Of a stretch of 64,000 nucleotides of DNA, positions 1 to 64,000 are shown piece by piece. The notes beneath the pieces were generated by a model, which worked only from the letters and a program-made list of their open reading frames with translations, had not been told where the DNA came from and searched no databases. Positions within the stretch are counted from its first letter, which is position 1. The number at the start of each line of letters is the position of its first letter. The translations under genes were made by a program, and so were the position numbers. Origin of the DNA: an uncultured Gammaproteobacteria bacterium (GTDB lineage Bacteria; Patescibacteriota; Patescibacteriia; Patescibacteriales; GWC2-42-12); assembly GCA_964560005.1 (NCBI GenBank), contig CAZLKB010000001.1, forward strand, positions 157,216 through 221,215, read 5' to 3'.

Positions 1-15
1 CAGCTGATTTAATAT

Positions 16-489
16 TTAGTAAAAGAGCACCGGCTGTCCGGTGGCGGCGCCATAAATATTATTAATGACGAAGTTAGCTATGATATAGGCGAACAAAATT
101 ATCACTAGGCCGATCACGCCGGCAATCAGCATCTGCTTGGCATCGCTAACCTGCTCTTCTTTGCCTCCGGCGGTCATCCACTTAAAACCGGCGTATAAAA
201 CCAAAATCATGGCCAGAATGCCCAAGAAGCCTAAAATAATTTTAATGATATCAACGACTATTTCCCTAACATCTCTGGGCTGGTCGGTGCCGTAGGCTTG
301 GCCAACCTGATTTAGGCCGCCGTCTTGCGCCGTCTGCCACCAATTGCCTGATTGAGCCGCAGCCCGGTTAACCATTATTAAGCTACCGACTCCGCAAACG
401 GCAAATACTATGGTAAATAAAATCATTATTTTGGCACTCTGCTTTGTTATTTTGAAAATAAATGTTTTTGTTTGTTTAGCCATCAGCAT
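16..489 (-). CDS. VirB2/TrbC-like (T4SS-pilin-like) small membrane protein, paralogue 1 of 11
   Basis: 157 aa; signal/TM N-terminus, then two TM helices flanking YAGFKWMTAGGKEEQVSDAKQMLIAG, the motif shared with the 9803-14250 array. Confidence 0.6.
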   Translation of the reverse strand: MLMAKQTKTFIFKITKQSAKIMILFTIVFAVCGVGSLIMVNRAAAQSGNWWQTAQDGGLNQVGQAYGTDQPRDVREIVVDIIKIILGFLGILAMILVLYAGFKWMTAGGKEEQVSDAKQMLIAGVIGLVIILFAYIIANFVINNIYGAATGQPVLFY

Positions 490-503
490 ATTATTTTGCT
501 ATA

Positions 504-598
504 ATAATTATAATGCTAATACTACAAATGAATAACGAATACTACAAATTATTTTTGTAGTATTCGCATACTATTCGTAGTATTCGCATTATAATTAT
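504..598. repeat. AT-rich ~45-nt-arm palindrome built from TACTACAAA / ATTCGTAGTA words, in a divergent promoter region
   Basis: ataattataatgctaatactacaaatgaataacgaatactacaaa / tttgtagtattcgcatactattcgtagtattcgcattataattat; lies between the starts of 16-489(-) and 631-2046(+). Confidence 0.7.
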
Positions 599-630
599 AA
601 CCAATAATCTTAAATTAAGCAAAAACAAGC

Positions 631-2046
631 ATGAATTTATCCGCTCAAGTCGCCCGCAACACCCTCATACAAATCATCGGTAAAATTATTTCAACCATCC
701 TCGGCCTGGCGGCTGTGGCTATCATGGCCAGATATTTGCGCGAGGCCGGCTTCGGCCAATATACCACTATTATAACCTTTCTTTCGTTTTTTGGAATTTT
801 CGCTGATTTTGGCCTAACCTTAATAACCTCCCAAATGATCAGCCGCCCGGACGTCAACCAGGAAGTCTTATTGAATAACCTGTTCAGCCTGCGCTTAATC
901 TCGGCAATCATCTTCTTGGGCTTAGCGCCGCTGGTTGTTTTTCTTTTTCCCTATGAACCGATTATTAAAATCGGCGTGGCTATCACCAGCCTATCCTTTT
1001 TCTTTATCGCTTTAAACCAGATTTTAGTCGGTTTTTTTCAAAAAAATCTAACTATGGCGATAGTTTCGGCCGCCGAGGTAGCCAGCCGAGCCATTCTTTT
1101 GGGCGGCATTATTTTAACCGCTTGGCTGAATTTAGGCTTATTAAATATAATGGTGGCTACGGTTGTATCCAGCGCTGTAAGCTTTTTAATGCATTATTGG
1201 TTTTCCCGGCGCTTTGTTAAAATCAAGTGGCAAATTGATTTAGCCGTTTGGAAAAAAATTATTAAAAAATCATGGCCGCTCGGGCTTACCATCTTTTTAA
1301 ACTTAATCTACCTGCGAGCCGATATTTTAATTCTATCGCTCCTAAAGAGCCAAGAAGAGGTCGGCATTTACGGCGCTACCTATAAAGTTATTGATGTCTT
1401 AACAGCTCTGCCCTTTATGTTCGCCGGATTAATTCTGCCGCTCTTAAGCCTAAGCTGGGCTAACCGCGATACCGATAAATTCAATAAAATTCTGCAAAAA
1501 TCTCTTGACGCCATGTTTCTCTTGGCCGTACCTCTAATCATCGGCGCTCAAGTAGCCGCCAAACCGCTGATGATTTTGGTGGCCGGAAATAGCTTCCGAG
1601 CGGCCGGTGATGTTTTAAAAATATTAATTTTAGCCATTGGTTTTATTTTCGTCGGCTGTTTATTAGCCCACGCGGTGATAGCTTTAGATAAGCAAAAAAA
1701 TGTAATTGGCGCCTATATTTTCACCGCTCTAACCGCTTTGGCCGGCTATTTGATTTTTATTCCGCTTTATTCGTATCACGGGGCGGCCTGGGTAACGGTC
1801 TACAGCGAACTGGCAATCGCTTTATTTTCTCTTTACATAGTCGTTAAATACAGCCGCTTCAAACCTAATTTTAATATATTATTTAAAGCCATGGCGGCTT
1901 CAATAATAATGGCATTATCCGTTTACTTACTTCTGGAAAAGCTGAATTTAATATTAATAGTCTGCTTAGCCTGCCTAATTTATTTCGTTTGCCTCTTTCT
2001 GCTGAAAGGCATAACTAAACAAGATTTAAAAAACCTGTTAAATTAA
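631..2046 (+). CDS. MOP-superfamily polysaccharide/oligosaccharide flippase (Wzx/MurJ-like)
   Basis: 471 aa, about 12-14 TM segments; N-terminus NTLIQIIGKIISTILGLAAVAIMARYL is typical of polysaccharide biosynthesis flippases. Confidence 0.7.
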   Translation: MNLSAQVARNTLIQIIGKIISTILGLAAVAIMARYLREAGFGQYTTIITFLSFFGIFADFGLTLITSQMISRPDVNQEVLLNNLFSLRLISAIIFLGLAPLVVFLFPYEPIIKIGVAITSLSFFFIALNQILVGFFQKNLTMAIVSAAEVASRAILLGGIILTAWLNLGLLNIMVATVVSSAVSFLMHYWFSRRFVKIKWQIDLAVWKKIIKKSWPLGLTIFLNLIYLRADILILSLLKSQEEVGIYGATYKVIDVLTALPFMFAGLILPLLSLSWANRDTDKFNKILQKSLDAMFLLAVPLIIGAQVAAKPLMILVAGNSFRAAGDVLKILILAIGFIFVGCLLAHAVIALDKQKNVIGAYIFTALTALAGYLIFIPLYSYHGAAWVTVYSELAIALFSLYIVVKYSRFKPNFNILFKAMAASIIMALSVYLLLEKLNLILIVCLACLIYFVCLFLLKGITKQDLKNLLN

Positions 2047-2080
2047 TTTAATTTTATAATACCTGGTTACGGGCTAAAGC

Positions 2081-2285
2081 CTGGGCATAGTTTATTAAAT
2101 TTACGAACTCGCCCCGTTAAATAGGCTTCGCCCCCCCCGCAGGGATTTAACGGGGCGAGGACTGTTTGAGCCACCACTAGCTCATGATATTCACATCTGA
2201 ACAAAGCGTAAAGAGGAAAAAACAATCATAGAATAGCTGAACGGAAGCGAATTCCGCAGAAGTAAATTTAATAAACTATGCCCAG
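2081..2285. repeat. Long locus-specific foldback with nested GC-rich hairpin
   Basis: Outer arms ctgggcatagtttattaaatttac (2081-2104) / gtaaatttaataaactatgcccag (2262-2285); inner hairpin ctcgccccgttaaat (2108-2122) / atttaacggggcgag (2145-2159). Confidence 0.75.
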
Positions 2286-2337
2286 ACTAAAATAATCAAC
2301 CCGAATAATCCATAAAAATTATTTCTATAAATTAATT

Positions 2338-3474
2338 ATGCCGGTAAAAATCCTGGTTATAAATTCTTTAGCCGAAAAAAACTGCTTGCTGGTGCAGGCT
2401 TTTAAAGAATTGGAGCAAAAAAAATGCTCTTTTAGTCTTTGGTCGTCCAAAGTTAACTTAACTCGCCAATTTCAACAAAATCACTGGCCGGCTAAAAAAA
2501 TCTTCCTAGGGCCAAGCTTAAAAAATAATCCTAATATTTTACTTTTTGTTATAATTTTATTATTTACCCGGCTCAAATTTTTTATCTCTTTGGCTAGCCT
2601 GAAAATGAAGCGCCAAGTTGATTGGATTATCTGTCTTAGTCTGAATGAAAAGCTGATTGCCACTATTCCGGCCAGACTCTTGGGCATAAAAATCCTTTGG
2701 CTGGAAGCGCCCGACTTGAATTATCGCCGGCTAAATAAATTTTTACTTTACCTATATAAAAAAAACCACAGACTAGCCAACCTAATCGCCTTTAACAGTT
2801 ACGCCAAACTGCAGCTAACCAACCTGGGTTTTAGCGAAAATAAAATCAATATTATTCCTCCGGGCATAAAACTTTACCAATACCAGGAAAATATTTTTAG
2901 TAAGCTGGCGGTTTTAGGCCAAGCGAATTTCCACCGTAAATATTTTACCGTCGGCGTTATTGCGGAATTAAGCCAAAAGCAGAAAGTTGAAACTATTTTT
3001 CAAGCCATAAAAATTTGTCTGCCGGTGATACCTAATCTTCAGTTGATTATTATCGGCGAAGGCAAAGAAAGAAAAAACCTGGTCTGGCTAACTAAAAAAA
3101 TGGGAATTGAGAATCTTGTCTGGCTGGTCGGAGAGCAGGAACAACTGAAAAGATGGCTCGGAGGCTTTGATATTTTTTTGGCTGCCAATGACGCCCCAAA
3201 GCTTGACGATTACGGCAATATTTTAGAAGCTATGGCCGCCGGACTGCCGGTGCTGGCGCCGCGCAATATCGGCCTGGAAGATTTAGTAGTTGAAAATAAA
3301 ACCGGCAGCTTAATTGAATCGGACAATAACGAAATGCTGGCGCGCCAAATTATCAAACTGCACCAAGATAAAAAACTGCGCTTATCTTTGGGAAAAAACG
3401 GCAATGAGCGGATTAACCGGCTTTTTACTTTAAACCAAATGATTGCTATGATGGAGCAAAAGTTAATAAAATAA
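2338..3474 (+). CDS. Glycosyltransferase, GT1/GT4 family
   Basis: 378 aa; C-terminal EAMAAGLPVLAPRNIGLEDLVVENKTGSL matches the GT-B E-x7-E nucleotide-sugar binding region. Confidence 0.75.
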   Translation: MPVKILVINSLAEKNCLLVQAFKELEQKKCSFSLWSSKVNLTRQFQQNHWPAKKIFLGPSLKNNPNILLFVIILLFTRLKFFISLASLKMKRQVDWIICLSLNEKLIATIPARLLGIKILWLEAPDLNYRRLNKFLLYLYKKNHRLANLIAFNSYAKLQLTNLGFSENKINIIPPGIKLYQYQENIFSKLAVLGQANFHRKYFTVGVIAELSQKQKVETIFQAIKICLPVIPNLQLIIIGEGKERKNLVWLTKKMGIENLVWLVGEQEQLKRWLGGFDIFLAANDAPKLDDYGNILEAMAAGLPVLAPRNIGLEDLVVENKTGSLIESDNNEMLARQIIKLHQDKKLRLSLGKNGNERINRLFTLNQMIAMMEQKLIK

Positions 3475-3525
3475 TCAATCTTTAAATTGAAGAATAAGCT
3501 TATATCCAAAATAACTCAATAAAAT

Positions 3526-4488
3526 ATGATCATAAAAATAACCAAAAAAAACGCCGAAATCAGATTGGATAAATTTTTAGCCGGCGCTGATTCGGCCTGG
3601 CTGAAAAGCCCGCCTTCCCGCGGCCAAATTCAAAAACTGATTGAACAGAGCCTGGTTAAAGTTAACGGCTCGCCCGCCGTTTCTCACTACAGCTTAAAAC
3701 CGGGCGACATAATTGAAATTCAAAAAAAACTTATAAAAAACAACCAACCGGTAGAAAAAAAAGGTGCTGTAGACGCGTGTTGGCAAAATATTGAAATTAT
3801 TGACGAAACTGATGAATTCTTAATCATCAATAAGCCGGCCGGACTGGCCGTGCATGGAGCCTCCGGCTATACCCTGGCCGATTGGCTTAAAGACAAATAT
3901 CCAAAAATAATAACCGTGGGCGATGATCCGGCGAGGCCGGGCATAGTCCATCGACTGGATAAAAATGTCAGCGGTCTTATGGTTATAGCTAAGACCCAAG
4001 CCGCTTTCAATTACCTGAAAAAACAATTTCAAAACCGGACCGTGATTAAGGAGTACACCGCCTTGGTCCACGGCAAAATCCAAAAAGCCGAAGCTGCGAT
4101 TAACTTCCCGATTAAGCGGGCTAAAAACGGCTATAAGATGGCCGCCGTGCCGTTTACGGTAAGAGGCGAACCTGCGGATAGCGGCCGCGCGGCGCTAACC
4201 GAGTTTAAAATTGTTGCCAGGTTGGTTAACTACACTCTATTAAAAATAAAAATCAAAACCGGGCGCACTCATCAAATCAGGGTCCATCTGGCGGCTTATG
4301 ATCACCCGGTGGTTGGCGATGATATTTATGGCACCGCCAGAGCCAGGATTCAAAACAAGAAACTTGGCTTAAACAGAATTTTCCTGATTGCCGACCACTT
4401 ATGTTTTAATGATTCAGACAATCAGCCAAAAGATTATAAAATCGGCCTGACCGAGGAATTAAAAGAAATTTTAAAACAAGTAAAATAA
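3526..4488 (+). CDS. RluA-family 23S rRNA pseudouridine synthase (RluD-like)
   Basis: N-terminal S4-like RLDKFL segment and catalytic HRLDKNVSGLMV motif. Confidence 0.85.
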   Translation: MIIKITKKNAEIRLDKFLAGADSAWLKSPPSRGQIQKLIEQSLVKVNGSPAVSHYSLKPGDIIEIQKKLIKNNQPVEKKGAVDACWQNIEIIDETDEFLIINKPAGLAVHGASGYTLADWLKDKYPKIITVGDDPARPGIVHRLDKNVSGLMVIAKTQAAFNYLKKQFQNRTVIKEYTALVHGKIQKAEAAINFPIKRAKNGYKMAAVPFTVRGEPADSGRAALTEFKIVARLVNYTLLKIKIKTGRTHQIRVHLAAYDHPVVGDDIYGTARARIQNKKLGLNRIFLIADHLCFNDSDNQPKDYKIGLTEELKEILKQVK

Positions 4489-4490
4489 TT

Positions 4491-5069
4491 ATGATAATTA
4501 CTATCAACGGCACCCCGGGATCGGGTAAAACTACTGTGTCTAAAAAATTAGCTAAAAAATTAAACTGGCCGAGATTTTATGGCGGCGGCATAAGAAGATT
4601 AAAGGCTGAAACCATGGGATTGACTTTGGCCGAATTTAATAAGCTTGGAGAAATTGACGCCAACACAGATTATGAGGTTGATAATTATTTAAAACAGATG
4701 GCCCGAAAACATAAAAACTGTATCATTGAAAGCCGTACGGCCTGGCATCTTTTGCCGCAGTCTATTAAAATTTATCTTGATGTTAAAGACGAGGTTGGCG
4801 CCAAAAGAGTTTTTAAAGAGCTGAAAAGCGGGCATAACCGAAAAAACGAAGATAGGGAGTTAACCAGTATTAAAAATATCTTGAAAAGCCATAAGAAGAG
4901 AAAATTAAGCGATTTAATTCGTTATAAAAAATATTATAATTTTAATCTTTATGATAAAAAAAATTACGATTTTATCCTAGACACCTCCGGTTTGAATAAG
5001 AAGCAAGTTTTTGACCAAGTCTATAAATATATTAAAAATAAATTCCGAAAGATTGACAAAAACCAATAA
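4491..5069 (+). CDS. P-loop nucleotide kinase, cytidylate-kinase-like
   Basis: Walker A INGTPGSGKTTVSKKLA at the N-terminus; 192 aa; substrate not determinable from sequence. Confidence 0.5.
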   Translation: MIITINGTPGSGKTTVSKKLAKKLNWPRFYGGGIRRLKAETMGLTLAEFNKLGEIDANTDYEVDNYLKQMARKHKNCIIESRTAWHLLPQSIKIYLDVKDEVGAKRVFKELKSGHNRKNEDRELTSIKNILKSHKKRKLSDLIRYKKYYNFNLYDKKNYDFILDTSGLNKKQVFDQVYKYIKNKFRKIDKNQ

Positions 5070-5151
5070 TTATTATAACATTGTTAAAGTATTAAACATT
5101 AAATCTACTTAAATAGAACGAGCTAATGTTCTATTTTTAAATTCCAAAAAT

Positions 5152-5496
5152 ATGGCAGAAAAAACATCAGGCGCAAAAGCAAACAGCCAGGAATTAAAAC
5201 CCGGCATGACTGTAAGGGTTTATCAAAAAATTAAAGAACTCAACGCCAAGGGCGAAGAAAAAGAAAGAATTCAGTATTATGAGGGCATGATTATAGCAAA
5301 AAAGCACGGCCAAGAAGCCGGTGCCACCATAACGGTCAGAAAAATATCCGACGGCGTCGGCGTGGAAAAAATCTTCCCTTTAAACTTGCCCACCATAACG
5401 AAAATTGAAATCAAAAAACAAGCTGAAGTTAGGCGGGCTAAGCTTTATTATCTCAGGAATTATAATAAAAAGCTAAAAGAAACGATAATTGCGTAA
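5152..5496 (+). CDS. rplS: 50S ribosomal protein L19
   Basis: LKPGMTVRVYQKI...ERIQYYEGMIIAKKH...ITVRKIS.GVGVEKIFPL pattern typical of L19. Confidence 0.9.
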   Translation: MAEKTSGAKANSQELKPGMTVRVYQKIKELNAKGEEKERIQYYEGMIIAKKHGQEAGATITVRKISDGVGVEKIFPLNLPTITKIEIKKQAEVRRAKLYYLRNYNKKLKETIIA

Positions 5497-5540
5497 GAGT
5501 TGCGCCGGATTCCAAGTCTGGCGATAATGCTAATACTTCG

Positions 5541-5624
5541 GCCGAGGTGGCGAAACTGGTAGACGCATCAGCTTGAGGTGCTGACGGGGGCAACCCCTTG
5601 CAGGTTCGAGTCCTGTCCTCGGCA
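5541..5624 (+). tRNA. tRNA-Leu (anticodon GAG), class II with long variable arm
   Basis: Acceptor gccgagg/cctcggc, anticodon stem tcagc/gctga with loop ttGAGgt, T-loop ttcgagt; hand-folded. Confidence 0.85.
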
Positions 5625-5652
5625 CTTTAAAGGATAACTCTATAGCCCAAAC

Positions 5653-5716
5653 TTGGAGTCCTATCGCAAAAGCAATAGAACAACCCCTAGCCCCGCCGAG
5701 GCGGGGTCCTCGGCAC
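5653..5716 (+). pseudogene. Duplicated tRNA-Leu 3' fragment interrupted by a GC-rich insert
   Basis: ttggagtcct (9/10 match to the T-loop ttcgagtcct) + ~43-nt insert containing cccctagcccc and the hairpin ccccgccgaggcgggg + gtcctcggcac (11/11 match to the tRNA 3' end). Confidence 0.45.
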
Positions 5717-5727
5717 CATCCCCGAAG

Positions 5728-5799
5728 GGACAGTTAGCTCAATGGTAGAGCACTGCGTTTACATCGCAGGTGTTGCAGGTCCGAGTCCTGCACTGTCCA
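5728..5799 (+). tRNA. tRNA-Val (anticodon TAC)
   Basis: Acceptor ggacagt/actgtcc, anticodon stem ctgcg/cgcag with loop ttTACat; abuts the tsaE start codon at 5801. Confidence 0.85.
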
Positions 5800-5800
5800 C

Positions 5801-6226
5801 ATGATTTTTCTCTCTATTTCAGCAAAGCAAACCTTTAACTTCGCCGAAAAAATTTCTAAAAAATTAACCGGGGGCGAAGTTTTTGGGCTAATCGGTAATT
5901 TGGGCGCCGGTAAAACCATTTTTACCAAAGGCTTGGCCAAAGGCCTGGGCATTAAAAAAACCATTACCAGCCCAACCTTTATACTGATGCGCCCTTACCC
6001 GGTGAAGCACCCAAAAATCAAGCAGCTGGTACATATTGACGCTTATAGAATCGCCTCGCCTCGTGATCTTCTCGCTATCGGCTTTGAAGAATTGATCGGC
6101 CGGCCGGATACTGTTACGGTGATTGAATGGGCGGATAAAATAAAAAAAATCTTGCCGAAAAAAACAAGATTTATCACCATTACTCATAAACAGGATAACA
6201 CCAGATCTATAAAATTTCAAAAGTAA
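5801..6226 (+). CDS. tsaE: tRNA t6A37 biosynthesis ATPase TsaE
   Basis: GNLGAGKTIFTKGLAKGLGI....TSPTF...Y motif set typical of TsaE/YjeE. Confidence 0.85.
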   Translation: MIFLSISAKQTFNFAEKISKKLTGGEVFGLIGNLGAGKTIFTKGLAKGLGIKKTITSPTFILMRPYPVKHPKIKQLVHIDAYRIASPRDLLAIGFEELIGRPDTVTVIEWADKIKKILPKKTRFITITHKQDNTRSIKFQK

Positions 6227-6283
6227 AAATAAATTTAGCCAAGACTTAATTGACTTGCTAGAACAATCTATTATGATCAAATA

Positions 6284-6745
6284 TCAGGCTGATCCGGCCT
6301 GTTTTTTATAGGAAAGCATAATAAACAGCATAACGCCAAGCACTATCAGTACATCAGCGATATTAAATATGGTAAAATAAGCTAAATCAAAATAATCAAC
6401 CACCCAGCCATACCGCACCCGGTCAAAAAGATTACTGCTGGCGCCAAAAATTACCAGTGATAAAGACGCCCATTCAGCATATTCTCTCTTTTGATAATAG
6501 TATATAGCGAATATTATTAAGACTATAATAATTAACCAAATTATAACCGCCAGCCAAGTACCGGCTAGCGGCAGGGAAAAAGCGATATAATCGTTTGCCT
6601 GATAATTAAATTTAAACGCCTCTCCGATTAAATTAAACTCAAGATCTTTATCAGCTGCCGCGATAATCTTTAAAAAGCGGTCCAAACCAACAAAAAAAAT
6701 GATGGCAAGATAAATCGCTATCATTTTTTTTATAGTTAAGAGCAT
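6284..6745 (-). CDS. lspA: Lipoprotein signal peptidase II
   Basis: 4 TM; NLFDRVRYGWVVDYF and FNIADVLIVLG motifs. Confidence 0.85.
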   Translation of the reverse strand: MLLTIKKMIAIYLAIIFFVGLDRFLKIIAAADKDLEFNLIGEAFKFNYQANDYIAFSLPLAGTWLAVIIWLIIIVLIIFAIYYYQKREYAEWASLSLVIFGASSNLFDRVRYGWVVDYFDLAYFTIFNIADVLIVLGVMLFIMLSYKKQAGSA

Positions 6746-6752
6746 AAGTCGT

Positions 6753-7124
6753 CTAAGCCATTTTTTGCATCTTGATTTTACAACTAATACAGGTGTTGGC
6801 TACCGGCCTGGCCAGCAAACGCTTTTCTCCGATCTCTTTTTTACAATACTTGCAGATACCATAAGTGCCTTTTTTAATTCTATCCAAGGCATTACTAATA
6901 TCCCTAAGCGTGCTTTCTAAGACTTTTTCCGTAGCCAGGTTGGTGGTGTATTCATCAATTTCCTGCACATTCTCATCGCTTTTGTCGCCGTAGTTGGGAA
7001 ACTTGGTATGATGCTCATCTTTTTCATGCGCGTCTTTTTTGGTGAAACTTTTTAAGTCCTCCTCTACCTGCTTTTTCCTGGCTAGCAGATCTTTCTTGAT
7101 TTTTTCTATTATTTTCTTATCCAT
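6753..7124 (-). CDS. DksA/TraR-family C4 zinc-finger protein
   Basis: C-terminal CKYCKKEIGEKRLLARPVANTCISCK four-Cys finger preceded by a coiled-coil region. Confidence 0.75.
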   Translation of the reverse strand: MDKKIIEKIKKDLLARKKQVEEDLKSFTKKDAHEKDEHHTKFPNYGDKSDENVQEIDEYTTNLATEKVLESTLRDISNALDRIKKGTYGICKYCKKEIGEKRLLARPVANTCISCKIKMQKMA

Positions 7125-7705
7125 ATTTTTATCCCCTAAATAAAATAAATTTCTGAACGGCAGAAATGTATTACTTCTATAATATACAGCAAATTAAACG
7201 ATTTGGCAAGCCGTTTTTTGATATTTAAAAGCGGCCCAGAACGGGCCCCTTTTTATATAAAATTATTATATAGGCCGTAACTGAGCCGCATCCCCAAAGA
7301 TTTATTTCTTCTCCATCCGGTGGATAGATAAGAAAATCCCTAGTCTTCGAGGTTGGAGCTTTAATTGTTCACTTAAAAAAAGCGATTTTCTACTGGCTAT
7401 TGGTAAACCCCCAAAATTTATCTATGAAGATCTACCGTTATTTTATTTTTGTTTTGTTTAATTGCCATGTGAACTCTGGCAGTTAAGCTAGTAGAAAATT
7501 GAAAATATTCCCCAAATATCATATCATTTTGGAAATATTTTCATATGTTATGTTGTTAACGACCTAATATAAATATACCACTAAATTTTAATTAAGTCAA
7601 TAACTTAGTTATCCCAACCTAAATCACTAATATTAAACAATTAATTAATAACTGGGTTATATAATAAAACTTAAGTCCACATTAATCTAGACTTAAGTCT
7701 GTTAT

Positions 7706-7734
7706 TTATCCACATAACTCACTGGTTATCCACA
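7706..7734 (+). promoter_or_regulatory. Two perfect consensus DnaA boxes (TTATCCACA) in direct orientation, 20 bp apart
   Basis: ttatccaca at 7706-7714 and 7726-7734, inside a 720-nt AT-rich non-coding stretch (7140-7860). Confidence 0.5.
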
Positions 7735-7853
7735 GTTTTTTTAAACTAAAGTCCACGACAGCGTAGACTTTAGTCTATTTTACATTATTGTACTAATCAA
7801 TTAGCACTAAAAGTAAAGTCTACATTATCCTGGACATAAGTAATTAATCGCTT

Positions 7854-7932
7854 TGAGGCCAGAATTGGAATTGCCAGCCTGCCTGCCGGTAGGCAGGCCC
7901 AAGGCTGGTCCGCCTCTGGCGGAAACCCATGT
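7854..7932 (-). pseudogene. Duplicated tRNA-Cys 3' half (T-arm + acceptor) split in the T-loop by a 50-nt GC-rich insert
   Basis: On the minus strand: acatgggtt[50 nt]caattccaattctggcctca versus the tRNA acatgggttcaattcccatcctggcctca (27/29). The insert is tccgccagaggcgga + ccagccttgggcctgcctaccggcaggcaggctgg. Confidence 0.6.
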
Positions 7933-7940
7933 CTTAATTG

Positions 7941-8012
7941 AGGCCAGGATGGGAATTGAACCCATGTATAAGAGTTTTGCAGACTCTCGCCTTACCGCTT
8001 GGCTACCTGGCC
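7941..8012 (-). tRNA. tRNA-Cys (anticodon GCA)
   Basis: Reverse complement is ggccaggtagccaagcggtaaggcgagagtctGCAaaactcttatacatgggttcaattcccatcctggcct; U73 discriminator. Confidence 0.85.
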
Positions 8013-8233
8013 TAATTTAACCGATAAATTATTACAATCTTAATTCAATATACCAAAGATTAACGCTAATAACAAGCTTTATCCTGTCAAATCCGCCTGC
8101 CTACCAGCAGGCGGAAATTTGCACAGCAAATTTATTTGACGGGGTGAACCACGCCAACCCCCTTTTAACAGGGTAAATAAAACACCCATTACAGGTGTGT
8201 TGGTTCAACGCTCTATGATAATCAACCAAGGGT

Positions 8234-8797
8234 TTACTCTAAAACTTCTATTTTAGCTATTTTAACGCCGAATTTTATGGCGTCCGGCTTTTCTATCATC
8301 CAAACATCAACTCTGTGAGAAAATCTCTTATTCATTCTATCGCGCACTACGAAGACTCTGTCGCCGAACAGCTCCGGAATCTTAACTTTGGCGCCAAAAG
8401 GCAAGAAATTAGCCGCAATCGTATCTTCAACCCCATTTTCGCAAACATTGAAATTGTTAGCGGTAATACAGGGGGAATCATCGGTTTGACCGGCCTCTGA
8501 ATTATAGGCGGTAACCACAAAATTCTCTGACCATTTTATAGAGGTATTATCACTTTTTGGCAATTTTCCGTTAAACTCCATAAGATCAGTCGAAACATTT
8601 TCATTCGCCATGCTTTGTGATTCGGCAATCAATCCGTTATCTTGGCTAACGACAGTTAACTCTGCGGCTTGACTTGCCATAGAAGGGATGGGAAACAGTA
8701 AAAAATCAAAAAATAAAACAAAAATCAATGCAAAAATTACTTTTTTAGCTTTTTTTAGAGAAATAATTTTTTTATGATTTTTCTTTAACGCTTCCAT
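8234..8797 (-). CDS. Secreted 3D-domain (MltA/RlpA-like double-psi beta-barrel) protein, putative peptidoglycan-active
   Basis: Signal/TM N-terminus; C-terminal TAYN...GQTDDSPCITA...VAANFLPFGAKVKIP...VVRDRMN...VDVWM resembles the 3D domain. Confidence 0.65.
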   Translation of the reverse strand: MEALKKNHKKIISLKKAKKVIFALIFVLFFDFLLFPIPSMASQAAELTVVSQDNGLIAESQSMANENVSTDLMEFNGKLPKSDNTSIKWSENFVVTAYNSEAGQTDDSPCITANNFNVCENGVEDTIAANFLPFGAKVKIPELFGDRVFVVRDRMNKRFSHRVDVWMIEKPDAIKFGVKIAKIEVLE

Positions 8798-9170
8798 ATT
8801 GGCTAGCTATAAATAATTTTCCAAATAAAAATCCCTATCCTGTCCTCCGTAGGATTATGATAGGGATTTTCTTGTCTGATAATATTAGTTTATCACAGAT
8901 AAGATCTTAAGTCAATCTTCGTAAATTAATATATCTAATATTAGCAAATTTTGTATAAAAAACCGAAAAAATAGCATAGTAAATTATAGCGAAACTTGCT
9001 TTTTTTTGCACTTTATGCTATGATATTAAATCGGTTCTTTAAAAATTTTCTTAAATTACCCTGAAAAGAAGATTATATCATCACCCTAAGCAACACATTT
9101 ATGAGATTTCGTTTCTGTAGTCTCCTGTTCGGGGTAATTTAAACAAAACAAACACAAAATAAAAAAAGTT

Positions 9171-9737
9171 ATGAAATCAAAGAATCTAATTCTTATGTTT
9201 GCCGCAGTGTCAATATTGCTCCTATTCTGTGGGTGCGCCCAGGTAGGCCCGGCAATGGTAAGCCCCGCTGTCTACAAGAGCAGCCGGGATGTCATGGTGG
9301 CTAATAACCAGGCCGCAAAACTAGACACAGAGCTTGAGAAGTCGCGCGCTAGCGCTTGGAATCAGGTGGCTTTAAATGAAATTCAGGGGAAAGCCACAGG
9401 CAACGGGAAAGACGCGGTGATCACCGCGGATGGCGTACTAGGAGGATTCTCCTGCATTTTCATTAACGACTCCCAGCAAAATAAAACGCTTACCATACAG
9501 AAAGTCGGGGGCTTTCTTAATGGGAAAAAGTTCAATTTTGAACTAACAAGCCGCGGTGGCCTGAAAAAATACAAGCTGCCGTCAGGCGACTACACCTGCC
9601 GCTGGACTACGGAATACTCGAGCCAGCGCTACCCAGTTGCTGGACCGGCACATTTCCGGGTAACGGTAGACCCCCACTTCTATTATGGAAGAACAGGGGA
9701 AAATTTCCACGGGGGATATAGGCTTTACGGCTATTAA
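9171..9737 (+). CDS. Hypothetical exported protein, possible lipoprotein
   Basis: N-terminus MKSKNLILMFAAVSILLLFCGCAQ is lipobox-like; followed by terminator 9755-9788; visibly more GC-rich than its neighbours. Confidence 0.4.
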   Translation: MKSKNLILMFAAVSILLLFCGCAQVGPAMVSPAVYKSSRDVMVANNQAAKLDTELEKSRASAWNQVALNEIQGKATGNGKDAVITADGVLGGFSCIFINDSQQNKTLTIQKVGGFLNGKKFNFELTSRGGLKKYKLPSGDYTCRWTTEYSSQRYPVAGPAHFRVTVDPHFYYGRTGENFHGGYRLYGY

Positions 9738-9754
9738 AGCCGTACTCAACTCAA

Positions 9755-9788
9755 AGGGAGCGACCTGATAGGCGCTCCCTCTTTTTTT
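9755..9788 (+). terminator. Rho-independent terminator
   Basis: agggagcg-acctgatagg-cgctccct followed by cttttttt. Confidence 0.75.
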
Positions 9789-9802
9789 AAATTAATTTTA
9801 TC

Positions 9803-10237
9803 CTACAATGGCTCACCGCCGCCGCCTCCGCTCCCGCTGCCTCCTCCCGGCAAATTGCTAAACACAAAATAAGTTATGGAATAAGCCGCGATAATAATAA
9901 TTAAACCGATAACCGCCCGAACTAAAGTATCTTTGGCCATAGTTACTTTATTTTCATCGCCCTGCGCCGTCATCCAGTTAAAACCCGCATAAATAATTAA
10001 GACCAAAAAAATTACGCCTAACAGCCCCAGAAAAGCGGTAATCGCATATTTAATTATTTCGGCTAGGGTGGTCGGCGTGGCCTGAACCCAGCCGGCCTTT
10101 AAGCCTGTTTTATTAAGCTGATCCTTTAGATCCGCCTGCGTACTGGCATCTACCGGCGATAAAAAAATTGAAAAATTAAATAAAACAATCGCTATCATTA
10201 AACCATTAAGAATAAATTTCCAATTTTTTTTAAGCAT
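9803..10237 (-). CDS. VirB2/TrbC-like pilin paralogue 2
   Basis: Signal peptide, divergent ectodomain, IYAGFNWMTAQGDENKVTMAKDTLVRAVIGL between two TM helices, Gly/Ser tail. Confidence 0.6.
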   Translation of the reverse strand: MLKKNWKFILNGLMIAIVLFNFSIFLSPVDASTQADLKDQLNKTGLKAGWVQATPTTLAEIIKYAITAFLGLLGVIFLVLIIYAGFNWMTAQGDENKVTMAKDTLVRAVIGLIIIIAAYSITYFVFSNLPGGGSGSGGGGGEPL

Positions 10238-10247
10238 ACTGAAATTT

Positions 10248-10655
10248 TTAAGTTAATATGCCGGTAGTGGTCAGTAATTTATCAAATACCCAATAGCTGA
10301 TGGCATAAGCGGCGATAATTATAATCAATCCGATAATCGCCCGCTGGATGGTTTCTTTGGCTTTATTGACCTTGTCTTCATCGCCTTGCGCGATCATCCA
10401 ATTATAGCCGGCGTATATTATATAGACCAAGAATAGCACGCCTAAAATTCCCAGCATTGCCTGAATAATCAAACCAATAATTCCAGCCAAGTCGTTTTGG
10501 CCTTCAGCTATAGGTTGGTAAGGCGCGTTGCTAAAACCCGTACCGACATTTTTTAAATTATTAGTTGATTGGCTCTCGGCTAAAACTAAGGATGGCATAA
10601 CCAGGAACGCCATTAAGCAGAAGGAAGCTATTATATGTTTTATTATTTTTTTCAT
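10248..10655 (-). CDS. VirB2/TrbC-like pilin paralogue 3 (start re-assigned to MKKIIKHII)
   Basis: IYAGYNWMIAQGDEDKVNKAKETIQRAIIGL. The first 51 codons of the ORF-track version (to 10808) run through palindromic repeat 10669-10809 and look non-coding. Confidence 0.6.
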   Translation of the reverse strand: MKKIIKHIIASFCLMAFLVMPSLVLAESQSTNNLKNVGTGFSNAPYQPIAEGQNDLAGIIGLIIQAMLGILGVLFLVYIIYAGYNWMIAQGDEDKVNKAKETIQRAIIGLIIIIAAYAISYWVFDKLLTTTGILT

Positions 10656-10668
10656 ATGGAATTTTAAT

Positions 10669-10809
10669 TTGTCATTCCCGCCCGTCTCGCCGTAGCGTAG
10701 CCGAGGCGGACGCAGGCACCCTGTTTTCTTTTTCAGCACCGAGGAGCAATCCAGGAGGTGTAGCTTAAGACATGTTTCTAGATTCCGGCTCGGAGGCCGG
10801 AATGACAAG
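10669..10809. repeat. GC-rich palindromic element bounded by TTGTCATTCC ... GGAATGACAA
   Basis: The right module gattccggctcggaggccggaatgacaag (10781-10809) recurs at 53451-53480 and 56843-56902; the left end is ttgtcattcccgcccg. Confidence 0.7.
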
Positions 10810-11250
10810 ATAAGAAATTGTCCTGCCGGCGCTCGCCCCCTTTAAGGTTCCTTTCTCCAGCCTGGACATGACGAACATGCTGATGGCGTAAGCGGCAATA
10901 ATTATAATCGCGCCCATGATCGCCCGCCTAATCGTATCCTTAGCCTTGGTAACTTTATCTTCTTCGCCCTGGGCGGTCAGCCAGTTGTAGCCGGCGTACA
11001 AAATATAAACCAAGAGCAATACGCCGATAATGCTTAAAAATATATTGATAATGGTTTGGACTAAAATTAGAGCGCTATCGTCATTACCAAGATCATACCC
11101 GGCTCTCTCGCCCACAATCCCCACGTCCACGCCTATGCCGTCTTTTACATTATTTTTTATAAGACCGGCATTAGCCTGATCGATAAAAACAAATATGGTC
11201 AAGAAAAAAGCTACAGCTAAAATTCCTATTTTTAAAAATTTTTTACGCAT
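10765..11250 (-). CDS. VirB2/TrbC-like pilin paralogue 4, C-terminus encoded by the repeat element
   Basis: LYAGYNWLTAQGEEDKVTKAKDTIRRAIMG. It has an unusually long tail ...LVIPASEPESRNMS read from the GGATTCCGGCTCGGAGGCCGGAATGACAAG element. Confidence 0.55.
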   Translation of the reverse strand: MRKKFLKIGILAVAFFLTIFVFIDQANAGLIKNNVKDGIGVDVGIVGERAGYDLGNDDSALILVQTIINIFLSIIGVLLLVYILYAGYNWLTAQGEEDKVTKAKDTIRRAIMGAIIIIAAYAISMFVMSRLEKGTLKGASAGRTISYLVIPASEPESRNMS

Positions 11251-11263
11251 ACTTTAAAAGAAA

Positions 11264-11638
11264 TTAAAACAATCTGCTGAAAACAAATCTCCAGATGGCG
11301 TAAGAGCCGACGACGATTATAAGTCCGATAATTGATCTGGTAATCGTATCCTTGGCTTTGCTGACTTTATCTTCATCGCCCTGCGCGGTCATCCAGTTAT
11401 AACCGGCGAAAATCATCAATACCAAAAAAATTATACCGATTAAGCCTAAGGCTACGCCTATTACGGTTCCAATGATTTCGTCCAGTGATAAAATAGTCGC
11501 CTGATTATAGGGTCCTTTTACGGTCGCAACATCATCTAATTCCAGTAGCGGAGGATTGGCGGCCAAAACCAACCGGGGCAATGCCAATACCGCCATTAAA
11601 CCAATTAGGGTTATTAATTTATTATACAGCTTTATCAT
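11264..11638 (-). CDS. VirB2/TrbC-like pilin paralogue 5
   Basis: IFAGYNWMTAQGDEDKVSKAKDTITRSIIGL between two TM helices. Confidence 0.6.
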   Translation of the reverse strand: MIKLYNKLITLIGLMAVLALPRLVLAANPPLLELDDVATVKGPYNQATILSLDEIIGTVIGVALGLIGIIFLVLMIFAGYNWMTAQGDEDKVSKAKDTITRSIIGLIIVVGSYAIWRFVFSRLF

Positions 11639-11664
11639 ATAATAATACTGAAAGAATTGGTAAA

Positions 11665-12153
11665 TTATTTAAACACTTTGGAACCAACTACATTAACAAC
11701 CGACCAGCTGATTACATAAGCGGCCAACACCACAATCAGCCCGATAATGGCATTGGTAATCGTCTGCTTGGCTTTTTCTACTTTCTGTTCATCGCCCCGC
11801 GCCGTCATCCAATTATAACCGCCGTAAATCGCTAAAACCAAAAAAATAATACCCATAAAGCTTAATACCATGGTTATAACCTGGCCAATGATGCTTTTAA
11901 AAGTTGCCGTGTTATTAAAGCCGGCGCCCTGGACGGCCACGGCGTCTAGCGGTGAACCTGTATTAGTATTAAAAGCATTGCCTAGTCCGGTAGTTGATGG
12001 ATTAACTCGTTTAATATAATTATCATAAGACTCGCCGCCCACCGGTTCTTGGTCTTGAGCTAACGCCGAGGTAACTAAAAACACTGAAAAAATAATCAAA
12101 AAGAACAAAATAAAAATTGATTTAACCGTCTTTATGTTGTAACGAATTGCCAT
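11665..12153 (-). CDS. VirB2/TrbC-like pilin paralogue 6
   Basis: IYGGYNWMTARGDEQKVEKAKQTITNAIIGL; overlaps the upstream paralogue by 22 nt. Confidence 0.6.
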   Translation of the reverse strand: MAIRYNIKTVKSIFILFFLIIFSVFLVTSALAQDQEPVGGESYDNYIKRVNPSTTGLGNAFNTNTGSPLDAVAVQGAGFNNTATFKSIIGQVITMVLSFMGIIFLVLAIYGGYNWMTARGDEQKVEKAKQTITNAIIGLIVVLAAYVISWSVVNVVGSKVFK

Positions 12154-12524
12154 AAGGGTATGATTAATTTAACTATCGCGTAAGCGGAAAAAATTACTAT
12201 TATTGCAATAATAGTATTGGTTATTAAGGCTTTTGCCTTCTCCACTTTCTGCTCTTCGCCCCGCGCCGTCATCCAGGTATAACCGCCATAAATTAATATC
12301 ACCATGGCGATTACGCCTATAAACACCGGCGCTAAAACCCCGCCCAGCATTTGTACGAAGAAGGCTCCGGGGTTTGACTCCGCTTTCGCTACCGGATAGC
12401 CGGCCTCTAAGCTGGTGTTCTTTAAACCGTCGGAAAATGAAGAACCGGCGGCGGCAACCGGTAAAACCTGAAAGGCGAAAACTAGTAAAACTATTAATAC
12501 AAAAAACTCGCTAACCTTTTTCAT
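12132..12524 (-). CDS. VirB2/TrbC-like pilin paralogue 7
   Basis: IYGGYTWMTARGEEQKVEKAKALITNTIIAI. Confidence 0.6.
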   Translation of the reverse strand: MKKVSEFFVLIVLLVFAFQVLPVAAAGSSFSDGLKNTSLEAGYPVAKAESNPGAFFVQMLGGVLAPVFIGVIAMVILIYGGYTWMTARGEEQKVEKAKALITNTIIAIIVIFSAYAIVKLIIPLWQFVTT

Positions 12525-12541
12525 AAAACCGGGCTTTAAAA

Positions 12542-12964
12542 TTACTTAAGCGCGTTACTGAAAACATCAGCTATAACTTTAGTAATAGCGTAAGCGCCTA
12601 AAATCACAATCAGGCCCAAGACCGAACCGATGATAGTCTCTTTGGACTTGGTAATTTTCGCTTCATCTCCCTGCGCCAGCATCCAGCCGAATCCGGCCCA
12701 GACAATCAGGCAGAAAAAAATAACTCCGACAAAGGCTAAGATCGCGCCCACGACTTTTCCGATGATGGTCGGCAGATCGGTTTGACTGGTCTGTATGCCG
12801 CCTGTATTGGCCGTATTAACCAGGCCGCTTATCGCGCTATCCACTCCGTTCGCACCGGCCGCGAAAACTACCGGCGCCATTAGTAAAAAAAATATAACAA
12901 TCATTAGGCTGCAGAAAATTATACTATATTTTGAAGTTAAAGACATAGAAAGTTTAAAATGCAA
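12542..12964 (-). CDS. VirB2/TrbC-like pilin paralogue 8
   Basis: VWAGFGWMLAQGDEAKITKSKETIIGSVLGL. Confidence 0.6.
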   Translation of the reverse strand: MHFKLSMSLTSKYSIIFCSLMIVIFFLLMAPVVFAAGANGVDSAISGLVNTANTGGIQTSQTDLPTIIGKVVGAILAFVGVIFFCLIVWAGFGWMLAQGDEAKITKSKETIIGSVLGLIVILGAYAITKVIADVFSNALK

Positions 12965-13211
12965 AAATTAAAATGAAAAATGCTAGCTCCGCTAGCACCC
13001 CGCAGATGCGGGGTCATTGCAGAGCAATGACAATGCAAAATTCAAAATTAATAAATGATTTTACATTTTGAATTGTCATTTTGATTTTTGCATTTTACAT
13101 TTTTAACTTTTATCGCTACTCTGCCCGCGAGCCCAGGCTCCCGTTCAGAGTAGCGGTCCCCAATAAATTGAGGACGCGCTTTTCTCAACACCATACCGGT
13201 ATTGAGAATGA

Positions 13212-13643
13212 TTAGGGGTTAGTAGTGGTAACATTAACGAGCTGTGTAATAACAAAGTTAGCGATAGCGTAAGCTAATATAACGATTACTAAACCAATCA
13301 GGCCGGCGATTAGCATTTTTTTAGCCGCGCCAATCTTATCTTCACTACCTCCGGCAGTCATCCATTTGAAACCGGCGATTAAAATAATAATTACTGCAAT
13401 GATACCTAAAAAGCCCATTATCCATCTTATAATAGATGTTATGGTACTATATGCATCTAGACCGCTTCCTGCCAAACCCGCATCTTCAGCAAATTGTGCC
13501 CCGTTAGGATCAGGGGTACCATTGGCATTCCAATAGTTATCAGCACTAACAGCTAAAGCTGGCAGAGAAAAAGCAAAAACCGGAGTTAGAATCAATAAGG
13601 CCATAACCAAGCCTAAACCTTTTTTCATTAATTTTTGTCTCAT
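13212..13643 (-). CDS. VirB2/TrbC-like pilin paralogue 9 (recent tandem duplicate of paralogue 10)
   Basis: LIAGFKWMTAGGSEDKIGAAKKMLIAGLIGL; GGAGGTGAAA Shine-Dalgarno sequence upstream; near-identical to 13831-14250. Confidence 0.65.
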   Translation of the reverse strand: MRQKLMKKGLGLVMALLILTPVFAFSLPALAVSADNYWNANGTPDPNGAQFAEDAGLAGSGLDAYSTITSIIRWIMGFLGIIAVIIILIAGFKWMTAGGSEDKIGAAKKMLIAGLIGLVIVILAYAIANFVITQLVNVTTTNP

Positions 13644-13830
13644 ATTTCACCTCCGATCAAAGTCAACACAAATATAACAAAAAATGATTTGTTTATACCT
13701 GTGTTAGTGAAGTTATTAAAATATCATCTTGTTTTTATCGCTACTCTGCGCGCGAGCCCAGGCTCCTGTGCAAGGTAGCGGCCCCCAAGTGATTGAGGGC
13801 TCGCTTTTCTTAATACCGGTATTAAGAATG

Positions 13831-14250
13831 TTAAGCAGCAGTAGTAGTAACATTAACGAGCTGTGTGATAACAAAATTTGCGATAGCATAAGCCATTATA
13901 ACGATCACCAAACCTATCAAACCGGATATTAATAATTTTTTAGCCGCGCCAATCTTGTCCTCGCTGCCTCCGGCAGTCATCCATTTGAAGCCGCCGATTA
14001 AGATAACAATCACCGCGATGATGCCTAAAAAGCCCATTATCCATCTTATAATAGATGTTATGGTGCTATATGCATCAAGGCCGCTTCCTGCCAAACCCGC
14101 ATCTTCAGCAAATTGTTCTCCGTTAGTATCAGGAGTACCATTGGCATTCCAAAAGTTATCAGTACCTGCAGCAAAGGCTGGCAGAGAAAAAGCAAAAACC
14201 GGAGTTAAAATCAATACAGCCATAACTAAACCCAATATTTTTTTTCTCAT
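13831..14250 (-). CDS. VirB2/TrbC-like pilin paralogue 10
   Basis: LIGGFKWMTAGGSEDKIGAAKKLLISGLIGL; GGAGGTGAAA Shine-Dalgarno sequence upstream. Confidence 0.65.
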   Translation of the reverse strand: MRKKILGLVMAVLILTPVFAFSLPAFAAGTDNFWNANGTPDTNGEQFAEDAGLAGSGLDAYSTITSIIRWIMGFLGIIAVIVILIGGFKWMTAGGSEDKIGAAKKLLISGLIGLVIVIMAYAIANFVITQLVNVTTTAA

Positions 14251-14482
14251 GTTTCACCTCCCTTCTAAATAACGAATATAATGCAAATTAATCAAAAATT
14301 TATACGAACTTATAAAATGAAAATATAAAATTCGTATTAATTTTATTTAATTCGCGTGTTTATCCGTTTTAATTCGCTTTTAATTCGTAATTAACTTATC
14401 AACCTTAATTATATTTTACCATAAAAGCCAAAAACTACCAATACCCCATATCTTATTATTGCCAACAATCCGCCCAATTCAG

Positions 14483-16051
14483 CTATTTCATCTCGTAAAT
14501 CAACAATTTCTCATTTTTAAAAACCAGCTCAACCTCTTTATGCAGATTATTTAAAGTCTTAACTAAACGATTGTTTTCATAATTAGACACCACTGCATAT
14601 TTGGCGCGAAAAACGGTCTTAATAGCCAGGGGAACATACTTTATCTGCTCGGCCGGACTTAAATTTAGGCAAGGCTTTGGCTGATCGCAATACAGGCCTT
14701 GAGCGCTGATATTTCGCCAAAGCCAATAGGCCTGCGGGTCGTATTCATACGATAAAGTCGGGTCCATGCCAATAATATAATGATTATAATCATTATAGAA
14801 AAACATCATCGGCCACATATCCCATCTATCATAAAATACCATTGAATCCTCTTTCGTATTAGCTTTTAGCCAATTATTAGCCTGTTCGAAATTCGCGCCA
14901 ATCTTATCCGTGTCGTTATAATAAAAATAATATAAAACATTGCTTAAATTATAAAAAATAATAACAGCCAGCATGCCAACTAAAAAAAAGCCGATGATCT
15001 TAAAATTTATTTTATTGGCTAGCCAATTCTTAATATACACAAATTCTCGGCTGGCCGAAAAATCTCTAAACATAACCGCGGCGAAAATAAAAGTTAGCGG
15101 CAGCCAATATTCTACTCCGCGCTGCACCAATAAGGCCAGTGGAAACCACAGGCTGGAATATAAAAACAAAAAATTGCCGGTGGTTGAATTTTTAATATGC
15201 TTCTTTGATGACAAAAATAAAACTACGGCTAAGATATAAAACGACAGAGCTAAAAAATTATTTAATAAAAAGTCAGGGAAGTCCATCAATCTTATTTCGC
15301 CGCCGACATTTAAATTAACGCCGGTTAATTTAAGGTAAAAAATCTTAAAAGATACGATAATCATCACATATATATAATTCAAACTGCCCGGATGGATTAC
15401 TATACCGGCTAAAATTCCGCCGGCAGAAGCGATCAGTGGCTTTAAATTAACCCGATTATTAGCGTAAGCGTCTGCCATCGTATAAATCAAAGCCATCAGT
15501 ATTATCAATGGCGCTAAGTGATAACAGAGGGCGTATAATACGGTTAAAATAAACAGCAACCGATTCTTGCCCTTAACTAAAAATAAAAAAGCCAACGGAA
15601 AAACTATCATTGATAGCAGATGCGGCCTTCCAAATAATAATCTATAACTGAAGATAACTGAAGAAGAAAACAAAAAAAGAGTCCAAACTAATGGATATTT
15701 TACCTTTAAACTACGCAAAACTAAATAAAAGACTAAAAAGATTAAAGCGGCTAAAAAGCTAACGAAGACCTTAGCCCCGGCCATTAGACCGAACCAGTGG
15801 ATAAACAAAGCCATAGCTAAATGAAAGCCCCACCAAATATCGGTCGGCGCGTAATTTAAAAAGTGAAACTCCAACCACGGTTTTACTAAATTAAGCTGGC
15901 CGCTTTGCTCTATTAAAAAAGCGTGCTTGGCGTGATAATACGGATCATCGGTAGAGGTAAAGCCCGTTATTGAAAAGTGGGCTAGAAAAAAAATAGAGAA
16001 AAATACTATAAAAATTAAAAATGATTTTATGATTTTATTATTGAAAATCAT
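14483..16051 (-). CDS. Polytopic GT-C-fold glycosyltransferase with STT3/AglB-like motifs (function unproven)
   Basis: 522 aa, about 11-13 TM. The first loop carries TSTDDPYYH (aa 32-40). After the last TM comes ANNWLKANTKEDSMVFYDRWDMW (aa 391-413), resembling the STT3 ..WLxxNTxxDaxVxsWWDYG region. Confidence 0.5.
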   Translation of the reverse strand: MIFNNKIIKSFLIFIVFFSIFFLAHFSITGFTSTDDPYYHAKHAFLIEQSGQLNLVKPWLEFHFLNYAPTDIWWGFHLAMALFIHWFGLMAGAKVFVSFLAALIFLVFYLVLRSLKVKYPLVWTLFLFSSSVIFSYRLLFGRPHLLSMIVFPLAFLFLVKGKNRLLFILTVLYALCYHLAPLIILMALIYTMADAYANNRVNLKPLIASAGGILAGIVIHPGSLNYIYVMIIVSFKIFYLKLTGVNLNVGGEIRLMDFPDFLLNNFLALSFYILAVVLFLSSKKHIKNSTTGNFLFLYSSLWFPLALLVQRGVEYWLPLTFIFAAVMFRDFSASREFVYIKNWLANKINFKIIGFFLVGMLAVIIFYNLSNVLYYFYYNDTDKIGANFEQANNWLKANTKEDSMVFYDRWDMWPMMFFYNDYNHYIIGMDPTLSYEYDPQAYWLWRNISAQGLYCDQPKPCLNLSPAEQIKYVPLAIKTVFRAKYAVVSNYENNRLVKTLNNLHKEVELVFKNEKLLIYEMK

Positions 16052-16055
16052 AATT

Positions 16056-16724
16056 TTAAAACAGTCTTTTATAAAAAATCCAAGCTAGATTTTTAATGCC
16101 GTCTACCCATTTGTTTAGCTTTACTTCGCCCAATCTTTCGTGGTATAAAATTCCGATCTCCGCAAATTTATATTTATTTTTTATTACTTCTATTTTTATC
16201 TCTTGAGAAAAAGCCATGCCATCGCTTTTTAGTTTAATTTTTTCCAAGATTGCCTTTCTAAATACCCACATGCCAGACTGAGAATCTTCTAAAGACTTTA
16301 AAAACAACAATTTCATTATTTTAGTCAAAATTATATTACCTAAATAATTAATTTTTTTCATGGTCTTCGGACGGCCATTACCTAGGCGGTTAGCGGAAAT
16401 AAAATCCAAATTCCTATCCTCTAAAATTCCAACTAATCTCCTTATTTCCAACACTGGATAAGTATTGTCGCCATCAATGGCAACAATAATTTCATTAGTA
16501 ACATTTTTAAATCCCTTTTTATAGGCGGCGCCATAGCCTTTTTTTTTCTCCTCAACGACTCGGCAACCATAACTTTCAGCAATTTTAATCGTATTATCAG
16601 TACAATTATTATCAACCACGATAATTTCATCTATGTATGACAAATCATTTTTAAAAAGTTCGGCCAAGCCAGCTTCCTCGTTATAACAAGGAACAACTAA
16701 TGAAATTTTTTTATTATTTATCAT
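16056..16724 (-). CDS. GT2 glycosyltransferase, Dpm1/GtrB-like polyprenyl-phosphate sugar transferase
   Basis: ISLVVPCYNEEAGL, VVDNNCTDNT and AIDGDNTYP (DxD) motifs. Confidence 0.75.
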   Translation of the reverse strand: MINNKKISLVVPCYNEEAGLAELFKNDLSYIDEIIVVDNNCTDNTIKIAESYGCRVVEEKKKGYGAAYKKGFKNVTNEIIVAIDGDNTYPVLEIRRLVGILEDRNLDFISANRLGNGRPKTMKKINYLGNIILTKIMKLLFLKSLEDSQSGMWVFRKAILEKIKLKSDGMAFSQEIKIEVIKNKYKFAEIGILYHERLGEVKLNKWVDGIKNLAWIFYKRLF

Positions 16725-16752
16725 CTGAATAATTTAATATTAATCAAAAATG

Positions 16753-17247
16753 TTATTTATGTTCTAAAACAGCTAACTGATTAAATCCGAATTGGAATTT
16801 TTTATACTTCTTGATAACCAAACCGTTTTTTTCCGCTAAGGCGTAAATTTCTTTTTTGCGCCAATAATGCTTATGATCCGCTATGTTTTCTTTATAAATA
16901 ACTCCCACAAACGCCATCAATTCTAAGATTGACTTAGCCGTTCTAGTCGGAGTAGTTAAAAAAATTCTGCCGTTTTTTTTTAAAATATTTTTAAATTTTT
17001 TAAAAATTTCAAAAACTTCGGGCAAATCAATATGTTCAATCACTGCCAAACAGACAATGGTATCATATCCGGCACTCTCCATTGTCGAGTGATCATAATT
17101 TACTGCCGAATATTTCCCCTTAACATATTTACCCAACTCACCCCGGTTTCCGCCGAAATCTAAAACATCACCTAATAAAAACGGCCTGACTTGTTTAAAA
17201 CGGTAATTCTGTAAAAATTTATCAATTAATTTTGAGGTGTCCAACAT
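16753..17247 (-). CDS. Class I SAM-dependent methyltransferase
   Basis: VLDFGGNRGELG (motif I-like), DTIVCLAVIEHI, GRIFLTTP. Confidence 0.65.
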   Translation of the reverse strand: MLDTSKLIDKFLQNYRFKQVRPFLLGDVLDFGGNRGELGKYVKGKYSAVNYDHSTMESAGYDTIVCLAVIEHIDLPEVFEIFKKFKNILKKNGRIFLTTPTRTAKSILELMAFVGVIYKENIADHKHYWRKKEIYALAEKNGLVIKKYKKFQFGFNQLAVLEHK

Positions 17248-17411
17248 AAATCTTCCTTAATTTTATCATTAAATGATTTATTTTACTACTTGCCAAAATC
17301 GTTCAAAGACAAAAATTGATTTTTCCCTTAATTCTTGTTATAATTTTTTATATATTTCACCATATTTACATTCGGATAATCGGCATTCGCAGGTGCCGAG
17401 CCTAATTTTCT

Positions 17412-20354
17412 ATGACTATTTCCTATTCTTCCCGCAATATCAAATCGCCCCAAGAGTGGCGCCTAACCAAAAAAAAATATTTTTTAAATAAAAGAAGAAA
17501 AGCTTCGGCCGGTTTTAGTACCGGCGGAAAAATTAAAGAATACTCGGGTAAAAACCATAAGCCATTCAATCGAGCCAAGCTGGCTAAAATATTGTTTTAT
17601 GGATCCTTGGTTTTTATTCTTTTCTGCTTCGGCGCCTATCTTCAACTGACCCGCGACCTGCCCGACCCTAACCGCCTGATTGAGCGCCAAGTGGCTCAAA
17701 GCACAAAAATTTACGACCGCTCCGGCCAAACCGTGCTCTATGACATCCACGGGGCGGAAAAACGCACTATCATCAGCCTGAAAGATGTTCCGGATAACTT
17801 AAAAAACGCCACTATTTCCATAGAGGACAAAGATTTCTATAAACATGGCGGCTTCAGCCCTTGGGCGATTTTTAGAACCCTGGTAACCAATGTGCTCTTC
17901 GGCAAAAAAGCCGGCGGCTCCACCCTGACCCAGCAATTCATAAAAAATTCCATTCTAACCACGGAAAAACTTTATACCAGAAAAATCAAAGAAATTATTT
18001 TAGCCTACCGCTTGGAAAAAAAGTTTTCCAAAGATGAAATTCTGCAGATGTACTTTAACGAAATACCCTACGGCTCAACCGCTTACGGCGTAGAGGCGGC
18101 CAGCCAAAGATATTTCGGCAAAGCGGCGAGCGATTTAAATTTAGCCGAAGCCGCGGTCTTAGCCGCCATTCCCCAGGCGCCCAGCCGCTATTCGCCTTAC
18201 GGGCCGAATAAAGACCTGCTGATCGCGCGCCAGCAATATATTTTGGACTTAATGGTAAAATACGGCTATATTACCAAAGACCAAGCCGAAGAAGCGAAAC
18301 GGACGGAGCTCGCCTTTAAGACGCCGTCCGATAATATGCTGGCGCCGCATTTTGTCATGTACATTAAAGAAATGCTGTCGGATAAATACGGAGAAAAAAT
18401 GCTGGAACAGGGCGGCTTAAAAATTTACACCACCTTGGATTTGTATAAGCAAAATATCGCCGAAGAAGTTATTAAAGAAAAAACCGAACTTAACGAAAAA
18501 AATTATCAAGCCGCTAACGCGGCTTTGGTTTCCCTTGATCCGAAGACCGGACAAGTCTTGGCCATGGTCGGCTCGCGGGATTATTTTAATAATGAAATTG
18601 ACGGCCAGGTAAATGTGGCGCTTCAGCCGCGCCAGCCGGGCTCGTCTTTTAAGCCAATCGTCTACGCCGCTTCGTTCATAAAAGGCTATACGCCGGACAC
18701 CGTGCTTTATGATGTGGTGACCAATTTTTCTACCGACCCGGCCAAGCCCTATGAGCCGCATAACTATGATTCCAAAGAGCACGGCCCGGTAACGATTAGG
18801 CAGGCCTTGGCCGGATCCTTAAATATCCCGGCGGTCAAAACCATTTATTTAACCGGCATTGATAATGTCATCAGCCTGGCGCAAAATTTAGGCTATACAA
18901 CGCTTAACGACAAAAACCGCTTCGGCCTATCCCTGGTCTTGGGCGGCGGCGAAGTAAAGCTTATAGAGCACGCCAACGCTTTCAGCGCTTTCGCGCGCGA
19001 AGGCATTAAACACCCGCTGGCCTTTATTTTAAAAGTGGAAGACAAGGATGGTAAAATCCTGGAAGAATTTAAAAATCAAGACGAGAAAGTCTTAAACGGC
19101 AATACCGCGCGCCAAATTAACAGCGTTCTATCGGATAATAACGCCCGCGCTTATGTTTTCGGCGCCAACAACTCCCTAACGCTCGGCTCCAGGCCGGTAG
19201 CGGCCAAAACCGGCACCACCAACGACTACCGCGACGCCTGGACCATAGGCTATACCCCGTCAATCGTTACCGGCGTCTGGGTGGGCAATAACGACAATAC
19301 GGCGATGAAGCGCGGCGCCGACGGCTCAGTGGTGGCGGCGCCGATCTGGCATGATTATATGAACCGCGTTCTGGGCAATACGCCGATTGAATATTTCAAC
19401 GCGCCTGAATCGGCAAAAACCGGCAAGCCTGTATTGGACGGCGTGATTGACCCGGACACTACCGTAAAAATTGACAAATTCTCCGGATATTTAGCCAATG
19501 AATTTACGCCGCCGAGCGCTATCGTGGAAAAACAATTTAAACAAGTCCATAGTATCCTTTATTATATTGATAAGGATAATCCCGCCGGACCGGCGCCGGC
19601 CGATCCTAAAACCGATCCGCAATTTGACTTATGGGAAAACGCGGTTTCCGCCTGGGCGAAAAAGCAGGGCATAGTTAATTCCGCGCCGCCGACAGAGTTT
19701 GACAATATTCACCGGCCGCAATACCAGCCTATTGTCTCAATAGACTACCCGGCTAATAATCAGACCGTTGAAAATAAAACCCTGGAAGTCAGAATCAGCG
19801 CTCTGGCGACCAGCGGCGTCAGTCGGGCGGAATATTATATTGACGGTTATTTATTTGACACCATAACCGCCTCCCCTTTTAATCTTAGTAAATCCGTAAG
19901 TTTCTTGAATAACGGTTTTCACGGCTTAACCGTCAGGGTTTGCGACGCGGTAGATAATTGCAGCGAACAAAAAATTGAATTTAATTTAACCCAGAATACT
20001 AAGCCGGAAAAAACCGGTATTGGCATTGCTTTAACTCAACCCGCGGCCAACGCCAGTTTTATTAAATATGATTTTCCCTTATTACTAAAAGCCACTCTAA
20101 CCAATCCGGAACAAACCGCCGGCGTTACTTTCTTCTTGCGCGAAGCTTCGGACAATATTAAAACGATCGGGCAAGCCCAGCTTAAAGACGGCTCCGCCCT
20201 TGGCTGGCTTAACGAAATTTTAACTCCCGGCGCTTATAAGCTTTACGCCGAAGCCCACGGCTGGCAGGGCCAAACCGCCAAGAGTAAAGAGATTAATATA
20301 ACCATTAAAGACATGCCGGCAACCGCTACCACCACGCCTGCAATCGCCCAATAG
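17412..20354 (+). CDS. Class A penicillin-binding protein (PBP1A-type transglycosylase/transpeptidase) with C-terminal Ig-like domains
   Basis: GT51 motifs EDKDFYKHGG and GGSTLTQQ; transpeptidase motifs SSFKP, SLN and KTGTT; start codon uncertain. Confidence 0.9.
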   Translation: MTISYSSRNIKSPQEWRLTKKKYFLNKRRKASAGFSTGGKIKEYSGKNHKPFNRAKLAKILFYGSLVFILFCFGAYLQLTRDLPDPNRLIERQVAQSTKIYDRSGQTVLYDIHGAEKRTIISLKDVPDNLKNATISIEDKDFYKHGGFSPWAIFRTLVTNVLFGKKAGGSTLTQQFIKNSILTTEKLYTRKIKEIILAYRLEKKFSKDEILQMYFNEIPYGSTAYGVEAASQRYFGKAASDLNLAEAAVLAAIPQAPSRYSPYGPNKDLLIARQQYILDLMVKYGYITKDQAEEAKRTELAFKTPSDNMLAPHFVMYIKEMLSDKYGEKMLEQGGLKIYTTLDLYKQNIAEEVIKEKTELNEKNYQAANAALVSLDPKTGQVLAMVGSRDYFNNEIDGQVNVALQPRQPGSSFKPIVYAASFIKGYTPDTVLYDVVTNFSTDPAKPYEPHNYDSKEHGPVTIRQALAGSLNIPAVKTIYLTGIDNVISLAQNLGYTTLNDKNRFGLSLVLGGGEVKLIEHANAFSAFAREGIKHPLAFILKVEDKDGKILEEFKNQDEKVLNGNTARQINSVLSDNNARAYVFGANNSLTLGSRPVAAKTGTTNDYRDAWTIGYTPSIVTGVWVGNNDNTAMKRGADGSVVAAPIWHDYMNRVLGNTPIEYFNAPESAKTGKPVLDGVIDPDTTVKIDKFSGYLANEFTPPSAIVEKQFKQVHSILYYIDKDNPAGPAPADPKTDPQFDLWENAVSAWAKKQGIVNSAPPTEFDNIHRPQYQPIVSIDYPANNQTVENKTLEVRISALATSGVSRAEYYIDGYLFDTITASPFNLSKSVSFLNNGFHGLTVRVCDAVDNCSEQKIEFNLTQNTKPEKTGIGIALTQPAANASFIKYDFPLLLKATLTNPEQTAGVTFFLREASDNIKTIGQAQLKDGSALGWLNEILTPGAYKLYAEAHGWQGQTAKSKEINITIKDMPATATTTPAIAQ

Positions 20355-20385
20355 CAAGCATTACCCCTTTGACAAAGGAGGAAAA

Positions 20386-20422
20386 ACAAAAAACCGCCCA
20401 ATCAATCTCGGCGGTTTTTTGT
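20386..20422. terminator. Bidirectional terminator between the convergent PBP1A and dnaN genes
   Basis: acaaaaaaccgcc-caatcaatctc-ggcggttttttgt. Confidence 0.75.
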
Positions 20423-20430
20423 TTATGAAC

Positions 20431-21633
20431 TTATTGCTTTATGGGCATTATAATATACAAATAGCTTTCGTCTTGTTCCGGCCGAATTAGGCAGGGAGTG
20501 TTGCCGTCTATTACTTCAATTTTAACCATCTCTTTTTCAATATTGCTTAATCCCTCAAGCAAGTAGCGATAATTAACCACCATGCTGTTTTCTTCGCCCG
20601 CCACCTTGGCCTGTAAATTAGTGATATTTTCTCCGGTTTGGCCGGAGACCGAGGATATTACCACCTGGTTTTTCCCGGCCGGAAAGTCCAGGTTTATATC
20701 ATTAATACCCGCTTTGGAAAACAAAGAAGCCATTTTTACCGCGCGAATCAATTCTTGGCGGTCAATTATAATTTTAGTCTTGCAATTAGTTGGAATAATT
20801 TGCTTATAATCCGGGTATTGGCCTTCAATCAGGCGAGAAACCAGCTCAACCGAGCCGTAAGTAAATAAAATCTGGTTGTCTGAAATATAAAATTTTATTT
20901 CCCGGCTGTTTTCCTCTACCTCGTCTTCCAGATTTATAGATAAAATTCTTAATAGCTCCTGCAGGGTTTTAGCCGGTACGATAATATTTTTTTCTTCTTG
21001 GCCGCCCGCCTGTGCCGGCGGGTTGGATTTATCCGGCGCTTTCTCTTGGGTGGCGCTGGATTTAATTTGGATTTTTTTCTCTGCCAAGCGATAACTGTCG
21101 GTGGCGGCCAGGGTTAAATAATCACCGGAAAACATAAATAAAACACCGGACAACTCCAGCCTGGTTTCGTTTAACGGAGCGGCAAAGATTACTTGGGAAA
21201 TCGCGTCTTTTAAGGCCGCGGCCTGGGCGCTGAAATAATTCTTCTTTTCCACTTCGGGAATTAAAGGAAAATCTTCAGCCGATTGCCCTTTAATTTTAGC
21301 TTGATAGTTTTCACAGTCAACCAAAATCTCGTTTTCTTTTTGGTTTAATCCTATTTTTTTATTCGGCAGCAAACTTATGCAATCTAAAATAATCTTTGAA
21401 TTAACCGTGAATACGCCCTCGGCCTCAATTTTCCCCCTAACCGCGCTGATTATGCCTATTTCTAAATTGGTCGCGGCTAGTTTTATTTTCCCCTCATCCA
21501 CTTTAATTAAGATATTGTTTAAAATCGGCAAGTTTACATTTTTTCCGGCTATATGGCTTACCAGCGCCAAGCCTTGTTTTAAATTTTCCTGCAAGCTGAA
21601 TATTTTAATTCCGTTAGATTTTTCGTTGTTCAT
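20431..21633 (-). CDS. dnaN: DNA polymerase III beta sliding clamp, with GC-rich in-frame insert
   Basis: 400 aa; LATNLEIGI, SGDYLTLAATDSYRLA, LIEGQYPDYKQIIP and C-terminal YLYIIMPI; extra segment SSATQEKAPDKSNPPAQAGGQEEK. Confidence 0.9.
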   Translation of the reverse strand: MNNEKSNGIKIFSLQENLKQGLALVSHIAGKNVNLPILNNILIKVDEGKIKLAATNLEIGIISAVRGKIEAEGVFTVNSKIILDCISLLPNKKIGLNQKENEILVDCENYQAKIKGQSAEDFPLIPEVEKKNYFSAQAAALKDAISQVIFAAPLNETRLELSGVLFMFSGDYLTLAATDSYRLAEKKIQIKSSATQEKAPDKSNPPAQAGGQEEKNIIVPAKTLQELLRILSINLEDEVEENSREIKFYISDNQILFTYGSVELVSRLIEGQYPDYKQIIPTNCKTKIIIDRQELIRAVKMASLFSKAGINDINLDFPAGKNQVVISSVSGQTGENITNLQAKVAGEENSMVVNYRYLLEGLSNIEKEMVKIEVIDGNTPCLIRPEQDESYLYIIMPIKQ

Positions 21634-21914
21634 ATTTTTTGCCCGCGTAGATTTAAAATCTTAATCTTACGGTTTTATTTTTATTAATTTAAATTAATAA
21701 TATAAATATAAATAAATGATAACAATAATATGCGGGTTGATGGGTTATTATTTAGATAAATTTTAGCTAAAATTATTATTAATTTTTATTTATTGGCTGT
21801 GTTTTGGTTGTTGAAAAGTAAATCAATTTAATGGGCAGAGGGTGTATAAAAACGTGGTTATAAAAATAAAAAATTAAACCTTCAACAACCTAACCACCGC
21901 CAATCACCAAATTA

Positions 21915-23273
21915 TTAACCGTTATAAATCAATTGTTTTATTGAATTGATGTTTTGCTTGGTGCGTTCATCTTCTTCGTATTCTTTAACGACTTTATTAT
22001 AGGCGTGCATGGCGGTAGTATGATCGCGGCCTCCGAGTTCCTGGCCGATTGAAGGATAAGACGAGTTTATTTCTTTTCTCATCAAAAACATGGCGATTTG
22101 CCTGGGGACCACCAATTCTTTTTTTCGGCTTTGCCCGACAATATCTTTTATATTAATATCAAAAAATTTGGAAACCGCTTCAATTATGGTTTTCGCTGTT
22201 GTAGATTTTGATTGAAAATTGGAAATAATGCCGGCCAAAACATTCTTGGTTGAGTCAATTGAAGGTAAAGAATTATTAAATTCATAATAGGCGATTAATC
22301 TATTAAGCGCCCCCTCAAGTTCGCGTATATTACTGGTAATATTATTAGCAATATAAGCCAAAATTTCTTTATCAAGCTTATAATTTTTTTCCTTGCACTT
22401 GGTTTCTAAAATTGCGATTCTGGTTTCAACATCCGGGGCGCCGATATCGGCGATCATGCCCCACTCAAAGCGCGAAAGCAGCCTTTTTTCCAGAGCCGGA
22501 ATAGCTTTGGGCGGGCGATCGGAAGAAATTACAATTTGACGGTTAGTTTGGTGCAGATCATTAAAAGTATGGAAAAATTCTTCTTGCGTGCCGTCTTTGC
22601 CGCCCATAAAATGGATATCGTCAATTAAAAGCAAATCAACATTGCGATAGCGGTCTTTAAAATCTTTGGCTTGGCCGTTTCTGACGGCTTGGATATAATC
22701 GTTGGTGAATTTTTCACAAGAAACATATAATATTTTTTCCGTTTTTTTGGACAATTCATGGCCGATCGCTTGGAGCAAGTGGGTCTTGCCCAAACCAACC
22801 CCGCCATAAATAAAAAGCGGGTTATAGGCGTGCCCGGGGTTGGCCGCCACCGCCTGGCTGGCCGCGTGAGCCAGCTCGTTATTTTTCCCCACGATAAAGC
22901 TGTCGAAAATATAGCGGTTATTTAAGCCAAAGCGGTTGATGGTTTTTGGCTTATTTTCAACGATATTTTCAGTTTTGGCATTTTTAATAAAACTACCGGG
23001 CAAGGCTTCTTTTCTAACCTCAACCTTGTATAAAATTTCTTTTACTTCCAGAGAACTAAGGTTCTTAAAGGCATTGGCAATTTCTTTGTGGTATTTTTTT
23101 TCTAGCCAGGCTTTAGTGAAAGTGTTGGGCACGCAAATAATTATTTGGCCGCCTTCATGGGAAGAGATAAAGGTGTTTTTAAACCAAGTGGTAAAATTAG
23201 CCTTAGATAAGGTTAGCTCGATTTCGCCTAAAACAGCTTGCCAAAGCTGTTCGTTGTTCATAATTTGGGGCAT
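21915..23273 (-). CDS. dnaA: Chromosomal replication initiator DnaA
   Basis: Walker A GGVGLGKTHL, LLIDDIHF, and C-terminal HTH region RDHTTAMHAYNKV. Confidence 0.95.
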   Translation of the reverse strand: MPQIMNNEQLWQAVLGEIELTLSKANFTTWFKNTFISSHEGGQIIICVPNTFTKAWLEKKYHKEIANAFKNLSSLEVKEILYKVEVRKEALPGSFIKNAKTENIVENKPKTINRFGLNNRYIFDSFIVGKNNELAHAASQAVAANPGHAYNPLFIYGGVGLGKTHLLQAIGHELSKKTEKILYVSCEKFTNDYIQAVRNGQAKDFKDRYRNVDLLLIDDIHFMGGKDGTQEEFFHTFNDLHQTNRQIVISSDRPPKAIPALEKRLLSRFEWGMIADIGAPDVETRIAILETKCKEKNYKLDKEILAYIANNITSNIRELEGALNRLIAYYEFNNSLPSIDSTKNVLAGIISNFQSKSTTAKTIIEAVSKFFDINIKDIVGQSRKKELVVPRQIAMFLMRKEINSSYPSIGQELGGRDHTTAMHAYNKVVKEYEEDERTKQNINSIKQLIYNG

Positions 23274-23289
23274 TATGATTGAATGTTAG

Positions 23290-23706
23290 CCAGCCTGGCT
23301 TTAAATATTTTTTCGGCAAAGGACATGTCTTGCCAAGTAAAAAATAAGAATATCGCCTGACTAGATCTATTTAAAAGTAACGAGAAAGCGTTTAATAATA
23401 TAATATTAAGATTTGGTTATTATAACAGTAATAAAAAAAATATCAAACAGTGGATAGTGTTTATAAGCTGTGAATAAATAGTGTAAAAAAACCAATAATA
23501 AATTAATCGGTTAAAAAAACCGGAGAATACTCCCCCGGTTTGACTTAAGGTGTTTTAAATGTTATGTTTTATTACAGAGATGAAAATTTATTATTTGCTT
23601 AAATTCAAATTCAGCATAGAAAAATAATAAATTAATTTCCTTCCGGCGATTAATATATTCCGCCGACTTTTTAGAGCGGATTTATTTAATAAGAACGAAC
23701 TTATCT
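23290..23706. other. Candidate oriC by position (dnaA | rpmH spacer); only degenerate DnaA boxes seen
   Basis: Divergent dnaA(-)/rpmH(+) junction; AT-rich; agtggatag (23449-23457) and tgtgaataa (23469-23477) each deviate from TGTGGATAA. The AT-rich dnaA-dnaN spacer 21634-21914 is an alternative. Confidence 0.3.
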
Positions 23707-23844
23707 ATGCCAAAAAGAACTTATCAGCCGAACAAAAAAAGAGCCAAAAGAAAACACGGCTTTAGAAGACGCATGCTCTCTAAAAACGGGCGGGCGGTTT
23801 TAAAAAGAAGAAAAGCGCGGGGCAGGAAGAGGCTGACTAAATAA
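23707..23844 (+). CDS. rpmH: 50S ribosomal protein L34 (not in the ORF track, 45 aa)
   Basis: Hand translation gives [45 protein letters not shown]; sits directly upstream of rnpA. Confidence 0.9.
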
Positions 23845-23845
23845 T

Positions 23846-24193
23846 ATGCTTGCCAAGCAATATCGTTTAAGTAAAGAAAAAGATTTTGAAAAAGTTTTTA
23901 AACGCGGCAGAGCTAATTATACCGGGCAGATAGGCGTAAAGACCATAGCCAACCAGTTTAGACATAATCGTTTTGGTATTATAGTAAGCGCTAAAGTCAG
24001 CAAAAAAGCAACGGAAAGGAACAGAATAAAACGGCGAATTAGGCAGGCGCTTAGGCAATTGGATAAAAAGTTAATCGGTGGTTATGACGTTGTAATTATA
24101 GCCTTGCCCGGCCTATTAAACTTGGATTATCAAGCCGTTAAAGGTGGGCTGGAAAGAGTTTTTATAAAATTAAAACTTTTTATTGATCGTTAA
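23846..24193 (+). CDS. rnpA: RNase P protein component
   Basis: [28 protein letters not shown] motif; rpmH-rnpA-yidD-yidC synteny. Confidence 0.9.
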
Positions 24194-24446
24194 GACCATG
24201 CTTAAATATTATCCCAGGTTTATCGCGGTAAAATTAATAAGGGTATATCAAAAAACGCTTTCCTTTGATCATGGCGTTTTTAAATTTTTTTACCCAAACG
24301 GTTTTTGCCGGTTTAATCCGACCTGCTCGGAGTACGCGATTCAGGCGTTAGAAAAGTACGGGTTTATAAGAGGGGGTTTTAAGGCGCTTTGGCGCGTCTT
24401 GCGCTGCAACCCGTTTAATCAAGGCGGTTTTGACCCATTAAAATAA
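24183..24446 (+). CDS. yidD: Membrane protein insertion efficiency factor YidD
   Basis: YQKTLS...[19 protein letters not shown]; the start may instead be the Met at 24198. Confidence 0.85.
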
Positions 24447-24464
24447 AGACAACTTATAATTATT

Positions 24465-24610
24465 GTTGGGCGGGAAGATTGGTTTTAAGAGCATGCAAAA
24501 TTGTAACTATTTTTCTCTCAAAATTACTCAATCCAAGTTTAATGGTTAATAATTTTGAGAGAAAAATACACAAATTTTGTCTAAACGAAAAACCAATCTT
24601 CCCGCCCAAC
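24465..24610. repeat. Foldback element family, copy A (inverted relative to B and C)
   Basis: Perfect 22-bp outer stem gttgggcgggaagattggtttt/aaaaccaatcttcccgcccaac; conserved core gcatgcaaaattgt (24491-24504) and caaattttgtctaaacgaa. Confidence 0.75.
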
Positions 24611-24631
24611 TACTTTTAATTAAGCTAATCT

Positions 24632-25348
24632 ATGTTCCAAATTTTCCATCTAGTTTTTTATCAGCCTATCTTAAATTTGCTGGTTTTTTTATATAACATT
24701 ATCCCCGGGCATGATATTGGCTTGGCTATTATCGCCATGACCGTAATTATCAAGTTGATTTTATTGCCCTTATCCAAACAATCCATCAAATCGCAAAAAT
24801 CCTTGCAGACTTTACAGCCTAAAATAGACGAGTTAAAGAAAAAATACGCCAACAATAAGGAAGAATTGGGCCGAGCCATGATGCAGCTGTATAAGCAGGA
24901 AAAAGTAAATCCATTTTCTTCCTGTCTGCCGCTCTTAATCCAACTTCCCTTTCTCTGGGCGGTATTCATAGTTTTTAGGGATGGATTAAACAACCAGGCG
25001 TTGTCCAATATCTATTCCTTTATCAGTAATCCCGGCGTGATTCACCCGATTTCTCTGGGTCTGGTTGATTTGTCAAAGCCCAATATTGTTTTAGCGGTTT
25101 TAGCCGGAGCCGCTCAATTTTGGCAAGCCAAAATGATGGTAACTAAGCGTCCGGAGGTTAAGAGCGCTGGCGCCAAGGACGAAAATATGATGGCCATGAT
25201 GAATAAGCAGATGCTTTATATGATGCCGATTTTAACCGTGGTTATTGGTATGACTTTCCCCGGCGGCCTGGCTCTCTATTGGTTGGTAACTACGGTTTTA
25301 ACCGCCTTGCAGCAGTTGTATTTATTTAAGCAGAAAGATAAAGTATAA
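24632..25348 (+). CDS. yidC: Membrane protein insertase YidC (short form)
   Basis: KLILLPLSKQSIKS, MQLYKQEKVNPFSSCLPLLIQLP, GLALYW. Confidence 0.9.
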   Translation: MFQIFHLVFYQPILNLLVFLYNIIPGHDIGLAIIAMTVIIKLILLPLSKQSIKSQKSLQTLQPKIDELKKKYANNKEELGRAMMQLYKQEKVNPFSSCLPLLIQLPFLWAVFIVFRDGLNNQALSNIYSFISNPGVIHPISLGLVDLSKPNIVLAVLAGAAQFWQAKMMVTKRPEVKSAGAKDENMMAMMNKQMLYMMPILTVVIGMTFPGGLALYWLVTTVLTALQQLYLFKQKDKV

Positions 25349-25383
25349 AACACCCCCTCAGCTAAAGTCTGTGGCTTTTCCGG

Positions 25384-25559
25384 TTAGTAAAAAGCCTTAG
25401 ATTTATTGCTCACTCGAGAAAAATTTAGGGATTTGGCCTAAAATTTCCAACAAAATTTTTATCTGAAACGGCCGAAAGAAAATATTTGTAAGGTAATTTT
25501 AGACCAAATCTAATCCTAAATTTTTCTATGCTCGCAATAAAGCTAAGGCTTTTTACTAA
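25384..25559. repeat. Long (~65-nt arms) locus-specific foldback
   Basis: ttagtaaaaagccttagatttattgc... pairs with ...gcaataaagctaaggctttttactaa; lies between yidC(+) and 25576-26325(-). Confidence 0.7.
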
Positions 25560-25575
25560 TTGTAATTTGTATAGT

Positions 25576-26325
25576 TTAAAAATTTCTATTTTTACCTACG
25601 ATAACATTTAAAGCTTGCTTAACAACCGTAACTTCTACCGGCGCGGGAATAGAGATCGCTCCGTCAAGAATTAACGAAGACCAGGGATTATCAATGGTAA
25701 CTTTTTCAATTTTAAAAATTGATCGGTCGTCTTGCTTAGAAAAAATTTTTTTATTTCCCCGGGCGTTAATGGCTAATTCTAAAATTCCATCATCAGGCGA
25801 AACTTTAACCCCCGGCGGTAAGCTGATGGCCGGGCTGGCTAAATTAAAAATATGAATTAAACCATTTTTTGTAGCCTCAACCGTATAGTCGTTGCTCATG
25901 TTGATTACCGTGCCTTGATTTTCTATGGAAGCATTACCCAAAAAATAGGTATGCTTAGCCAAACCTAGATCCAGTCTGGCTAAGAGTCTGGCCGCTAAGA
26001 CATCGCAGGCGCCATCAGTTGATTCAATACCCAGACTCTTTGCGATATCGTTATTTTCCTCCCCTATCGGTATTATGCCGAGCGGCACGGAATTGCCGAC
26101 CAGAGAATTTATTATCTGATTAACAATTTTGTTGTTGCCAACCGCGATTACGGTTTTAGCCCCCCGCTTTAGTTCATTAATAACGATATCATCTACCTTC
26201 CTGGTTAAACTAAGCCTAGAAATTTTTCCGTTTAAACCCAGGTCGGTTATTCTGGTCTCTATCCGCGCCAGCAGCCGGTCATATTTTTTATGATTCAAAA
26301 AAGAATCGTATATAAAAACATTCAT
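25576..26325 (-). CDS. Diacylglycerol/lipid kinase-family protein (YegS/BmrU-like)
   Basis: DAGK catalytic-domain pattern: VIAVGNNKIVNQIINSL...PLGIIPIGEENNDIAKSLGI. Confidence 0.65.
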   Translation of the reverse strand: MNVFIYDSFLNHKKYDRLLARIETRITDLGLNGKISRLSLTRKVDDIVINELKRGAKTVIAVGNNKIVNQIINSLVGNSVPLGIIPIGEENNDIAKSLGIESTDGACDVLAARLLARLDLGLAKHTYFLGNASIENQGTVINMSNDYTVEATKNGLIHIFNLASPAISLPPGVKVSPDDGILELAINARGNKKIFSKQDDRSIFKIEKVTIDNPWSSLILDGAISIPAPVEVTVVKQALNVIVGKNRNF

Positions 26326-26356
26326 TAGTAGTCGTATAGATATTTAAGTCTTAATT

Positions 26357-26743
26357 TTATTTATCTTTTACTGTTTTTTTAATATCTTCCACCCCGGCCG
26401 GCATAATGCATTTGCCGTTGAAAGCTGCACCTCGCTCAATAGAAAGGCTGGCGGCTTCAATATCGCCAAAAATTTTGGCCGCCGCGGTAATTTCTAAAAA
26501 ACCTTTAATTTTAATATTGCCATTTATTTGGCCGCCGATTTTAGCTTCTCTGGCTTCTACATTAGCAGTAACTCTGGCTTTTTCTCCTACCTCCAGGCTG
26601 CCGGCGGTTTTTAGATTACCGTCGACCATGCCTTCAACTATAATATTGCCTTGAGCATTAAAATCCCCCTTTACCTTGACCGATGGTCCAATCACGGTTT
26701 CAAATTCGCTTGTTGCCCCTCCTTGATTTGGCTTGTTAAACAT
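26357..26743 (-). CDS. Bactofilin (polymer-forming cytoskeletal protein)
   Basis: Repetitive beta-helix pattern: IGPSVKVKGDFNAQGNIIVEGMVDGNL...VTANVEAREAKIGGQINGNIKIKG. Confidence 0.8.
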   Translation of the reverse strand: MFNKPNQGGATSEFETVIGPSVKVKGDFNAQGNIIVEGMVDGNLKTAGSLEVGEKARVTANVEAREAKIGGQINGNIKIKGFLEITAAAKIFGDIEAASLSIERGAAFNGKCIMPAGVEDIKKTVKDK

Positions 26744-27047
26744 AGAATATATAAGATTATTGTTAAATCGCTAAAAATTTATAATTAACTCGCGAAACTT
26801 AGCTATATTTATTCTAGGCGAGTCTTCGGGGTTTGTCAAAATAAAATAATTAAGATATTATAAATAGATGCAAATTAAATGCCGATTGCTGGGGTATATT
26901 TGTAATTAAATTTGCGGCTTGTTTAGCAGGCGACCTAAGAGCTTAGGAGTGGGTTGTTTGCTGAATTATTGGCCTTGCCGGCGCAAATCAGTGGTATTAA
27001 TTATTAGAACAGTTAAATTCGGCCATGGGGTCTAATATAAGATAATG

Positions 27048-27122
27048 CCCTCGTAGTTCAGTGGATAGAACAAGGGACTCCTAAGCCCTAGACAGAAGTT
27101 CGATTCTTCTCGAGGGCACCAT
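27048..27122 (+). tRNA. tRNA-Arg (anticodon CCT), CCA encoded
   Basis: gccctcg...cgagggcacca; anticodon loop ctCCTaa. Confidence 0.8.
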
Positions 27123-27233
27123 TAAATTTACGCTAATATTAAATAAAATAGTTAAATTCTGGCTAATATTAAATAAAATATTTTGGCTAAGGTTAGAAAT
27201 AATCTTGTTCTATAGGGAACATTGAAAATAATT

Positions 27234-27306
27234 GGGCCGTTAGCGCAGTTGGTAGCGCGCTTCCATGGCATGGAAGAGGTCACCGGTTCAAATCCGGTAC
27301 GGTCCA
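27234..27306 (+). tRNA. tRNA-Ala (anticodon GGC)
   Basis: Acceptor gggccgt/acggtcc with the G3:U70 identity pair; anticodon loop atGGCat. Confidence 0.85.
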
Positions 27307-27410
27307 CATAGTATTAAAATTTAATTAAGAAATTGTGCTAGCAGGTCAATTTAACAAAGACCATAAAAATTAACTCGCACAAATAATATCGTTCTATATA
27401 AAACAAACAT

Positions 27411-27725
27411 ATGATATTAAACAAAGACAATTTTAAGCAAGAAGTTGAGAATAGTGTTGGTTTAGTGTTGGTTGATTTTTTTGCAAATTGGTGCGGACCA
27501 TGCCAGATGATGCTACCGATAGTAGAGGAAATGATCAAAGAAAATAAAGACCAGAATGTTAAGATTGGCAAACTTAATATAGATGAAGCCCAAGATGTTG
27601 CTGTAAAATATAATGTAATGAGCATACCTACCTTTTTATTATTTAAAAGCGGTAAAGAGGTGAGTCGGATACAGGGTTATTGCGCCAAAGAAGATTTACT
27701 ACAATTGATTGAAAAGTACAAATAA
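27411..27725 (+). CDS. trxA: Thioredoxin
   Basis: WCGPC active site in FFANWCGPCQMM. Confidence 0.9.
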   Translation: MILNKDNFKQEVENSVGLVLVDFFANWCGPCQMMLPIVEEMIKENKDQNVKIGKLNIDEAQDVAVKYNVMSIPTFLLFKSGKEVSRIQGYCAKEDLLQLIEKYK

Positions 27726-27797
27726 GTTAAGTCTACAATATCGTGGACTTAACTTATTTTTATTTTAGTGGATAAGTCCACAAGAATGTGGACTTTA
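27721..27797 (+). terminator. Two AAGTC[CT]AC-type hairpins after trxA (probable terminators; same family as 7671-7842)
   Basis: aataagttaagtctac-aatatc-gtggacttaacttatt (16 bp, one G.U on the + strand) then taagtccaca-agaa-tgtggacttt followed by a T-run. Confidence 0.6.
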
Positions 27798-27912
27798 CTT
27801 TTTAAGTTATTTAATTTTAGCCAAAATAGTTTAGGGTAAGAATTGGGGATAAAATAAGGTGAAAACCAAAAGAAATTAGATTCAGATTATTTATAATAAC
27901 TATAAAAATTTT

Positions 27913-28821
27913 ATGTTTGATACAATAATTATTGGCGCAGGACCCACAGGCTTAACCGCAGCTATTTATGCTTCCAGACGAATGATGAAGACATTGGTTA
28001 TAACCAAGAATATTGGCGGCCAGATTATCTGGACATCAGATATTGAGAATTACCCCGGTATCAAGTCAACCAAGGGGCCGAATTTAGCTAATATTATGCA
28101 AGAACAAGCAAAAAGTTTTGGCGTAGAAATCAAGATTGATGAAGTAAAAAAAATTACTCAAAAAGGTAATGGTGATTTTACGGTTGAAACCGATAAGATA
28201 AAATATGAGGCAAAAACCGTAATTATTGCTATGGGATTGGCGCCGAAATCTTTGGATTTAACCAACGAGAAAAAATTAATCGGCAAGGGGATCAGCTATT
28301 GCGCTAATTGCGATGGGTTGTTCTTTAAAGGAAAAACCGTGGCCGTAGTGGGAGGCGGCAACGCGGCTTTAGACGCGGCTCGGGTTATGTCGAAAATAGC
28401 CAGCCAAGTATATTTGATATATAGAAAATCTGAATTAAAAGGTTTTGAGATTATGGCTGCCAGGGTTAAGGAGCAAAAAAACATTGAAATTATGTTAAAT
28501 AGTGAAATTACGGAAATTTTAGGAGAAAATAAGCTAGAAAAGATTAAAGTAATCAGTAAAATTGATAAGGCGGTTAGAGAATTAAATGTAGCCGGTTTAT
28601 TCGTGGAGATTGGCCATGAAGCCAGAACTGATTTGGTGGCGGATTTAGTTAAAAGGGATAGTAAAGGGCAGGTTCTTGTGGACTTAAGTGGCAAAACCAG
28701 CCTTAACGGCATGTTCGCGGCCGGGGATGTAACGCAAAGCGAATTTAAGCAAATTGTGGTTGGCTGCGGCCAGGGCGCGGTGGCGGCTCTATCGGCTTAT
28801 AAGTATTTGCAAGAAAAATAA
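27913..28821 (+). CDS. trxB: Thioredoxin-disulfide reductase
   Basis: IIGAGPTGLTAA FAD motif, redox CANCDG, VVGGGNAALD NADPH motif, C-terminal GDV. Confidence 0.9.
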   Translation: MFDTIIIGAGPTGLTAAIYASRRMMKTLVITKNIGGQIIWTSDIENYPGIKSTKGPNLANIMQEQAKSFGVEIKIDEVKKITQKGNGDFTVETDKIKYEAKTVIIAMGLAPKSLDLTNEKKLIGKGISYCANCDGLFFKGKTVAVVGGGNAALDAARVMSKIASQVYLIYRKSELKGFEIMAARVKEQKNIEIMLNSEITEILGENKLEKIKVISKIDKAVRELNVAGLFVEIGHEARTDLVADLVKRDSKGQVLVDLSGKTSLNGMFAAGDVTQSEFKQIVVGCGQGAVAALSAYKYLQEK

Positions 28822-28824
28822 GAT

Positions 28825-29439
28825 ATGCTTATGCTGGATTTGGCTGAAGAGAAAAAAATATTTTGCCGTAATTATGATATAATCGGTGGTTTGGATGAAG
28901 CCGGGCGCGGACCATTGGCCGGACCGGTGGTCGCGGCTTGTGTAATGATTAAGGCTAATTTTAGCATAAATAATGAGATTTCAGAGATCAATGATTCAAA
29001 AAAATTAACCGCAGAAAAAAGAGAATTATTATTTGAACTAATAAAAAAGCATTTCATTGAGGTCGGCGTCGGCATCTGCGATCATCAAACGATTGATCGG
29101 ATAAATATTTTACAGGCTACTTTTTTGGCCATGAAAAAAGCCATTAGTTCTATAAAAAATAAACCGCGGTTTTTGCTGGTTGATGGGTCAATAAAGATAC
29201 CTAATTGCTCAATACCTCAAGAAACCTTTGTCCGCGGCGATGGGAGAATTTTTACCATTGCCGCGGCTTCAATTATCGCCAAAGTAACCAGAGACAGAAT
29301 TATGCTAGAAATGGATAAATTATATCCTGATTATGGCTTTAAGGAGCATAAGGGCTACGGCACTAAACAACATTTGGAAAAATTAAAGCAATACGGCCCT
29401 TGCGCGATTCATCGTTTGAGCTTCAATCGGGTTAAATAG
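28825..29439 (+). CDS. rnhB: Ribonuclease HII
   Basis: GLDEAGRGPLAGPVV and DSKKL motifs. Confidence 0.9.
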   Translation: MLMLDLAEEKKIFCRNYDIIGGLDEAGRGPLAGPVVAACVMIKANFSINNEISEINDSKKLTAEKRELLFELIKKHFIEVGVGICDHQTIDRINILQATFLAMKKAISSIKNKPRFLLVDGSIKIPNCSIPQETFVRGDGRIFTIAAASIIAKVTRDRIMLEMDKLYPDYGFKEHKGYGTKQHLEKLKQYGPCAIHRLSFNRVK

Positions 29440-29554
29440 TTTTTGGGGCAATAGTAAATTATTAGCAAGGCAAAAAACCAAGCCACCCCTTTTTAAAAAC
29501 TTGTTAAAAAGTAAAAAGTATTTTATAATTAGCTTGCGGTATTAATTTTATTAT

Positions 29555-30109
29555 ATGTTAGAACCAATAGGGGGAAGTTCCCTGGTTAATGTAAGTTTAA
29601 TTTTAAGCAAGGCTCAAGTTAAAGAAAAGACCAAGGTAGCTGATTTGGGTTGCGGCTCATCTGGGCATTTTATTTTTCCTTCGGCAAAATTAGTAGGAAA
29701 AAACGGAATGGTGTACGCGGTTGATATATTAAGAACCGTTTTAGAAACCGTTAAGAGGCGCGCGCGTGCTGAAAATTTGCCTAATATTAAAATAATTTGG
29801 AGTAATCTGGAAGTCTTCGGCGCTACGGCTATAGAGGCCGGCAGCCTGGATGTTGCCATGCTGATTAATACTCTATATCAATCGCATAAACGGTCGGAGA
29901 TTTTGAGAGAGTCGATCAGACTGTTAAAGAAGAATGGCAGGTTGGTTATTGTGGAGTGGAAAGATGTAGCGGCGCCGTTCGGACCTCCGCCGGAGGAAAG
30001 GGTTAATAAGGAATTAATTGACAATAGCGTTAAAAAGTACGGTTTGCGTCCTGATGAAGAATTTGAAGCCGGACAATATCATTATGGCTTAATTTATATT
30101 AAGCTATGA
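29555..30109 (+). CDS. Class I SAM-dependent methyltransferase
   Basis: VADLGCGSSGH (motif I), GRLVIVEW; ends in TGA. Confidence 0.65.
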   Translation: MLEPIGGSSLVNVSLILSKAQVKEKTKVADLGCGSSGHFIFPSAKLVGKNGMVYAVDILRTVLETVKRRARAENLPNIKIIWSNLEVFGATAIEAGSLDVAMLINTLYQSHKRSEILRESIRLLKKNGRLVIVEWKDVAAPFGPPPEERVNKELIDNSVKKYGLRPDEEFEAGQYHYGLIYIKL

Positions 30110-30117
30110 AGTGAAGT

Positions 30118-30275
30118 TGAGGCAAAGATATTAGTTTATCCACCCGCTTTCGCGAGTGCTAAAGGCCGGCAAAATTTGTGTATTTTTTCTTAAAATTATA
30201 TTATATTGGGTCTGGATAATTTTAAGAAAAAATAATACAATTTTGCATGCGCTCTAAACTAATATCTTTGCCTCA
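30118..30275. repeat. Foldback element family, copy B
   Basis: Perfect 21-bp outer stem tgaggcaaagatattagttta/taaactaatatctttgcctca; apical attgggtctggataatttta (30205-30224); acaattttgcatgc (30237-30250). Confidence 0.75.
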
Positions 30276-30300
30276 GATTAAAAAAAATAATTAATAAGAT

Positions 30301-30690
30301 ATGGGTAATTTTTTAACTTTAAATTTTTGGTTTAATCTTAGGCCTAATGTTTTTTTGGCCTCTTCTTTTAAAATTATTTTAGGTTTTATTCTTTTCTTTA
30401 TAGTTTTAGCGATTATCTCCGCTATCGGTAAGAAAAGATGGGCTAAAGGCCTGTACGCGGTATTGTGGAATAACTTATATTATTTCTTCTTAACCAATGC
30501 TATCATCGGGCTGGTATTAACTTTTTTTAGTTACGAAACGGTTCCTTTTTTGTCGGCGCGTTTTTGGTTTTTACTTTGGGTTTTGAGCATGGCGGTTTGG
30601 CTGGTTTTTATTTATAGGCTGATGGCAAAAATACCAAAAAAGAAAGCGCAGTTGGAAAAAGAAAAAGAATTTAAAAAATATATACCATAA
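30301..30690 (+). CDS. Hypothetical 4-TM membrane protein
   Basis: 129 aa, hydrophobic segments, Lys-rich tail; no recognisable motif. Confidence 0.4.
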   Translation: MGNFLTLNFWFNLRPNVFLASSFKIILGFILFFIVLAIISAIGKKRWAKGLYAVLWNNLYYFFLTNAIIGLVLTFFSYETVPFLSARFWFLLWVLSMAVWLVFIYRLMAKIPKKKAQLEKEKEFKKYIP

Positions 30691-30756
30691 TAAATTTAGC
30701 CAAGACTATTACAGTTAACCAGTAAGATAATGGGTTTTTCAGCCCATTTATTTTTT

Positions 30757-31116
30757 ATGAGCCATAATCAAGAAATCGGAAAATTCGGTGAGACCTTAGC
30801 TAAAAATTACTTAATTAGGCATGGCTATAAGGTGATTGATGCCAATATTAAGCTTAGTTATCAGGAGCTTGATTTAGTGGCGTTAAAACATGGGCTGACT
30901 GTTTTTATTGAAGTAAAAACCAGAATCAGCCAATATTATGGTTCGGCTGAAGAGGCTTTCGGTTTTAGTAAATCCGAACGGTTTAGGCGGGGGATTGAGA
31001 TGTTTATTAAAAATAAAAGAATTTCTGCGGACGATATCAGGGCGGATCTTATCACGGTGGATATCAATACTTTAAAAAAAACGGCAAAAATTAAGCATTT
31101 TAAAGATATTATTTAA
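30757..31116 (+). CDS. YraN-family (UPF0102) endonuclease-like protein
   Basis: GKFGETLAKNYLIRHGYKVIDAN......ELDLVA....LVFIEVKTR; start moved to MSHNQEIG. Confidence 0.75.
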   Translation: MSHNQEIGKFGETLAKNYLIRHGYKVIDANIKLSYQELDLVALKHGLTVFIEVKTRISQYYGSAEEAFGFSKSERFRRGIEMFIKNKRISADDIRADLITVDINTLKKTAKIKHFKDII

Positions 31117-31367
31117 CGGCCTAATTTTATCCCCCGTTTTTACACCGCTTTATTAACAAGTTGTTCCAGGTATATCAATATTTTATAAACCCATTATACA
31201 CTTGACGCCTTTTCAAGTTAACAGCTAGACTAAAGTTACTGCAAATATAGCAGTAATTTTTAAAAAGTTTTCTTGTAGGGCTCGTGGGAAAAATCGGCTT
31301 GCTTGATTTAACCCCTTTAGCCCTACTAAAGAAAAATTAATTCACCAGGAGGCGCTAAGCTTATCAC

Positions 31368-32891
31368 ATGTCTAAAGGGATAAAGAATTTATTAAGCATC
31401 GTCTTGGTTTTATTTTTCATCGTATTTTTTTCAGCCCAAGCCAAAGCCGAAGTTGAGGCGCCGAAAATAATTAAACTAACCGCGCAAAATTTTCTTTCGT
31501 TAAACGGTACGTCTCCGGTTAACAGTGAAGTTCTAATTTATCTTGATGGCAGTTTGATCGGCCAAGCCGAAGCTTCGGCTCTGGATCAGACTACCGCAGG
31601 CTTAGCTTGCCCGGTTTCAGCTGATTCGGCGGCTTTCTGTCGGTCGAGTTGGCATTTCCAATATAATCCAAACCCGAGATTTTCCGATGGCACTCATTCG
31701 GTTATGGCGGTAGCCAAAGATAAAACTTCTTTAGTTTTGTCGGCGCCGACCGAGGAAATAAAATTCGCGATTAATGCCGTGCCGGCGCCGACCCTGATCG
31801 CGCCCAACGAAAAAACCGTTACGGCCGACCCGCGGCCATTGATAGTCGGGCTGACCAGGGACAATACTTTAGTAAAGATTTTTATAGATGGCGTTTTGAA
31901 TGGCGAAACCGTCAGATTAAGAGATGATAGCGGAACGGCAGATTTTTCTTTAAGACCACCTCAGAATTTAAGCCGCGGTTTTCATAAAATCAGCGCGGTC
32001 GCGGAGGATGACGCCGGGCTGTCCAGTTCCGAGTCAGAGGTTTTAACTTTTAAGATTGAGCTGCCTTTCCCGGCGCCAACGATTTTCAACCCTGTAATCA
32101 ATCAGGATACTTCCTTAAGCCGTCCTTTTATAGTCGGTTTGGCAAAAAACGATTCTAAAATCAAGGTCTATATAGATGAAAAATATAACGGTGAATTAAC
32201 GGTAAAAAACCACTCTAGCGGTACGGCGAATTTCGCCTATAAGCCTAAAGCGGCTTTAGCCAGGGGCGTTCATAAGGTTTATACCGTGGCGGTAGACAAG
32301 CGCGGCAAGGCCAGTATTCAATCAAATCAAGTAAGTTTTTCCACTAAAAATGCCGCTATTTCAGAATCAGTTCAAGAAGAAAGAAAAGATGTGGTGGTAA
32401 ATATAAGAGAGCCGGAACAGTCTACGATAATTGAGCCGAATTCCATAATTATTTCCAGCAGTTCGGGCGCGGTGGTACAAGAGTCCGGCGAAGAGATAGC
32501 CGGGGAAGTCAAGCAACCGGCGCCGGCAGAATTAAAAACCGAGTCAATTAATGATAACGATCTGACCGAGAAACAAGACGCCATTAAACGGTTATTGGCG
32601 GATCAAGAAAAGGCAGCCTCGGAAAAAGTAAGCGGTTTAATCGGCGAGGACCGGGCGAATTCCGAAAACGATGGAGGCATGGTTAATGAAGACAAGCAGA
32701 ATCAGGGTAGGCTTAAACTAAGTGTTATTTTATTTATTTTATTTTTAGTCGGCGTAGTTGCTTGGCTGTTATGGGTTAATCGGGAATTGGTTAAGGAGAG
32801 GCGGGCGCAAAATGAAGCCGAGGAAAAGGCTAAAGATAATAAAAATACTACGCCAACTCCAGGCGGAGAACAAAAGGATAAATTATTATAA
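31368..32891 (+). CDS. Surface protein with three Ig-like repeats, acidic linker and C-terminal TM anchor
   Basis: Signal peptide; ~95-aa repeats (..P.IVGL...(D/N)..(V/I)K(I/V)(F/Y)IDG/E...G.....SGTA(D/N)F...P...L.RG.HK(I/V)..VA.D..G..S); C-terminal LSVILFILFLVGVVAWLLWV. Confidence 0.6.
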   Translation: MSKGIKNLLSIVLVLFFIVFFSAQAKAEVEAPKIIKLTAQNFLSLNGTSPVNSEVLIYLDGSLIGQAEASALDQTTAGLACPVSADSAAFCRSSWHFQYNPNPRFSDGTHSVMAVAKDKTSLVLSAPTEEIKFAINAVPAPTLIAPNEKTVTADPRPLIVGLTRDNTLVKIFIDGVLNGETVRLRDDSGTADFSLRPPQNLSRGFHKISAVAEDDAGLSSSESEVLTFKIELPFPAPTIFNPVINQDTSLSRPFIVGLAKNDSKIKVYIDEKYNGELTVKNHSSGTANFAYKPKAALARGVHKVYTVAVDKRGKASIQSNQVSFSTKNAAISESVQEERKDVVVNIREPEQSTIIEPNSIIISSSSGAVVQESGEEIAGEVKQPAPAELKTESINDNDLTEKQDAIKRLLADQEKAASEKVSGLIGEDRANSENDGGMVNEDKQNQGRLKLSVILFILFLVGVVAWLLWVNRELVKERRAQNEAEEKAKDNKNTTPTPGGEQKDKLL

Positions 32892-32983
32892 TATAATAGA
32901 CAGATTGTGCTGGTCATAGTCGTAGAGTCTTGGCTAAATTTATAAGTAGATATTATAGATAGTTCCCAGAACGGGCCCCTTCT

Positions 32984-33025
32984 GCGCCCCTCGCCACATA
33001 GTGGCGAGGGGCGCTGCCTTTTTAT
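32984..33025 (+). terminator. Strong rho-independent terminator
   Basis: gcgcccctcgccac-ata-gtggcgaggggcgc then ctgcctttttatt; preceded by the 16-mer cccagaacgggcccct, also found at 7236-7251. Confidence 0.8.
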
Positions 33026-33127
33026 TATTGTTTATTCGGTCTGGTTTTTTTATATTTTTGTGTTATTATGAATATGCAGTTTCAGCTGCGGCTAAATCAA
33101 GAAAAAAATTCAAAACCGGAGGTAATA

Positions 33128-33310
33128 ATGAAAATATCAGCTGGTTTGGTTTCAGTCGCCGTCTTTTATCTAGCAGCGCTTGCGGTAAAGCTCTTTATCA
33201 AACACGACATGCCTGTCTTTTTTGCCTTCTTTTGGGCGACCATACTGTCAGGCATGGCCCTGTCCGGCATTAAATGGTCCGGCAAGCATAGTCAGCGCAA
33301 GGCTTCGTAG
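33128..33310 (+). CDS. Hypothetical small 2-TM membrane protein
   Basis: GGAGGT 7 nt upstream of ATG; MKISAGLVSVAVFYLAALAV...FFAFFWATILSGMAL. Confidence 0.45.
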   Translation: MKISAGLVSVAVFYLAALAVKLFIKHDMPVFFAFFWATILSGMALSGIKWSGKHSQRKAS

Positions 33311-33485
33311 AAAACGAGGCCTCTTTTTTTAAAAATATTCACAACTTGACAAAAATATTAGGTATGGTATAATTTAGATAGTTGTCTAAATATCTAACTA
33401 TACGAATTACGAATTTTGTACGAATTTACAAAAAAATAATATGAATTGTACCAGTAAGCCATAAAGTTTTTGTTAAATTTATTAT

Positions 33486-33755
33486 ATGACACTAAATATA
33501 ACCTTGCAGGCTTTATCCGATCCGACCAGGCGTAAAATTCTGGAGCTTTTGAAAAAGAAAGATTTGGCGGCCGGTGAAATCGCCAAGAATTTTGCTATAA
33601 CCCTGCCTTCGCTGTCGCACCATTTAAATGTTTTAAAGCAAGCTGATTTGGTAACCAGCCAAAGGCAGGGCCAGGAGATAATTTATTCGTTGAATTTAAG
33701 CGTGTTTGAGGAAATCGCGGAAAAACTGGTAAAATTTTTTAAAAATAAATCATAG
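33486..33755 (+). CDS. ArsR/SmtB-family transcriptional regulator (SdpR-like)
   Basis: LSDPTRRKILELL....L.AGEIA..F.ITLPSLSHHLNVLKQADLV winged-HTH pattern. Confidence 0.85.
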   Translation: MTLNITLQALSDPTRRKILELLKKKDLAAGEIAKNFAITLPSLSHHLNVLKQADLVTSQRQGQEIIYSLNLSVFEEIAEKLVKFFKNKS

Positions 33756-33764
33756 CGGTTATTA

Positions 33765-33955
33765 TTAAGGGCAGTTGCTTAAAATTATAAATTTTTTCAC
33801 TGCGGAACTCGCCCACACCATTTTTTATGTTCCCTTTGAAAAGTATTTCTAAAGCTAAAGGATGAAAATAATAATAACCTGGGACATGGGACAAAAATGG
33901 TGGGGGCTCGAACAATCCTCGTTTCAAAAATTTATAATTATAAGCAACTGCCTAA
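33765..33955. repeat. Locus-specific foldback inserted between the SdpR-like and SdpI-like genes
   Basis: ttaagggcagttgcttaaaattataaattttt ... aaaaatttataattataagcaactgcctaa with a ~130-nt partly GC-rich interior. Confidence 0.7.
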
Positions 33956-33971
33956 TGTAAACCTTAAACTT

Positions 33972-34646
33972 ATGTCTAATCCAATCAAGTCAACCATAAA
34001 AACCGAATTTATTCCTTTGGCCTTAATTATTTTAATGGCCGTATCAGCTGTTTATTTCTATAATAATTTGCCGGCTCGCGTAGCTACGCACTGGAATATC
34101 GCCGGCCAGGTTGACGGCTACGGTTCGGGTCAAGCGCAGGCATTGGCTTTGCCCTTAGTGGCCGTTGGCATGTATCTATTGTTCCTATTACTGCCTTATT
34201 TAGACCCGAAGAAGGATCGTTATGAGCAATTCAGCAAGGTTTATCACACCTTTAAGGCTATAATTTTGGCTTTATTGACTGTGATTTATTTTATTATCGC
34301 CTTAAACGGTTTGGGTTATAATTTGCCGGTAGGCATAATCATGCCCGGATTAATCGGCCTGTTATTTATTATCATCATAGGGAACTATATGGGCAAGATA
34401 AAAATGAATTGGTTTATGGGAATACGCACGCCCTGGACTTTGTCCAGCGAAAATGTTTGGAATAAAACCCATCGTTTTGGCGGCAAGATGTTTATTCTGG
34501 CCGGCTTGCTGATGATTGCGGAAATCGTTTTACCGATAAGCTGGAAATTACCGATTTTCATAATTATGATGGTTATGCTATTGTTCGGAACAATAGGCTA
34601 TTCTTATATTGTGTATTTACAGGAGAAGAGAAATAAGGGTTTATAA
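33972..34646 (+). CDS. SdpI/YhfL-family membrane protein (DUF1648 + SdpI domains)
   Basis: LPARVATHWNIAGQVDGYGS, then GNYMGKIKMNWFMGIRTPWTLSSENVWNKTHRFGGK; start moved to MSNPIKST. Confidence 0.75.
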   Translation: MSNPIKSTIKTEFIPLALIILMAVSAVYFYNNLPARVATHWNIAGQVDGYGSGQAQALALPLVAVGMYLLFLLLPYLDPKKDRYEQFSKVYHTFKAIILALLTVIYFIIALNGLGYNLPVGIIMPGLIGLLFIIIIGNYMGKIKMNWFMGIRTPWTLSSENVWNKTHRFGGKMFILAGLLMIAEIVLPISWKLPIFIIMMVMLLFGTIGYSYIVYLQEKRNKGL

Positions 34647-34687
34647 AGTTTGTAAAGTTTAATTATTTTGATAACTTTGAAAATGAA

Positions 34688-34831
34688 GCAGTCTGACAGG
34701 AGAATTAATTTTTCGCTTAGACAAAATTTGGGTGTTTTTTATTAAAATTAAAATAAATTGGGTCTGGATAATTTTAATAAAAAACACTACAATTTTGCAT
34801 GCGCAAAAAATTAATTCTCCTGTCAGACTGC
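34688..34831. repeat. Foldback element family, copy C
   Basis: Perfect 26-bp outer stem gcagtctgacaggagaattaattttt/aaaaattaattctcctgtcagactgc; apical attgggtctggataatttta (34757-34776); acaattttgcatgc (34789-34802). Confidence 0.75.
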
Positions 34832-34851
34832 TCGAGTTTATATAAAAAAAT

Positions 34852-35640
34852 ATGTCTATAAAAATAGAAAGTTTGGCTAATGAAAAAATTAAAAATATAG
34901 TTAAACTGCGAGAATCAAGCCGCGAGCGGAAAGCGCAGGGGCTATTTTTAATTGAGGGGCATAGGGAAATAACTCTGGCTCAACAGGGCGGCGTCGAACT
35001 GGAAAGTTTAATCTATTGCCCGGAATATATCAAAAGGGAAATGACGATTGATATTGACGAAGAAAAAATTTTCGAAGTTACGGAGAAAGTTTTTAATAAA
35101 ATTTCTTACCGGGAAAATCCGGACGGTCTTTTGGCAGTGGCGAAAATCAGGAAATTTGAGCTCGAAGATATTGAACTTAGCGCCGATCCTCTGATTATAG
35201 TTTTAGAAGCGGTGGAGAAACCCGGGAATTTAGGAGCAATTTTGCGAACGGCCGATGCCGCGGCAGTTGATATGGTGATCATCAATGATTCTAAAACCGA
35301 TATTTATAACCCCAATGTAATCCGGGCCAGCCAGGGCGCGGTTTTCACCATAAACGTGGTTTTAAGTACATTTGAGGAAACGTTGGATTTTTGCAAAAAA
35401 AATAAACTTAGAATTTTCGCCTCAACCCCCGAGGCAAAAATAAATTATACCGAGGCAGATTACGGGCCGGGCTGCGCCATAGTCATGGGCGCCGAGGACA
35501 AGGGATTAAGCCAGGCCTGGCTGATCGAGGCGGATGAAAAAATAAAAATTGGCATGAGAGGAAAGATTGACTCTTTGAACGTATCGGTTAGCGCGGCCAT
35601 AATTTTATTCGAGGCTTTAAGGCAACGAAAGATTGGGTAA
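34852..35640 (+). CDS. TrmH/SpoU-family RNA 2'-O-methyltransferase
   Basis: VEKPGNLGAILRTADAAAV, GAEDKGLS, IPM-like MRGKIDSLNVSVSAAIILFE. Confidence 0.85.
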   Translation: MSIKIESLANEKIKNIVKLRESSRERKAQGLFLIEGHREITLAQQGGVELESLIYCPEYIKREMTIDIDEEKIFEVTEKVFNKISYRENPDGLLAVAKIRKFELEDIELSADPLIIVLEAVEKPGNLGAILRTADAAAVDMVIINDSKTDIYNPNVIRASQGAVFTINVVLSTFEETLDFCKKNKLRIFASTPEAKINYTEADYGPGCAIVMGAEDKGLSQAWLIEADEKIKIGMRGKIDSLNVSVSAAIILFEALRQRKIG

Positions 35641-35759
35641 CAAGGACAGGGGGTTAGAAATAAAGCACAATTGACTTAGGTAAGGTTTTTTGTTAGGATA
35701 ATTTTATCTCGGTAAGAGATTTTTTGTTATAGAATTTATTATTACCCAACTAAACAGTT

Positions 35760-35833
35760 GGGGTGGTAGCTCAATTGGTTAGAGCGCTGCCCTGTCACGG
35801 CAGAGGTCGCGGGTTCGAGTCCCGTCCATCCCG
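35760..35833 (+). tRNA. tRNA-Asp (anticodon GTC)
   Basis: ggggtggtagctcaattggttagagcgctgccctGTCacggcagaggtcgcgggttcgagtcccgtccatcccg. Confidence 0.85.
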
Positions 35834-35836
35834 CAA

Positions 35837-35872
35837 AAAAGATAAAGCCCCCTTCGGGGCTTTATCTTTTTT
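35837..35872. terminator. Terminator hairpin after tRNA-Asp
   Basis: aaaagataaagcccc-ttcg-ggggctttatctttttt. Confidence 0.75.
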
Positions 35873-35883
35873 ATGAGATAGAA

Positions 35884-35986
35884 GACGGGACGAGAACGCC
35901 GGACCCCGCATTTGCGGGGGAGGCGGTGGCTAGGCCGAGGAGGCGGCAGCCGACGAGAGCCGAAGCCGAGTCCCGTCCATCCCGCA
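35884..35986 (+). pseudogene. Duplicated tRNA-Asp 3' end with ~70-nt GC-rich insert (att-like)
   Basis: cgagtcccgtccatcccgca at 35967-35986 is a 20/20 direct repeat of 35816-35835; preceded by gacgggacgaga and GC-rich hairpins (ccccgcatttgcgggg). Confidence 0.6.
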
Positions 35987-36131
35987 TTTTTTGGAAAACA
36001 GAGCTAGAGCTCTGTTTTTTTGATAGTTAATTGAAAAGGGCAGGAACGCTTTACAGATATTACTTAATATGATATTGTTTCAAGACGGTAAATATGTAAC
36101 ACTATACTTCAATACACCGCCCCATTAATTT

Positions 36132-36317
36132 ATGAGAATGCCAGATGACCCAAGACCAGACACAGTACCAGGTAACAGACAATATGCAGCGCTCGCTGCT
36201 GCTGCATTGCTTGGCGACGAGGCCGCTGCTAGAGTGCTCCTTGAAATTGACAAGAGAGGACAGGCGGATGTCGAGAAACCGCCACAAAGAAAAGAAGACG
36301 GGGTTGCAAACTCGTAA
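36132..36317 (+). CDS. Hypothetical small Ala/Pro-rich protein (frame choice uncertain)
   Basis: GC-rich patch with four overlapping ORFs; this one ends 10 nt before the + strand terminator 36328-36367. Confidence 0.3.
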   Translation: MRMPDDPRPDTVPGNRQYAALAAAALLGDEAAARVLLEIDKRGQADVEKPPQRKEDGVANS

Positions 36318-36327
36318 CCCACCATCA

Positions 36328-36367
36328 AGAGACCGACTGCTATGGATTATCGGTCTCTCTTTTTTTA
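36328..36367 (+). terminator. Rho-independent terminator
   Basis: agagaccg-actgctatggattat-cggtctct then cttttttt. Confidence 0.75.
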
Positions 36368-36402
36368 TTTAATTATATATGGTATATAATAATATCCCTT
36401 TA

Positions 36403-36444
36403 ATTCCCTGAAAAAGGTTATAATCTGGTCCACTTGCTCCCGCA
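36403..36444 (+). repeat. Degenerate tRNA-Asp 3'-end-like direct repeat, copy 2
   Basis: tccctgaaaaaggttataatctggtccacttgctcccgca; compare the tRNA ggttcgagtcccgtccatcccgca. Confidence 0.55.
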
Positions 36445-36570
36445 AACGGAACGAGGTCATAAAACGGCTTCGTTTTTATTTTAGGTTAGGCAATTAATTT
36501 GGTTGTAGTGGTTGTGGTTTGGGCGTGGAAGTGGTAAAATAGAGGCATAATTTTTAAGTAATAAAAATAT

Positions 36571-37380
36571 ATGCATAAGAGAAAATATTTGATAATTTTA
36601 GTTGTTATTTTTTTCATAATTATTGGAAGTTATATTTGTGTCCAATATATTTTAAATAGTATACCGCGAAACGACAGTCAAGCACCGAGAACATTCGCCT
36701 GGTTTTATAAAAATTCTGATGTTATTAGCTATGTGGAGATATTAGCAGTAGATGTAAATGTTGTTCCGTCTGACAAATTGGCTCCTCCTGGCAGCTGGGT
36801 TCTTCACCCCAAACAAGCCGTCAAAGTAAAATTGCTAAAAGTTTTAAAAGGGTCAAAACAAAACGGAGAGACATTAGAAGTCTTGAAACCAAGTTCATAT
36901 TTTTATTTTACGCCAGGACAAAAACTGGTAGTTTATCTGAAGAGACACGGAAAGAGTTATCAAGCCTTAGTTGATAGTGGCGAATGGAGGTTGGCATTTG
37001 TTATGGCAGAACTTAATATCTTAAAAGGAAAAGCTAATGGAGGAATTGTAGCGTCAGCCATTGAAGATGGGAGCGATGTTCCTCGGACTATCTATGTTCT
37101 AAGTGGCAGACAAAAAGCCCCGATGATTTTTAATAGCCAACAATGGAATGATGCTTTTATAACCCAAGGTCAAATCGACCAAAGTAATGTGGCAGAGATT
37201 CCTCTTGACCCGGGTTCTTATACAATTTTATTAGGTAAAACGGTAGAAATCCCTCTCGACTCCGATTTACTCGGGCAAGCTGTTGCCCTATATCCGTTTA
37301 ACAGGCTTGTTGATGAATATTATCCTTATATCACTTTAGATAAATATCGTCCGTGGCGACCGATTGTCTTCAGCCAATAA
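36571..37380 (+). CDS. Hypothetical N-terminally membrane-anchored protein (cassette between direct repeats)
   Basis: 269 aa; TM LIILVVIFFIIIGSYICV; no recognisable motif. Confidence 0.45.
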   Translation: MHKRKYLIILVVIFFIIIGSYICVQYILNSIPRNDSQAPRTFAWFYKNSDVISYVEILAVDVNVVPSDKLAPPGSWVLHPKQAVKVKLLKVLKGSKQNGETLEVLKPSSYFYFTPGQKLVVYLKRHGKSYQALVDSGEWRLAFVMAELNILKGKANGGIVASAIEDGSDVPRTIYVLSGRQKAPMIFNSQQWNDAFITQGQIDQSNVAEIPLDPGSYTILLGKTVEIPLDSDLLGQAVALYPFNRLVDEYYPYITLDKYRPWRPIVFSQ

Positions 37381-37445
37381 TTTATTAGATATTAACATTT
37401 AAATTTTAGACTTAAATAAGATTTTAGGAATATAATAATCAGTAT

Positions 37446-37487
37446 TTTCCTTAAAAAAGGTGATAATCCCGTCCACTTGCTCCCGCA
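37446..37487 (+). repeat. Degenerate tRNA-Asp 3'-end-like direct repeat, copy 3
   Basis: ttccttaaaaaaggtgataatcccgtccacttgctcccgca; 1043 nt downstream of copy 2. Confidence 0.55.
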
Positions 37488-37504
37488 TTAAATATTTCAT
37501 TATT

Positions 37505-37544
37505 AAAACAAAACACCTCGCCGGATGGCGAGGTGTTTTGTTTT
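37505..37544. terminator. Bidirectional terminator (18-bp stem)
   Basis: aaaacaaaacacctcgcc-ggat-ggcgaggtgttttgtttt between convergent genes. Confidence 0.8.
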
Positions 37545-37570
37545 TGCTTTTTCTCTGATTCCTTTGCCTT

Positions 37571-38893
37571 TTAATAGGATCCTGAAACGATCACAATCGT
37601 ATCTGCCGCTACTGTATTTTGATTATTATTCGCTATTCCGCGAATTCGTACAACGTTGCCGACCATAAGATCGCTCCAGTTGCCAAGTCTGCCGTTTATA
37701 TAAATGGTTGTTGAATTATTGGTATTGACGGTCCAGGTTTTATCAGAATTGTCGGTTTTTAACAGCGTGATTCTTAAGGTTTTGGCCGTATTGTCAATGG
37801 ATGTAACCGAACCTAAACGATGCGCCACGCCCAGACGCTGGATGGATTCATCCTTTATCACTCTGGCTACCAGGTGACCGGTGGTTTCATCCCGTCGGCC
37901 GATGATGCGGATGGAATCACCCTCGCTTAGTTCGTTTAAAAGCGCTTTGCCGTAGTATCTTCGTACCAGCATGGTGTCGGCAGAGATATCAATCATTATT
38001 TTCGTTCCCGGAGCGCCAATCAGGTTATTGACATCGTTTTTTTCGTAAAATTTTGAATCATTTACCGAGGCTTCGATTGTAATTGGCACGGCCAGGTTTT
38101 GCGGTACCAAAGTTATAGTCGCGGGCACTACCCATCTCGTGACGCGCATAAACAGGGTTTCGCCGCGGCGCAGGACGACCAGAATGCTGGTGTTCCAGGT
38201 AAGCTTGCTGCCGTCGTTATCATCGGTAACTCGCGCGCGAACGCGATCATTAATTTGCAAATCATTGATGCTCGCCGGATTCTTGAGACCGGCGACCATA
38301 TTCGCGTTGTCTAAGTTTAGCGTATAGATAACATTATTACTCCAGAGTACGTCAATTTTATTGGCGTCAGTATTTATGGCCCTAATCCAGCCGTTGATTC
38401 CCGTATGTCCGGGCTTAAAAGAGGTATTTACGAGCCGAGTCGCCAGCAACGTATCGCTATTTATAAAGTGCCGCGCCGTGAAGGCGATAGAGTCTCCGGC
38501 GATCCAATCGCTCAGATTTGCCTGCGCGCCGCCGTTGGTGGCCAGCCTGGTATTATTATCAATTTCAAAGGTGCGATCTTCGGAAACTCCGCTCAAGGTG
38601 GTCGTTCGAATAATAATCGTCGTATTCTTTGCTGTCGTATTGCCGATTTCAATCAAGGCGCCGCTGCCGGACACGGTTTCAGTGGCTTCAGAGGTTGCTT
38701 CATTTACAGTGTTTTCTTTCGCCCCCAGCATCTCCGCCCTAACATCAATATTTACATCGGTGCTGATATGCTCGCCGATCCTCAAATGTTCATAGAAATC
38801 CAAACCCAAGGCTCGGGTCGTCATCGGCGGATAAGCGATCGCCAGCAGGCCGAATAGAAGGAGCGCGGTTTTCATTTTTTTTAATTTTTTCAT
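37571..38893 (-). CDS. Secreted repeat protein (four or more beta-rich repeats ending G(D/N)x(I/V)R(I/A)xG)
   Basis: Signal peptide MKKLKKMKTALLLFGLLAIA; repeats around IAGDSIAF, INDRVRARV, EGDSIRIIG, VGNVVRIRG; GC-richer than the surroundings. Confidence 0.5.
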   Translation of the reverse strand: MKKLKKMKTALLLFGLLAIAYPPMTTRALGLDFYEHLRIGEHISTDVNIDVRAEMLGAKENTVNEATSEATETVSGSGALIEIGNTTAKNTTIIIRTTTLSGVSEDRTFEIDNNTRLATNGGAQANLSDWIAGDSIAFTARHFINSDTLLATRLVNTSFKPGHTGINGWIRAINTDANKIDVLWSNNVIYTLNLDNANMVAGLKNPASINDLQINDRVRARVTDDNDGSKLTWNTSILVVLRRGETLFMRVTRWVVPATITLVPQNLAVPITIEASVNDSKFYEKNDVNNLIGAPGTKIMIDISADTMLVRRYYGKALLNELSEGDSIRIIGRRDETTGHLVARVIKDESIQRLGVAHRLGSVTSIDNTAKTLRITLLKTDNSDKTWTVNTNNSTTIYINGRLGNWSDLMVGNVVRIRGIANNNQNTVAADTIVIVSGSY

Positions 38894-39137
38894 ATGCGTT
38901 TTAGTTAACTACGGATAGTAGTCTGGTTATATTAAGATCTTATATTAAGGTGGTTGTAAAACTATTCCTGGCGATAATTCGCTATTTTAGACCAAAACAT
39001 CGTTTGACTGGCGCTAAATGATTTTTTTCGTAATTATTTACTGTTAAAATCATTTAGTTTGTCTTTTTTGCTTGGTCAATAAATATCTAATTTAGCCATG
39101 AAATAGTTTTATAACCACCTCATGATTTTTAAATTTC

Positions 39138-39386
39138 TTAACGCCGCAGAATTCCGACAATCCAGACAAGAATCACGGCTCCGAGTAGCGCCACCAGAAA
39201 GCTGTAAAAATTAAAACCGCTGACGCCGCCCCGGCCAAATAAGTTCATAATCCAGCCGCCTAATAACGCGCCGACAATCCCGACGATAATGTTCAGTATA
39301 ATGCCCTGCTGAGCGTCGGTCTTCATAATTAGAGACGCGACCCAGCCCACTAAACCTCCGAAGATGATCCAGATAATAATGTCCAT
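39138..39386 (-). CDS. GlsB/YeaQ/YmgE-family (transglycosylase-associated) stress membrane protein
   Basis: 82 aa; IIWIIFGGLVGWVASLIM......GIILNIIVGIVGALLGGWI. Confidence 0.8.
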   Translation of the reverse strand: MDIIIWIIFGGLVGWVASLIMKTDAQQGIILNIIVGIVGALLGGWIMNLFGRGGVSGFNFYSFLVALLGAVILVWIVGILRR

Positions 39387-39455
39387 ATAGTTTTATTAAA
39401 TTAATTATTTCCTCTGTTAAATTCGCCCTAGGCGAATTTATTTAATAGGGTTTAC

Positions 39456-39893
39456 TTAATTTTGGCTATCCAGCTTAGTATGCGCCTCCTGATCCGAGAC
39501 AGGTTTGCTCATAACCAGTAGTTTAACCGCCCCCCAGGCGATAAGCGCGTAGATAATCATGGCCAAGAGGATGGACCAGTCAAAAATGCTTCTGCCGACT
39601 TGCGAAGGATTCACCACATTTACGAACGACCCGGCCAGAGGGGAAGATATAACATAAATAAATTGGGTGAAGCCGGCCGACATATTAGCGCCGATGAATT
39701 TTAGAACAAAGCGCAGAGCCAAGAGTATTTCAATCACTCCCAATATGTACCAAACGATTTGCGAGCTTCTGAAGCGAAGCCTAATCGGACTGACGACTGA
39801 CTGCGCGTTTATGGGTTTTGCGCCTATAGTGGGTTCGCCGTTCCGCTCATTCGGCATTACCGAATTAGGCTGTTCTCTAGTTATTGTTTCCAT
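39456..39893 (-). CDS. YggT-like membrane protein
   Basis: IVWYILGVIEILLALRFVLKFIGAN...F.QFIY.IS.PL pattern; moderate resemblance only. Confidence 0.45.
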   Translation of the reverse strand: METITREQPNSVMPNERNGEPTIGAKPINAQSVVSPIRLRFRSSQIVWYILGVIEILLALRFVLKFIGANMSAGFTQFIYVISSPLAGSFVNVVNPSQVGRSIFDWSILLAMIIYALIAWGAVKLLVMSKPVSDQEAHTKLDSQN

Positions 39894-39904
39894 AGTAATG
39901 TTAG

Positions 39905-40522
39905 TTATATTTTTTTAATATTTTTTTCAGTTGAAGATTTTTTCAATTCGTTTATTTCATTCTCTAATTTTCCAATACGAACTTCCTGGCTATGCAGCCG
40001 TTCCGCCGCCCTGGCCGTAGGCTGATTGGCGCGGCTGGCCAGCGTTTCGGCGACAAGCATTATTTCCGTGACATCTTCCATGGCCAAAAGGATAATGGGC
40101 GGGAACAATTCCGCAGTAGTGTCTTCTTTAAAATGAATCTGGCGGGCATTTAAGATCATTATTTTGCGTCCGACAAAAGGAAACTCGTGAGCCACTTCAA
40201 ACCCTTTGAAAAAGGTATTTTTGGGCAAAATATCTTCCAGTAATTTCCGTAAGGCGGGAATATTCCATTGGCCGTTGCCGAGTTCATAAACGACCTTGCC
40301 TTCGGTGTCATTCGGTTCTACTTGGAATGTCTGATAGAAAGGCTTATTGGCCGCCATTATGCGAAGATCCTTATCTAGGACCAAGACCGGTTCTCGGATG
40401 ATATCTACCACGGTCTTAATATAGGTCCAGCTTTTTTCCCATAAATGCTCAACGAAATCTTTTCCTAAAGGCTTAGCGGTTCGTGGCAGGCTTTTATTAC
40501 TATCCTTATTATTTATTTTCAT
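39905..40522 (-). CDS. Stand-alone PAS-domain protein with C-terminal coiled coil
   Basis: EPVLVLDKDLRIMAANKPFYQTFQVEPNDTEGKVVYELGNGQWNIPALRKLLEDIL...ILNARQI resembles the PAS domains of CheR/CheB fusion proteins. Confidence 0.6.
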   Translation of the reverse strand: MKINNKDSNKSLPRTAKPLGKDFVEHLWEKSWTYIKTVVDIIREPVLVLDKDLRIMAANKPFYQTFQVEPNDTEGKVVYELGNGQWNIPALRKLLEDILPKNTFFKGFEVAHEFPFVGRKIMILNARQIHFKEDTTAELFPPIILLAMEDVTEIMLVAETLASRANQPTARAAERLHSQEVRIGKLENEINELKKSSTEKNIKKI

Positions 40523-40630
40523 ATTTATTGTTTTAACGGCATAAATGATTTAGGCATAAAATTTAGGCGTTATCTTTTCTCATCGGCGATATTAATATTA
40601 TCTCGTTATTATTAAGATCCGGTTAAGAAG

Positions 40631-40870
40631 CTATGGCGCAAGCTTATAAGACGCCCGGTTAAACGACCGCAAAGCCGTGCCATCGTTGGTAAAATCAGTC
40701 TTGTTTTTAGAGAGGCTGGTGTCAGTTTGAAATTCCGTCAATCCGCTCTGATTCGCGATTATGGTGTTCGTTTCGTTAACCGGTGCGGCCCGGTCTTTAA
40801 TTATAAAAAATATTCCACCGACTATGATTGCTAGGGCAACTAGGCTGATGATGATATTTTTGTTTATCAT
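40631..40870 (-). CDS. Hypothetical small membrane-anchored protein
   Basis: 79 aa, single N-terminal TM IIISLVALAIIVGGIFFII. Confidence 0.35.
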   Translation of the reverse strand: MINKNIIISLVALAIIVGGIFFIIKDRAAPVNETNTIIANQSGLTEFQTDTSLSKNKTDFTNDGTALRSFNRASYKLAP

Positions 40871-41542
40871 ACGATTTGACTTTATATAAACAAAGCCGTT
40901 GGGAAAGGCGAATTATTACATGCCAACGCGCTTGCCCGTCCGGCCTCTAGGCAGAGTCGAGCAAAAAATAATTAAAGCCAAATAGTGAGTTATAACACAA
41001 ACCCGTCCGGCTTTATGCGGGACGAGCTTTGTGTTATAGCTAGAAGCAGTTCATTTCTAAGAGCGATTAAGCATCCCCATGCTTGTTGATATTTATCAAT
41101 TATTAACTATTAACTTAAAGATGAAAGCTGTAAAATCCGGTTATCCGTTTCAGCTTTCTTTTTAATTTTATAATTTTGATTTTGAAAAAAAATATTCTGG
41201 TTTTTAAGCACATATTTTCAAGGTTAAAAAACGCTCTTAATGAAAAATTAATATACCTTCTATATGCTTGCCAAGCCAGTCTTTCAGCCATTTCTTGTTA
41301 GCCTAATAAATATTAAGCCGTTTAAGAGACCGAATTATTACACATTGCTATTTAAATGATAGGGGTGTATACTTATGGCTCAAGCGCTTTCTCAACGGCA
41401 GAATAGATTTGTAGCGCCGGTGTAATTAAATCAAGCTGATATGGGCGTTATTTTTGTGCTAAATATAGCGATAATAACCTTGCTATTATATTTAAAATGT
41501 AATATCAGTGTAATATAACACCGCTCCGCACGGCTTCTATTT

Positions 41543-42067
41543 ATGGCCCATATTTTACTCCCGAAACAAATTACGTCTCTACAAGAAACTTTGGCCGCGG
41601 CGCATCACGACTACGAGAAAGGTCTTAACGCACGCTCATTTTTCAAGGTACCCGACCGTGCTATCAGTGAAGACTTGGTACAAGAAACTTTTATGAAAAC
41701 CTGGCGCTACCTCGTTAGAGGCGGCAAAATTGACATAATGAAGGCCTTTCTCTATCACATTTTGAATAACTTGATCGTTGATGAATATCGCAAGCGCAAA
41801 ACCGTCTCGCTGGATATTCTTAGCGAAAAAGGCTTTATACCGAGCCACGATCATTCCGTGCGCTTGATAAATGTTTTGGACGGGAAGGCGGCATTACTCT
41901 TGATTCAAGACCTGCCCGAAAAATATAAAAAGGTGATGTGCATGCGGTATGTGCAAAATTTGTCGCTCAAAGAAATGTCTCTTATAACCGGACAGTCAAA
42001 AAACGCCATCGCCGTGCAGGCCCATAGAGGACTCGTAAAGCTTAAATTATTGTATCATCAAGCATAA
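41543..42067 (+). CDS. ECF-type sigma-70 family RNA polymerase sigma factor
   Basis: Region 2 DLVQETFMKTWRYL...LYHILNNLIVDEYRKRK; region 4 LPEKYKKVMCMRYVQNLSLKEMSLITGQSKNAIAVQAHRGLVKLK. Confidence 0.8.
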   Translation: MAHILLPKQITSLQETLAAAHHDYEKGLNARSFFKVPDRAISEDLVQETFMKTWRYLVRGGKIDIMKAFLYHILNNLIVDEYRKRKTVSLDILSEKGFIPSHDHSVRLINVLDGKAALLLIQDLPEKYKKVMCMRYVQNLSLKEMSLITGQSKNAIAVQAHRGLVKLKLLYHQA

Positions 42068-42204
42068 ATGAAAATCGCCGGCCTGTGCCCGCGGTTTTTT
42101 TTAAATAAAAAAAGCCGCGTTCTTATTGACGCGGCTGTGTTTTTATTTGTTATCAGCTCGGGGTTGATTAGTATTGGGGAACGAAGACGACCCTTCTTAT
42201 GCCA

Positions 42205-43755
42205 TCAATGTCGGAAATGCCGGAAGCCGGTAAAGACCATGGCCATGTCACGGTTATTAGCGGCGGCAATAACTTCGTCATCGCGCACCGAACCGCCGGG
42301 TTGAATGGCCGCGGTGGCGCCGGCCTCGGCGGCGGCAATCAGGCCGTCAGGGAAGGGGAAGAAGGCGTCGCTCGCTACCACACTGCCTTTAAGCGACAGC
42401 CCGGCTTTGCCCGCTTTCCAGACCGCGATTTCACTGGAGTCAACGCGGCTCATCTGGCCGGCACCGATGCCCAGCGTGCGGTCTTCGCCCGCGTATACGA
42501 TAGCGTTAGACTTTACATGCTTCACCACCCGCCAGCCAAAAAGCATGGCCCTAAGTTCCGCCGATGTCGGACGGCGCACGGTCGCATATTTTACATTTTC
42601 AGAGGTGGTGAAGTGTAGGTCATTCTCCTGGAGTAGGAAGGAATCCGCGCCTACGCTGCGAAGGTTCCGGGCCAGGGATTCGCGCATGGGCCGGAGCAGT
42701 TCTATCAATCGTAGATGTTTCTTCTTCCGCAGGATTTCTAGAGCGTCCGGCGTAAAACCCGGCGCTACGATAACCTCGGAGAAAATCTCGCTGATCGCCT
42801 CGGCACAGTCGGCGTCGAGCGGTTTGTTGACCGCGATGATGCCCCCGTAAGGCGCTTGCTGGTCGGTGGCGTACGCCTTATCCCAAGCTTCACGCAGAGT
42901 ACCGGCACGGCCGACGCCGCAGGGATTGGTGTGTTTTAAAATTACCAAGGTCGGCCCGTCGTAGGCGAATTCGCCGATGAGCCCAGCCGCGGAGGTGAGA
43001 TCCAGGATGTTGTTGTAGGAAAGTTCTTTGCCATGGAGTTGCTTAAAGAACGAACTAAATCGGCCGTACAGAGCGGCCTTCTGGTGCGGATTCTCTCCAT
43101 AGCGCAGGGGTTGAACTAGCGGAGCTTGGATGAACAGATGATTTGGCAGATCCCTTGATGCGTTACGGAAGGTTCGGCCGAGATATTCGGCGATGGCGCC
43201 GTCGTAGGCGGCGGTGCGCTCAAATACTTTCGCGGCCAGCTGGCGGCGCAGTTCCAGGGTGGTTTCACCGGTCGCCTTAATTTGTTCCGCGACCTCGGCG
43301 TAATCGGCCGGATCCACTACCACCGTGACGCTTTCATGGTTTTTGGCCGCGCTTCGAAGCATGGCCGGACCGCCGATGTCAATGTTTTCAATGGCTTTGG
43401 CCAGAGTGGCGTCTGGGTTGGCAATGGTCTGTTCAAAGGGATAGAGGTTGACCACCACCAGATCAATCGGCAGAATGCCGTGTTCCTTGGCGACGGCCTC
43501 ATGTTGGGGATTGCCGCGAATAAAGAGCAGGCCGCCATGCGCTTTGGGGTGGAGTGTTTTGACGCGGCCGCCCAGTATTTCCGGAAAGCCGGTATAAGCG
43601 CTAAGATCCGTGACCGTCAGGCCGGCCTCGCGCAGGGCTTTGGCAGTACCGCCGGTGGAAATGATTTCTATGCCAGCTTCGATTAATGCCTTGGCAAGGG
43701 GTAGTAAGCCGGTTTTATCGGAAACCGAAAGAAGTGCTCGTAATATTCTGTTCAT
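42205..43755 (-). CDS. purH: Bifunctional AICAR transformylase / IMP cyclohydrolase
   Basis: [12 protein letters not shown]...STGGTAKAL...[13 protein letters not shown]...VVVNLYPF; C-terminal FFPFPDG; conspicuously GC-rich. Confidence 0.9.
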
Positions 43756-43862
43756 GCTGTATCTCCGTTGTTGATGTTTGTTGATGTTTTATGAGGAATG
43801 ACTTGTTTTAAGGTACATCCTCCCGTGCGGTAAGATTAGAAAAAATCAACCATAAAGTCAAG

Positions 43863-43972
43863 TTAATCTCGTAACTCGCAACTCGTAACTCGCAACTCAT
43901 CTTTTTCGGTGTGCAGATTATCTAATTACGCATTTGAGTTATGAGCTATGGGTTACGAGTTGCGAGATAATT
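43863..43972. repeat. Word-repeat palindrome (AACTCG/TAACTCG units) in the purH/ychF divergent region
   Basis: ttaatctcgtaactcgcaactcgtaactcgcaactcat ... atgagctatgggttacgagttgcgagataatt. Confidence 0.65.
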
Positions 43973-44031
43973 AAATCTCTGCTAAATTCAAGATAGAATA
44001 ATAATATGGATTGCACTAGTTAATGATTATA

Positions 44032-44144
44032 GTTTTGGCTAAATTCATTTATTTTTTCGCTGCGGATCAAATTCATTATGTGCCGGCCGGTCATTCCGTT
44101 CGGCTGAGCTCACGACGAAGCCTCGCTTCAAAAATAAATGAATT
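44032..44144. repeat. Locus-specific foldback with GC-rich interior
   Basis: gttttggctaaattcatttattttt / aaaaataaatgaatttagccaaaac (25-bp arms); the interior contains ccggtcattccg. Confidence 0.7.
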
Positions 44145-44232
44145 TAGCCAAAACTTTACGATTGCAACTCGCATTATTTATAATAATATAACCTCCCCTA
44201 GCCCCTCCTTGTCATGAGGGGAACCATAATTT

Positions 44233-45363
44233 ATGTCTTTATCCATCGGCATTGTGGGTTTGCCTAATGTGGGCAAATCAACTCTATTTAACGCTTTAAC
44301 CAAGAAAAATGTGGAAGCGTCCAATTATCCTTTTTGCACCATTGATCCGAATGTGGGCGTGGTTAAAGTACCCGACGAGAGACTGGAGAAGCTGGCGGCA
44401 ATATCCAAGCCTAAAAAGATAATTCCGACCTATATTGAATTCGTGGATATCGCCGGCTTGGTTAAGGGCGCGTCGGAAGGCGAAGGCCTGGGCAACAAAT
44501 TTTTATCCCATATCCGGGAATGCGACGCCATCTTAGAAGTAGTTCGGGAATTTAAAGATGACAATATTATTCATGTTAACGGAAAAATTGACCCGGACTC
44601 TGACAGAGAAACGATTAATCTGGAATTGATTTTGGCCGATCTGGCCACGGTGGAAAAAAGATTGGAGAAAGTAATAAAGGAGGCTAAGAGCGGCAATAAA
44701 GAAATGATCGTTTTAAAAAATTTGCTGGAGAAAATAAAAATACAACTGGAAGCCGGCAAGGCGGTGCGCGAGATGAGTTTAACTGAAGATGAAACTAGAG
44801 AAGTTAAAATTTTAGGATTATTGACGGTAAAACCGATTATTTATGTGCTGAATACTAAGGGAGAAAACCCCCTTTCCGCCGAAGGCGGATCCGCCCCTGT
44901 GGGAAGCCCCCCTCCGCCAGAGGCGGACAAATTTATCAAGGGGGCTGAAAATACTCGGAATGGAAAAGTTATAAAGATTGACGCCAAGATTGAAGCGGAA
45001 ATCGCCGGTTTGCCCGAAGCCGAACAGGCGGAATATATTAAAGAATTAGGTTTAAACCAAAGCGGTTTGGATAAATTAATAAAAGCGTCTTATGAAATTT
45101 TGGGCTTGATAACTTTTTTAACCACCGGAGCGGACGAAACCCGCGCCTGGACGATAAAACGCGGGACTAAGGCACCCGAAGCCGCCGGCGTGATTCACAC
45201 GGACTTCGCTAAAGGCTTTATCCGCGCCGAAGTGATAGATTGGCGGAAGTTTATTGAAGCCGGAAGCGAGGCTAAAGCGCGCGAGCTAGGGTGGATGAGA
45301 ACCGAAGGCAAGAATTACATCATGCAGGATGGGGATGTATGTAATTTTTTGATTAATAGCTAA
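44233..45363 (+). CDS. ychF: Ribosome-binding ATPase YchF, with in-frame GC-rich palindromic insert
   Basis: [44 protein letters not shown]-terminal TGS region; extra [18 protein letters not shown]. Confidence 0.9.
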
Positions 45364-45700
45364 CACTCCGCTTGGGCCCTCCGGGCAGGGCAAAATCCGG
45401 GGTGGTTATAAAATATAATAAAAAAGCCATCAGCGCCGGAAGGCGTTTTATTATTGTTAAAAATGTGCTGTACTAAGAGTATAAACTAATCACTCTAACA
45501 TTAAATATAATCAAAGCTCTAAGCCAAAATGGTTGCATATTTCTCTTTTTGCCGTTTTAGTGGCTTTCTTTACTGTCGTTTCAATCCGCCGGTCGGCTGA
45601 TTGAAACGGCAAGCAAGCAGGCGGTCGATCATCAAGCCGGCAAAATTATCGCTTAGCGAACGCAACTTAAAATTATTTAGAGTTTTGCGAAAAAAAACTT

Positions 45701-46825
45701 ATGAAAAAAGTATTATTTATCTGCCTGCTGGCGGTTTTTACCTTCAGCCTAGCCGGCAGCGCCTCGGCGGCGGTTACTAATGCCAGTATTACTATTCCTG
45801 CTGATCAGGAGCTGAATTACCAGACGACAAAAGCTATTACTTGGACATATACCGGCGGGGTTACTGCGCCTAAATTTAATATTTCCATGGTCTCTCAGGC
45901 TACCCCCGCTACCGAATTGCCGATCGCGCAAGTTTTGTGCAGAGCTCCCGGCGTCGACGATCCTTGCACTTTCTCATGGAAAGTAGGCAGTCTTAAAAGC
46001 GGCCGTTTTTTGATGGGAGTAAATTATAAAATCAGAGTTTGTCGAGCAGGCGCAGATCCGACAGATCTGACAGAATGCGATGATAGCCCAACCGATTTCA
46101 CAATTATACCTCCGGAGTTAAAAACTCAACAACAAGTTTTTGATCTCTTCAAAACAGCTATTGGCAATCGTTATAATGACTTAGATAAGAATAATAATTC
46201 AGGCCTAGCCGGCGTTCGAGATTTTATAACGGTGAACACGGCGGCAGCCGACGAAGCCCCAGCTTATAGAATTAGCAAGGATATGGTTAACCAAGCAAAG
46301 GCGTATAAACTGACTGGTAAAGATCTATTGGACTGGTTTAAGGATAAATTTACATCCACACCAAGCGGAGCATTCTTGAATGAGAGAGACAGGAGCGGAA
46401 TCACATATGCTATGACAAACAGATATAAAGATTTGTGCGCTAATAAATTTAATTCAGATGTAAATAATATAAAAGTATATTATAATATAGCTACAGCTAA
46501 AGCCGAGAAAGCAAAACAAGCGGCTATAAAAGTATGTAATGATACTTATAAAGTATCTATAGCCGAAGTCAAAAATATGGCAGAGCCCAACCTCTTTATA
46601 AAAGCTATACAGCAGTTTATTGCGAAAGAGAAGGCCAGACTGATTAAAGATAGTTGCGTTAATATGGCCTATAACAGCTATTATAATAATGCTAAAACTC
46701 ATGCCACCCCCGGCGTTTTAGCGCTTCAAGTAAAATTAGAGTTTGATGACTATCCAGTCAAAAAAACCAACTATACTGATTGTTTAAGTGATGTGGATGA
46801 TTTGACTTGGCAATATACTAATTAG
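45701..46825 (+). CDS. Hypothetical secreted protein
   Basis: Signal peptide MKKVLFICLLAVFTFSLAGSASA; Cys-containing N-terminal beta-type domain; no firm family call. Confidence 0.45.
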   Translation: MKKVLFICLLAVFTFSLAGSASAAVTNASITIPADQELNYQTTKAITWTYTGGVTAPKFNISMVSQATPATELPIAQVLCRAPGVDDPCTFSWKVGSLKSGRFLMGVNYKIRVCRAGADPTDLTECDDSPTDFTIIPPELKTQQQVFDLFKTAIGNRYNDLDKNNNSGLAGVRDFITVNTAAADEAPAYRISKDMVNQAKAYKLTGKDLLDWFKDKFTSTPSGAFLNERDRSGITYAMTNRYKDLCANKFNSDVNNIKVYYNIATAKAEKAKQAAIKVCNDTYKVSIAEVKNMAEPNLFIKAIQQFIAKEKARLIKDSCVNMAYNSYYNNAKTHATPGVLALQVKLEFDDYPVKKTNYTDCLSDVDDLTWQYTN

Positions 46826-46910
46826 TATCATTCACATTTAAGAAAAAATAAGGTTGGTTGGTTGCGTATTTTATTGGTGATTTTGGGGTCTAATAAAGAG
46901 AACTTAGTAT

Positions 46911-46947
46911 TATAAAACATCCTTGGTTAAGCCAAGGATGTTTTATA
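46911..46947. terminator. Bidirectional terminator
   Basis: tataaaacatccttgg-ttaag-ccaaggatgttttata between convergent genes. Confidence 0.8.
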
Positions 46948-46999
46948 AATATTATTTTATAGATGAACTAAATATTTTTTTCTATTTTTATCTGGCAAA

Positions 47000-48313
47000 T
47001 TAAGTTTGTACTTCTCTTTCCATCACCACTATCTCCCGCCAAACCTTTTGCAGTTCGCGGCCGTAAATAATTGTGTCGCGACCGGTTAGTTTTACAAAAA
47101 TATTAGTTCTTAAATTTTCCGGAATCGGATTAATAATTTTTAGGCCGGCCAAGTTAGGATTAAGAAAAATATTTTTTCGTTTGCTATAGAACGACGGCCA
47201 GACTATGACGATTCTGCCGCCGGGTTTTAAGATTTTTTTAAATTCAGACAAGCTTTTTGTATAAAGATTTTCTAAGTCGCTCACGGTTTTATTTATATCA
47301 AACCAGCCTCGCTGCGGACCTAAGTAGGGTTCGGTGATGATGGCGTCAACAAAATTTGGTGCGATATGCTCCGAAATTTGAGTTGCATCCGCTTTCAGTA
47401 ATTGAAAATTGAAAATTGCTTGTCCCCGGATGGGGGAAAATTGAAAATTTTTCTTGGTCCACTCAATATTAATTTTAGTGTTTTCAATCGCCTTATTTGA
47501 GATGTCTGAGCCGATAATGTGTTCGTAGCCCATAAGCATGGCCTCGGTTAAAATAGTGCCGGAACCGCAGAAGGGGTCTAGGATAATCTTTTCGCCTCTT
47601 TCCTTAATATTTTTTTCGTCCAGAGAATTTAACCCCCCTAGCCCCTCCGCCTCGGCAAGCCCAAGGCGAGACGGGCCCTTACAAGGGGGGTAGAGAGACG
47701 GAGCAACCGCTAAGTTTATCATTATTTGCGCCAGTTTGGGCGGCAGCATGCCGGAGCGGTCGTCGCGCGCCGGGCGGCCGTAATCGCGGAACGACAATTC
47801 TTTAAAAGGCTGGACGGCTAAGGTCTTACCCAGAAGCAGTTTATTGTTAAATTCAATAATTACGATCTCAACTCCCCTATCAGAGGTTAATTTGTTTTGT
47901 TCCACCACTACGCTGGACAGGGTCGGCTCCCGGCTTATGACCCAGCGGCTGTTAATACCGGATTGTTTTAACATTTTTTTAAATTCCATGGCTAATGCCT
48001 TAATGTTGGTTTTACTTTTCCCGTAATTGGAAATGCCGAACATGAATTTTTTTTCGCTTGAATCAGGCTTGGCGAAATTCGTCACGGCGTTTAAAATACC
48101 ACTTGTGCTATGAGAATTTATTTCGTCGTAGATTAGGCCGAATTTAACCGTACCGCCGATTTTATTAATAATATTAGGCGATATTTCCCGGTTGGTTTCT
48201 AAAATTGCGATATTGGTTTGGATTAAAGATAGTTTGTCCTCATAGCTAAAAACAGCCGATAATTCGGCTAAAGATAGGGTAGGGTTAGAGCCTAGAATAA
48301 AGAAGTATTGCAT
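47000..48313 (-). CDS. SAM-dependent RNA/DNA methyltransferase (UPF0020/Trm11-RlmL-like), with GC-rich in-frame block
   Basis: ILDPFCGSGTIL (motif I) and ITEPYLGP (motif IV-like); N-terminal THUMP-like region is plausible. Confidence 0.65.
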   Translation of the reverse strand: MQYFFILGSNPTLSLAELSAVFSYEDKLSLIQTNIAILETNREISPNIINKIGGTVKFGLIYDEINSHSTSGILNAVTNFAKPDSSEKKFMFGISNYGKSKTNIKALAMEFKKMLKQSGINSRWVISREPTLSSVVVEQNKLTSDRGVEIVIIEFNNKLLLGKTLAVQPFKELSFRDYGRPARDDRSGMLPPKLAQIMINLAVAPSLYPPCKGPSRLGLAEAEGLGGLNSLDEKNIKERGEKIILDPFCGSGTILTEAMLMGYEHIIGSDISNKAIENTKINIEWTKKNFQFSPIRGQAIFNFQLLKADATQISEHIAPNFVDAIITEPYLGPQRGWFDINKTVSDLENLYTKSLSEFKKILKPGGRIVIVWPSFYSKRKNIFLNPNLAGLKIINPIPENLRTNIFVKLTGRDTIIYGRELQKVWREIVVMEREVQT

Positions 48314-48322
48314 ATGTATTTA

Positions 48323-48456
48323 CCCACAAATCTACAAATTAGCTACAAATATTACGAATAAGTATAATGCGAATACTGCAAATTATCTGCCGGCTAGTTG
48401 GGCGAATGCCGCAAATAGTATTTGTAGTATTTGTAGCTAATTTGTAGATTTGTGGG
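48323..48456. repeat. 134-nt AT-rich word palindrome (CTACAAAT words) immediately upstream of the 47000-48313 start
   Basis: cccacaaatctacaaattagctacaaatattacgaata ... tatttgtagtatttgtagctaatttgtagatttgtggg. Confidence 0.7.
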
Positions 48457-48801
48457 AATGTTTTCAATTAAACCTTAGCATAAGAACACGGCTCTTGCAA
48501 TTTTATAGCCGGCATGTTAAAGTTAAAACACAATTTAATCTTTAACCTTTTCCAGGCCCTTTGTCAAAGAGGGGTGGCTCCGATGTAATGTTGGGGCTAA
48601 AGGTATTCTCAATCCCGATACTATCCCGAATTTTTCGGGAATCAGAGAATATCCGGGATTTTTTTAACCCTTTGAAAACTTTTTCAAAAAAAGTTTTCAA
48701 TACTTTCCCCCTCCGGGGATAAACAAAAATTATAATGTATTAAATAAAATTTTATAGCGGGCAAAGCCCTACGGCCATAAAATTTTATTTAATTATAAAC
48801 T

Positions 48802-49335
48802 ATGTCAAAGGTAAAATCATCAGATCCGCCTCATTACGAATTGCTATACTTAGTCTCCAATAAGTTTAGCGAAACCGAAGTCAAGCCGATTATTGAGAAA
48901 GTGAACTCCTTAATTACCGGCAATCAAGGAAAAATTACCCAAAGCCTTGAGCTGGGGAAAAAAAGATTGGCTTACGCGATCAAGGGCTTTCGCTTCGGCT
49001 ATTATAATTTAGTGGAGTTTGATATGCCCGGAGCGAACCTGGCTAATGTTGACCACGCTTTGCGCATGATGAGCGAAGTATTAAGGCAGCAAATTGTTTT
49101 AAAACAGCTGAAAACAGAAGAGCAAATCAAGCAGGATAAAAGAATCGCGGAAAAAATCGCGGCTAAAAATCTTCAGGCGGAAAAATTGGCGCAAGAAAAA
49201 AACACCGCTAAGAGCCCGGCGCCTAATAAGCCGGCGGCAATTTCCGGCGCTAAAGCGGCCGACCAAGACAAAGTAGATCTGAAAGATTTGGACGAAAAGC
49301 TGGATAAGATTTTAGAAACAGATAATTTATTATAA
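48802..49335 (+). CDS. rpsF: 30S ribosomal protein S6 with Lys/Ala-rich C-terminal extension
   Basis: HYELLYLVS...E.....IEKV..LI....G.I......GKKRLAY.I.....GYY.L..F. Confidence 0.85.
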   Translation: MSKVKSSDPPHYELLYLVSNKFSETEVKPIIEKVNSLITGNQGKITQSLELGKKRLAYAIKGFRFGYYNLVEFDMPGANLANVDHALRMMSEVLRQQIVLKQLKTEEQIKQDKRIAEKIAAKNLQAEKLAQEKNTAKSPAPNKPAAISGAKAADQDKVDLKDLDEKLDKILETDNLL

Positions 49336-49407
49336 TTTTTATAATTTAAGTTTTAATAAATTTACCGTCATTTTGCCCTATGCTAAATGACGGTGAAGAC
49401 GGTATTT

Positions 49408-49866
49408 ATGAATTTAAACAAAGCCATGATCATTGGCAATTTGACCAGAGATCCGGAAATTAGAACTACGCCGACTGGCAAGACGGTAGCTTCTTTTTCC
49501 GTGGCTACCAATTTCGTTTGGACGGATCAATCGGGCCAAAAGCGGGAAAAAGCCGAATTTCATAATATTGTTGCCTGGGCGAGGTTGGCGGAAATTTGCG
49601 GCCAGTATTTAAAAAAGGGAGCTAAAATTTACCTGGAAGGCAGACTGCAGACCCGTGACTGGGTCGGCCAGGATAATGTTAAGCGCTACCGCACGGAGAT
49701 TATCGCCGAGAATATGATTATGCTTGATCGCGCCGGCAGTTCGGCCAGCCGCAATGAACAGCCGCCTATGCCAAGCGAGCCGGTAATAAATGTTGAAGAG
49801 GCTGCCAGCGCGCCGGAAGAGGGCGCCAGCGAAGAAGAAATCAGAGTAGAAAATATACCGTTTTAA
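49408..49866 (+). CDS. ssb: Single-stranded DNA-binding protein
   Basis: MNLNKAMIIGNLTRDPEIRTTPTGKTVASFSVATN...FHNIVAWARLAE; acidic tail EEEIRVENIPF; start moved from 49387. Confidence 0.9.
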   Translation: MNLNKAMIIGNLTRDPEIRTTPTGKTVASFSVATNFVWTDQSGQKREKAEFHNIVAWARLAEICGQYLKKGAKIYLEGRLQTRDWVGQDNVKRYRTEIIAENMIMLDRAGSSASRNEQPPMPSEPVINVEEAASAPEEGASEEEIRVENIPF

Positions 49867-49875
49867 TAATTATAA

Positions 49876-49950
49876 TTCAAATACTACAAAAAATAATGCC
49901 AATACTACAAATATTCGTAGTATTCGTGTGCCATTTGTAGAATTCGTATT
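49876..49950. repeat. TACTACAAA-word palindrome inside the rpsF-ssb-rpsR cluster
   Basis: caaatactacaaaaaataatgccaatactacaaatattcgtagtattcgtgtgccatttgtagaattcgtatt; same word family as 504-598. Confidence 0.65.
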
Positions 49951-49958
49951 ACAGGACT

Positions 49959-50180
49959 ATGGAAGAAACAATAAAAAAAGAAAAACAATGTTATTTTTGC
50001 GTCAATAATTTAAAAGAGGTGGATTATAAAGACGCGAATTTTTTGCGCCGGTTTATTAATTCTTACGGAAAGATTTTGCCGAAGAAAAGAGTCGGCACTT
50101 GCTCTAAACATCAGCGCAAATTAGCCATCGCCGTTAAACGAGCTCGGGTGATGGCTATATTGCCTTTCGTCAACAAATAA
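49959..50180 (+). CDS. rpsR: 30S ribosomal protein S18
   Basis: CYFC.....VDYKD...LRRFI...GKILP.R.TG.C.KHQRKLA.AVKRAR..A.LPF. Confidence 0.9.
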   Translation: MEETIKKEKQCYFCVNNLKEVDYKDANFLRRFINSYGKILPKKRVGTCSKHQRKLAIAVKRARVMAILPFVNK

Positions 50181-50251
50181 TCAATCGGTTAGCGTTAGTA
50201 AAATAATAAAGAGCTTGGCTTCGCGGCCAGATTGCGAAAAAGTTTAATGTT

Positions 50252-50812
50252 ATGATGTTAAATCAAGGAGAAATAAAGGTTGGCATATTGGTTCAAATTA
50301 ATAATGAGCCTTATATGGTGATCAAAACAGATCATAATAAGACGGCGCAGCGCCGGGCGGTTTTAAAAACCAAGTTAAAGAATTTGGTTAATGGCAGTAT
50401 CTTAGAAAAGTCTTTTCAGCAGGGCGAAAAAATTGAAGAAGCGGAAACCGAAACCAAGGCGGCTAATTATCAGTATAAGACCGAAACCGAAGCCTCGTTT
50501 ATGGATAATAAAACTTTTGAACAATCCAGCTTGCCGTTAGAGCAGATCGGCGATAAAATCAAGTATTTAAAAGAAGGCACGGATGTGGATATTTTGTATT
50601 TTCAAAATCAACCGGTGGCTTTGAAACTGCCGATTAAGATCGCTTTAAAAGTGGTGAGCGCTCCCCCGGGGGTTAAAGGCAATTCAGCCGGTAATGTTAC
50701 TAAAGTGGTTGAGTTGGAAACCGGACTGCAAATCAGCGTGCCCATGTTTATTAGCGAAGGTGAAATGGTTATAATGAATACTGATACCGGAGAATATGTC
50801 GGCCGGGCGTAG
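50252..50812 (+). CDS. efp: Elongation factor P (atypical modification loop)
   Basis: Three-domain EF-P pattern; the loop reads HNKTAQRRA where HVKPGKG is usual. Confidence 0.85.
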   Translation: MMLNQGEIKVGILVQINNEPYMVIKTDHNKTAQRRAVLKTKLKNLVNGSILEKSFQQGEKIEEAETETKAANYQYKTETEASFMDNKTFEQSSLPLEQIGDKIKYLKEGTDVDILYFQNQPVALKLPIKIALKVVSAPPGVKGNSAGNVTKVVELETGLQISVPMFISEGEMVIMNTDTGEYVGRA

Positions 50813-50851
50813 TCTTGCGGGTACTAGAAAATTAAAATAAATTTAGCGAAT

Positions 50852-50887
50852 AAAAAAATGGCTCCGGAATAACGGAGTCATTTTTTT
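50852..50887. terminator. Bidirectional terminator between efp and recA
   Basis: aaaaaaatggctccg-gaataa-cggagtcattttttt. Confidence 0.75.
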
Positions 50888-50928
50888 GTATGATTTACAG
50901 TGATTTTATTGAGGTAGGTTTTATTTTA

Positions 50929-51960
50929 CTATTCCTCCACTTCTTTAGCTTTAGCTTCGCTTAAAATGCGTTTTCTCAATTCTTTCATTAATTTTTTATC
51001 GGCGCGCAAGAATCGCTTGGCGTTTTCCCGGCCAACCCCCAGCTTAATCTCGCCGTAACTGTATGAGTTGCCGGATTTGTTTATAACATTCATGCTGGCG
51101 CCCAGATCCAAGAGGTCGCCGGAGATGGAAATGCCTTCATTATACATAATATCAAATTCGCAGGAGCGGAAAGGCGCGGCTACTTTATTTTTTACTATTT
51201 TGCATTTTACCCGATTGCCGATTATTTTATCGCCTTGTTTTATTTGCGCCGCCCGCCTAACTTCAATTCTAACCGAAGAATAAAATTTTAAAGCCGTGCC
51301 GCCGGTGGTGGTTTCCGGATTGCCGAAAAAGACGCCGATTTTCATCCTGATTTGGTTTATGAAAATAACCACAGTCTTGGTTTTTGAAATTATGCCGGTT
51401 AATTTGCGCAAAGCCTGGCTCATCAGGCGCGCCTGCAGCCCCATATGCGAATCGCCCATATCGCCTTCAATTTCTTTTTGCGGTACCAGCGCCGCCACGG
51501 AATCAACCACTACTACATCAACCGCGTTGGAGCGAACCAAGGTTTCCAGAATTTCCAAGGCCTGTTCTCCCGTGTCCGGCTGGCTGATCAAGAGTTCTTT
51601 AATATTTATGCCTATTCTGGAAGCGTATTCAGGATCAAGCGCGTGCTCGGCGTCAATAAACGCCGCGATGCCGCCCATTTTTTGCACCTCGGCTATAATA
51701 TGCTGGGCCAGAGTGGTCTTGCCCGATGCTTCGGGGCCGAAAATTTCTATAATCCTGCCTCGCGGTACGCCGTTTATTCCCAGGGCGATATCAACCGATA
51801 GGCAGCCGGTCGGTACGGCGTCAACATCGGACTTTACGGCATCGCCGAATTTCATTATCGCGCCATCGCCGAATTTAGTCTTGATTTGTTCCACGGCGGA
51901 CATGGCAGCCTGCATTTTTTCTTCGGATTCGTTTTTATCTTGGTCGGTTTTATTGTCCAT
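50929..51960 (-). CDS. recA: Recombinase RecA
   Basis: [14 protein letters not shown] Walker [32 protein letters not shown]. Confidence 0.95.
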
Positions 51961-52072
51961 AAAAAATAAATTAAAAAAGGTTATAATTAACCTCCTGATT
52001 ATTTATATCATAGACTATTATTTTCCACCTGGCAAGCCTGCCTGCCCGCAGGCAAGAGGGGCAAAATCTTCA

Positions 52073-52744
52073 TTATTTTACCAAAATTTGCCTTAAAACA
52101 GTATTACTGCGGCCGTATTTTCTGCTGGCGGTTATGGTAATAAGATTAAGGCCGTTTTTTAAGTTAACCAGTTTTGAAAAATTTCCGTTTTTATCGCTTA
52201 AAACGCTTTCTTGGTTGATTAATAAGTTAGCTTCGGCTTCGGTTTTTCCCGAAACTAACAGAGAAGTTTGGCTAGTAATTAAATCTACGCCCGGGTTGTT
52301 CACCAGTAAAATCGGCGGCGAGATTATTTTATTTATACGGAAGCCTAAATAAACAAAGCAGACGGAAATCACCAAAAAAATTAAAACATTTCTAAGGATT
52401 TTTGGCACCGCCCAGAGGTAGCGGCTTCTTATCACTTGCTTGGAAAAGATTTCTTTTTGCCTCTTGGGCTCTAAAATAGTTATTTCGGCTTCGTAGTCTT
52501 TGACCAGCTGTTTGTAGTCCAAACCTAAAAAAAGCGCGTATTCGCGCAAAAAGTTCTTTCCGTAGACGCCGTGGGGCAGTTGGTTATATTCGCCTTTTTC
52601 CAGCAAAGCCAGATATTTTTCGTTGATATTAAGTTTTTTAGCAACCTCTTTCAGTTTAAGATTTTTGCTCTGGCGGCTGGAGCGAAGTTGTTCGGCCACG
52701 GTTTTTGAGTCCAGATAAATTTTATTGGATTTAAAAAGATTCAT
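52073..52744 (-). CDS. RodZ-like HTH (XRE-type) membrane protein
   Basis: LRSSRQSKNLKLKEVAKKLNINEKYLALLEKGEYNQLP..VYGKNFLREYALFLGLD followed by a TM segment. Confidence 0.7.
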   Translation of the reverse strand: MNLFKSNKIYLDSKTVAEQLRSSRQSKNLKLKEVAKKLNINEKYLALLEKGEYNQLPHGVYGKNFLREYALFLGLDYKQLVKDYEAEITILEPKRQKEIFSKQVIRSRYLWAVPKILRNVLIFLVISVCFVYLGFRINKIISPPILLVNNPGVDLITSQTSLLVSGKTEAEANLLINQESVLSDKNGNFSKLVNLKNGLNLITITASRKYGRSNTVLRQILVK

Positions 52745-52793
52745 GGTTGGCTGGTGATTTGAGTTTTAGAACATTTTTGAGTTAGATGGATGA

Positions 52794-53312
52794 TTAATTA
52801 GGTCCTTCCCACCCCTGCGGAAATGATGAGTTGTTTGACGATGATGAGCCATTATCTTTAAACCAATTAATTGTTGCCCATTTTCCCGCTTGTCCCGCGT
52901 CAATGCCCAATACCGTGAAAACCAGTTGAATAATCATATAACTGGTGAAAACTATGACCAGGCCAACGACTGCTCCGGTAATCGCTTTTTTACCTATGTC
53001 TACACGCTCGGCGCTGCCGGCTGAAATCAGCCACATAACACCTCCATAAATAAAAGCCAATAAAGCCAACGAGCCGACTATGCCTAGAATAAAGTTAGAT
53101 GCGACTATTGCCACGCCGACTATTTCATTCAAGGTATAATTTCCGCAATTGCTGCTAGTACAGCCTTCGGGCGGAGGAGTACTTGGATTTTGTAATATTG
53201 GTACGCCCGGTTGAGTGGATGCTGGATCCGCCGCATATACGGTAAATACAGAAATAGAAAAGACGATAAATAAAAGTAAGGTTATAATTGATAATTTTAT
53301 TAATTTTGGCAT
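52794..53312 (-). CDS. VirB2/TrbC-like pilin paralogue 11 (isolated copy, long Ser/Asn tail)
   Basis: IYGGVMWLISAGSAERVDIGKKAITGAVVGL between two TM helices; tail ...KDNGSSSSNNSSFPQGWEGPN. Confidence 0.55.
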   Translation of the reverse strand: MPKLIKLSIITLLLFIVFSISVFTVYAADPASTQPGVPILQNPSTPPPEGCTSSNCGNYTLNEIVGVAIVASNFILGIVGSLALLAFIYGGVMWLISAGSAERVDIGKKAITGAVVGLVIVFTSYMIIQLVFTVLGIDAGQAGKWATINWFKDNGSSSSNNSSFPQGWEGPN

Positions 53313-53321
53313 ATTGTGTTA

Positions 53322-53480
53322 TTGTCATTGCGGGCTTGACCCGCAATCTAGGTGTAAGAAGTAAATAATTAAAAAATATAATAAAAAAATTAGCAAGTGA
53401 AATAGTTTAAAGCGTTTTTCGATAATTTATAATTTGTACTGTTTGCTCCTGGATTCCGGCTCGGTGGCCGGAATGACAAA
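53322..53480. repeat. GC-rich-ended palindromic element filling the whole spacer (TTGTCATT...AATGACAA)
   Basis: Left end ttgtcattgcgggcttgacccgcaat (53322-53347); right end ggattccggctcggtggccggaatgacaaa (53451-53480). Confidence 0.7.
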
Positions 53481-53489
53481 TAAGGCTCT

Positions 53490-54896
53490 TTATTGATTCA
53501 CCGTCTGCTGGACTTTGCTGGCGGCCAGATTAATCAGGTTTTGGGTTTTATCCTGGCTTAGGACCGCGGCATCAATCATTTCAGCGAAGAATTTTTCCGC
53601 AGCCGCCGAATCAAAACCTTCGTACCAGCTCTTAGCGGTTAGCACTTGCTCGGCGAAAACACCGATTTCGGGATCGCTGATTTGCTCATTGACCAGGGCG
53701 CGCAAAGCCGTGGGTTTTTTAGCTTTAGCCAGATAAGTTTTTGCCTGCTCGGCTTTTGTCATAAATTGGACAAAATCCCAAGCTTCATCGGCGTATTTGC
53801 TCTTGCTGGACACGGTTTCCACCCAGTAGTTGGCGAAATTAACCGGCGTATTGCCTTCAATTTGCGGCAGTTTGACAATGCTAAAATTTAATTTAGGCGC
53901 TTGCGCCATGATAGTGGGCAGATGATAAGAGTAGCCCAGCATAATCGCCAGCTTGCCTTGAATGAATAGGGTTAAAGAATTTTCCAGATCGCTGTTCCAC
54001 GAATATACTTCTTTAGACGGATTGGCGAAATCGCTGTAAAAATGAAGCGCTTCCAGCCCGGGATTGTATTTTTGATCTTTGAAGATTGATGGAATTTGGT
54101 TAAACATAACATTATTTCCGTCCATCATTATGGCCCCGTTCTGCATCATTAGAATTGATAAAATATCGCTGTAACGGTCAATATTTTTTGAACCGCCCAA
54201 GGCTATGCCGGATTGAATGATTTCTCCTTGGCTGTTCTGCTTGGTGGTTTTTTTTACGTCCTGCAGCATCTCGCTGTTCCAATAAACCGGAGGCTGAACT
54301 ATGCTGGCGTTATTGAATAAATCCTTATTATAGTACATTGCCAGAGTGTCCACGAATAAAGGCAGGCCGTAGACTTTTTCTTCGTTTTTTTTGGTTTTTT
54401 CGTCATATTTCAAGTCAACAACATCTTTATAAACTATGTCGACAAAATTATTTTTTACATCTTTTAAACTAATGCTCGAGGTGGTTCTTAACTCCGGTAT
54501 GACTTCTTTTTTAAGCGAGCCGCGGACAATCGGGTAAGCCATAGTGATGGTCGGCGGCATAGGGGTAATTTTATTTTTATATTTTTTTATCCAGGTATTA
54601 TGGATGGAAAAAATATCCGGCGCGCGGTCTTCGGCCAGAGCGTTTAAAAGTTCGCTTTCATACTCTTCATAGCGGAGTTTACGGTAGTTTATTGTGATAA
54701 AGGGGTGGAGGCTTTTGTAGGCGGCAAAAATTTCGTCAAAAGTATCCGAACCGTCCCAAACTCGCCAATAATTCAAGGTTATGGGCTTCATGGCTTCTTG
54801 AGTTTTTGTATCCACTAATTTACAGCCAAAGCCGGAGGTGAAGAGAAAGGCGAATATTAGTGATAAAATTATGACTTTGCTTTTTATGTTATCCAT
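53490..54896 (-). CDS. ABC transporter extracellular solute-binding protein (family 1, sugar-type)
   Basis: 468 aa; lipobox-like LFTSGFGC; typical SBP_bac_1 layout; no permease or ATPase gene adjacent. Confidence 0.7.
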   Translation of the reverse strand: MDNIKSKVIILSLIFAFLFTSGFGCKLVDTKTQEAMKPITLNYWRVWDGSDTFDEIFAAYKSLHPFITINYRKLRYEEYESELLNALAEDRAPDIFSIHNTWIKKYKNKITPMPPTITMAYPIVRGSLKKEVIPELRTTSSISLKDVKNNFVDIVYKDVVDLKYDEKTKKNEEKVYGLPLFVDTLAMYYNKDLFNNASIVQPPVYWNSEMLQDVKKTTKQNSQGEIIQSGIALGGSKNIDRYSDILSILMMQNGAIMMDGNNVMFNQIPSIFKDQKYNPGLEALHFYSDFANPSKEVYSWNSDLENSLTLFIQGKLAIMLGYSYHLPTIMAQAPKLNFSIVKLPQIEGNTPVNFANYWVETVSSKSKYADEAWDFVQFMTKAEQAKTYLAKAKKPTALRALVNEQISDPEIGVFAEQVLTAKSWYEGFDSAAAEKFFAEMIDAAVLSQDKTQNLINLAASKVQQTVNQ

Positions 54897-54909
54897 AAAT
54901 TTTTTGTCA

Positions 54910-55007
54910 AAAGTTCAAAATGTAAAAATCAAAATGTAAAATGACAATGTAAAATTAAAAATTATTAATTTGACATTTTTAACTGTCATTTTTAACTTTG
55001 AACTTTA
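54910..55007. repeat. AT-rich word palindrome (AAAATGTAAAAT / TGACA words)
   Basis: aaagttcaaaatgtaaaaatcaaaatgtaaaatgacaatgtaaaatt ... aatttgacatttttaactgtcatttttaactttgaacttt; related words occur at 13025-13100. Confidence 0.6.
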
Positions 55008-55079
55008 AATTTTAAATTAAATTAAGTTGAAGATAATAATATTATAACACAAATCACATTATAAAAGAAATGTCTATTA

Positions 55080-56597
55080 TTATTCCACCCTCGGCCGATA
55101 CTGCAGGGCTTCGGCGATATGGCTGGTCAGGATTTTTTCCTCGCCGCCCAAATCGGCAATGGTTCTGGCCAGTTTAAGGACGCGAAAATAGCCGCGAGCT
55201 GATAAATGCATTTGATCAACGGCCCGGTGGAGCAAACCGGTTGAGGTATTGTCAACTTGGCAGAAATGCTTAATCGCTTCGGATGACATTTCCGAGTTGG
55301 TTATAAATTCGGTGTCTTTAAAACGCTCGGTTTGCAGGAGCCTGGCATTTTCCACTCGCAGTTTTATATTTTCCGAACTCTCCCCGTTAATATTGGAAGC
55401 TAGTTTATCAAATTTGATCCTCGGCACTTCTATATGCAAGTCAATGCGATCCAGAATCGGCCCGGAAATTTTTTTCTTGTAATTGATAATCTGTGAGCTG
55501 GAGCAAATGCAATTTTTTTCCTGATCATTATAATAACCGCAGGGGCAGGGATTGGTCGCGGCGATTAAAACGAATTTAGCCGGAAAGCTTAAGTTTGAGG
55601 CGGCGCGGCTGATATGAATTACGCCGTCTTCTAAAGGCTGCCTTAAATTTTCCAGCACTTGGCGAGTAAATTCGGCGAATTCATCAAGAAATAACACCCC
55701 GCGATGGGCTAAAGAAATTTCTCCCGGCCGTGGCCAGGCGCCGCCGCCGACTAGCGCCACGCCCGAAGCCGTATGGTGAGGCGATCTAAAAGGGCGAGAG
55801 GTCATTAAGGGGGTTTCCGGCGGCAGTTCTCCGGCTACGCTGTAAATCTTAGTAATTTCCAAAGCTTCTTTTAGCGACAGGTTGGGCAGGATTGAAGGCA
55901 TGGTACGGGCGATTAGGGTTTTTCCCGAACCGGGCGGGCCGCTCATCAGCATATTATGCGCGCCGGCGGCCGCGATTTCCATGGCGCGCTTAACATGCTC
56001 TTGGCCTTTAATGTGCGCCATATCAAAATTTATTTTAGCGTTGGAAAAATTGAATTCCGCATAAGCCGCTCCCGGGATTATTTTAGCGCCCTCCAGATGA
56101 CTGACCAGTTCAATCAAGTTATTTATCGGTATGACTTCAATATCTTTAACCAATTTAGCCTCGGCCGCGTTGGCCTGAGGCACGAACATAGTGGTAATAC
56201 CGCTAAGCTTGGCTTTAATCGCAATCGGCAATAACCCGTTAACCGGCCTGAGTTCTCCGTTTAAAGCCAGTTCGCCGACGAATAATAAATTATCAAAATT
56301 ATCACGGTTGATTTTTTTAGTGGTGGCTAAAATACTTATGGCAATCGGCAAGTCATAGCTGGGCCCTTGTTTCTTTAAATCGGCCGGCGCCAGATTAACC
56401 GTTACTTTTCTTTTGGGAAAATAAAAGCCGGAATTTTTTATAGCGCTTCTAACGCGTTCGCGCGATTCCGATACGGCCGTATCCGGCAAACCGACGATAA
56501 TAAAAGCGCCCAGCGGGGCGTTTAAAATATCCGCCTCAACTTCAACCAGTTCGGCATCAAGGCCGACCACGGCGGCCGAGAGAATTTTTGAGGACAT
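55080..56597 (-). CDS. comM: YifB/ComM-family Mg-chelatase-like AAA+ ATPase
   Basis: N-terminal Lon-protease-like domain, Walker A MSGPPGSGKTLIA, LFLDEF, C-terminal HTH. Confidence 0.9.
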   Translation of the reverse strand: MSSKILSAAVVGLDAELVEVEADILNAPLGAFIIVGLPDTAVSESRERVRSAIKNSGFYFPKRKVTVNLAPADLKKQGPSYDLPIAISILATTKKINRDNFDNLLFVGELALNGELRPVNGLLPIAIKAKLSGITTMFVPQANAAEAKLVKDIEVIPINNLIELVSHLEGAKIIPGAAYAEFNFSNAKINFDMAHIKGQEHVKRAMEIAAAGAHNMLMSGPPGSGKTLIARTMPSILPNLSLKEALEITKIYSVAGELPPETPLMTSRPFRSPHHTASGVALVGGGAWPRPGEISLAHRGVLFLDEFAEFTRQVLENLRQPLEDGVIHISRAASNLSFPAKFVLIAATNPCPCGYYNDQEKNCICSSSQIINYKKKISGPILDRIDLHIEVPRIKFDKLASNINGESSENIKLRVENARLLQTERFKDTEFITNSEMSSEAIKHFCQVDNTSTGLLHRAVDQMHLSARGYFRVLKLARTIADLGGEEKILTSHIAEALQYRPRVE

Positions 56598-56632
56598 AGA
56601 ATAAAAATTTTCAAATTCTAATGACTAATTTT

Positions 56633-56662
56633 TCCGCCAGAGGCGGATCCGCCCTTGGCGGA
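56633..56662. repeat. Tandem GC hairpin modules TCCGCCAGAGGCGGA + TCCGCCCTTGGCGGA
   Basis: The first 15-mer is identical to 44913-44927 (inside ychF) and is the reverse complement of 7909-7923. Confidence 0.75.
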
Positions 56663-56842
56663 CAAACAATTTTCAATGATTAAATTTTTCAATTTTTAAT
56701 AAGTTAATTACTTGAACGCCAACCATTCTAGTTAATTTCATTATAACACAAAATAAAAAACCGCCTAAGGCGGTCGGCTATGGTTCAATGGCTTAAATGG
56801 CGACTGCTTGCCTGAAAACTTAAGTGGGAATGGAAAATAAAT

Positions 56843-56902
56843 GGATTCCGGCTCGCCTCCCGCCCGAGGCGGGCAGGTCGGCTTTAAGGCCGGAACGACA
56901 AA
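56843..56902. repeat. GGATTCCGGCTCG...GGCCGGAACGACAAA element with a nested GC insert, just 3' of smc
   Basis: ggattccggctcg[cctcccgcccgaggcgggcagg]tcggctttaaggccggaacgacaaa. Confidence 0.65.
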
Positions 56903-56912
56903 TTGGGGATGG

Positions 56913-59567
56913 TTAATTCTTAATTACCGCCTTAGCGTCGTCCAGCTTAATACTTAATAGTTTTGATATCCCGTTTTCTTCCATGGCTACACCGTAAAGA
57001 ATATTGGCTCGGCGCATGGAAGCGCGGTTGTGAGTGATGATGATAAATTGAGTTTTATGCGATAAGTCATCTAAAATTTTTGCCAGCCTCTCTGAATTAG
57101 ATTCATCAAGCGAAGCGTCAACCTCGTCTAAGACTACGAACGGCGCCGGATTGCAGCTGATAATGGCGCAGATTAGGGCGATAGCGGTTAAGGCGCGTTC
57201 CCCTCCGGATAGCATGGTAATTGATTTAATTTTTTTGCCGGGCGGCGTAGCTAAAATTTCTATGCCGGCCAAGCCGGTAGCGTTATATTTTTGTAAATAT
57301 TTTATCCTTTTTAAATTACTATTGCATTTATCTTCAATTACTTGGGTTTCGGCCGCCGGTTCAATCGCTTGGGTTTCGGTTTTATCCTCGTTTTTTTCGT
57401 CAGCCGCGCTATCGGTGATTACTTTCATAATTTTTGCTTGCCCGCCGTTAAATAAAATTTTAAAATATTCTTCAAATTTCACGGAAATATTTTTAAACTC
57501 CTTGTCAAAACGATCTTTGATTATAATATCCAGCTCTTTAATGATTTTTTCCAAAGAACCGATGGCTTTATTTAAATCATTGGTTTGCCCGTCCAAATAG
57601 TCAAACCGTTCTTTGGTTTCTTTGTATTCTTTTTCTATTTCCGGATCAATACCGCCGATTTGATCGATCTGCCGTTTAAGCGAATTGATTTTTTCTTTAG
57701 CCGATTCAGTGTCGGCCGGCCCCTCAGTCTTAGTTTCCATAACTTCTTTAAGCTTTACGGAATTGTTCCTAATCTCGGTTTCTAAATCCTCCAGTCTGGT
57801 CTCGTAGCGGGTAGAATTAATCTTTAACTCGTTTAGCTGATTGTTTAATCCGTTAATTTCCTGTTGCAGGGATTGTAAGTTTTTTTGCAGGGCAAAAAGT
57901 TTGGCTCTTTGTTCGCTTTCTTTGGCGCTTTGTGAATTTATTTTTTCTTTTAAGTGGTTTATTTTTGCGTTAATTTCAGCCAGGCTGTTTTTTAAATCAG
58001 TCTGATTTTTTTTGTTGCCGGCCGAGTTGATCGTTTGCTGGTCTTGTTTTAATCTTGTTTCTATATTTTTAGATTCTTTGATAAGCTGTATTTCTTTTTC
58101 TTTGATAAGCTTAACCCTTTCCGATCTGGCGGAAATGCGGAAATTACTTTCATTAATTTTTCCCATTACCGCTTCCTTTTCGTGTATATGCGACATTAAT
58201 TGCTCTTGGGTTTGTTTTAGATTTTCTCGCTCCAAAGCAACGGTAGAAAGGCCTAAAATCAATTTTACTTTCAGATGGATTTTGTTTAATATGATTTTAA
58301 TATTAGCCAAGTTTTCCGTTGATACAGAGTCTTCCAGCAGTTGGTTTAAACTTTTTAACTCTAAATTAATTTTACCTAAACCCTGGCCGTCGCTACCGGC
58401 GCCGTGTTTAAGCAGGTCATTATTCAGGAGGTTGACTTTAGAGTTGATCTCGTTTTTTTCTCTTTCCAAATCAATCAGGATTTTTTTCTCCTGTTCAATG
58501 TTTTTTTCCAGTCCGGTCGCCTCTTCAATAATATTGTTCAGTTCTATTTTTATTTCGTTATTTTTGCCGTAGAGCCAAGATAAGTCAAATTTTCCATTAA
58601 CTTCAAGTTTCACCTCTAATTCCGCTTCCAGTTTGGCTAATTGTTTGTTTAAAATTTCTTTTTGGCTTTGCAGTTCATTTAATTCTTTTTGCCAAGCGAG
58701 GAATTCATCATTATTTTGATTTTGTTTTTCCAATAAGCTTAATTCCCGATTTAACTGGGAGCTTCTTTTTTCTTTTTCAGCTTTTATTTTTTCTATGCCT
58801 AAAAAATTTTTATTATAGTCTTTAAATTTTTCGTTAATTTCATGCCAAATTTTTGCATAATAGTTTTTTTGCAGATCCTTCAACTCAGTTTCTATTTCAT
58901 CTCGTTTTTTAAGCTTATTTACCTGTCTGGTCAGGCTTTTTAAGCGCGGCTCGATTTCCGATAAAAGCATCAAGGCTTGATTCAAGTTTTCGTAGCTATG
59001 AATCAGCTTATTCAGCGAGTCGTCGCGTTTTATTTGAAATTGTTTAACTCCCGTAGCTTCGTCGAAAAATTCTTTCCTTTCAGAGAGCGTGGTATTTAAA
59101 AAGCCCTCCACCATGCCCTGGCCGATGACGCTGTAAGTTTTTTGGCCGAAGTTTGATTTAGCCAGCATGATTTGGACATCGCTCAAACGGACCCGCGACT
59201 GGTTGATGGCATATTCGCTTTCGCCGTCGCGGTAAAGCCGGCGGGTCAAGACAAGCTGAGAATAGTCTATATCCGCTTGGTGATCTTCGTTATTCAGAAA
59301 CAGCGATACTTCGGCCATACTCGATCTGCCCTTTTTATCCGAACCGGAAAAGATTATATCTTCGCTTTTTTTCCCTCTTAAAGTTTTCATGCTTTGCTCG
59401 CCCAGAGCCCAGCGCACCGCGTCGGCGATGTTTGATTTGCCCGAGCCGTTGGGGCCGACGATGGAAGTAATGCCATGAAGACCCTTGCCCAGCATGCCGG
59501 GGAAGATTAAGATATTTTTATTGGCAAAAGATTTAAAGCCTTGAATTTCCAGCTTTTCTAAGTACAT
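56913..59567 (-). CDS. smc: SMC chromosome segregation ATPase (short, 884 aa)
   Basis: N-terminal GPNGSGKSNI, long coiled coils, signature LSGGERALTAIAL, Walker B FVVLDEVDASLD. Confidence 0.9.
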   Translation of the reverse strand: MYLEKLEIQGFKSFANKNILIFPGMLGKGLHGITSIVGPNGSGKSNIADAVRWALGEQSMKTLRGKKSEDIIFSGSDKKGRSSMAEVSLFLNNEDHQADIDYSQLVLTRRLYRDGESEYAINQSRVRLSDVQIMLAKSNFGQKTYSVIGQGMVEGFLNTTLSERKEFFDEATGVKQFQIKRDDSLNKLIHSYENLNQALMLLSEIEPRLKSLTRQVNKLKKRDEIETELKDLQKNYYAKIWHEINEKFKDYNKNFLGIEKIKAEKEKRSSQLNRELSLLEKQNQNNDEFLAWQKELNELQSQKEILNKQLAKLEAELEVKLEVNGKFDLSWLYGKNNEIKIELNNIIEEATGLEKNIEQEKKILIDLEREKNEINSKVNLLNNDLLKHGAGSDGQGLGKINLELKSLNQLLEDSVSTENLANIKIILNKIHLKVKLILGLSTVALERENLKQTQEQLMSHIHEKEAVMGKINESNFRISARSERVKLIKEKEIQLIKESKNIETRLKQDQQTINSAGNKKNQTDLKNSLAEINAKINHLKEKINSQSAKESEQRAKLFALQKNLQSLQQEINGLNNQLNELKINSTRYETRLEDLETEIRNNSVKLKEVMETKTEGPADTESAKEKINSLKRQIDQIGGIDPEIEKEYKETKERFDYLDGQTNDLNKAIGSLEKIIKELDIIIKDRFDKEFKNISVKFEEYFKILFNGGQAKIMKVITDSAADEKNEDKTETQAIEPAAETQVIEDKCNSNLKRIKYLQKYNATGLAGIEILATPPGKKIKSITMLSGGERALTAIALICAIISCNPAPFVVLDEVDASLDESNSERLAKILDDLSHKTQFIIITHNRASMRRANILYGVAMEENGISKLLSIKLDDAKAVIKN

Positions 59568-59703
59568 AAAAAATTATGTTAAAACTCAAAATTCAAAACT
59601 CAAAACTAAAATTTAAATTCAAAAAGATATGGCGGGTTTTGCTGGTTTTGAACTTAGTGTTTCTCGTTTTGAGTTTATGTTTATATTATACAACATTTTA
59701 ATC

Positions 59704-59748
59704 AAAACAAAAACACCGCATCGTTGAGTCCGGCGGCGTTTTTGTTTT
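59704..59748. terminator. Long hairpin, probable terminator of the upstream minus-strand operon
   Basis: aaaacaaaaacaccgc-atcgttgagtccg-gcggcgtttttgtttt. Confidence 0.6.
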
Positions 59749-60070
59749 CCCCATGCTTGCCCTACCATAGTAGGGACTTTCACCGAATGCCTGTTCGGTT
59801 TAAATTTCCAAATTATGGAAATTTATTCTTGAAAGAGCGTCCGGTGGCAGTCCCCCTGATAAAGCAGGAAAGGGAGCTGTGTTAATTATGCAATTTTTTT
59901 GATTGTATTTTTTTTTATGTTTTCTCTAACCAACACAGCTTCTTTTTATGTTTTTTATGACATATTTTTTTATTATTTTTCCTCCTGGTATTTAGTTGTT
60001 AAGGTACGCTTTTTTGCGGTCGATATTTGTTTTAGGCCGCAATTTATATATAAATTTATATTTACATTCT

Positions 60071-60268
60071 TTAATCGACGATAATTGCTTGGTTGATAAA
60101 ATTGAGAGCAGAGGCGCTGATTATGACAATAAAAAAAGCAATGGACAGGCTAGTTAAGAGTCCAGACCAGCTGAACTCCTGCTCCATTGCTTTTTTTCTG
60201 ATTGAATTGTATGTCCAGCCAATTCGCTTCAAATTGAGGCTTTTGGCTTGATTTTTCAGTGATGACAT
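60071..60268 (-). CDS. Hypothetical small membrane protein (weak)
   Basis: 65 aa with one TM LLTSLSIAFFIVIISASAL; no other support. Confidence 0.25.
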   Translation of the reverse strand: MSSLKNQAKSLNLKRIGWTYNSIRKKAMEQEFSWSGLLTSLSIAFFIVIISASALNFINQAIIVD

Positions 60269-60396
60269 TTTTATTTTTGTTTTTTGCCGTAGTTTTTAGC
60301 TATGGCGGATTTATTTTTGAGGAAGTTAATTTTTTTTACTCCCTATCTACATTCTAGCAAAAATCTGGTAATTTGTCAATGTGCAAAAGAAAAAAT

Positions 60397-61860
60397 TTAT
60401 TTTTTATGAAGTAATTTTTTATAAAGTTTTAAATATTCTTTGGCTGATTTATTCCAGGAAAAATCTTGTTTCATGCCATTAAGTTGAAGCCGGCGCCAGA
60501 TCTTTGGCTGCTGATAAAAAATATTAAGCGCCTTAGTTAAAGTTTTATTGAGTTCGCCAGGTTTAAATTTATTAAAAGTAAAACCCGTTGTTTGGTTAAC
60601 CGTGTCTTTCAGTCCGCCGGTAGCGCGGACAATCGGCACGCTGGCGTAGCGCATAGCTATCATTTGCGTCAGGCCGCAAGGCTCAAAACGCGATGGCACC
60701 AAAAAAATATCGGAACCGGCATAGATTTCGTGCGCCAATTTTTCATCAAATTTAATTTGTACATTCAATTTTTTAGGATATTTTTTTGCCAATTTAAGCA
60801 AATATTCTTCGTATCGTTTTTCTCCCGACCCCAGAAAAACAAATTGACAGTCTGATTGTAAAAATTTTTCAGTAATTAGGCTTAGGCCTTTTTGCCGGAC
60901 AAAACGGGTAACAATGCCAACCAGAGCGACTTTTTTATTTAGCGGCCAGCCGAGTTTTTTTTGCAAAGTTAGTTTATTATCCGGTTTTTTTTGCAAAGTT
61001 TTTTGGGAAAATCTTTTGGCAATTAATTTATCAATTTTTGGATTAAAGAAGTCGGTGTCAATGCCGTTAAGAATTCCGAATAGCTGTTTTTTTCTCAAGG
61101 CTAGCACCCTTGATAAGCCGGCGCCGTATTCTTTTGTTAAAATTTCTTTAGCATAAGTCGGGCTAACCGTATTAATCAGATCAGAAGCTAAGATGCCCTG
61201 AACCATCATTACCAGGTCGTGATTCTTTAGATCGTTTTTAACAGTGATTAAATTCTGGTCTATGCCGGTGAGATTAATAATTTTTGGAGAGGCTAAGCCT
61301 TGGTTAGCCAGGTTATGAATGGTAAAAAGAGTTTTAATGTTATTAAAAAAACAATCGTGCTTTTTCAAAGTATCAATAAAATCAGCCGCCAGGCCGATGT
61401 GCCAATCGTTGGCGTGGACTATATCGGGCGGGAAATTCAGTGTTTTAGCGATTTGGAGCGAAGCGCGGGTGAAAAAAGAAAACCTTTGCAAATCGGTCAT
61501 CCCCCTTGAGTATTTATTTTTGCTGGTCGACCTGGCTGTCTGATAAATTTTTTGGCCGGAGAAATAGCGATGTTCAATTAAATATATAGGTATATTAGTG
61601 TTCGGCAGAGTGGTTTTCCATAGATTAATTTTTTCCACCTTATTATTAAATGGTACGGCGATATTACCGATTATTTTTTTTACTTTATATTTATTTCGGT
61701 CAATTAGGCCGTAGAAAGGCAGGCATAACCTAATGTCAACGCCTAATAATGATAGAGCTTTTGGCAAAGCCCCGGCGACATCGCCTAAACCGCCGAGCTT
61801 AGCGATCGGCGTAACTTCGGCTGAGAGGAATAAAACATTTATTATTTTATTATTTTTCAT
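60397..61860 (-). CDS. glgA: Glycogen/starch synthase (GT5, GlgA-like)
   Basis: N-terminal VLFLSAEVTPIAKLGGLGDV (KxGGL motif); HANDWH; C-terminal PSRFEPCGL.QM.AMRYG-like region. Confidence 0.85.
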   Translation of the reverse strand: MKNNKIINVLFLSAEVTPIAKLGGLGDVAGALPKALSLLGVDIRLCLPFYGLIDRNKYKVKKIIGNIAVPFNNKVEKINLWKTTLPNTNIPIYLIEHRYFSGQKIYQTARSTSKNKYSRGMTDLQRFSFFTRASLQIAKTLNFPPDIVHANDWHIGLAADFIDTLKKHDCFFNNIKTLFTIHNLANQGLASPKIINLTGIDQNLITVKNDLKNHDLVMMVQGILASDLINTVSPTYAKEILTKEYGAGLSRVLALRKKQLFGILNGIDTDFFNPKIDKLIAKRFSQKTLQKKPDNKLTLQKKLGWPLNKKVALVGIVTRFVRQKGLSLITEKFLQSDCQFVFLGSGEKRYEEYLLKLAKKYPKKLNVQIKFDEKLAHEIYAGSDIFLVPSRFEPCGLTQMIAMRYASVPIVRATGGLKDTVNQTTGFTFNKFKPGELNKTLTKALNIFYQQPKIWRRLQLNGMKQDFSWNKSAKEYLKLYKKLLHKK

Positions 61861-62422
61861 GGATCCAAGTTAAAATTTTATTAGTTAAATTCTTATCCGG
61901 CAACTTTTGGGTTTCAATGATTAAATAGGGCAGGCTGGTTTTTTTTATTTCTTTAATGTACTCCCGTTGTTGTTTAATATACCATTCCGGTTGGCGCAAA
62001 ATCCTCTTATAATGCGGGTAGAGTTTTAAACGGTCATTAATTCTGGCTTTAAGTATTTTTTTATCAGGCGGAAAAGCGATTAGGATAATCTTAAATCCCA
62101 ATTTCTTCAATTGCCGCTCAATGTTCTTAAAATTAATTTCTTGGTTTCGATTCAGGCGGTTGTAGATAATATCGGATAAATGGAATTTTTCCACCAGCAG
62201 GTTTCGGCCTCTTAGCTCTTTGAACATTTCTAAATACGACGTTATAACCGGCTTGCCATGCTTCGTGCCATAAACGCCAATATCGCAATTAAACCAATGG
62301 CAGCCGTCGAGCAAGTAATTGCTGGTTCTGTATTTAGGCTCCAAGTAGCTGTAAATTTGAGACATTAGCCAGCTCTTACCGGACAATTCCGCACCTTCAA
62401 AAATTAAATGATGTTTTTTCAT
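61850..62422 (-). CDS. Hypothetical P-loop kinase-like protein
   Basis: Walker A-like FEGAELSGKSW; size and layout resemble dNK/thymidylate-kinase folds; overlaps glgA by 11 nt. Confidence 0.4.
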   Translation of the reverse strand: MKKHHLIFEGAELSGKSWLMSQIYSYLEPKYRTSNYLLDGCHWFNCDIGVYGTKHGKPVITSYLEMFKELRGRNLLVEKFHLSDIIYNRLNRNQEINFKNIERQLKKLGFKIILIAFPPDKKILKARINDRLKLYPHYKRILRQPEWYIKQQREYIKEIKKTSLPYLIIETQKLPDKNLTNKILTWIHEK

Positions 62423-62423
62423 A

Positions 62424-63287
62424 TCAGCCGATAATTTTATTTATGCCGTTTAAATATTTTGACTCAACTCTGAAATAAGCGTAAGCATTTTTAATAGTCG
62501 TAGCCCCGCCCTCATCAAGATGATAATCCGAGCTGCCGGTCATGATCAATTTAAAGCGCCTGGCCAAGTGCTCAAGCTGCATAACCGCGCCGATGCTATG
62601 ATGCGGCGATATTACTTCAACGCCATCAAAGCCTAATTTCTTAATTTTAGCGATAAAACCATTATCAATGCGCCCGAATTTGCCCGGATGGTTTAAAATG
62701 ATTTGTCCGCCGATCTTTTTTCTGAGTTTAAAAATATGGTCAAGATTGATATAACATTCTTCAAGTTTATTAATCTCCCTGTTTTTAAAGAAATGTTTTA
62801 TGATTTCGTCCAGACGCGGACTATCGGCGCCGAGCCTTTCGGCGATTTTGCTTCTATTGTGGGAGATTCCGCGGATATCTTCTATGATATGGTTTAAGGG
62901 AATATAATGGCCGTATTTATCTAAAATTTTATTTTCGTCAATAAGCAAACCTATTTTTTTTAATTTTTGCAAGGCTCGTCTCATTTGATGGCGTCTTCTG
63001 CCCTGGCTTAATCGTAAAAATTTATGGAGGTCGGAATCTTGGTAGTTGAAATTATACCAGAGTAGATTGAATTTTTTACGATTTAATTTCGCATAAATCT
63101 CAATACCGGGGACGGCTTTAATATGATTTTTTTTGCAGGCCAGCATAAATTCATCTAAACCTCCTACGGTGTTATGATCGGTCAAGGCTGCCACTTTAAC
63201 TTTATTGGTCAACAAAAAGTCGGCTAGGGCGGTTGGCGTTAGATAACCGTCAGAGTAGGTAGAATGCAGTTGTAGGTCAATTAGCAT
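62424..63287 (-). CDS. PHP-domain metal-dependent phosphoesterase
   Basis: IDLQLHSTYSDG....A.TDHNTVGG at the N-terminus; later HP...G and SDYH. Confidence 0.75.
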   Translation of the reverse strand: MLIDLQLHSTYSDGYLTPTALADFLLTNKVKVAALTDHNTVGGLDEFMLACKKNHIKAVPGIEIYAKLNRKKFNLLWYNFNYQDSDLHKFLRLSQGRRRHQMRRALQKLKKIGLLIDENKILDKYGHYIPLNHIIEDIRGISHNRSKIAERLGADSPRLDEIIKHFFKNREINKLEECYINLDHIFKLRKKIGGQIILNHPGKFGRIDNGFIAKIKKLGFDGVEVISPHHSIGAVMQLEHLARRFKLIMTGSSDYHLDEGGATTIKNAYAYFRVESKYLNGINKIIG

Positions 63288-63304
63288 AGGGTTATTAAAT
63301 AAAA

Positions 63305-64000
63305 TTAGAACTCGGCTTTTATTTTAAGGTTTCTACAGATTTTTATGAGCAATTTACGGGCCCTGGCCGGTTCGGGTCTGACTTTAAGCAGAAAGAAAGT
63401 GGCTGTGCGCAGGGCTGTCCAATTATAATAGTTATTAATCCTTTTTTTCGTAGAGCCATCAATTTTAATTTTAGAGTGAAGTTGGTAGTTTTTTATGAAT
63501 ATTTTTTTGATTTTTTCAATGTAAGCCTGATCTTTGATTTTTTCCGAACCCATAAAATCAAGCTGCTGTAAAAACGAGCCCAGGTCTCGGGTAAAATCGG
63601 CTAAGCACATATCGGTGTAGTCAATGATGGCAATTTTGTTTTCGTTTATTTTTATGACATTTTTCGCGTGGGCGTCGCCATGGATTAAAAATAATTTTTT
63701 TTGTCGGCTATAATATTCCGACTCTTTTTTATTGATTATTTCATAAATTTTTTTGTACGATTGATAGTAAGTCGGATAGGCGCGTTCGATTTTTTTCAGA
63801 ATTTTTTTTAAACCCGGAATGGTGGTTCTAATTCGGCTGTTGGCCGGGTTGAAATTTTTAAATCCGCCCGTCGGCAAACCATGAAGTTTGGCGAACCAGG
63901 CCGCGGTTTTGGCCACCACTTTTTCAATAACTTCGTAATTCTTTTTGCACAGGTAGTAATAGAGGGTTTGGCCTTGGACGCCGCGGTAAAAATAGCCGTT
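63305..64000 (-). CDS. APH/choline-kinase-fold phosphotransferase (5' end beyond the window)
   Basis: Brenner-type LIHGDAHAKNVI and IDYTD motifs; the frame stays open upstream to position 64000. Confidence 0.65.
   Translation of the reverse strand, partial: NGYFYRGVQGQTLYYYLCKKNYEVIEKVVAKTAAWFAKLHGLPTGGFKNFNPANSRIRTTIPGLKKILKKIERAYPTYYQSYKKIYEIINKKESEYYSRQKKLFLIHGDAHAKNVIKINENKIAIIDYTDMCLADFTRDLGSFLQQLDFMGSEKIKDQAYIEKIKKIFIKNYQLHSKIKIDGSTKKRINNYYNWTALRTATFFLLKVRPEPARARKLLIKICRNLKIKAEF

Follow-up and report, generated by a model that had tools for sequence, protein, structure and literature searches.

Small recombinase-less segments stacked behind the tRNA-Asp gene of a Falkowbacteria-like bacterium: a candidate site of repeated integration

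The locus described here belongs to a Falkowbacteria-like lineage of the CPR and was analysed in a stretch of 64,000 nucleotides, referred to below as the window. It is built on a backbone whose order is kept in the family: SdpI, SpoU, tRNA-Asp, a variable section, then YchF, MTase, S6, SSB, EF-P and RecA. The tRNA-Asp gene (GTC; 35760..35834, plus strand; identified by ARAGORN and scoring 71.9 bits against Rfam RF00005, its CCA not encoded) is the putative attachment target. The interval between it and ychF is hypervariable, ranging from about 0.15 kb in two relatives (L015 and L022) to about 8.1 kb in the window, where homology to the empty-site genome L015 resumes at 43967. A first, sequence-only reading of this DNA had spoken of an "island" at 35.8-44 kb, which is overstated: the interval is filled with such ordinary genes as purH and those for a sigma factor and a YGGT-family protein. 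Three short segments directly behind the tRNA are the subject of what follows; the rest of the lineage-specific filling up to ychF (37545..43966; DUF5666 protein, YGGT, PAS, sigma-70 and purH, by Pfam and locus comparison) lies beyond them.

The final 20 nt of the tRNA-Asp region (site A1, 35816..35835, plus strand) run from T-loop position 56 to the closing ...CCCGCA, and they are repeated perfectly, as that first reading had noted, at 35967..35986 on the same strand (site A2, eight letters of which, 35970-35977, form the 3' strand of the stem P1 described below). This 20-mer, CGAGTCCCGTCCATCCCGCA, has exactly two copies (starts 35816 and 35967; 20/20 identical); no match to it appears in 100 shuffles even when 3 mismatches are tolerated, and its chance expectation is zero. 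The related genome L017 has the second copy likewise, at 6102-6121. The seven letters TCCCGCA occur five times on the plus strand of the window, four of these at A1, A2 and the sites B1 and B2 (see below). Sublocation classes for integration in tRNA genes were reportedly set out by Williams in 2002, and the identity block begins at T-loop position 56 (TT|CGAG), the canonical sublocation in the T loop; the same interruption point is found in L011 and behind the tRNA-Cys of the window. Since the block spans the T loop to the tRNA 3' end, the tRNA would have been rebuilt and the displaced copy would mark the far end; at the distal boundary the direct repeat of the tRNA 3' part is present for the A1/A2 pair. 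The extent of the block is that of T-loop integration by phages and islands (mycobacteriophage Ms6, PMC1762012), but the 131 bp between the copies hold, unlike those cases, a conserved GC-rich structured element and no phage or island.

The segment c0, 151 bp and non-coding, ends with A2. Its left part (35836..35872, plus strand) is a terminator hairpin with a T-run (-22.8 kcal/mol, z -5.75), homologous to hairpins in L006 and L017 with compensatory stem changes. The GC-rich core follows (35884..35966, plus strand; folds with z -4.1 to -4.4) and takes the form of a three-way junction (z -3.2 to -4.4): the 5' strand of P1 lies at 35884-35891, P2 surrounds a variable hairpin, and P3 has purine-rich internal loops. 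What had been read as a GC-rich insert of about 70 nt is not filler but a conserved structured element in three genomes; it is found solely next to tRNA-Asp, in the window, L006 and L017. The terminator that now follows A2 shares its stem with the native tRNA-Asp terminator of L013, which places c0 between the tRNA and its former terminator.

(A technical note on what the GC-rich element was compared with. Against Rfam 15, tRNAs alone reach the gathering score, and with E relaxed to 10 neither 2.1 kb nor 166 nt of sequence yields anything meaningful beyond the tRNA. An SRP RNA domain IV, considered by eye, was dropped for want of a model match; a tmRNA tRNA-like domain, also considered by eye, has neither a model match nor an ARAGORN tmRNA, and the acceptor stem is without G3.U70. 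A bridge-RNA-like guide or an IS200/IS605-type mini-element was set aside likewise, there being no nearby recombinase or transposase, no dispersed copies and no consistent target duplication. The many dispersed genomic copies of a palindromic mini-element of the REP/PATE/MITE type were not found for the core. Finally, c0 does not appear to behave as a vertically inherited clade marker: a SpoU identity matrix, weak as a single gene must be, does not group the c0-bearing genomes.)

Segment n (35987..36444, plus strand; 458 bp) begins with the terminator at 35993-36021, the one that resembles that of L013, and carries as cargo a 61-aa ORF (36132..36317, plus strand; no Pfam match), followed by a terminator at 36328-36366 and by the end module B1. 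Segment x (36445..37487, plus strand; 1043 bp) has a conserved left end (36445-36561) with a hairpin/terminator at 36448-36476 and, at 36527-45, the promoter-like 19-mer GGAAGTGGTAAAATAGAGG, which occurs in this left end alone, in the window and in L017; then come the gene for a 269-aa membrane-anchored near-orphan protein (36571..37380, plus strand; no Pfam match) and the end module B2. The description of x as a 1043-bp cassette with exactly one gene holds to the letter, counting from B1 end to B2 end with 36571-37380 as the sole ORF. So do the four terminators that had been placed at 35837, about 35995-36025, 36328 and 37505: hairpins with T-runs lie at 35836-35872, 35993-36021 and 36328-36366 (folds with z -3.3 to -5.8) and at 37505..37544, the last being bidirectional and shared with a convergent gene (37571-38893, minus strand). 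The one at 36448-36476, directly after B1, had been overlooked.

B1 (36381..36444, plus strand; GGTATATAATAAT ... CTTGCTCCCGCA) and B2 (37427..37487, plus strand) had been taken for degenerate copies of the tRNA end with about 40 nt in common. The shared stretch is real but longer, about 61-65 nt in the alignment, and stops exactly at CCCGCA; within it, GTCCACTTGCTCCCGCA has exactly two copies, at 36428 and 37471. Resemblance to the tRNA end is modest. B2 has TCCCGTCCA as well as TCCCGCA in common with it, which makes B2 the best non-tRNA match in the window (a level attained by 13 of 5000 shuffles), while B1 has TCCCGCA alone (reached by 272 of 5000); beyond TCCCGCA and up to 9 nt more (~7-16 nt) the B sites share nothing with the tRNA. 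They are not decayed tRNA copies: B1, B2 and a copy in L017 (7840-7911) have derived features in common, namely ATAAT where the T loop would be, an insertion of 5 nt (CTTGC) and a further ~40 nt on the upstream side, and B modules are 75-83% alike across genomes (the L017 copy is 83% identical to B1 and 80% to B2), so that they represent a conserved cassette-end module and not tRNA ends that decayed independently. These end modules are conserved around unrelated cargo. With only about 7 nt shared with the tRNA, at its very 3' end, a crossover of the B type would have to lie in or beside TCCCGCA. The last 26-30 nt of B2 recur almost unchanged within the gene for a phage DNA polymerase of family A; GenBank phages searched with the B2 region gave no significant match.

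Comparison of the tRNA-Asp locus across related genomes, which the sequence-only reading had proposed as a check, favours taking the sites for junctions of recombination. Empty or different sites lie behind the tRNA-Asp of L015, L016, L013 and L022. L017 matches the window in tRNA-Asp, terminator, GC-rich element and second 20-mer, but there the second 20-mer continues directly into AACGGAAC..., which is homologous to the window right of B1 from exactly after TCCCGCA. Segment n is missing from L017, and 35987-36444 is therefore polymorphic between the two genomes by insertion or deletion, each end falling exactly at ...CCCGCA; it is by this one comparison, window versus L017, that the B-type junction is defined. 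The junctions coincide exactly with the presence/absence differences. The sequence joined to the A site in L017 (6115-6239) is homologous to the left end of x (~75%), which in the window follows a B site, and A and B ends are, by that token, interchangeable at the 7-nt core. In L017 this left end opens a 1.8-kb segment whose cargo, an MNT/HEPN pair together with a 142-aa protein, is unrelated, and whose right end is the B module at 7840-7911; next comes a terminator that resembles the one native to the tRNA in L016, an empty-site genome.

What do these arrangements amount to? The reading that we prefer, with moderate confidence, is that the tRNA-Asp 3' end serves as an attachment site for site-specific recombination, and that the window contains a head-to-tail stack of three inserted segments (c0, n and x) devoid of a recombinase. 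Each segment opens with a hairpin terminator, which would serve whichever RNA ends at the junction, and closes with an att-like site whose last bases are TCCCGCA; the sites would be of two types, A and B. The segments would have been inserted, and are perhaps still movable, by a recombinase supplied in trans, as for cis-mobilizable elements. Repeated site-specific integration at tRNA-Asp with later decay had been suggested before: recombination junctions at a hot spot (L017, the empty sites, L027) speak for the integration, and it is the decay that has to be given up. Several observations sit uneasily with the preferred reading: 1) Deletion by slippage between two 7-nt TCCCGCA repeats would look alike. 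2) A length of 151 bp is very small for excision as a circle. 3) No recombinase lies in the window or adjoins any c0- or B-type segment. 4) The core of c0 is conserved far more strongly than its terminator part, and L006 has the core without the second 20-mer, which together point to a function of c0 other than that of an att arm. 5) An exact 24-mer of the GC-rich core has no match in JGI metagenome and IMG/VR contigs and c0 shows, on that count, no sign of recent spread; the 20-mer has no exact match in IMG/VR either, so that exact-pattern searches turned up no free element or phage carrying the one or the other.

As to the enzyme, the earlier remark that the window contains no integrase stands: phmmer with XerC, lambda Int and a resolvase found nothing in it, Pfam found no integrase among the ORFs of 33.9-48.3 kb, and tblastn with the serine recombinase of L027 returned only a trivial antisense-of-tRNA stretch, which disposes of remnants of that protein in the window. 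In L027, an integrase-bearing element occupies the same tRNA-Asp site. Its large serine recombinase (538 aa, reverse strand; domains Resolvase, Recombinase and Zn_ribbon_recom) is encoded by an ORF that runs antisense into the tRNA-Asp 3' end, next to a rolling-circle Rep gene, and a related recombinase is found at the same place in L028. The trans-acting enzyme would most likely be a large serine recombinase of the L027 kind, a protein tied to the window segments by location only, with no sequence link, on a contig that does not include the far end of its element (attR). The half-sites attP and attB of large serine recombinases are normally unlike each other; for that reason the 20/20 identity block fits the tyrosine integrases that act at tRNA genes at least equally well.

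The closest published analogue is, judging by the likenesses listed here, provided by the ssrA-specific genomic islands of Dehalococcoides (McMurdie et al. 2011, PMC3146451), of which known tandem type at tRNA genes the locus would be a miniature version. Those islands follow one another in tandem behind a tRNA-like gene whose 3' end recurs, as a direct repeat of 20 bp, at the border of each; beside attL, the reverse strand encodes a serine recombinase (about 540 aa); many of the islands have no integration module and are interpreted as cis-mobilizable; and every repeat has a conserved motif immediately upstream (PMC3146451). Tandem arrangement, the 20-nt 3'-end repeat, members without an integration module and a motif upstream of the repeat all recur here, the recombinase being seen in the relative L027. 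The differences are that the target is tRNA-Asp instead of tmRNA and the host a CPR bacterium, that the segments measure 0.15-1.8 kb with zero to three genes instead of 10-30 kb, that no segment of the window has an integration module, and that there is an additional B site type, combining a tRNA match of ~7-16 nt with the conserved module of ~61-65 nt. CIMEs, which are integrase-less and att-flanked, stack at one attachment site and are presumed to be moved by the recombinase of a related element, offer a second likeness: integrase-less, att-flanked segments at one site, with mobilization in trans presumed. Unlike CIMEs, the window segments have no conjugative or integrative partner in the window and are much smaller. 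CIMEs and site-specific accretion have been described for Streptococcus ICEs, according to the passages that cite them in PMC3146451 and PMC5704250.

A different account of c0, possible though rather unlikely in our estimate, dispenses with recombination at the A sites: c0 and its look-alikes would be structured RNA genes, or parts of such, that arose from the tRNA 3' trailer and mimic the adjacent tRNA in its T arm and the 3' strand of its acceptor. On this view function, and not a past recombination event, would account for the second 20-mer, and recombination at the B sites could go on regardless. The look-alikes are these. Behind the tRNA-Cys of the window lies a second mini-element of the same build (7855..7932, minus strand; fold z -3.3), consisting of ACATGGGTT, a 50-nt GC hairpin pair and CAATTCCAATTCTGGCCTC; it copies the tRNA from the T arm to the 3' end, with a break at T-loop position 55|56, and its insert is unrelated in sequence to the core of c0. 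Behind tRNA-Asp, L020 has a similar mini-element, the copy matching L020's own tRNA variant, and L011 has two units in tandem. Recurrence of one build at two different tRNAs of a single genome, the tracking of the host tRNA in L020, and GC-rich hairpin inserts in a genome of about 40% GC would all be in character for an RNA of this sort. So would the pattern of conservation: the core retains 47/49 positions in L017 and 44/49 in L006, against just 29-32/44 for the terminator part in the same genomes and ~72% for neighbouring genes; the 3 substitutions that separate L017 from the window all leave the plus-strand structure intact (two turn C into U and give G.U pairs, the third is in a loop), and the P2 hairpin is swapped in L017 for another hairpin. 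On the preferred reading, too, selection probably acts on the GC-rich core in its own right, as a structured RNA of the plus strand, which is a narrower statement than that the whole of c0 is an RNA gene. Against the latter it has to be said that transcription would require read-through, there being no promoter between the strong tRNA terminator and the element; that L006 keeps the core while lacking, with the second 20-mer, the 3' strand of P1; that just three sequences can be aligned, with no double compensatory change in P1 or P3; that the Asp, Cys, L020 and L011 elements have inner sequences unrelated to one another; and that no Rfam family matches. The native-like terminator is now found after A2, as insertion predicts, and c0 is absent from L013, which is closer than the window to L017 and L006.

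Could the B modules and the left end of x be nothing but conserved flanks (promoter and terminator modules, a small minus-strand gene, or both), with cargo swapped by homologous recombination and n arising from TCCCGCA slippage, and no dedicated recombinase at all? We consider this improbable, although the degree of conservation speaks for it: ~75% for the left end and 80-83% for the B module, similar to or slightly above the 72% of surrounding genes. Two TATAAT boxes are present in the B modules, which form no hairpins; one match of the scan falls at 37407-37436. Both modules are spanned, on the minus strand, by a candidate coding ORF, of 31 aa over the B1 junction (36365..36460; MTSFRLREQVDQIITFFRELKGYYYIPYIIK) and of 33 aa over the B2 junction (37399..37500; MKYLMREQVDGIITFFKENTDYYIPKILFKSKI; from the ORF list), which keeps REQVD-II-FF-E--YYIP and has 6 of 10 substitutions, as counted from the alignments, at third codon positions; the B1 version is annotated by NCBI as a 31-aa protein of this genome. 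That annotated protein is, however, the only database match of the small ORF, which has no homologue outside this genome in a profile search of 5.8 billion proteins. The same search speaks against its being the C-terminal tail of an integrase spanning attP, for all that it is in frame with the L027 recombinase across the junction. Simple flanks would, moreover, hardly be expected as two tandem modules in one genome that each end exactly at CCCGCA before different terminators; the left end that follows a B site in the window is joined in L017 to an A site; and the integrase-bearing element of L027 uses the same tRNA end.

A bolder extension of the preferred recombination reading, which we put forward very tentatively, is that Falkowbacteria and related Patescibacteria possess a miniature integron-like cassette system on the tRNA 3' end, its enzyme encoded elsewhere, and that the elements made of a pseudo T arm and GC-rich hairpins are its new class of tRNA-end-mimicking RNA or recombination site. 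The cassettes that this enzyme would shuffle in and out would be single-gene or non-coding, with their own terminator and promoter and the conserved end module of ~61-65 nt. Integron arrays resemble the locus in having short, mostly single-gene cassettes in one orientation with a conserved end module and, in part, orphan and toxin-antitoxin cargo (MNT/HEPN in L017). The resemblance stops there: IntI and attI are absent, SpoU methylase and the tRNA stand upstream, it is the 3' end of a tRNA that anchors the array, and the cassettes carry promoter-like and terminator elements of their own; neither Pfam nor phmmer found a tyrosine recombinase in the window. Nor are the B modules imperfect palindromes with single-strand folding, as attC sites are: folded as DNA on both strands they give z -0.4 to -1.5 and no consistent hairpin, and the idea of attC-like hairpins was rejected.

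That the repeats are chance similarities or assembly artefacts deserves next to no weight, even if about 5% of shuffles match the tRNA end as well as B1 does by itself, given the zero chance expectation of the 20-mer repeat, the identity over the whole region of independent assemblies of two sequencing runs, and the same arrangement in the independent genome L017.

CPR bacteria have tiny genomes. To our knowledge, gene gain and loss in them is little understood, and we know of little else on the mobile DNA of this lineage. Here one tRNA end appears as a landing pad at which very small units accumulate, with boundaries readable to the base: an orphan membrane protein in the window, a toxin-antitoxin pair in a relative, and a non-coding structured element have all gathered at tRNA-Asp. 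If the segments can still be moved in trans, they would constitute a compact cassette-exchange system, and a serine recombinase with short sites might find use as a tool; if they are merely fixed scars, one can think of them as an ordinary, though unusually small, case of island accretion at a tRNA gene. The GC-rich element and its look-alike at tRNA-Cys may represent a structured RNA, or a kind of recombination site, that is new. Cargo homologues were also tried as guides to further cassettes and led to none: the 61-aa, 142-aa and 353-aa proteins have no homologue in any fetched locus, and the 269-aa protein has a single one among 5.8 billion proteins, 36% identical and in an unrelated context.

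The tRNA-Asp(GTC) gene (35760-35834, plus strand; ARAGORN, Rfam) has its final 20 nt directly repeated: CGAGTCCCGTCCATCCCGCA at 35816-35835 (A1), with the CA after the discriminator included, recurs perfectly at 35967-35986 (A2), just as the sequence-only reading had it; no window shuffle produced a match, even at 3 mismatches. The identity block starts inside the T loop, after TT. Its terminal heptamer, TCCCGCA, occurs five times on the plus strand of the window, four of these at A1, A2 and two further sites, B1 and B2 (ending at 36444 and 37487), and a hairpin with a T-run lies behind each CCCGCA of the A and B sites. The earlier proposal of a terminator for every segment accordingly stands, with one more (36448-36476, plus strand, directly after B1; terminator scan) that had been overlooked. 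The source of the window is a Candidatus Falkowbacteria-like member of Patescibacteria (CPR): the 3' 49 nt of tRNA-Asp have matches only in Falkowbacteria and Patescibacteria MAGs, plus one Ferruginibacter MAG, and the nearest relatives of the neighbouring SpoU-family methylase likewise lie in Falkowbacteria/Patescibacteria MAGs.

These sites would delimit three stacked segments on the plus strand, all without an integrase: c0 (35836-35986, from the tRNA-Asp end to the end of A2), n (35987-36444) and x (36445-37487), each with a terminator on the left and closing on the right with an att-like site. The stack would have been generated by successive recombination of circular elements with the 3' end of the tRNA gene, or by their later loss, with the recombinase supplied from elsewhere. 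We regard this account, judged by sequence comparison, as the probable one, if by no wide measure. Two types of site appear to be involved, the c0 type (the full 20-nt block from mid T loop) and the B type; since B shares only TCCCGCA and a few bases, an A x B crossover would have to fall within these 7 nt or next to them.

The setting of the stack emerges from about a dozen related genomes, whose syntenic loci were found through SpoU homologues. A conserved backbone (RNase HII, a methyltransferase, a UPF0102 protein, a Big_13 protein, an HTH regulator, SdpI, SpoU, tRNA-Asp) resumes beyond a variable stretch with YchF, an N6 methyltransferase, S6, SSB, S18, EF-P and RecA. Between tRNA-Asp and ychF almost every genome compared has its own arrangement: the interval is nearly empty in two (L015, L022), holds other genes in five (L016, L019, L020, L021, L029), and in the window spans ~8.1 kb (35836-43966). 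What had been called an "island" is better described as the filling of a hypervariable interval, ordinary genes included. In L019-L025 and L029-L031 the tRNA-Asp gene points the other way with respect to SpoU; the locus has therefore had inversions besides insertions. The purH region (42001-44000) has a GC content of 0.51-0.57, versus ~0.40 elsewhere in the window, and purH adjoins ychF both here and in the relative L013; the region may be a horizontal acquisition or simply a conserved gene of atypical composition.

The case for the junctions rests chiefly on two relatives. L013 has a tRNA-Asp identical to the window's, and the terminator to the right of A2 shares its stem with the native tRNA-Asp terminator of that genome; the 151-bp c0 thus lies between tRNA-Asp and its former terminator. 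L017 (GCA_030650415.1; SpoU 71% identical) shares with the window the tRNA-Asp, its terminator, the GC-rich element and the second 20-mer, and directly to the right of the latter it reads AACGGAAC..., ~120 nt of which are homologous to the window sequence right of B1, that is, to the left end of x. Because this homology starts exactly after TCCCGCA, the 458 bp of segment n are present in the window and absent in L017, with both breakpoints at ...CCCGCA. The conserved left end belongs in L017 to a 1.8-kb segment whose cargo is unrelated to the window's (a 142-aa protein and an MNT/HEPN pair) and whose right end is a B module of its own (7840-7911; 83% identical to B1, 80% to B2), followed by a terminator that resembles the native tRNA-Asp terminator of L016, a genome with an empty site. 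The repeated site-specific events at tRNA-Asp that had been proposed from the window are thus supported by the comparisons with L017 and L013, and comparison of the locus yields the empty and nearly empty sites as well as the breakpoints at CCCGCA.

Is c0 merely what an integration left behind? It consists of a strong terminator (35836-35872) and a GC-rich stretch (35884-35966; both on the plus strand, by folding), the latter predicted to form, with part of A2, a three-way junction with GACGGGAC/GUCCCGUC as its closing stem (z about -4). This stretch, formerly described as an insert, is a conserved structured element: its core is 47/49 identical in L017 and 44/49 in L006, while neighbouring genes are ~72% identical in nucleotide sequence and the c0 terminator part retains only 29-32/44. 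The three substitutions between window and L017 comprise two C-to-U changes, which keep G.U pairs in the predicted stems, and one loop change; one hairpin has been exchanged for a different, longer one. L006 has the core without a recognisable second 20-mer, and the c0-bearing genomes form no clade by SpoU identity (a single gene, and so a weak guide).

The same build (T-stem 5' strand, GC-rich hairpins, the rest of the T loop, T-stem 3' strand, acceptor 3' strand) recurs elsewhere, the copy of the tRNA 3' end lying within 160 nt in 5 of the 29 tRNA genes examined. In the window, the minus-strand tRNA-Cys (7940-8012) is followed at 7855-7932 by a copy of its T arm to 3' end (ACATGGGTT ... CAATTCCAATTCTGGCCTC), split at T-loop position 55|56 by 50 nt with two GC-rich hairpins, unrelated in sequence to the insert of the tRNA-Asp element (sequence comparison and folding). 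In L020 the copy behind tRNA-Asp matches the tRNA variant of L020 itself; L011 has the element as two tandem 97-nt units. The conservation of the core, its pattern of substitution, L006 and the recurrence elsewhere do not fit a pure scar model. Recurrence, together with GC-richness in a genome of ~40% GC, suggests that c0-type elements have a function of their own, as plus-strand structured RNA or as a structured recombination site. That c0 itself acts as an RNA, which would be compatible with successive recombination, is possible but rather unlikely: these same features speak for it, but it has no visible promoter of its own and no match among the Rfam families.

Partial tRNA genes also occur in relatives. 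In L011 (8043-8356) a tRNA-Asp-like gene is represented by a 5' fragment whose anticodon arm is replaced by a palindromic GC hairpin, and a GIY-YIG nuclease ORF separates this fragment from an intact tRNA-Asp directly downstream; a GIY-YIG gene abuts tRNA-Asp in L016 (7147-7383). L027 (6856-6900) and L028 (5660-5705) have a 5' tRNA-Asp fragment (GGGACGGTAGCTC ... AGTTGGTT) with a GC-rich hairpin inserted in the D loop; the intact tRNA lies ~45 nt downstream.

The B sites had been read as decayed tRNA ends sharing ~40 nt. The likeness is real and longer, about 61-65 nt from GG(T/A)ATATAATAAT to CTTGCTCCCGCA, ending exactly at CCCGCA; the B1 and B2 ends are indeed 1043 bp apart, with exactly one gene (ORF 36571-37380) between them. 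Decay does not hold up, given the third copy in L017: B is a conserved end module. Its resemblance to the tRNA end is modest, the shuffle control separating the two sites: B2 (TCCCGTCCA + TCCCGCA; a score reached by 13/5000 shuffles) is the best non-tRNA match in the window, while B1 has the terminal 7-mer only. On the minus strand all three modules read (L/M)REQVD-II-FF-E...YYIP, with a stop soon after and several differences at third codon positions; the sole database match to this peptide is an annotated 31-aa protein of the source genome itself. The plus strand has two TATAAT boxes. An attC-like site was ruled out, since folding gave no hairpin structure. The B2 core (37459-37487) also has 26-27 nt identical (29/30, one indel) to a stretch of the family-A DNA polymerase gene in two IMG/VR phage contigs, L009 (UViG_3300005081_000006, 13119-13148) and L010 (UViG_3300005882_000037, 8425-8454). 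Both B2 and the phages read LMREQVDGII on the minus strand, in the frame of the conserved polymerase motif LMREQVDGIIHP; in 80 relatives of the polymerase the peptide motif is retained and the nucleotide sequence is not, and the likeness ends sharply on both sides. Capture of a fragment, a pseudo-att site in a phage or a remnant could each account for it.

By phmmer (three recombinase queries), tblastn (the L027 enzyme) and Pfam (ORFs at 33.9-48.3 kb), the window has no recombinase; the sequence-only reading had likewise noted the lack of an integrase. L027 has one: a 538-aa ORF (6977-8593, minus strand) with Resolvase, Recombinase and zinc-ribbon recombinase domains, and hence a large serine recombinase, abuts the tRNA-Asp 3' end, its frame entering the tRNA end antisense. 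A rolling-circle Rep gene (PF23343; 8886-9779, minus strand; Pfam) follows, and a related, diverged recombinase occupies the same site in L028 (5823-6145); the L027 pair belongs to an integrated element of plasmid or phage type. Tyrosine integrases that act at tRNA genes typically have a long identity block; the enzyme actually found at this one is a serine recombinase. Islands that stand in tandem at tRNA or tmRNA genes, some of them lacking an integrase, are a known kind of system, the nearest analogue being the Dehalococcoides ssrA islands, with a 540-aa serine recombinase on the reverse strand adjoining attL and 15 islands without an integration module, interpreted as cis-mobilizable elements (PMC3146451). 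New here are the miniature scale of 0.15-1.8 kb, the swapping of cargo between conserved ends, and the pseudo-T-arm elements with GC hairpins that recur at several tRNA genes.

Elsewhere in the window, 20434-23285 (minus strand) is probably the replication origin region, judging from dnaN and dnaA (recognised by eye from translations) and a cumulative GC skew minimum at 21-22 kb. An array of ~10 paralogous genes for small membrane proteins of the T4SS_pilin / TrbC-VirB2 family (PF18895) occupies 9806-14253 on the minus strand.

Follow-up and report, generated by a model that had tools for sequence, protein, structure and literature searches.

We have analyzed a stretch of 64 kb (the window) from a contig of a tiny-genome Patescibacterium (Candidate Phyla Radiation, CPR), in which the conserved gene ychF carries a GC-rich block within its reading frame. 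The host ORF has the Pfam domains MMR_HSR1 and YchF-GTPase_C and matches the solved YchF structures 1JAL, 8KIE and 2DBY (E = 1e-109). Besides ychF, the genes for the beta sliding clamp (dnaN) and a methyltransferase contain inserts of the same kind, and further hairpins are found between genes and in a tRNA fragment. All these features are collected in Table 1.

The nested composite in ychF

A previous reading of this DNA, made from its letters alone (the sequence-only reading), had placed in ychF a block of about 18 aa at 44870-44927. The block is real and lies in frame in the ORF, as claimed. Its string, however, starts at 44872, the insertion relative to the nearest orthologues amounts to ~22 aa or 66 nt (divisible by three, so that the frame is kept), and the block described is embedded in a larger nested hairpin (44868-44944), of which it forms just the core. 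That other YchF proteins lack this segment also proved right: the closest orthologues, P0002 and P0005 (82-83% identical), have 354 aa and a loop of 17 aa, versus 39 aa in the window, and at the related loci L161 and L001 the site is empty at the DNA level. The site had been located after a conserved strand, and in fact the insert directly follows the G4 NxxE strand, at a point where the YchF structures of H. influenzae and E. coli show a gap. This position comes from the sequence alignment to solved structures; an AlphaFold2 model of the window YchF (64-sequence alignment) was poor, with a mean pLDDT of 53, and was left unused. The site would be a permissive protein loop, presumably at the surface, where the insert would be translated as a Pro/Gly/Ser/Ala-rich linker that is presumably disordered.

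The insert is a composite of three TCCGCC-N3-GGCGGA hairpins, one of them degenerate, lying within the loop of an outer CCCCCTT...AAGGGGG hairpin. The whole has an MFE of -39.8 kcal/mol (z = -3.4) and none of 200 dinucleotide shuffles folds as well, while control segments of ychF gave z = -0.7 and -1.8 in the same test. The outer hairpin exists in uninterrupted form, CCCCCTTTATCAAGGGGG, twice in L162 and also in intergenic DNA of L165. The first module is two mismatches away from the 15-mer TCCGCCAGAGGCGGA, which the third reproduces exactly, and the spacer between the second and the third matches the C-run of the hairpin that comes after the double hairpin in L162. The third module is read in a frame other than that of the first (P-P-E-A-D-K) and is a gap in the DNA alignment of the window with L162; from this alignment it looks like a secondary insertion of ~18 nt relative to the L162 composite.

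Table 1. Genes, hairpin inserts and intergenic hairpins of the window
Feature	Position	Strand	Basis or remark
Intergenic hairpin cluster CCCCTAGCCCCGCCGAGGCGGGGTCCTCGGC, motifs of both families	5681-5718	+	tRNA-Leu to tRNA-Val
50-nt hairpin block starting with TCCGCCAGAGGCGGA	7872-7923	-	tRNA-Cys 3'-end partial duplicate
dnaN, beta sliding clamp, 400 aa	20431-21633	-	Pfam, PDB matches
17-aa in-frame insert ATQEKAPDKSNPPAQAG in DnaN	21004-21054	-	DNA and orthologue alignment
Intergenic element ACCTCCCCTAGCCCCTCCTTGTCATGAGGGGA, C-run/G-run (second) hairpin family	44191-44222	+	just upstream of ychF start
ychF coding sequence, host gene, 376 aa	44233-45363	+	ORF list
Whole nested hairpin composite (extra ~22 aa)	44868-44944	+	absent from P0002/P0005/L161/L001
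Outer hairpin, 5' arm CCCCCTT	44868-44874	+	predicted pairing with 44938-44944
Module 1, TCCGCC-GAA-GGCGGA	44875-44889	+	perfect 6-bp stem; read S-A-E-G-G
Module 2, degenerate, TCCGCC-CCT-GTGGGA	44890-44904	+	double hairpin with module 1
Spacer AGCCCCCC	44905-44912	+	window/L162 DNA alignment
Module 3, TCCGCC-AGA-GGCGGA, and CAAA tail	44913-44931	+	exact 15-mer TCCGCCAGAGGCGGA
TTTATC loop remnant and outer 3' arm AAGGGGG	44932-44944	+	read F-I-K-G in window
UPF0020/N6_N4-type methyltransferase, 436 aa	47000-48313	-	Pfam
6-aa in-frame insert with hairpin TCCCCCATCCGGGGA, methyltransferase	47411-47437	-	alignment, DNA
~34-aa in-frame GC-rich nested hairpin insert ACCCCCCTTGTAAGGGCCC...GCCGAGGCGGAGGGGCTAGGGGGGTT, methyltransferase	47606-47707	-	alignment, DNA
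Double hairpin TCCGCCAGAGGCGGA-TCCGCCCTTGGCGGA and CAAA tail	56633-56666	+	intergenic, smc-comM (Pfam)
Intrinsic-terminator-like hairpin, CCGCC/GGCGG stem then T-run	56759-56775	-	smc end; terminator scan

Copies in the window and in related lineages

The 15-mer TCCGCCAGAGGCGGA is found exactly at 44913-44927 (+), 56633-56647 (+) and 7909-7923 (-), with copies of two mismatches at 44875 and 56648. These five matches compare with 0.13 expected, and none of 100 shuffles reached that number. The junction GGCGGATCCGCCC is common to 44884-44896 and 56642-56654, and by eye the first two modules of ychF (44875-44904) are identical to the intergenic double hairpin (56633-56662) at about 25 of 30 positions. 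The claimed identity with intergenic modules, including the shared junction, was therefore correct. The block at 7872-7923 sits exactly in the T-loop of a partial tRNA-Cys duplicate, where the filled site reads ACATGGGTT, block, CAATTCC..., versus ACATGGGTTCAATTCC in the intact tRNA, so that the filled and the empty site are both present in the window. There were 20 perfect GC hairpins in the window against ~1.5 in shuffles, and 12 of them fall in the 21% that is intergenic.

We have considered whether such palindromes could arise in place, by slippage, by template switching with quasi-palindrome correction or by hairpin-opening repair, their similarity being convergence driven by composition. 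The units are tiny (15-18 nt), simple C-run/G-run stems could arise repeatedly, and neither a transposase nor a consistent target-site duplication was found. Against this, exact 15- to 17-mers, with loop triplet and flanks (TTT...CAA) included, are found at unlinked sites and in another genome, and the double-hairpin match of ychF with intergenic DNA would be unexpected under independent origins. Besides, both arms are absent from the empty sites, which means that neither arm was templated by local sequence; P-nucleotide-like or locally templated palindromes were discarded for this reason. We regard an origin in place as quite unlikely.

The other two genes show a similar situation. The methyltransferase has an orthologue of 393 aa in L161, and its longer insert folds with z = -3.45 (one of 200 shuffles folds as well). 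DnaN orthologues have a modal length of 383 or 375 aa, and 100 out of 120 have a minimal loop at the position of the insert, the core of which is the hairpin CCCGCC-GGCACA-GGCGGG (21005-21022). LPAQAG-type inserts are found in DnaN of other lineages, at the protein level only. Comparison with orthologues revealed no indel of at least 4 aa in RecA, EF-P, ComM or the solute-binding protein of the window. A BLAST-based indel scan splits the inserts into pieces and its per-piece statistics were left unused.

The YchF loop is enlarged in 52 of 119 orthologues, with at least 22 changes of state on a neighbor-joining tree that is approximate and on which repeated precise loss or allele recombination could inflate the count of independent gains. 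All ten ychF inserts that we could see as DNA are GC-rich perfect or nested hairpins, with folding z of about -3.0 to -3.4. They all preserve the frame and are free of stops, although these orthologues come from intact gene calls and frame-breaking insertions consequently fall outside the sample. In L169 the nesting takes the form CCCCCTT, a 36-nt palindrome, TATCAAGGGGG. In the second hairpin family, a sequence near-identical to ACCTCCCCTAGCCCCTCCTTGTCATGAGGGGA is found in frame within ychF of L167, and the same hairpin also precedes ychF in L162. The case first noticed in ychF was thus valid, but it is one instance of a phenomenon that recurs in several genes and lineages.

At this site of ychF, L162 (Logan SRR22387917), from an independent sample and assembler, has a composite of the same architecture. 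This bears on the possibility of an assembly artefact, i.e. repeat-induced chimerism in a contig assembled from a metagenome. The exact YchF sequence of the window has been recorded from a single NCBI contig in one assembly, and short repeats can mislead assemblers. However, nine other independently assembled orthologues have hairpin inserts there, the frame is kept, the window DnaN is reproduced with its insert in a Logan assembly, and a repeat of 15 nt is far below the k-mer sizes of assemblers. An artefact is hardly credible.

Exact 15- to 17-mers of the module recur at 56633, 7909 and L001:9900, and L001 has CCGCCAGAGGCGGACAA as well, at 85 nt upstream of ychF. The distribution of the modules is lineage-restricted: there are five copies in the window versus four across 167 other loci and none in loci from outside the CPR. 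The modules are also read in different ways. The 13-mer TTTATCAAGGGGG gives FIKG in the window and L164, and LYQGG and LSRGE in L162, and the CCGCC module gives SAEGG and PPEAD or PPKTD. The composites of the window and L162 align as DNA, and the codon phase is common to only 46 of the 134 aligned columns. Since one DNA is read in two or three frames, the conserved entity is the DNA and not the peptide.

These results can be set against the idea that the hairpins are kept for a host function. At the RNA level this could be a fold within the mRNA setting the pace at which the ribosome passes from one half of the G domain to the other, a site for RNase processing or stabilization, or the sequestering of an SD-like GGAGG; at the protein level, a lineage-specific loop beside the nucleotide-specificity motif that tunes YchF. 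It would fit that the same loop is filled in so many orthologues, that some inserts, such as DLTPGPLLGKERGEN, are identical across a whole clade, that the stems are kept perfect and that the insert abuts the G4 motif. In many C-run/G-run hairpins, moreover, one arm is of the CCTCC type and pairs with one of the AAGGAGG type, and a matching hairpin is found in the 5' leader of ychF both in the window and in L162. But the closest relatives do without any insert, and the inserts vary among lineages in sequence, length, number and reading frame. Unrelated proteins and a tRNA fragment contain the modules as well, their sense-strand hairpins are not terminator-like and no Rfam family matches them. 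We consider a host function unlikely.

Comparison with known repeats

In-frame colonization of genes by palindromes is already known, from the palindromic elements of Rickettsia (RPEs) and from intragenic REPs in several phyla. The sequence-only reading had given Rickettsia as the precedent, which is established; it extends beyond Rickettsia, however, and the novelty is narrower than that reading implied, because Opitutus, Thauera and Xanthomonas are reported to have GTAG/CGTC REPs within genes (Di Nocera et al., 2013, PMC3733652). Dimers or groups of these intragenic REPs encode 20-30 aa that are thought to occupy flexible loops (PMC3733652). REPs, like the hairpins found here, are short GC-rich palindromes often arranged in dimers or clusters; they lie mostly downstream of genes, with a minority wholly within ORFs of known proteins, notably replication and repair genes, and different REPs can be found at about one site in orthologous genes (PMC3733652). 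The window likewise has GC-rich palindromes enriched between genes and double hairpins both there and in ychF. In contrast with REPs, the GTAG/CGTC tag was found within 6 nt of one of 29 hairpins, which is the chance level (~6% per site), and an identity as tagged REPs was rejected. The modules are also smaller, with a stem of 6-8 bp and a loop of 3-4 nt, and they nest in one another's loops. As for RAYT (Y1/HUH transposase) genes, which REPs usually flank, none was found among the 60 ORFs of the window, which covers 64 kb of a contig of at least 299 kb. Patescibacteria, the phylum of the host, is outside the phyla surveyed for intragenic REPs (PMC3733652).

RPEs (Ogata et al., 2000) are selfish palindromes inserted in frame in conserved genes, as described in the review PMC10969869. 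From the same description, they share with the present hairpins a reduced AT-rich genome, housekeeping genes as hosts and positions compatible with the fold, and in both cases a multi-copy palindrome is found between genes and within ORFs, preserving the frame of conserved genes. RPEs, in what PMC10969869 describes, are ~100-150 bp long and encode a conserved peptide in a fixed frame per family. Here, on the other hand, the units have 15-18 nt and the composites 40-100 nt, and one DNA can have two or three reading frames, so that neither the size nor the peptide of an RPE is found. The terminal CGTC tag of RPE-4 and RPE-6, the feature on which the comparison with RPE-1 to RPE-10 relies, is also absent.

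Another parallel in behavior is given by the GC clusters, double-hairpin elements and repetitive hairpin-forming elements of mitochondria. They are GC-rich modules in an AT-rich genome; their units shuffle, fuse with one another and give double or multiple hairpins, and occasional copies lie within protein and rRNA genes, at length-variable sites, and are retained in transcripts (PMC4478555, PMC2800124). The hairpins described here merge or nest in the same way, again with occasional in-frame copies in genes, and for the mitochondrial GC clusters too the mechanism of transposition is unresolved (PMC4478555, PMC2800124). The latter are organellar, have no sequence relationship with the present ones and show a putative AG/TAG target duplication unlike anything here. 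Because the host compartment differs, we take the likeness as a functional analogy only and claim no homology.

TIGR arrays are another case found in CPR hosts, flanked by palindromes and frame-preserving in coding sequence (bioRxiv 10.64898/2026.09.09.750476). They map to disordered loops, as the present inserts presumably do. However, in TIGR units the stem arms enclose two 9-nt spacers with box C/D motifs, and the units are located in or beside a tas gene with a Nop domain (bioRxiv 10.64898/2026.09.09.750476), while the hairpins studied here have loops of 3-4 nt, are repeated instead of carrying unique spacers, and have as hosts ychF, dnaN and a methyltransferase gene, with no tas gene nearby. 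TIGR tigRNAs were rejected on the loop size and on the lack of a tas gene or Nop-domain ORF in the window.

A further question is whether the insert is part of the mature protein. The ribosome could skip it, as in mitochondrial byps and T4 gene 60, it could be cut out of the mRNA, or it could act as an orphan guide RNA with a structure of its own. In yeast mitochondria, translational bypassing acts on GC-rich hairpins inserted in AT-rich genes, as PMC4478555 presents them, and stem-loop TIGR arrays also preserve the frame within disordered loops of coding sequences (bioRxiv 10.64898/2026.09.09.750476). But bypass or excision would not need inserts that keep the frame and are free of stops, as ten of ten do (with the caveat that intact orthologues were sampled), and a loop of 3-4 nt cannot accommodate the pair of 14-nt units of a stem-loop tigRNA, each made of box C, a 9-nt spacer and box D, nor does the window have a Nop-domain ORF. 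Fungal double-hairpin elements and the GC clusters of var1 stay in the transcripts (PMC2800124). That the insert is missing from the protein seems to us very improbable, and a programmed translational bypass element was rejected since no insert interrupts the frame (in orthologues found as intact proteins).

Three other identities were also discarded. The Rfam 15 scan of the window, judged by the gathering score of each covariance model, detected tRNAs only (the best match in 44000-45600 had E = 0.9). The absence of a T-tail on the sense strand speaks against an internal intrinsic terminator in ychF. A diversity-generating retroelement would call for a reverse transcriptase and a template repeat, neither of which the window has, and for A-specific substitution, whereas the variation here consists of insertions.

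The comparison with MITEs (terminal inverted repeats, a target-site duplication, 50-500 bp, derived from an IS) points both ways: the composites are hairpins of 40-100 nt and the L162 insert is flanked by a 9-nt direct repeat, TCCCCCTTT; nothing comparable was found in L169 or in the tRNA case, no target-site duplication was consistent, and the analysis revealed no parent IS. The hairpin family has no GTAG/CGTC tags and unusually small modules, and we have found no description of it in Patescibacteria.

A proposed origin and its meaning

The comparison with orthologues and with intergenic copies supports the original interpretation of the ychF block as an in-frame repeat insertion. We think it likely that the block is a composite of 15-18 nt GC-rich, REP-like selfish hairpins that spread in this Patescibacterial lineage. 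The modules would enter preferentially the loops of pre-existing hairpins, giving rise to the nested composites. Most copies lie between genes, some sharing stems with genuine terminators. A copy within a gene would be kept only under three conditions: a net length divisible by three, the absence of stops (of which GC-rich palindromes contain almost none) and a position in a protein loop that tolerates it. YchF would offer the loop that directly follows the G4 NxxE strand, and there the DNA would be simply translated; a loop that already has one hairpin would be a safe landing pad for more and so become a hot spot. The modules are presumably mobile and the insert peptide probably neutral. Candidates to mobilize them may be a hairpin-specific single-stranded DNA transposase (Y1/IS200-type) or a route by recombination or template switching. 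Against this proposal, no transposase, integrase or nuclease domain was detected among the 60 ORFs of at least 100 aa in the window, where the copies are also modest in number; a Y1 transposase was seen only once, as a frameshifted gene of IS200 type (Y1_Tnp) at the related locus L170.

More tentatively, selfish spread could go further than this, and it is possible, if less than probable, that the hairpins are an active and undescribed class of minimal mobile DNA of Patescibacteria, which targets the single-stranded loops of hairpins, possibly with a replication orientation, and keeps reshaping the surface loops of essential proteins, among them YchF, DnaN and RNA/DNA methyltransferases. Were this true, a measurable share of the divergence and length variation of CPR proteins would be due to selfish DNA and not to adaptation.

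The genomes of CPR/Patescibacteria are among the smallest and most streamlined of bacteria. Selfish hairpin DNA would have entered their essential genes repeatedly despite this streamlining, in parallel to Rickettsia and mitochondria. The nested architecture offers a tractable system to learn how minimal palindromes move, as filled and empty hairpin-in-loop sites exist in natural sequences, and the inserts could serve as fine-scale strain markers. On the other hand, they inflate the apparent divergence of proteins, appear as spurious low-complexity "CPR-specific insertions" and can mislead alignments, phylogenies and structure prediction. The pattern suggests that in-frame colonization by repeats may be a general tendency of reduced genomes in which selection is weak or repair is limited.

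A hairpin composite inside ychF

The best protein matches of the window (G+C approximately 40%) are from Candidatus Falkowbacteria and other Patescibacteria. The sequence-only reading had reported a GC-rich palindromic block within ychF, and both its position and its reading frame agree with the intact ORF, although the quoted string begins two bases later than stated. The modal length of YchF among the best 120 homologues is 352-354 aa. In the closest orthologues, P0002 and P0005 (82-83% identity), the loop from KPIIYVLN to the next strand has 17 aa against 39 in the window protein, and at the DNA level the loops of L161 (the locus of P0005) and of the related locus L001 are short, unstructured and free of hairpins. 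This comparison, which had been proposed as a check, shows a clean insertion of 22 aa (66 nt), larger than the block first described. By sequence alignment to solved YchF structures (an AlphaFold model, mean pLDDT 53, was left unused), the insert is located directly after the G4 NxxE strand, where the proteins of Haemophilus influenzae (1JAL) and Escherichia coli (8KIE) have a gap.

Features of the hairpin-bearing genes and of the ychF composite
Feature	Position	Strand	Description
ychF	44233-45363	+	intact 376-aa ORF; Pfam MMR_HSR1 and YchF-GTPase_C; E = 1e-109 against solved YchF structures
Nested composite	44868-44944	+	inside ychF
Outer hairpin of composite			CCCCCTT ... TTTATC-AAGGGGG, enclosing the inner modules in its loop
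Double hairpin in outer loop			TCCGCC-GAA-GGCGGA, then degenerate TCCGCC-CCT-GTGGGA
C-run spacer			between double hairpin and third module
Third module			TCCGCC-AGA-GGCGGA with CAAA tail
UPF0020/N6_N4-type methyltransferase	47000-48313	-	436 aa; adjoins the ychF region
DnaN	20431-21633	-	400 aa versus modal 383 or 375
CCGCC-stem terminator	56775-56759	-	textbook hairpin with T-run (terminator scan)

The composite folds with -39.8 kcal/mol (z = -3.4, none of 200 shuffles being as stable), compared with z values of -0.7 and -1.8 for control segments of ychF in the same test. The ychF copies lack a T-tail. The double hairpin is identical at about 25 of 30 positions (counted by eye) to an intergenic one at 56633-56662, on which the CAAA tail is also present. 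The repetition of TCCGCCAGAGGCGGA was confirmed, with exact copies at 44913, 56633 and, as reverse complement, 7909; two more with two mismatches (44875 and 56648) bring the matches to five versus 0.13 expected, a number that no shuffle attains. The junction GGCGGATCCGCCC is likewise common to ychF and 56642-56654. The window contains 20 perfect GC-rich hairpins (stem of at least 6 bp, loop of 3-5 nt) versus approximately 1.5 in composition-matched shuffles, and 12 of them fall in the intergenic DNA that makes up 21% of it. The pattern TCCGCC-N3-GGCGGA appears five times here versus four across the 167 other loci scanned, none of the four in a non-CPR locus. In relatives, CCGCCAGAGGCGGACAA lies 85 nt 5' of ychF in L001, CCCCCTTGATAAAGGGGG follows efp in L165, and the in-frame ACCTCCCCTAACCCCTCCTTATTAAGGAGGGG in ychF of L167 matches intergenic DNA of the window (44191-44222). 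An origin of the palindromes in situ is contradicted by loops and flanks that are exactly alike at unlinked sites, and by the absence of both arms at empty sites.

Other structures were seen in the window. Eleven nucleotides upstream of the ychF start, both here (44202-44221) and in L162 (8344-8363), there is a CCCCTC-CTTGTCAT-GAGGGG hairpin whose 3' arm resembles a Shine-Dalgarno sequence; in many C-run/G-run hairpins a CCTCC(TTA) arm, similar to the 16S 3' end, pairs with a (T)AAGGAGG arm. Directly after tRNA-Asp (35760-35834), a dense array of GC hairpins and G-rich repeats (AAGCCCCCTTCGGGGCTT, CCCCGCATTTGCGGGG, GGAGGCGG) at 35845-35962 is another intergenic hairpin cluster. Between purH and ychF, a 73-nt GC-richer core lies within a perfect inverted repeat of 25 bp, GTTTTGGCTAAATTCATTTATTTTT (44032-44154); this element (single-copy in the window, fold z = -6.6) belongs to a family other than the GC hairpins and could be a MITE-like or regulatory structure. 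The purH gene itself (AICARFT/IMPCHase and MGS, 42205-43755, minus strand) has 51-56% G+C, above the window value, and is full length (516 aa) versus only about 200 aa in the syntenic relatives L161, L165 and L167, which suggests replacement or acquisition through horizontal transfer. Nine tandem small paralogous ORFs at 9803-14247 (minus strand) all match T4SS_pilin (PF18895), with two more copies at 16-489 and 52794-53312; two copies of GCGAGCCCAGGCTCC (13123, 13748) lie within these ORFs or in the gaps between them. A GAT-TCCGGCTCGG[A/T]GGCCGGA-ATGACAA hairpin with its flanks, found just upstream of a pilin gene at both 10784-10801 and 53455-53472, may serve these genes as a common 5' leader or regulatory element.

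Variation among relatives and in other genes

The YchF loop has at least 19 aa in 52 of 119 orthologues, with peptides such as PLIKG, PPLKGG, PLLGKERG, PLYQGGE and PPLSRGE, and is hypervariable across the clade. On a neighbour-joining tree built with the loop masked, insert-bearing and insert-free proteins were interleaved and parsimony required at least 22 state changes. Even the small clade of the window holds three states: 39 aa (P0001, the window protein), 17 aa (P0002) and 26 aa with a different hairpin (P0003). The DNA of nine further insert-bearing orthologues (L162-L170) was inspected, and each insert was a perfect, often nested, GC-rich hairpin. L162, from an independent sample and assembler (Logan SRR22387917), has the same architecture, CCCCCTTT-CCGCCcaaGACGGA-TCCGCCtctGGCGGA ... 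CCCCCTTTATCAAGGGGG; this replicate and the recovery of the window DnaN in a Logan assembly make an assembly artefact unlikely.

The two composites align as DNA, but codon phase is common to only 46 of 134 aligned columns, which correspond to the conserved flanks. The 13-mer TTTATCAAGGGGG is read as FIKG in the window and L164, LYQGG in L162 and L169, and LSRGE in a second L162 copy; the CCGCC module gives both SAEGG and PPEAD within the window insert. DNA kept across changing frames is the signature of an element acting at the nucleic-acid level and not of a selected peptide.

The adjacent methyltransferase has a 75%-identical orthologue of 393 aa. Its excess consists of a nested GC hairpin of about 34 aa (47606-47707, z = -3.45) and a 6-aa hairpin, TCCCCCATCCGGGGA, and relatives carry other hairpin inserts at these two loops. 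The 17-aa insert of DnaN has the core CCCGCC-GGCACA-GGCGGG, read as NPPAQAGG, at a place where 100 of 120 orthologues have a minimal loop and other lineages have LPAPAG, PPALTG, LPAEQAG or PPAGQAG; a second loop contains LPAQAG, MPAQAG or LTAQAG. We infer that the peptides of these other lineages are what a GCCTGCC...GGCAGGC hairpin family, present intergenically in the window, would encode. Compared with these relatives, RecA, EF-P, ComM and the solute-binding protein were free of indels of at least 4 aa. A host function of the RNA structure or of the peptide is disfavoured, given that close relatives are insert-free, that sequences and frames vary, and that the same modules appear in unrelated genes and in a tRNA fragment. 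Bypass or excision of the insert is also disfavoured, all inserts keeping the frame, though the sample is biased to intact genes.

Hairpin loops as probable landing sites

Beside tRNA-Cys (7940-8012) lies a partial copy, 28 nt long, of the 3' end of this tRNA (7853-7935, minus strand), separated from the intact tRNA by 7 nt on its downstream side; integrase-mediated events leave duplicates of this type. The T-loop of this partial duplicate is broken exactly by a 50-nt GC-rich hairpin block starting with TCCGCCAGAGGCGGA. The CCCCCTTTATCAAGGGGG hairpin, uninterrupted elsewhere, has in L169 a palindrome of 36 nt placed exactly in its loop. These two natural filled/empty pairs would mark the landing sites of the modules. 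Likewise, the alignment with L162 leaves the third module of the window unmatched, at the point where stem and loop of the CCCCCTTTATCAAGGGGG hairpin meet.

The best-supported reading is a selfish, REP-like family of mini-hairpins that inserts into hairpin loops. Mini-hairpins would enter the loops of existing hairpins, and selection would then leave just those copies that preserve the frame and fall in permissive loops of proteins; once occupied, a loop would be a safe site for more insertions, and this would account for the nesting as well as for the hot spot. Stop codons are almost absent from GC-rich palindromes; direct reading of TCCGCCAGAGGCGGA gave none in any of six frames, and therefore only length matters.

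No transposase, integrase or nuclease domain was detected by Pfam in the 60 window ORFs of at least 100 aa. A frameshifted IS200/IS605-type Y1 transposase, its N-terminal part in another frame, was found in L170 (13380-13870), a related Patescibacterial contig, at 2.5 kb on the downstream side of ychF; the window has no homologue of it, and it is the only hairpin-specific transposase found in any close locus. TIGR guide RNAs are rejected because the loops do not have the required size and because a tas gene is missing.

The asymmetric form TTT-CCGCC...GGCGGA-CAA is on the minus strand at 7.9 kb and on the plus strand at both 44.9 kb and 56.6 kb, and the GC-skew minimum at dnaN/dnaA lies between the two orientations; although the independent loci number only three, this arrangement would be compatible with an ssDNA mechanism specific to one replication strand. 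The chromosomal replication origin seems to lie within the window: dnaN and dnaA (minus) lie beside rnpA and yidC (plus) at 20431-24190, AT-rich gaps occur at about 21.63-21.91 and 23.27-23.85 kb, and the cumulative GC skew reaches its minimum near 21.5-22 kb.

Relation to known repeats

In-frame palindromic repeats are established for the RPEs of Rickettsia (PMC10969869) and, more generally, for REPs with GTAG or CGTC tags in bacteria such as Opitutus, Thauera and Xanthomonas, where stretches of 20-30 aa are encoded by dimers or groups, frequently within genes for replication and repair (PMC3733652). Like the present family, the GC clusters and double-hairpin elements of mitochondria (PMC4478555, PMC2800124) merge as modules and have occasional in-gene copies. 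However, only 1 of 29 hairpins here has a GTAG/CGTC tag, so the defining tags of REPs are absent; the modules are smaller and nest in loops, and the host belongs to the Patescibacteria, for which the literature searched contained no description of this family. It is thus a variant and not a new category. The most interesting part is the recurrent hot spot in essential genes of ultra-small genomes.
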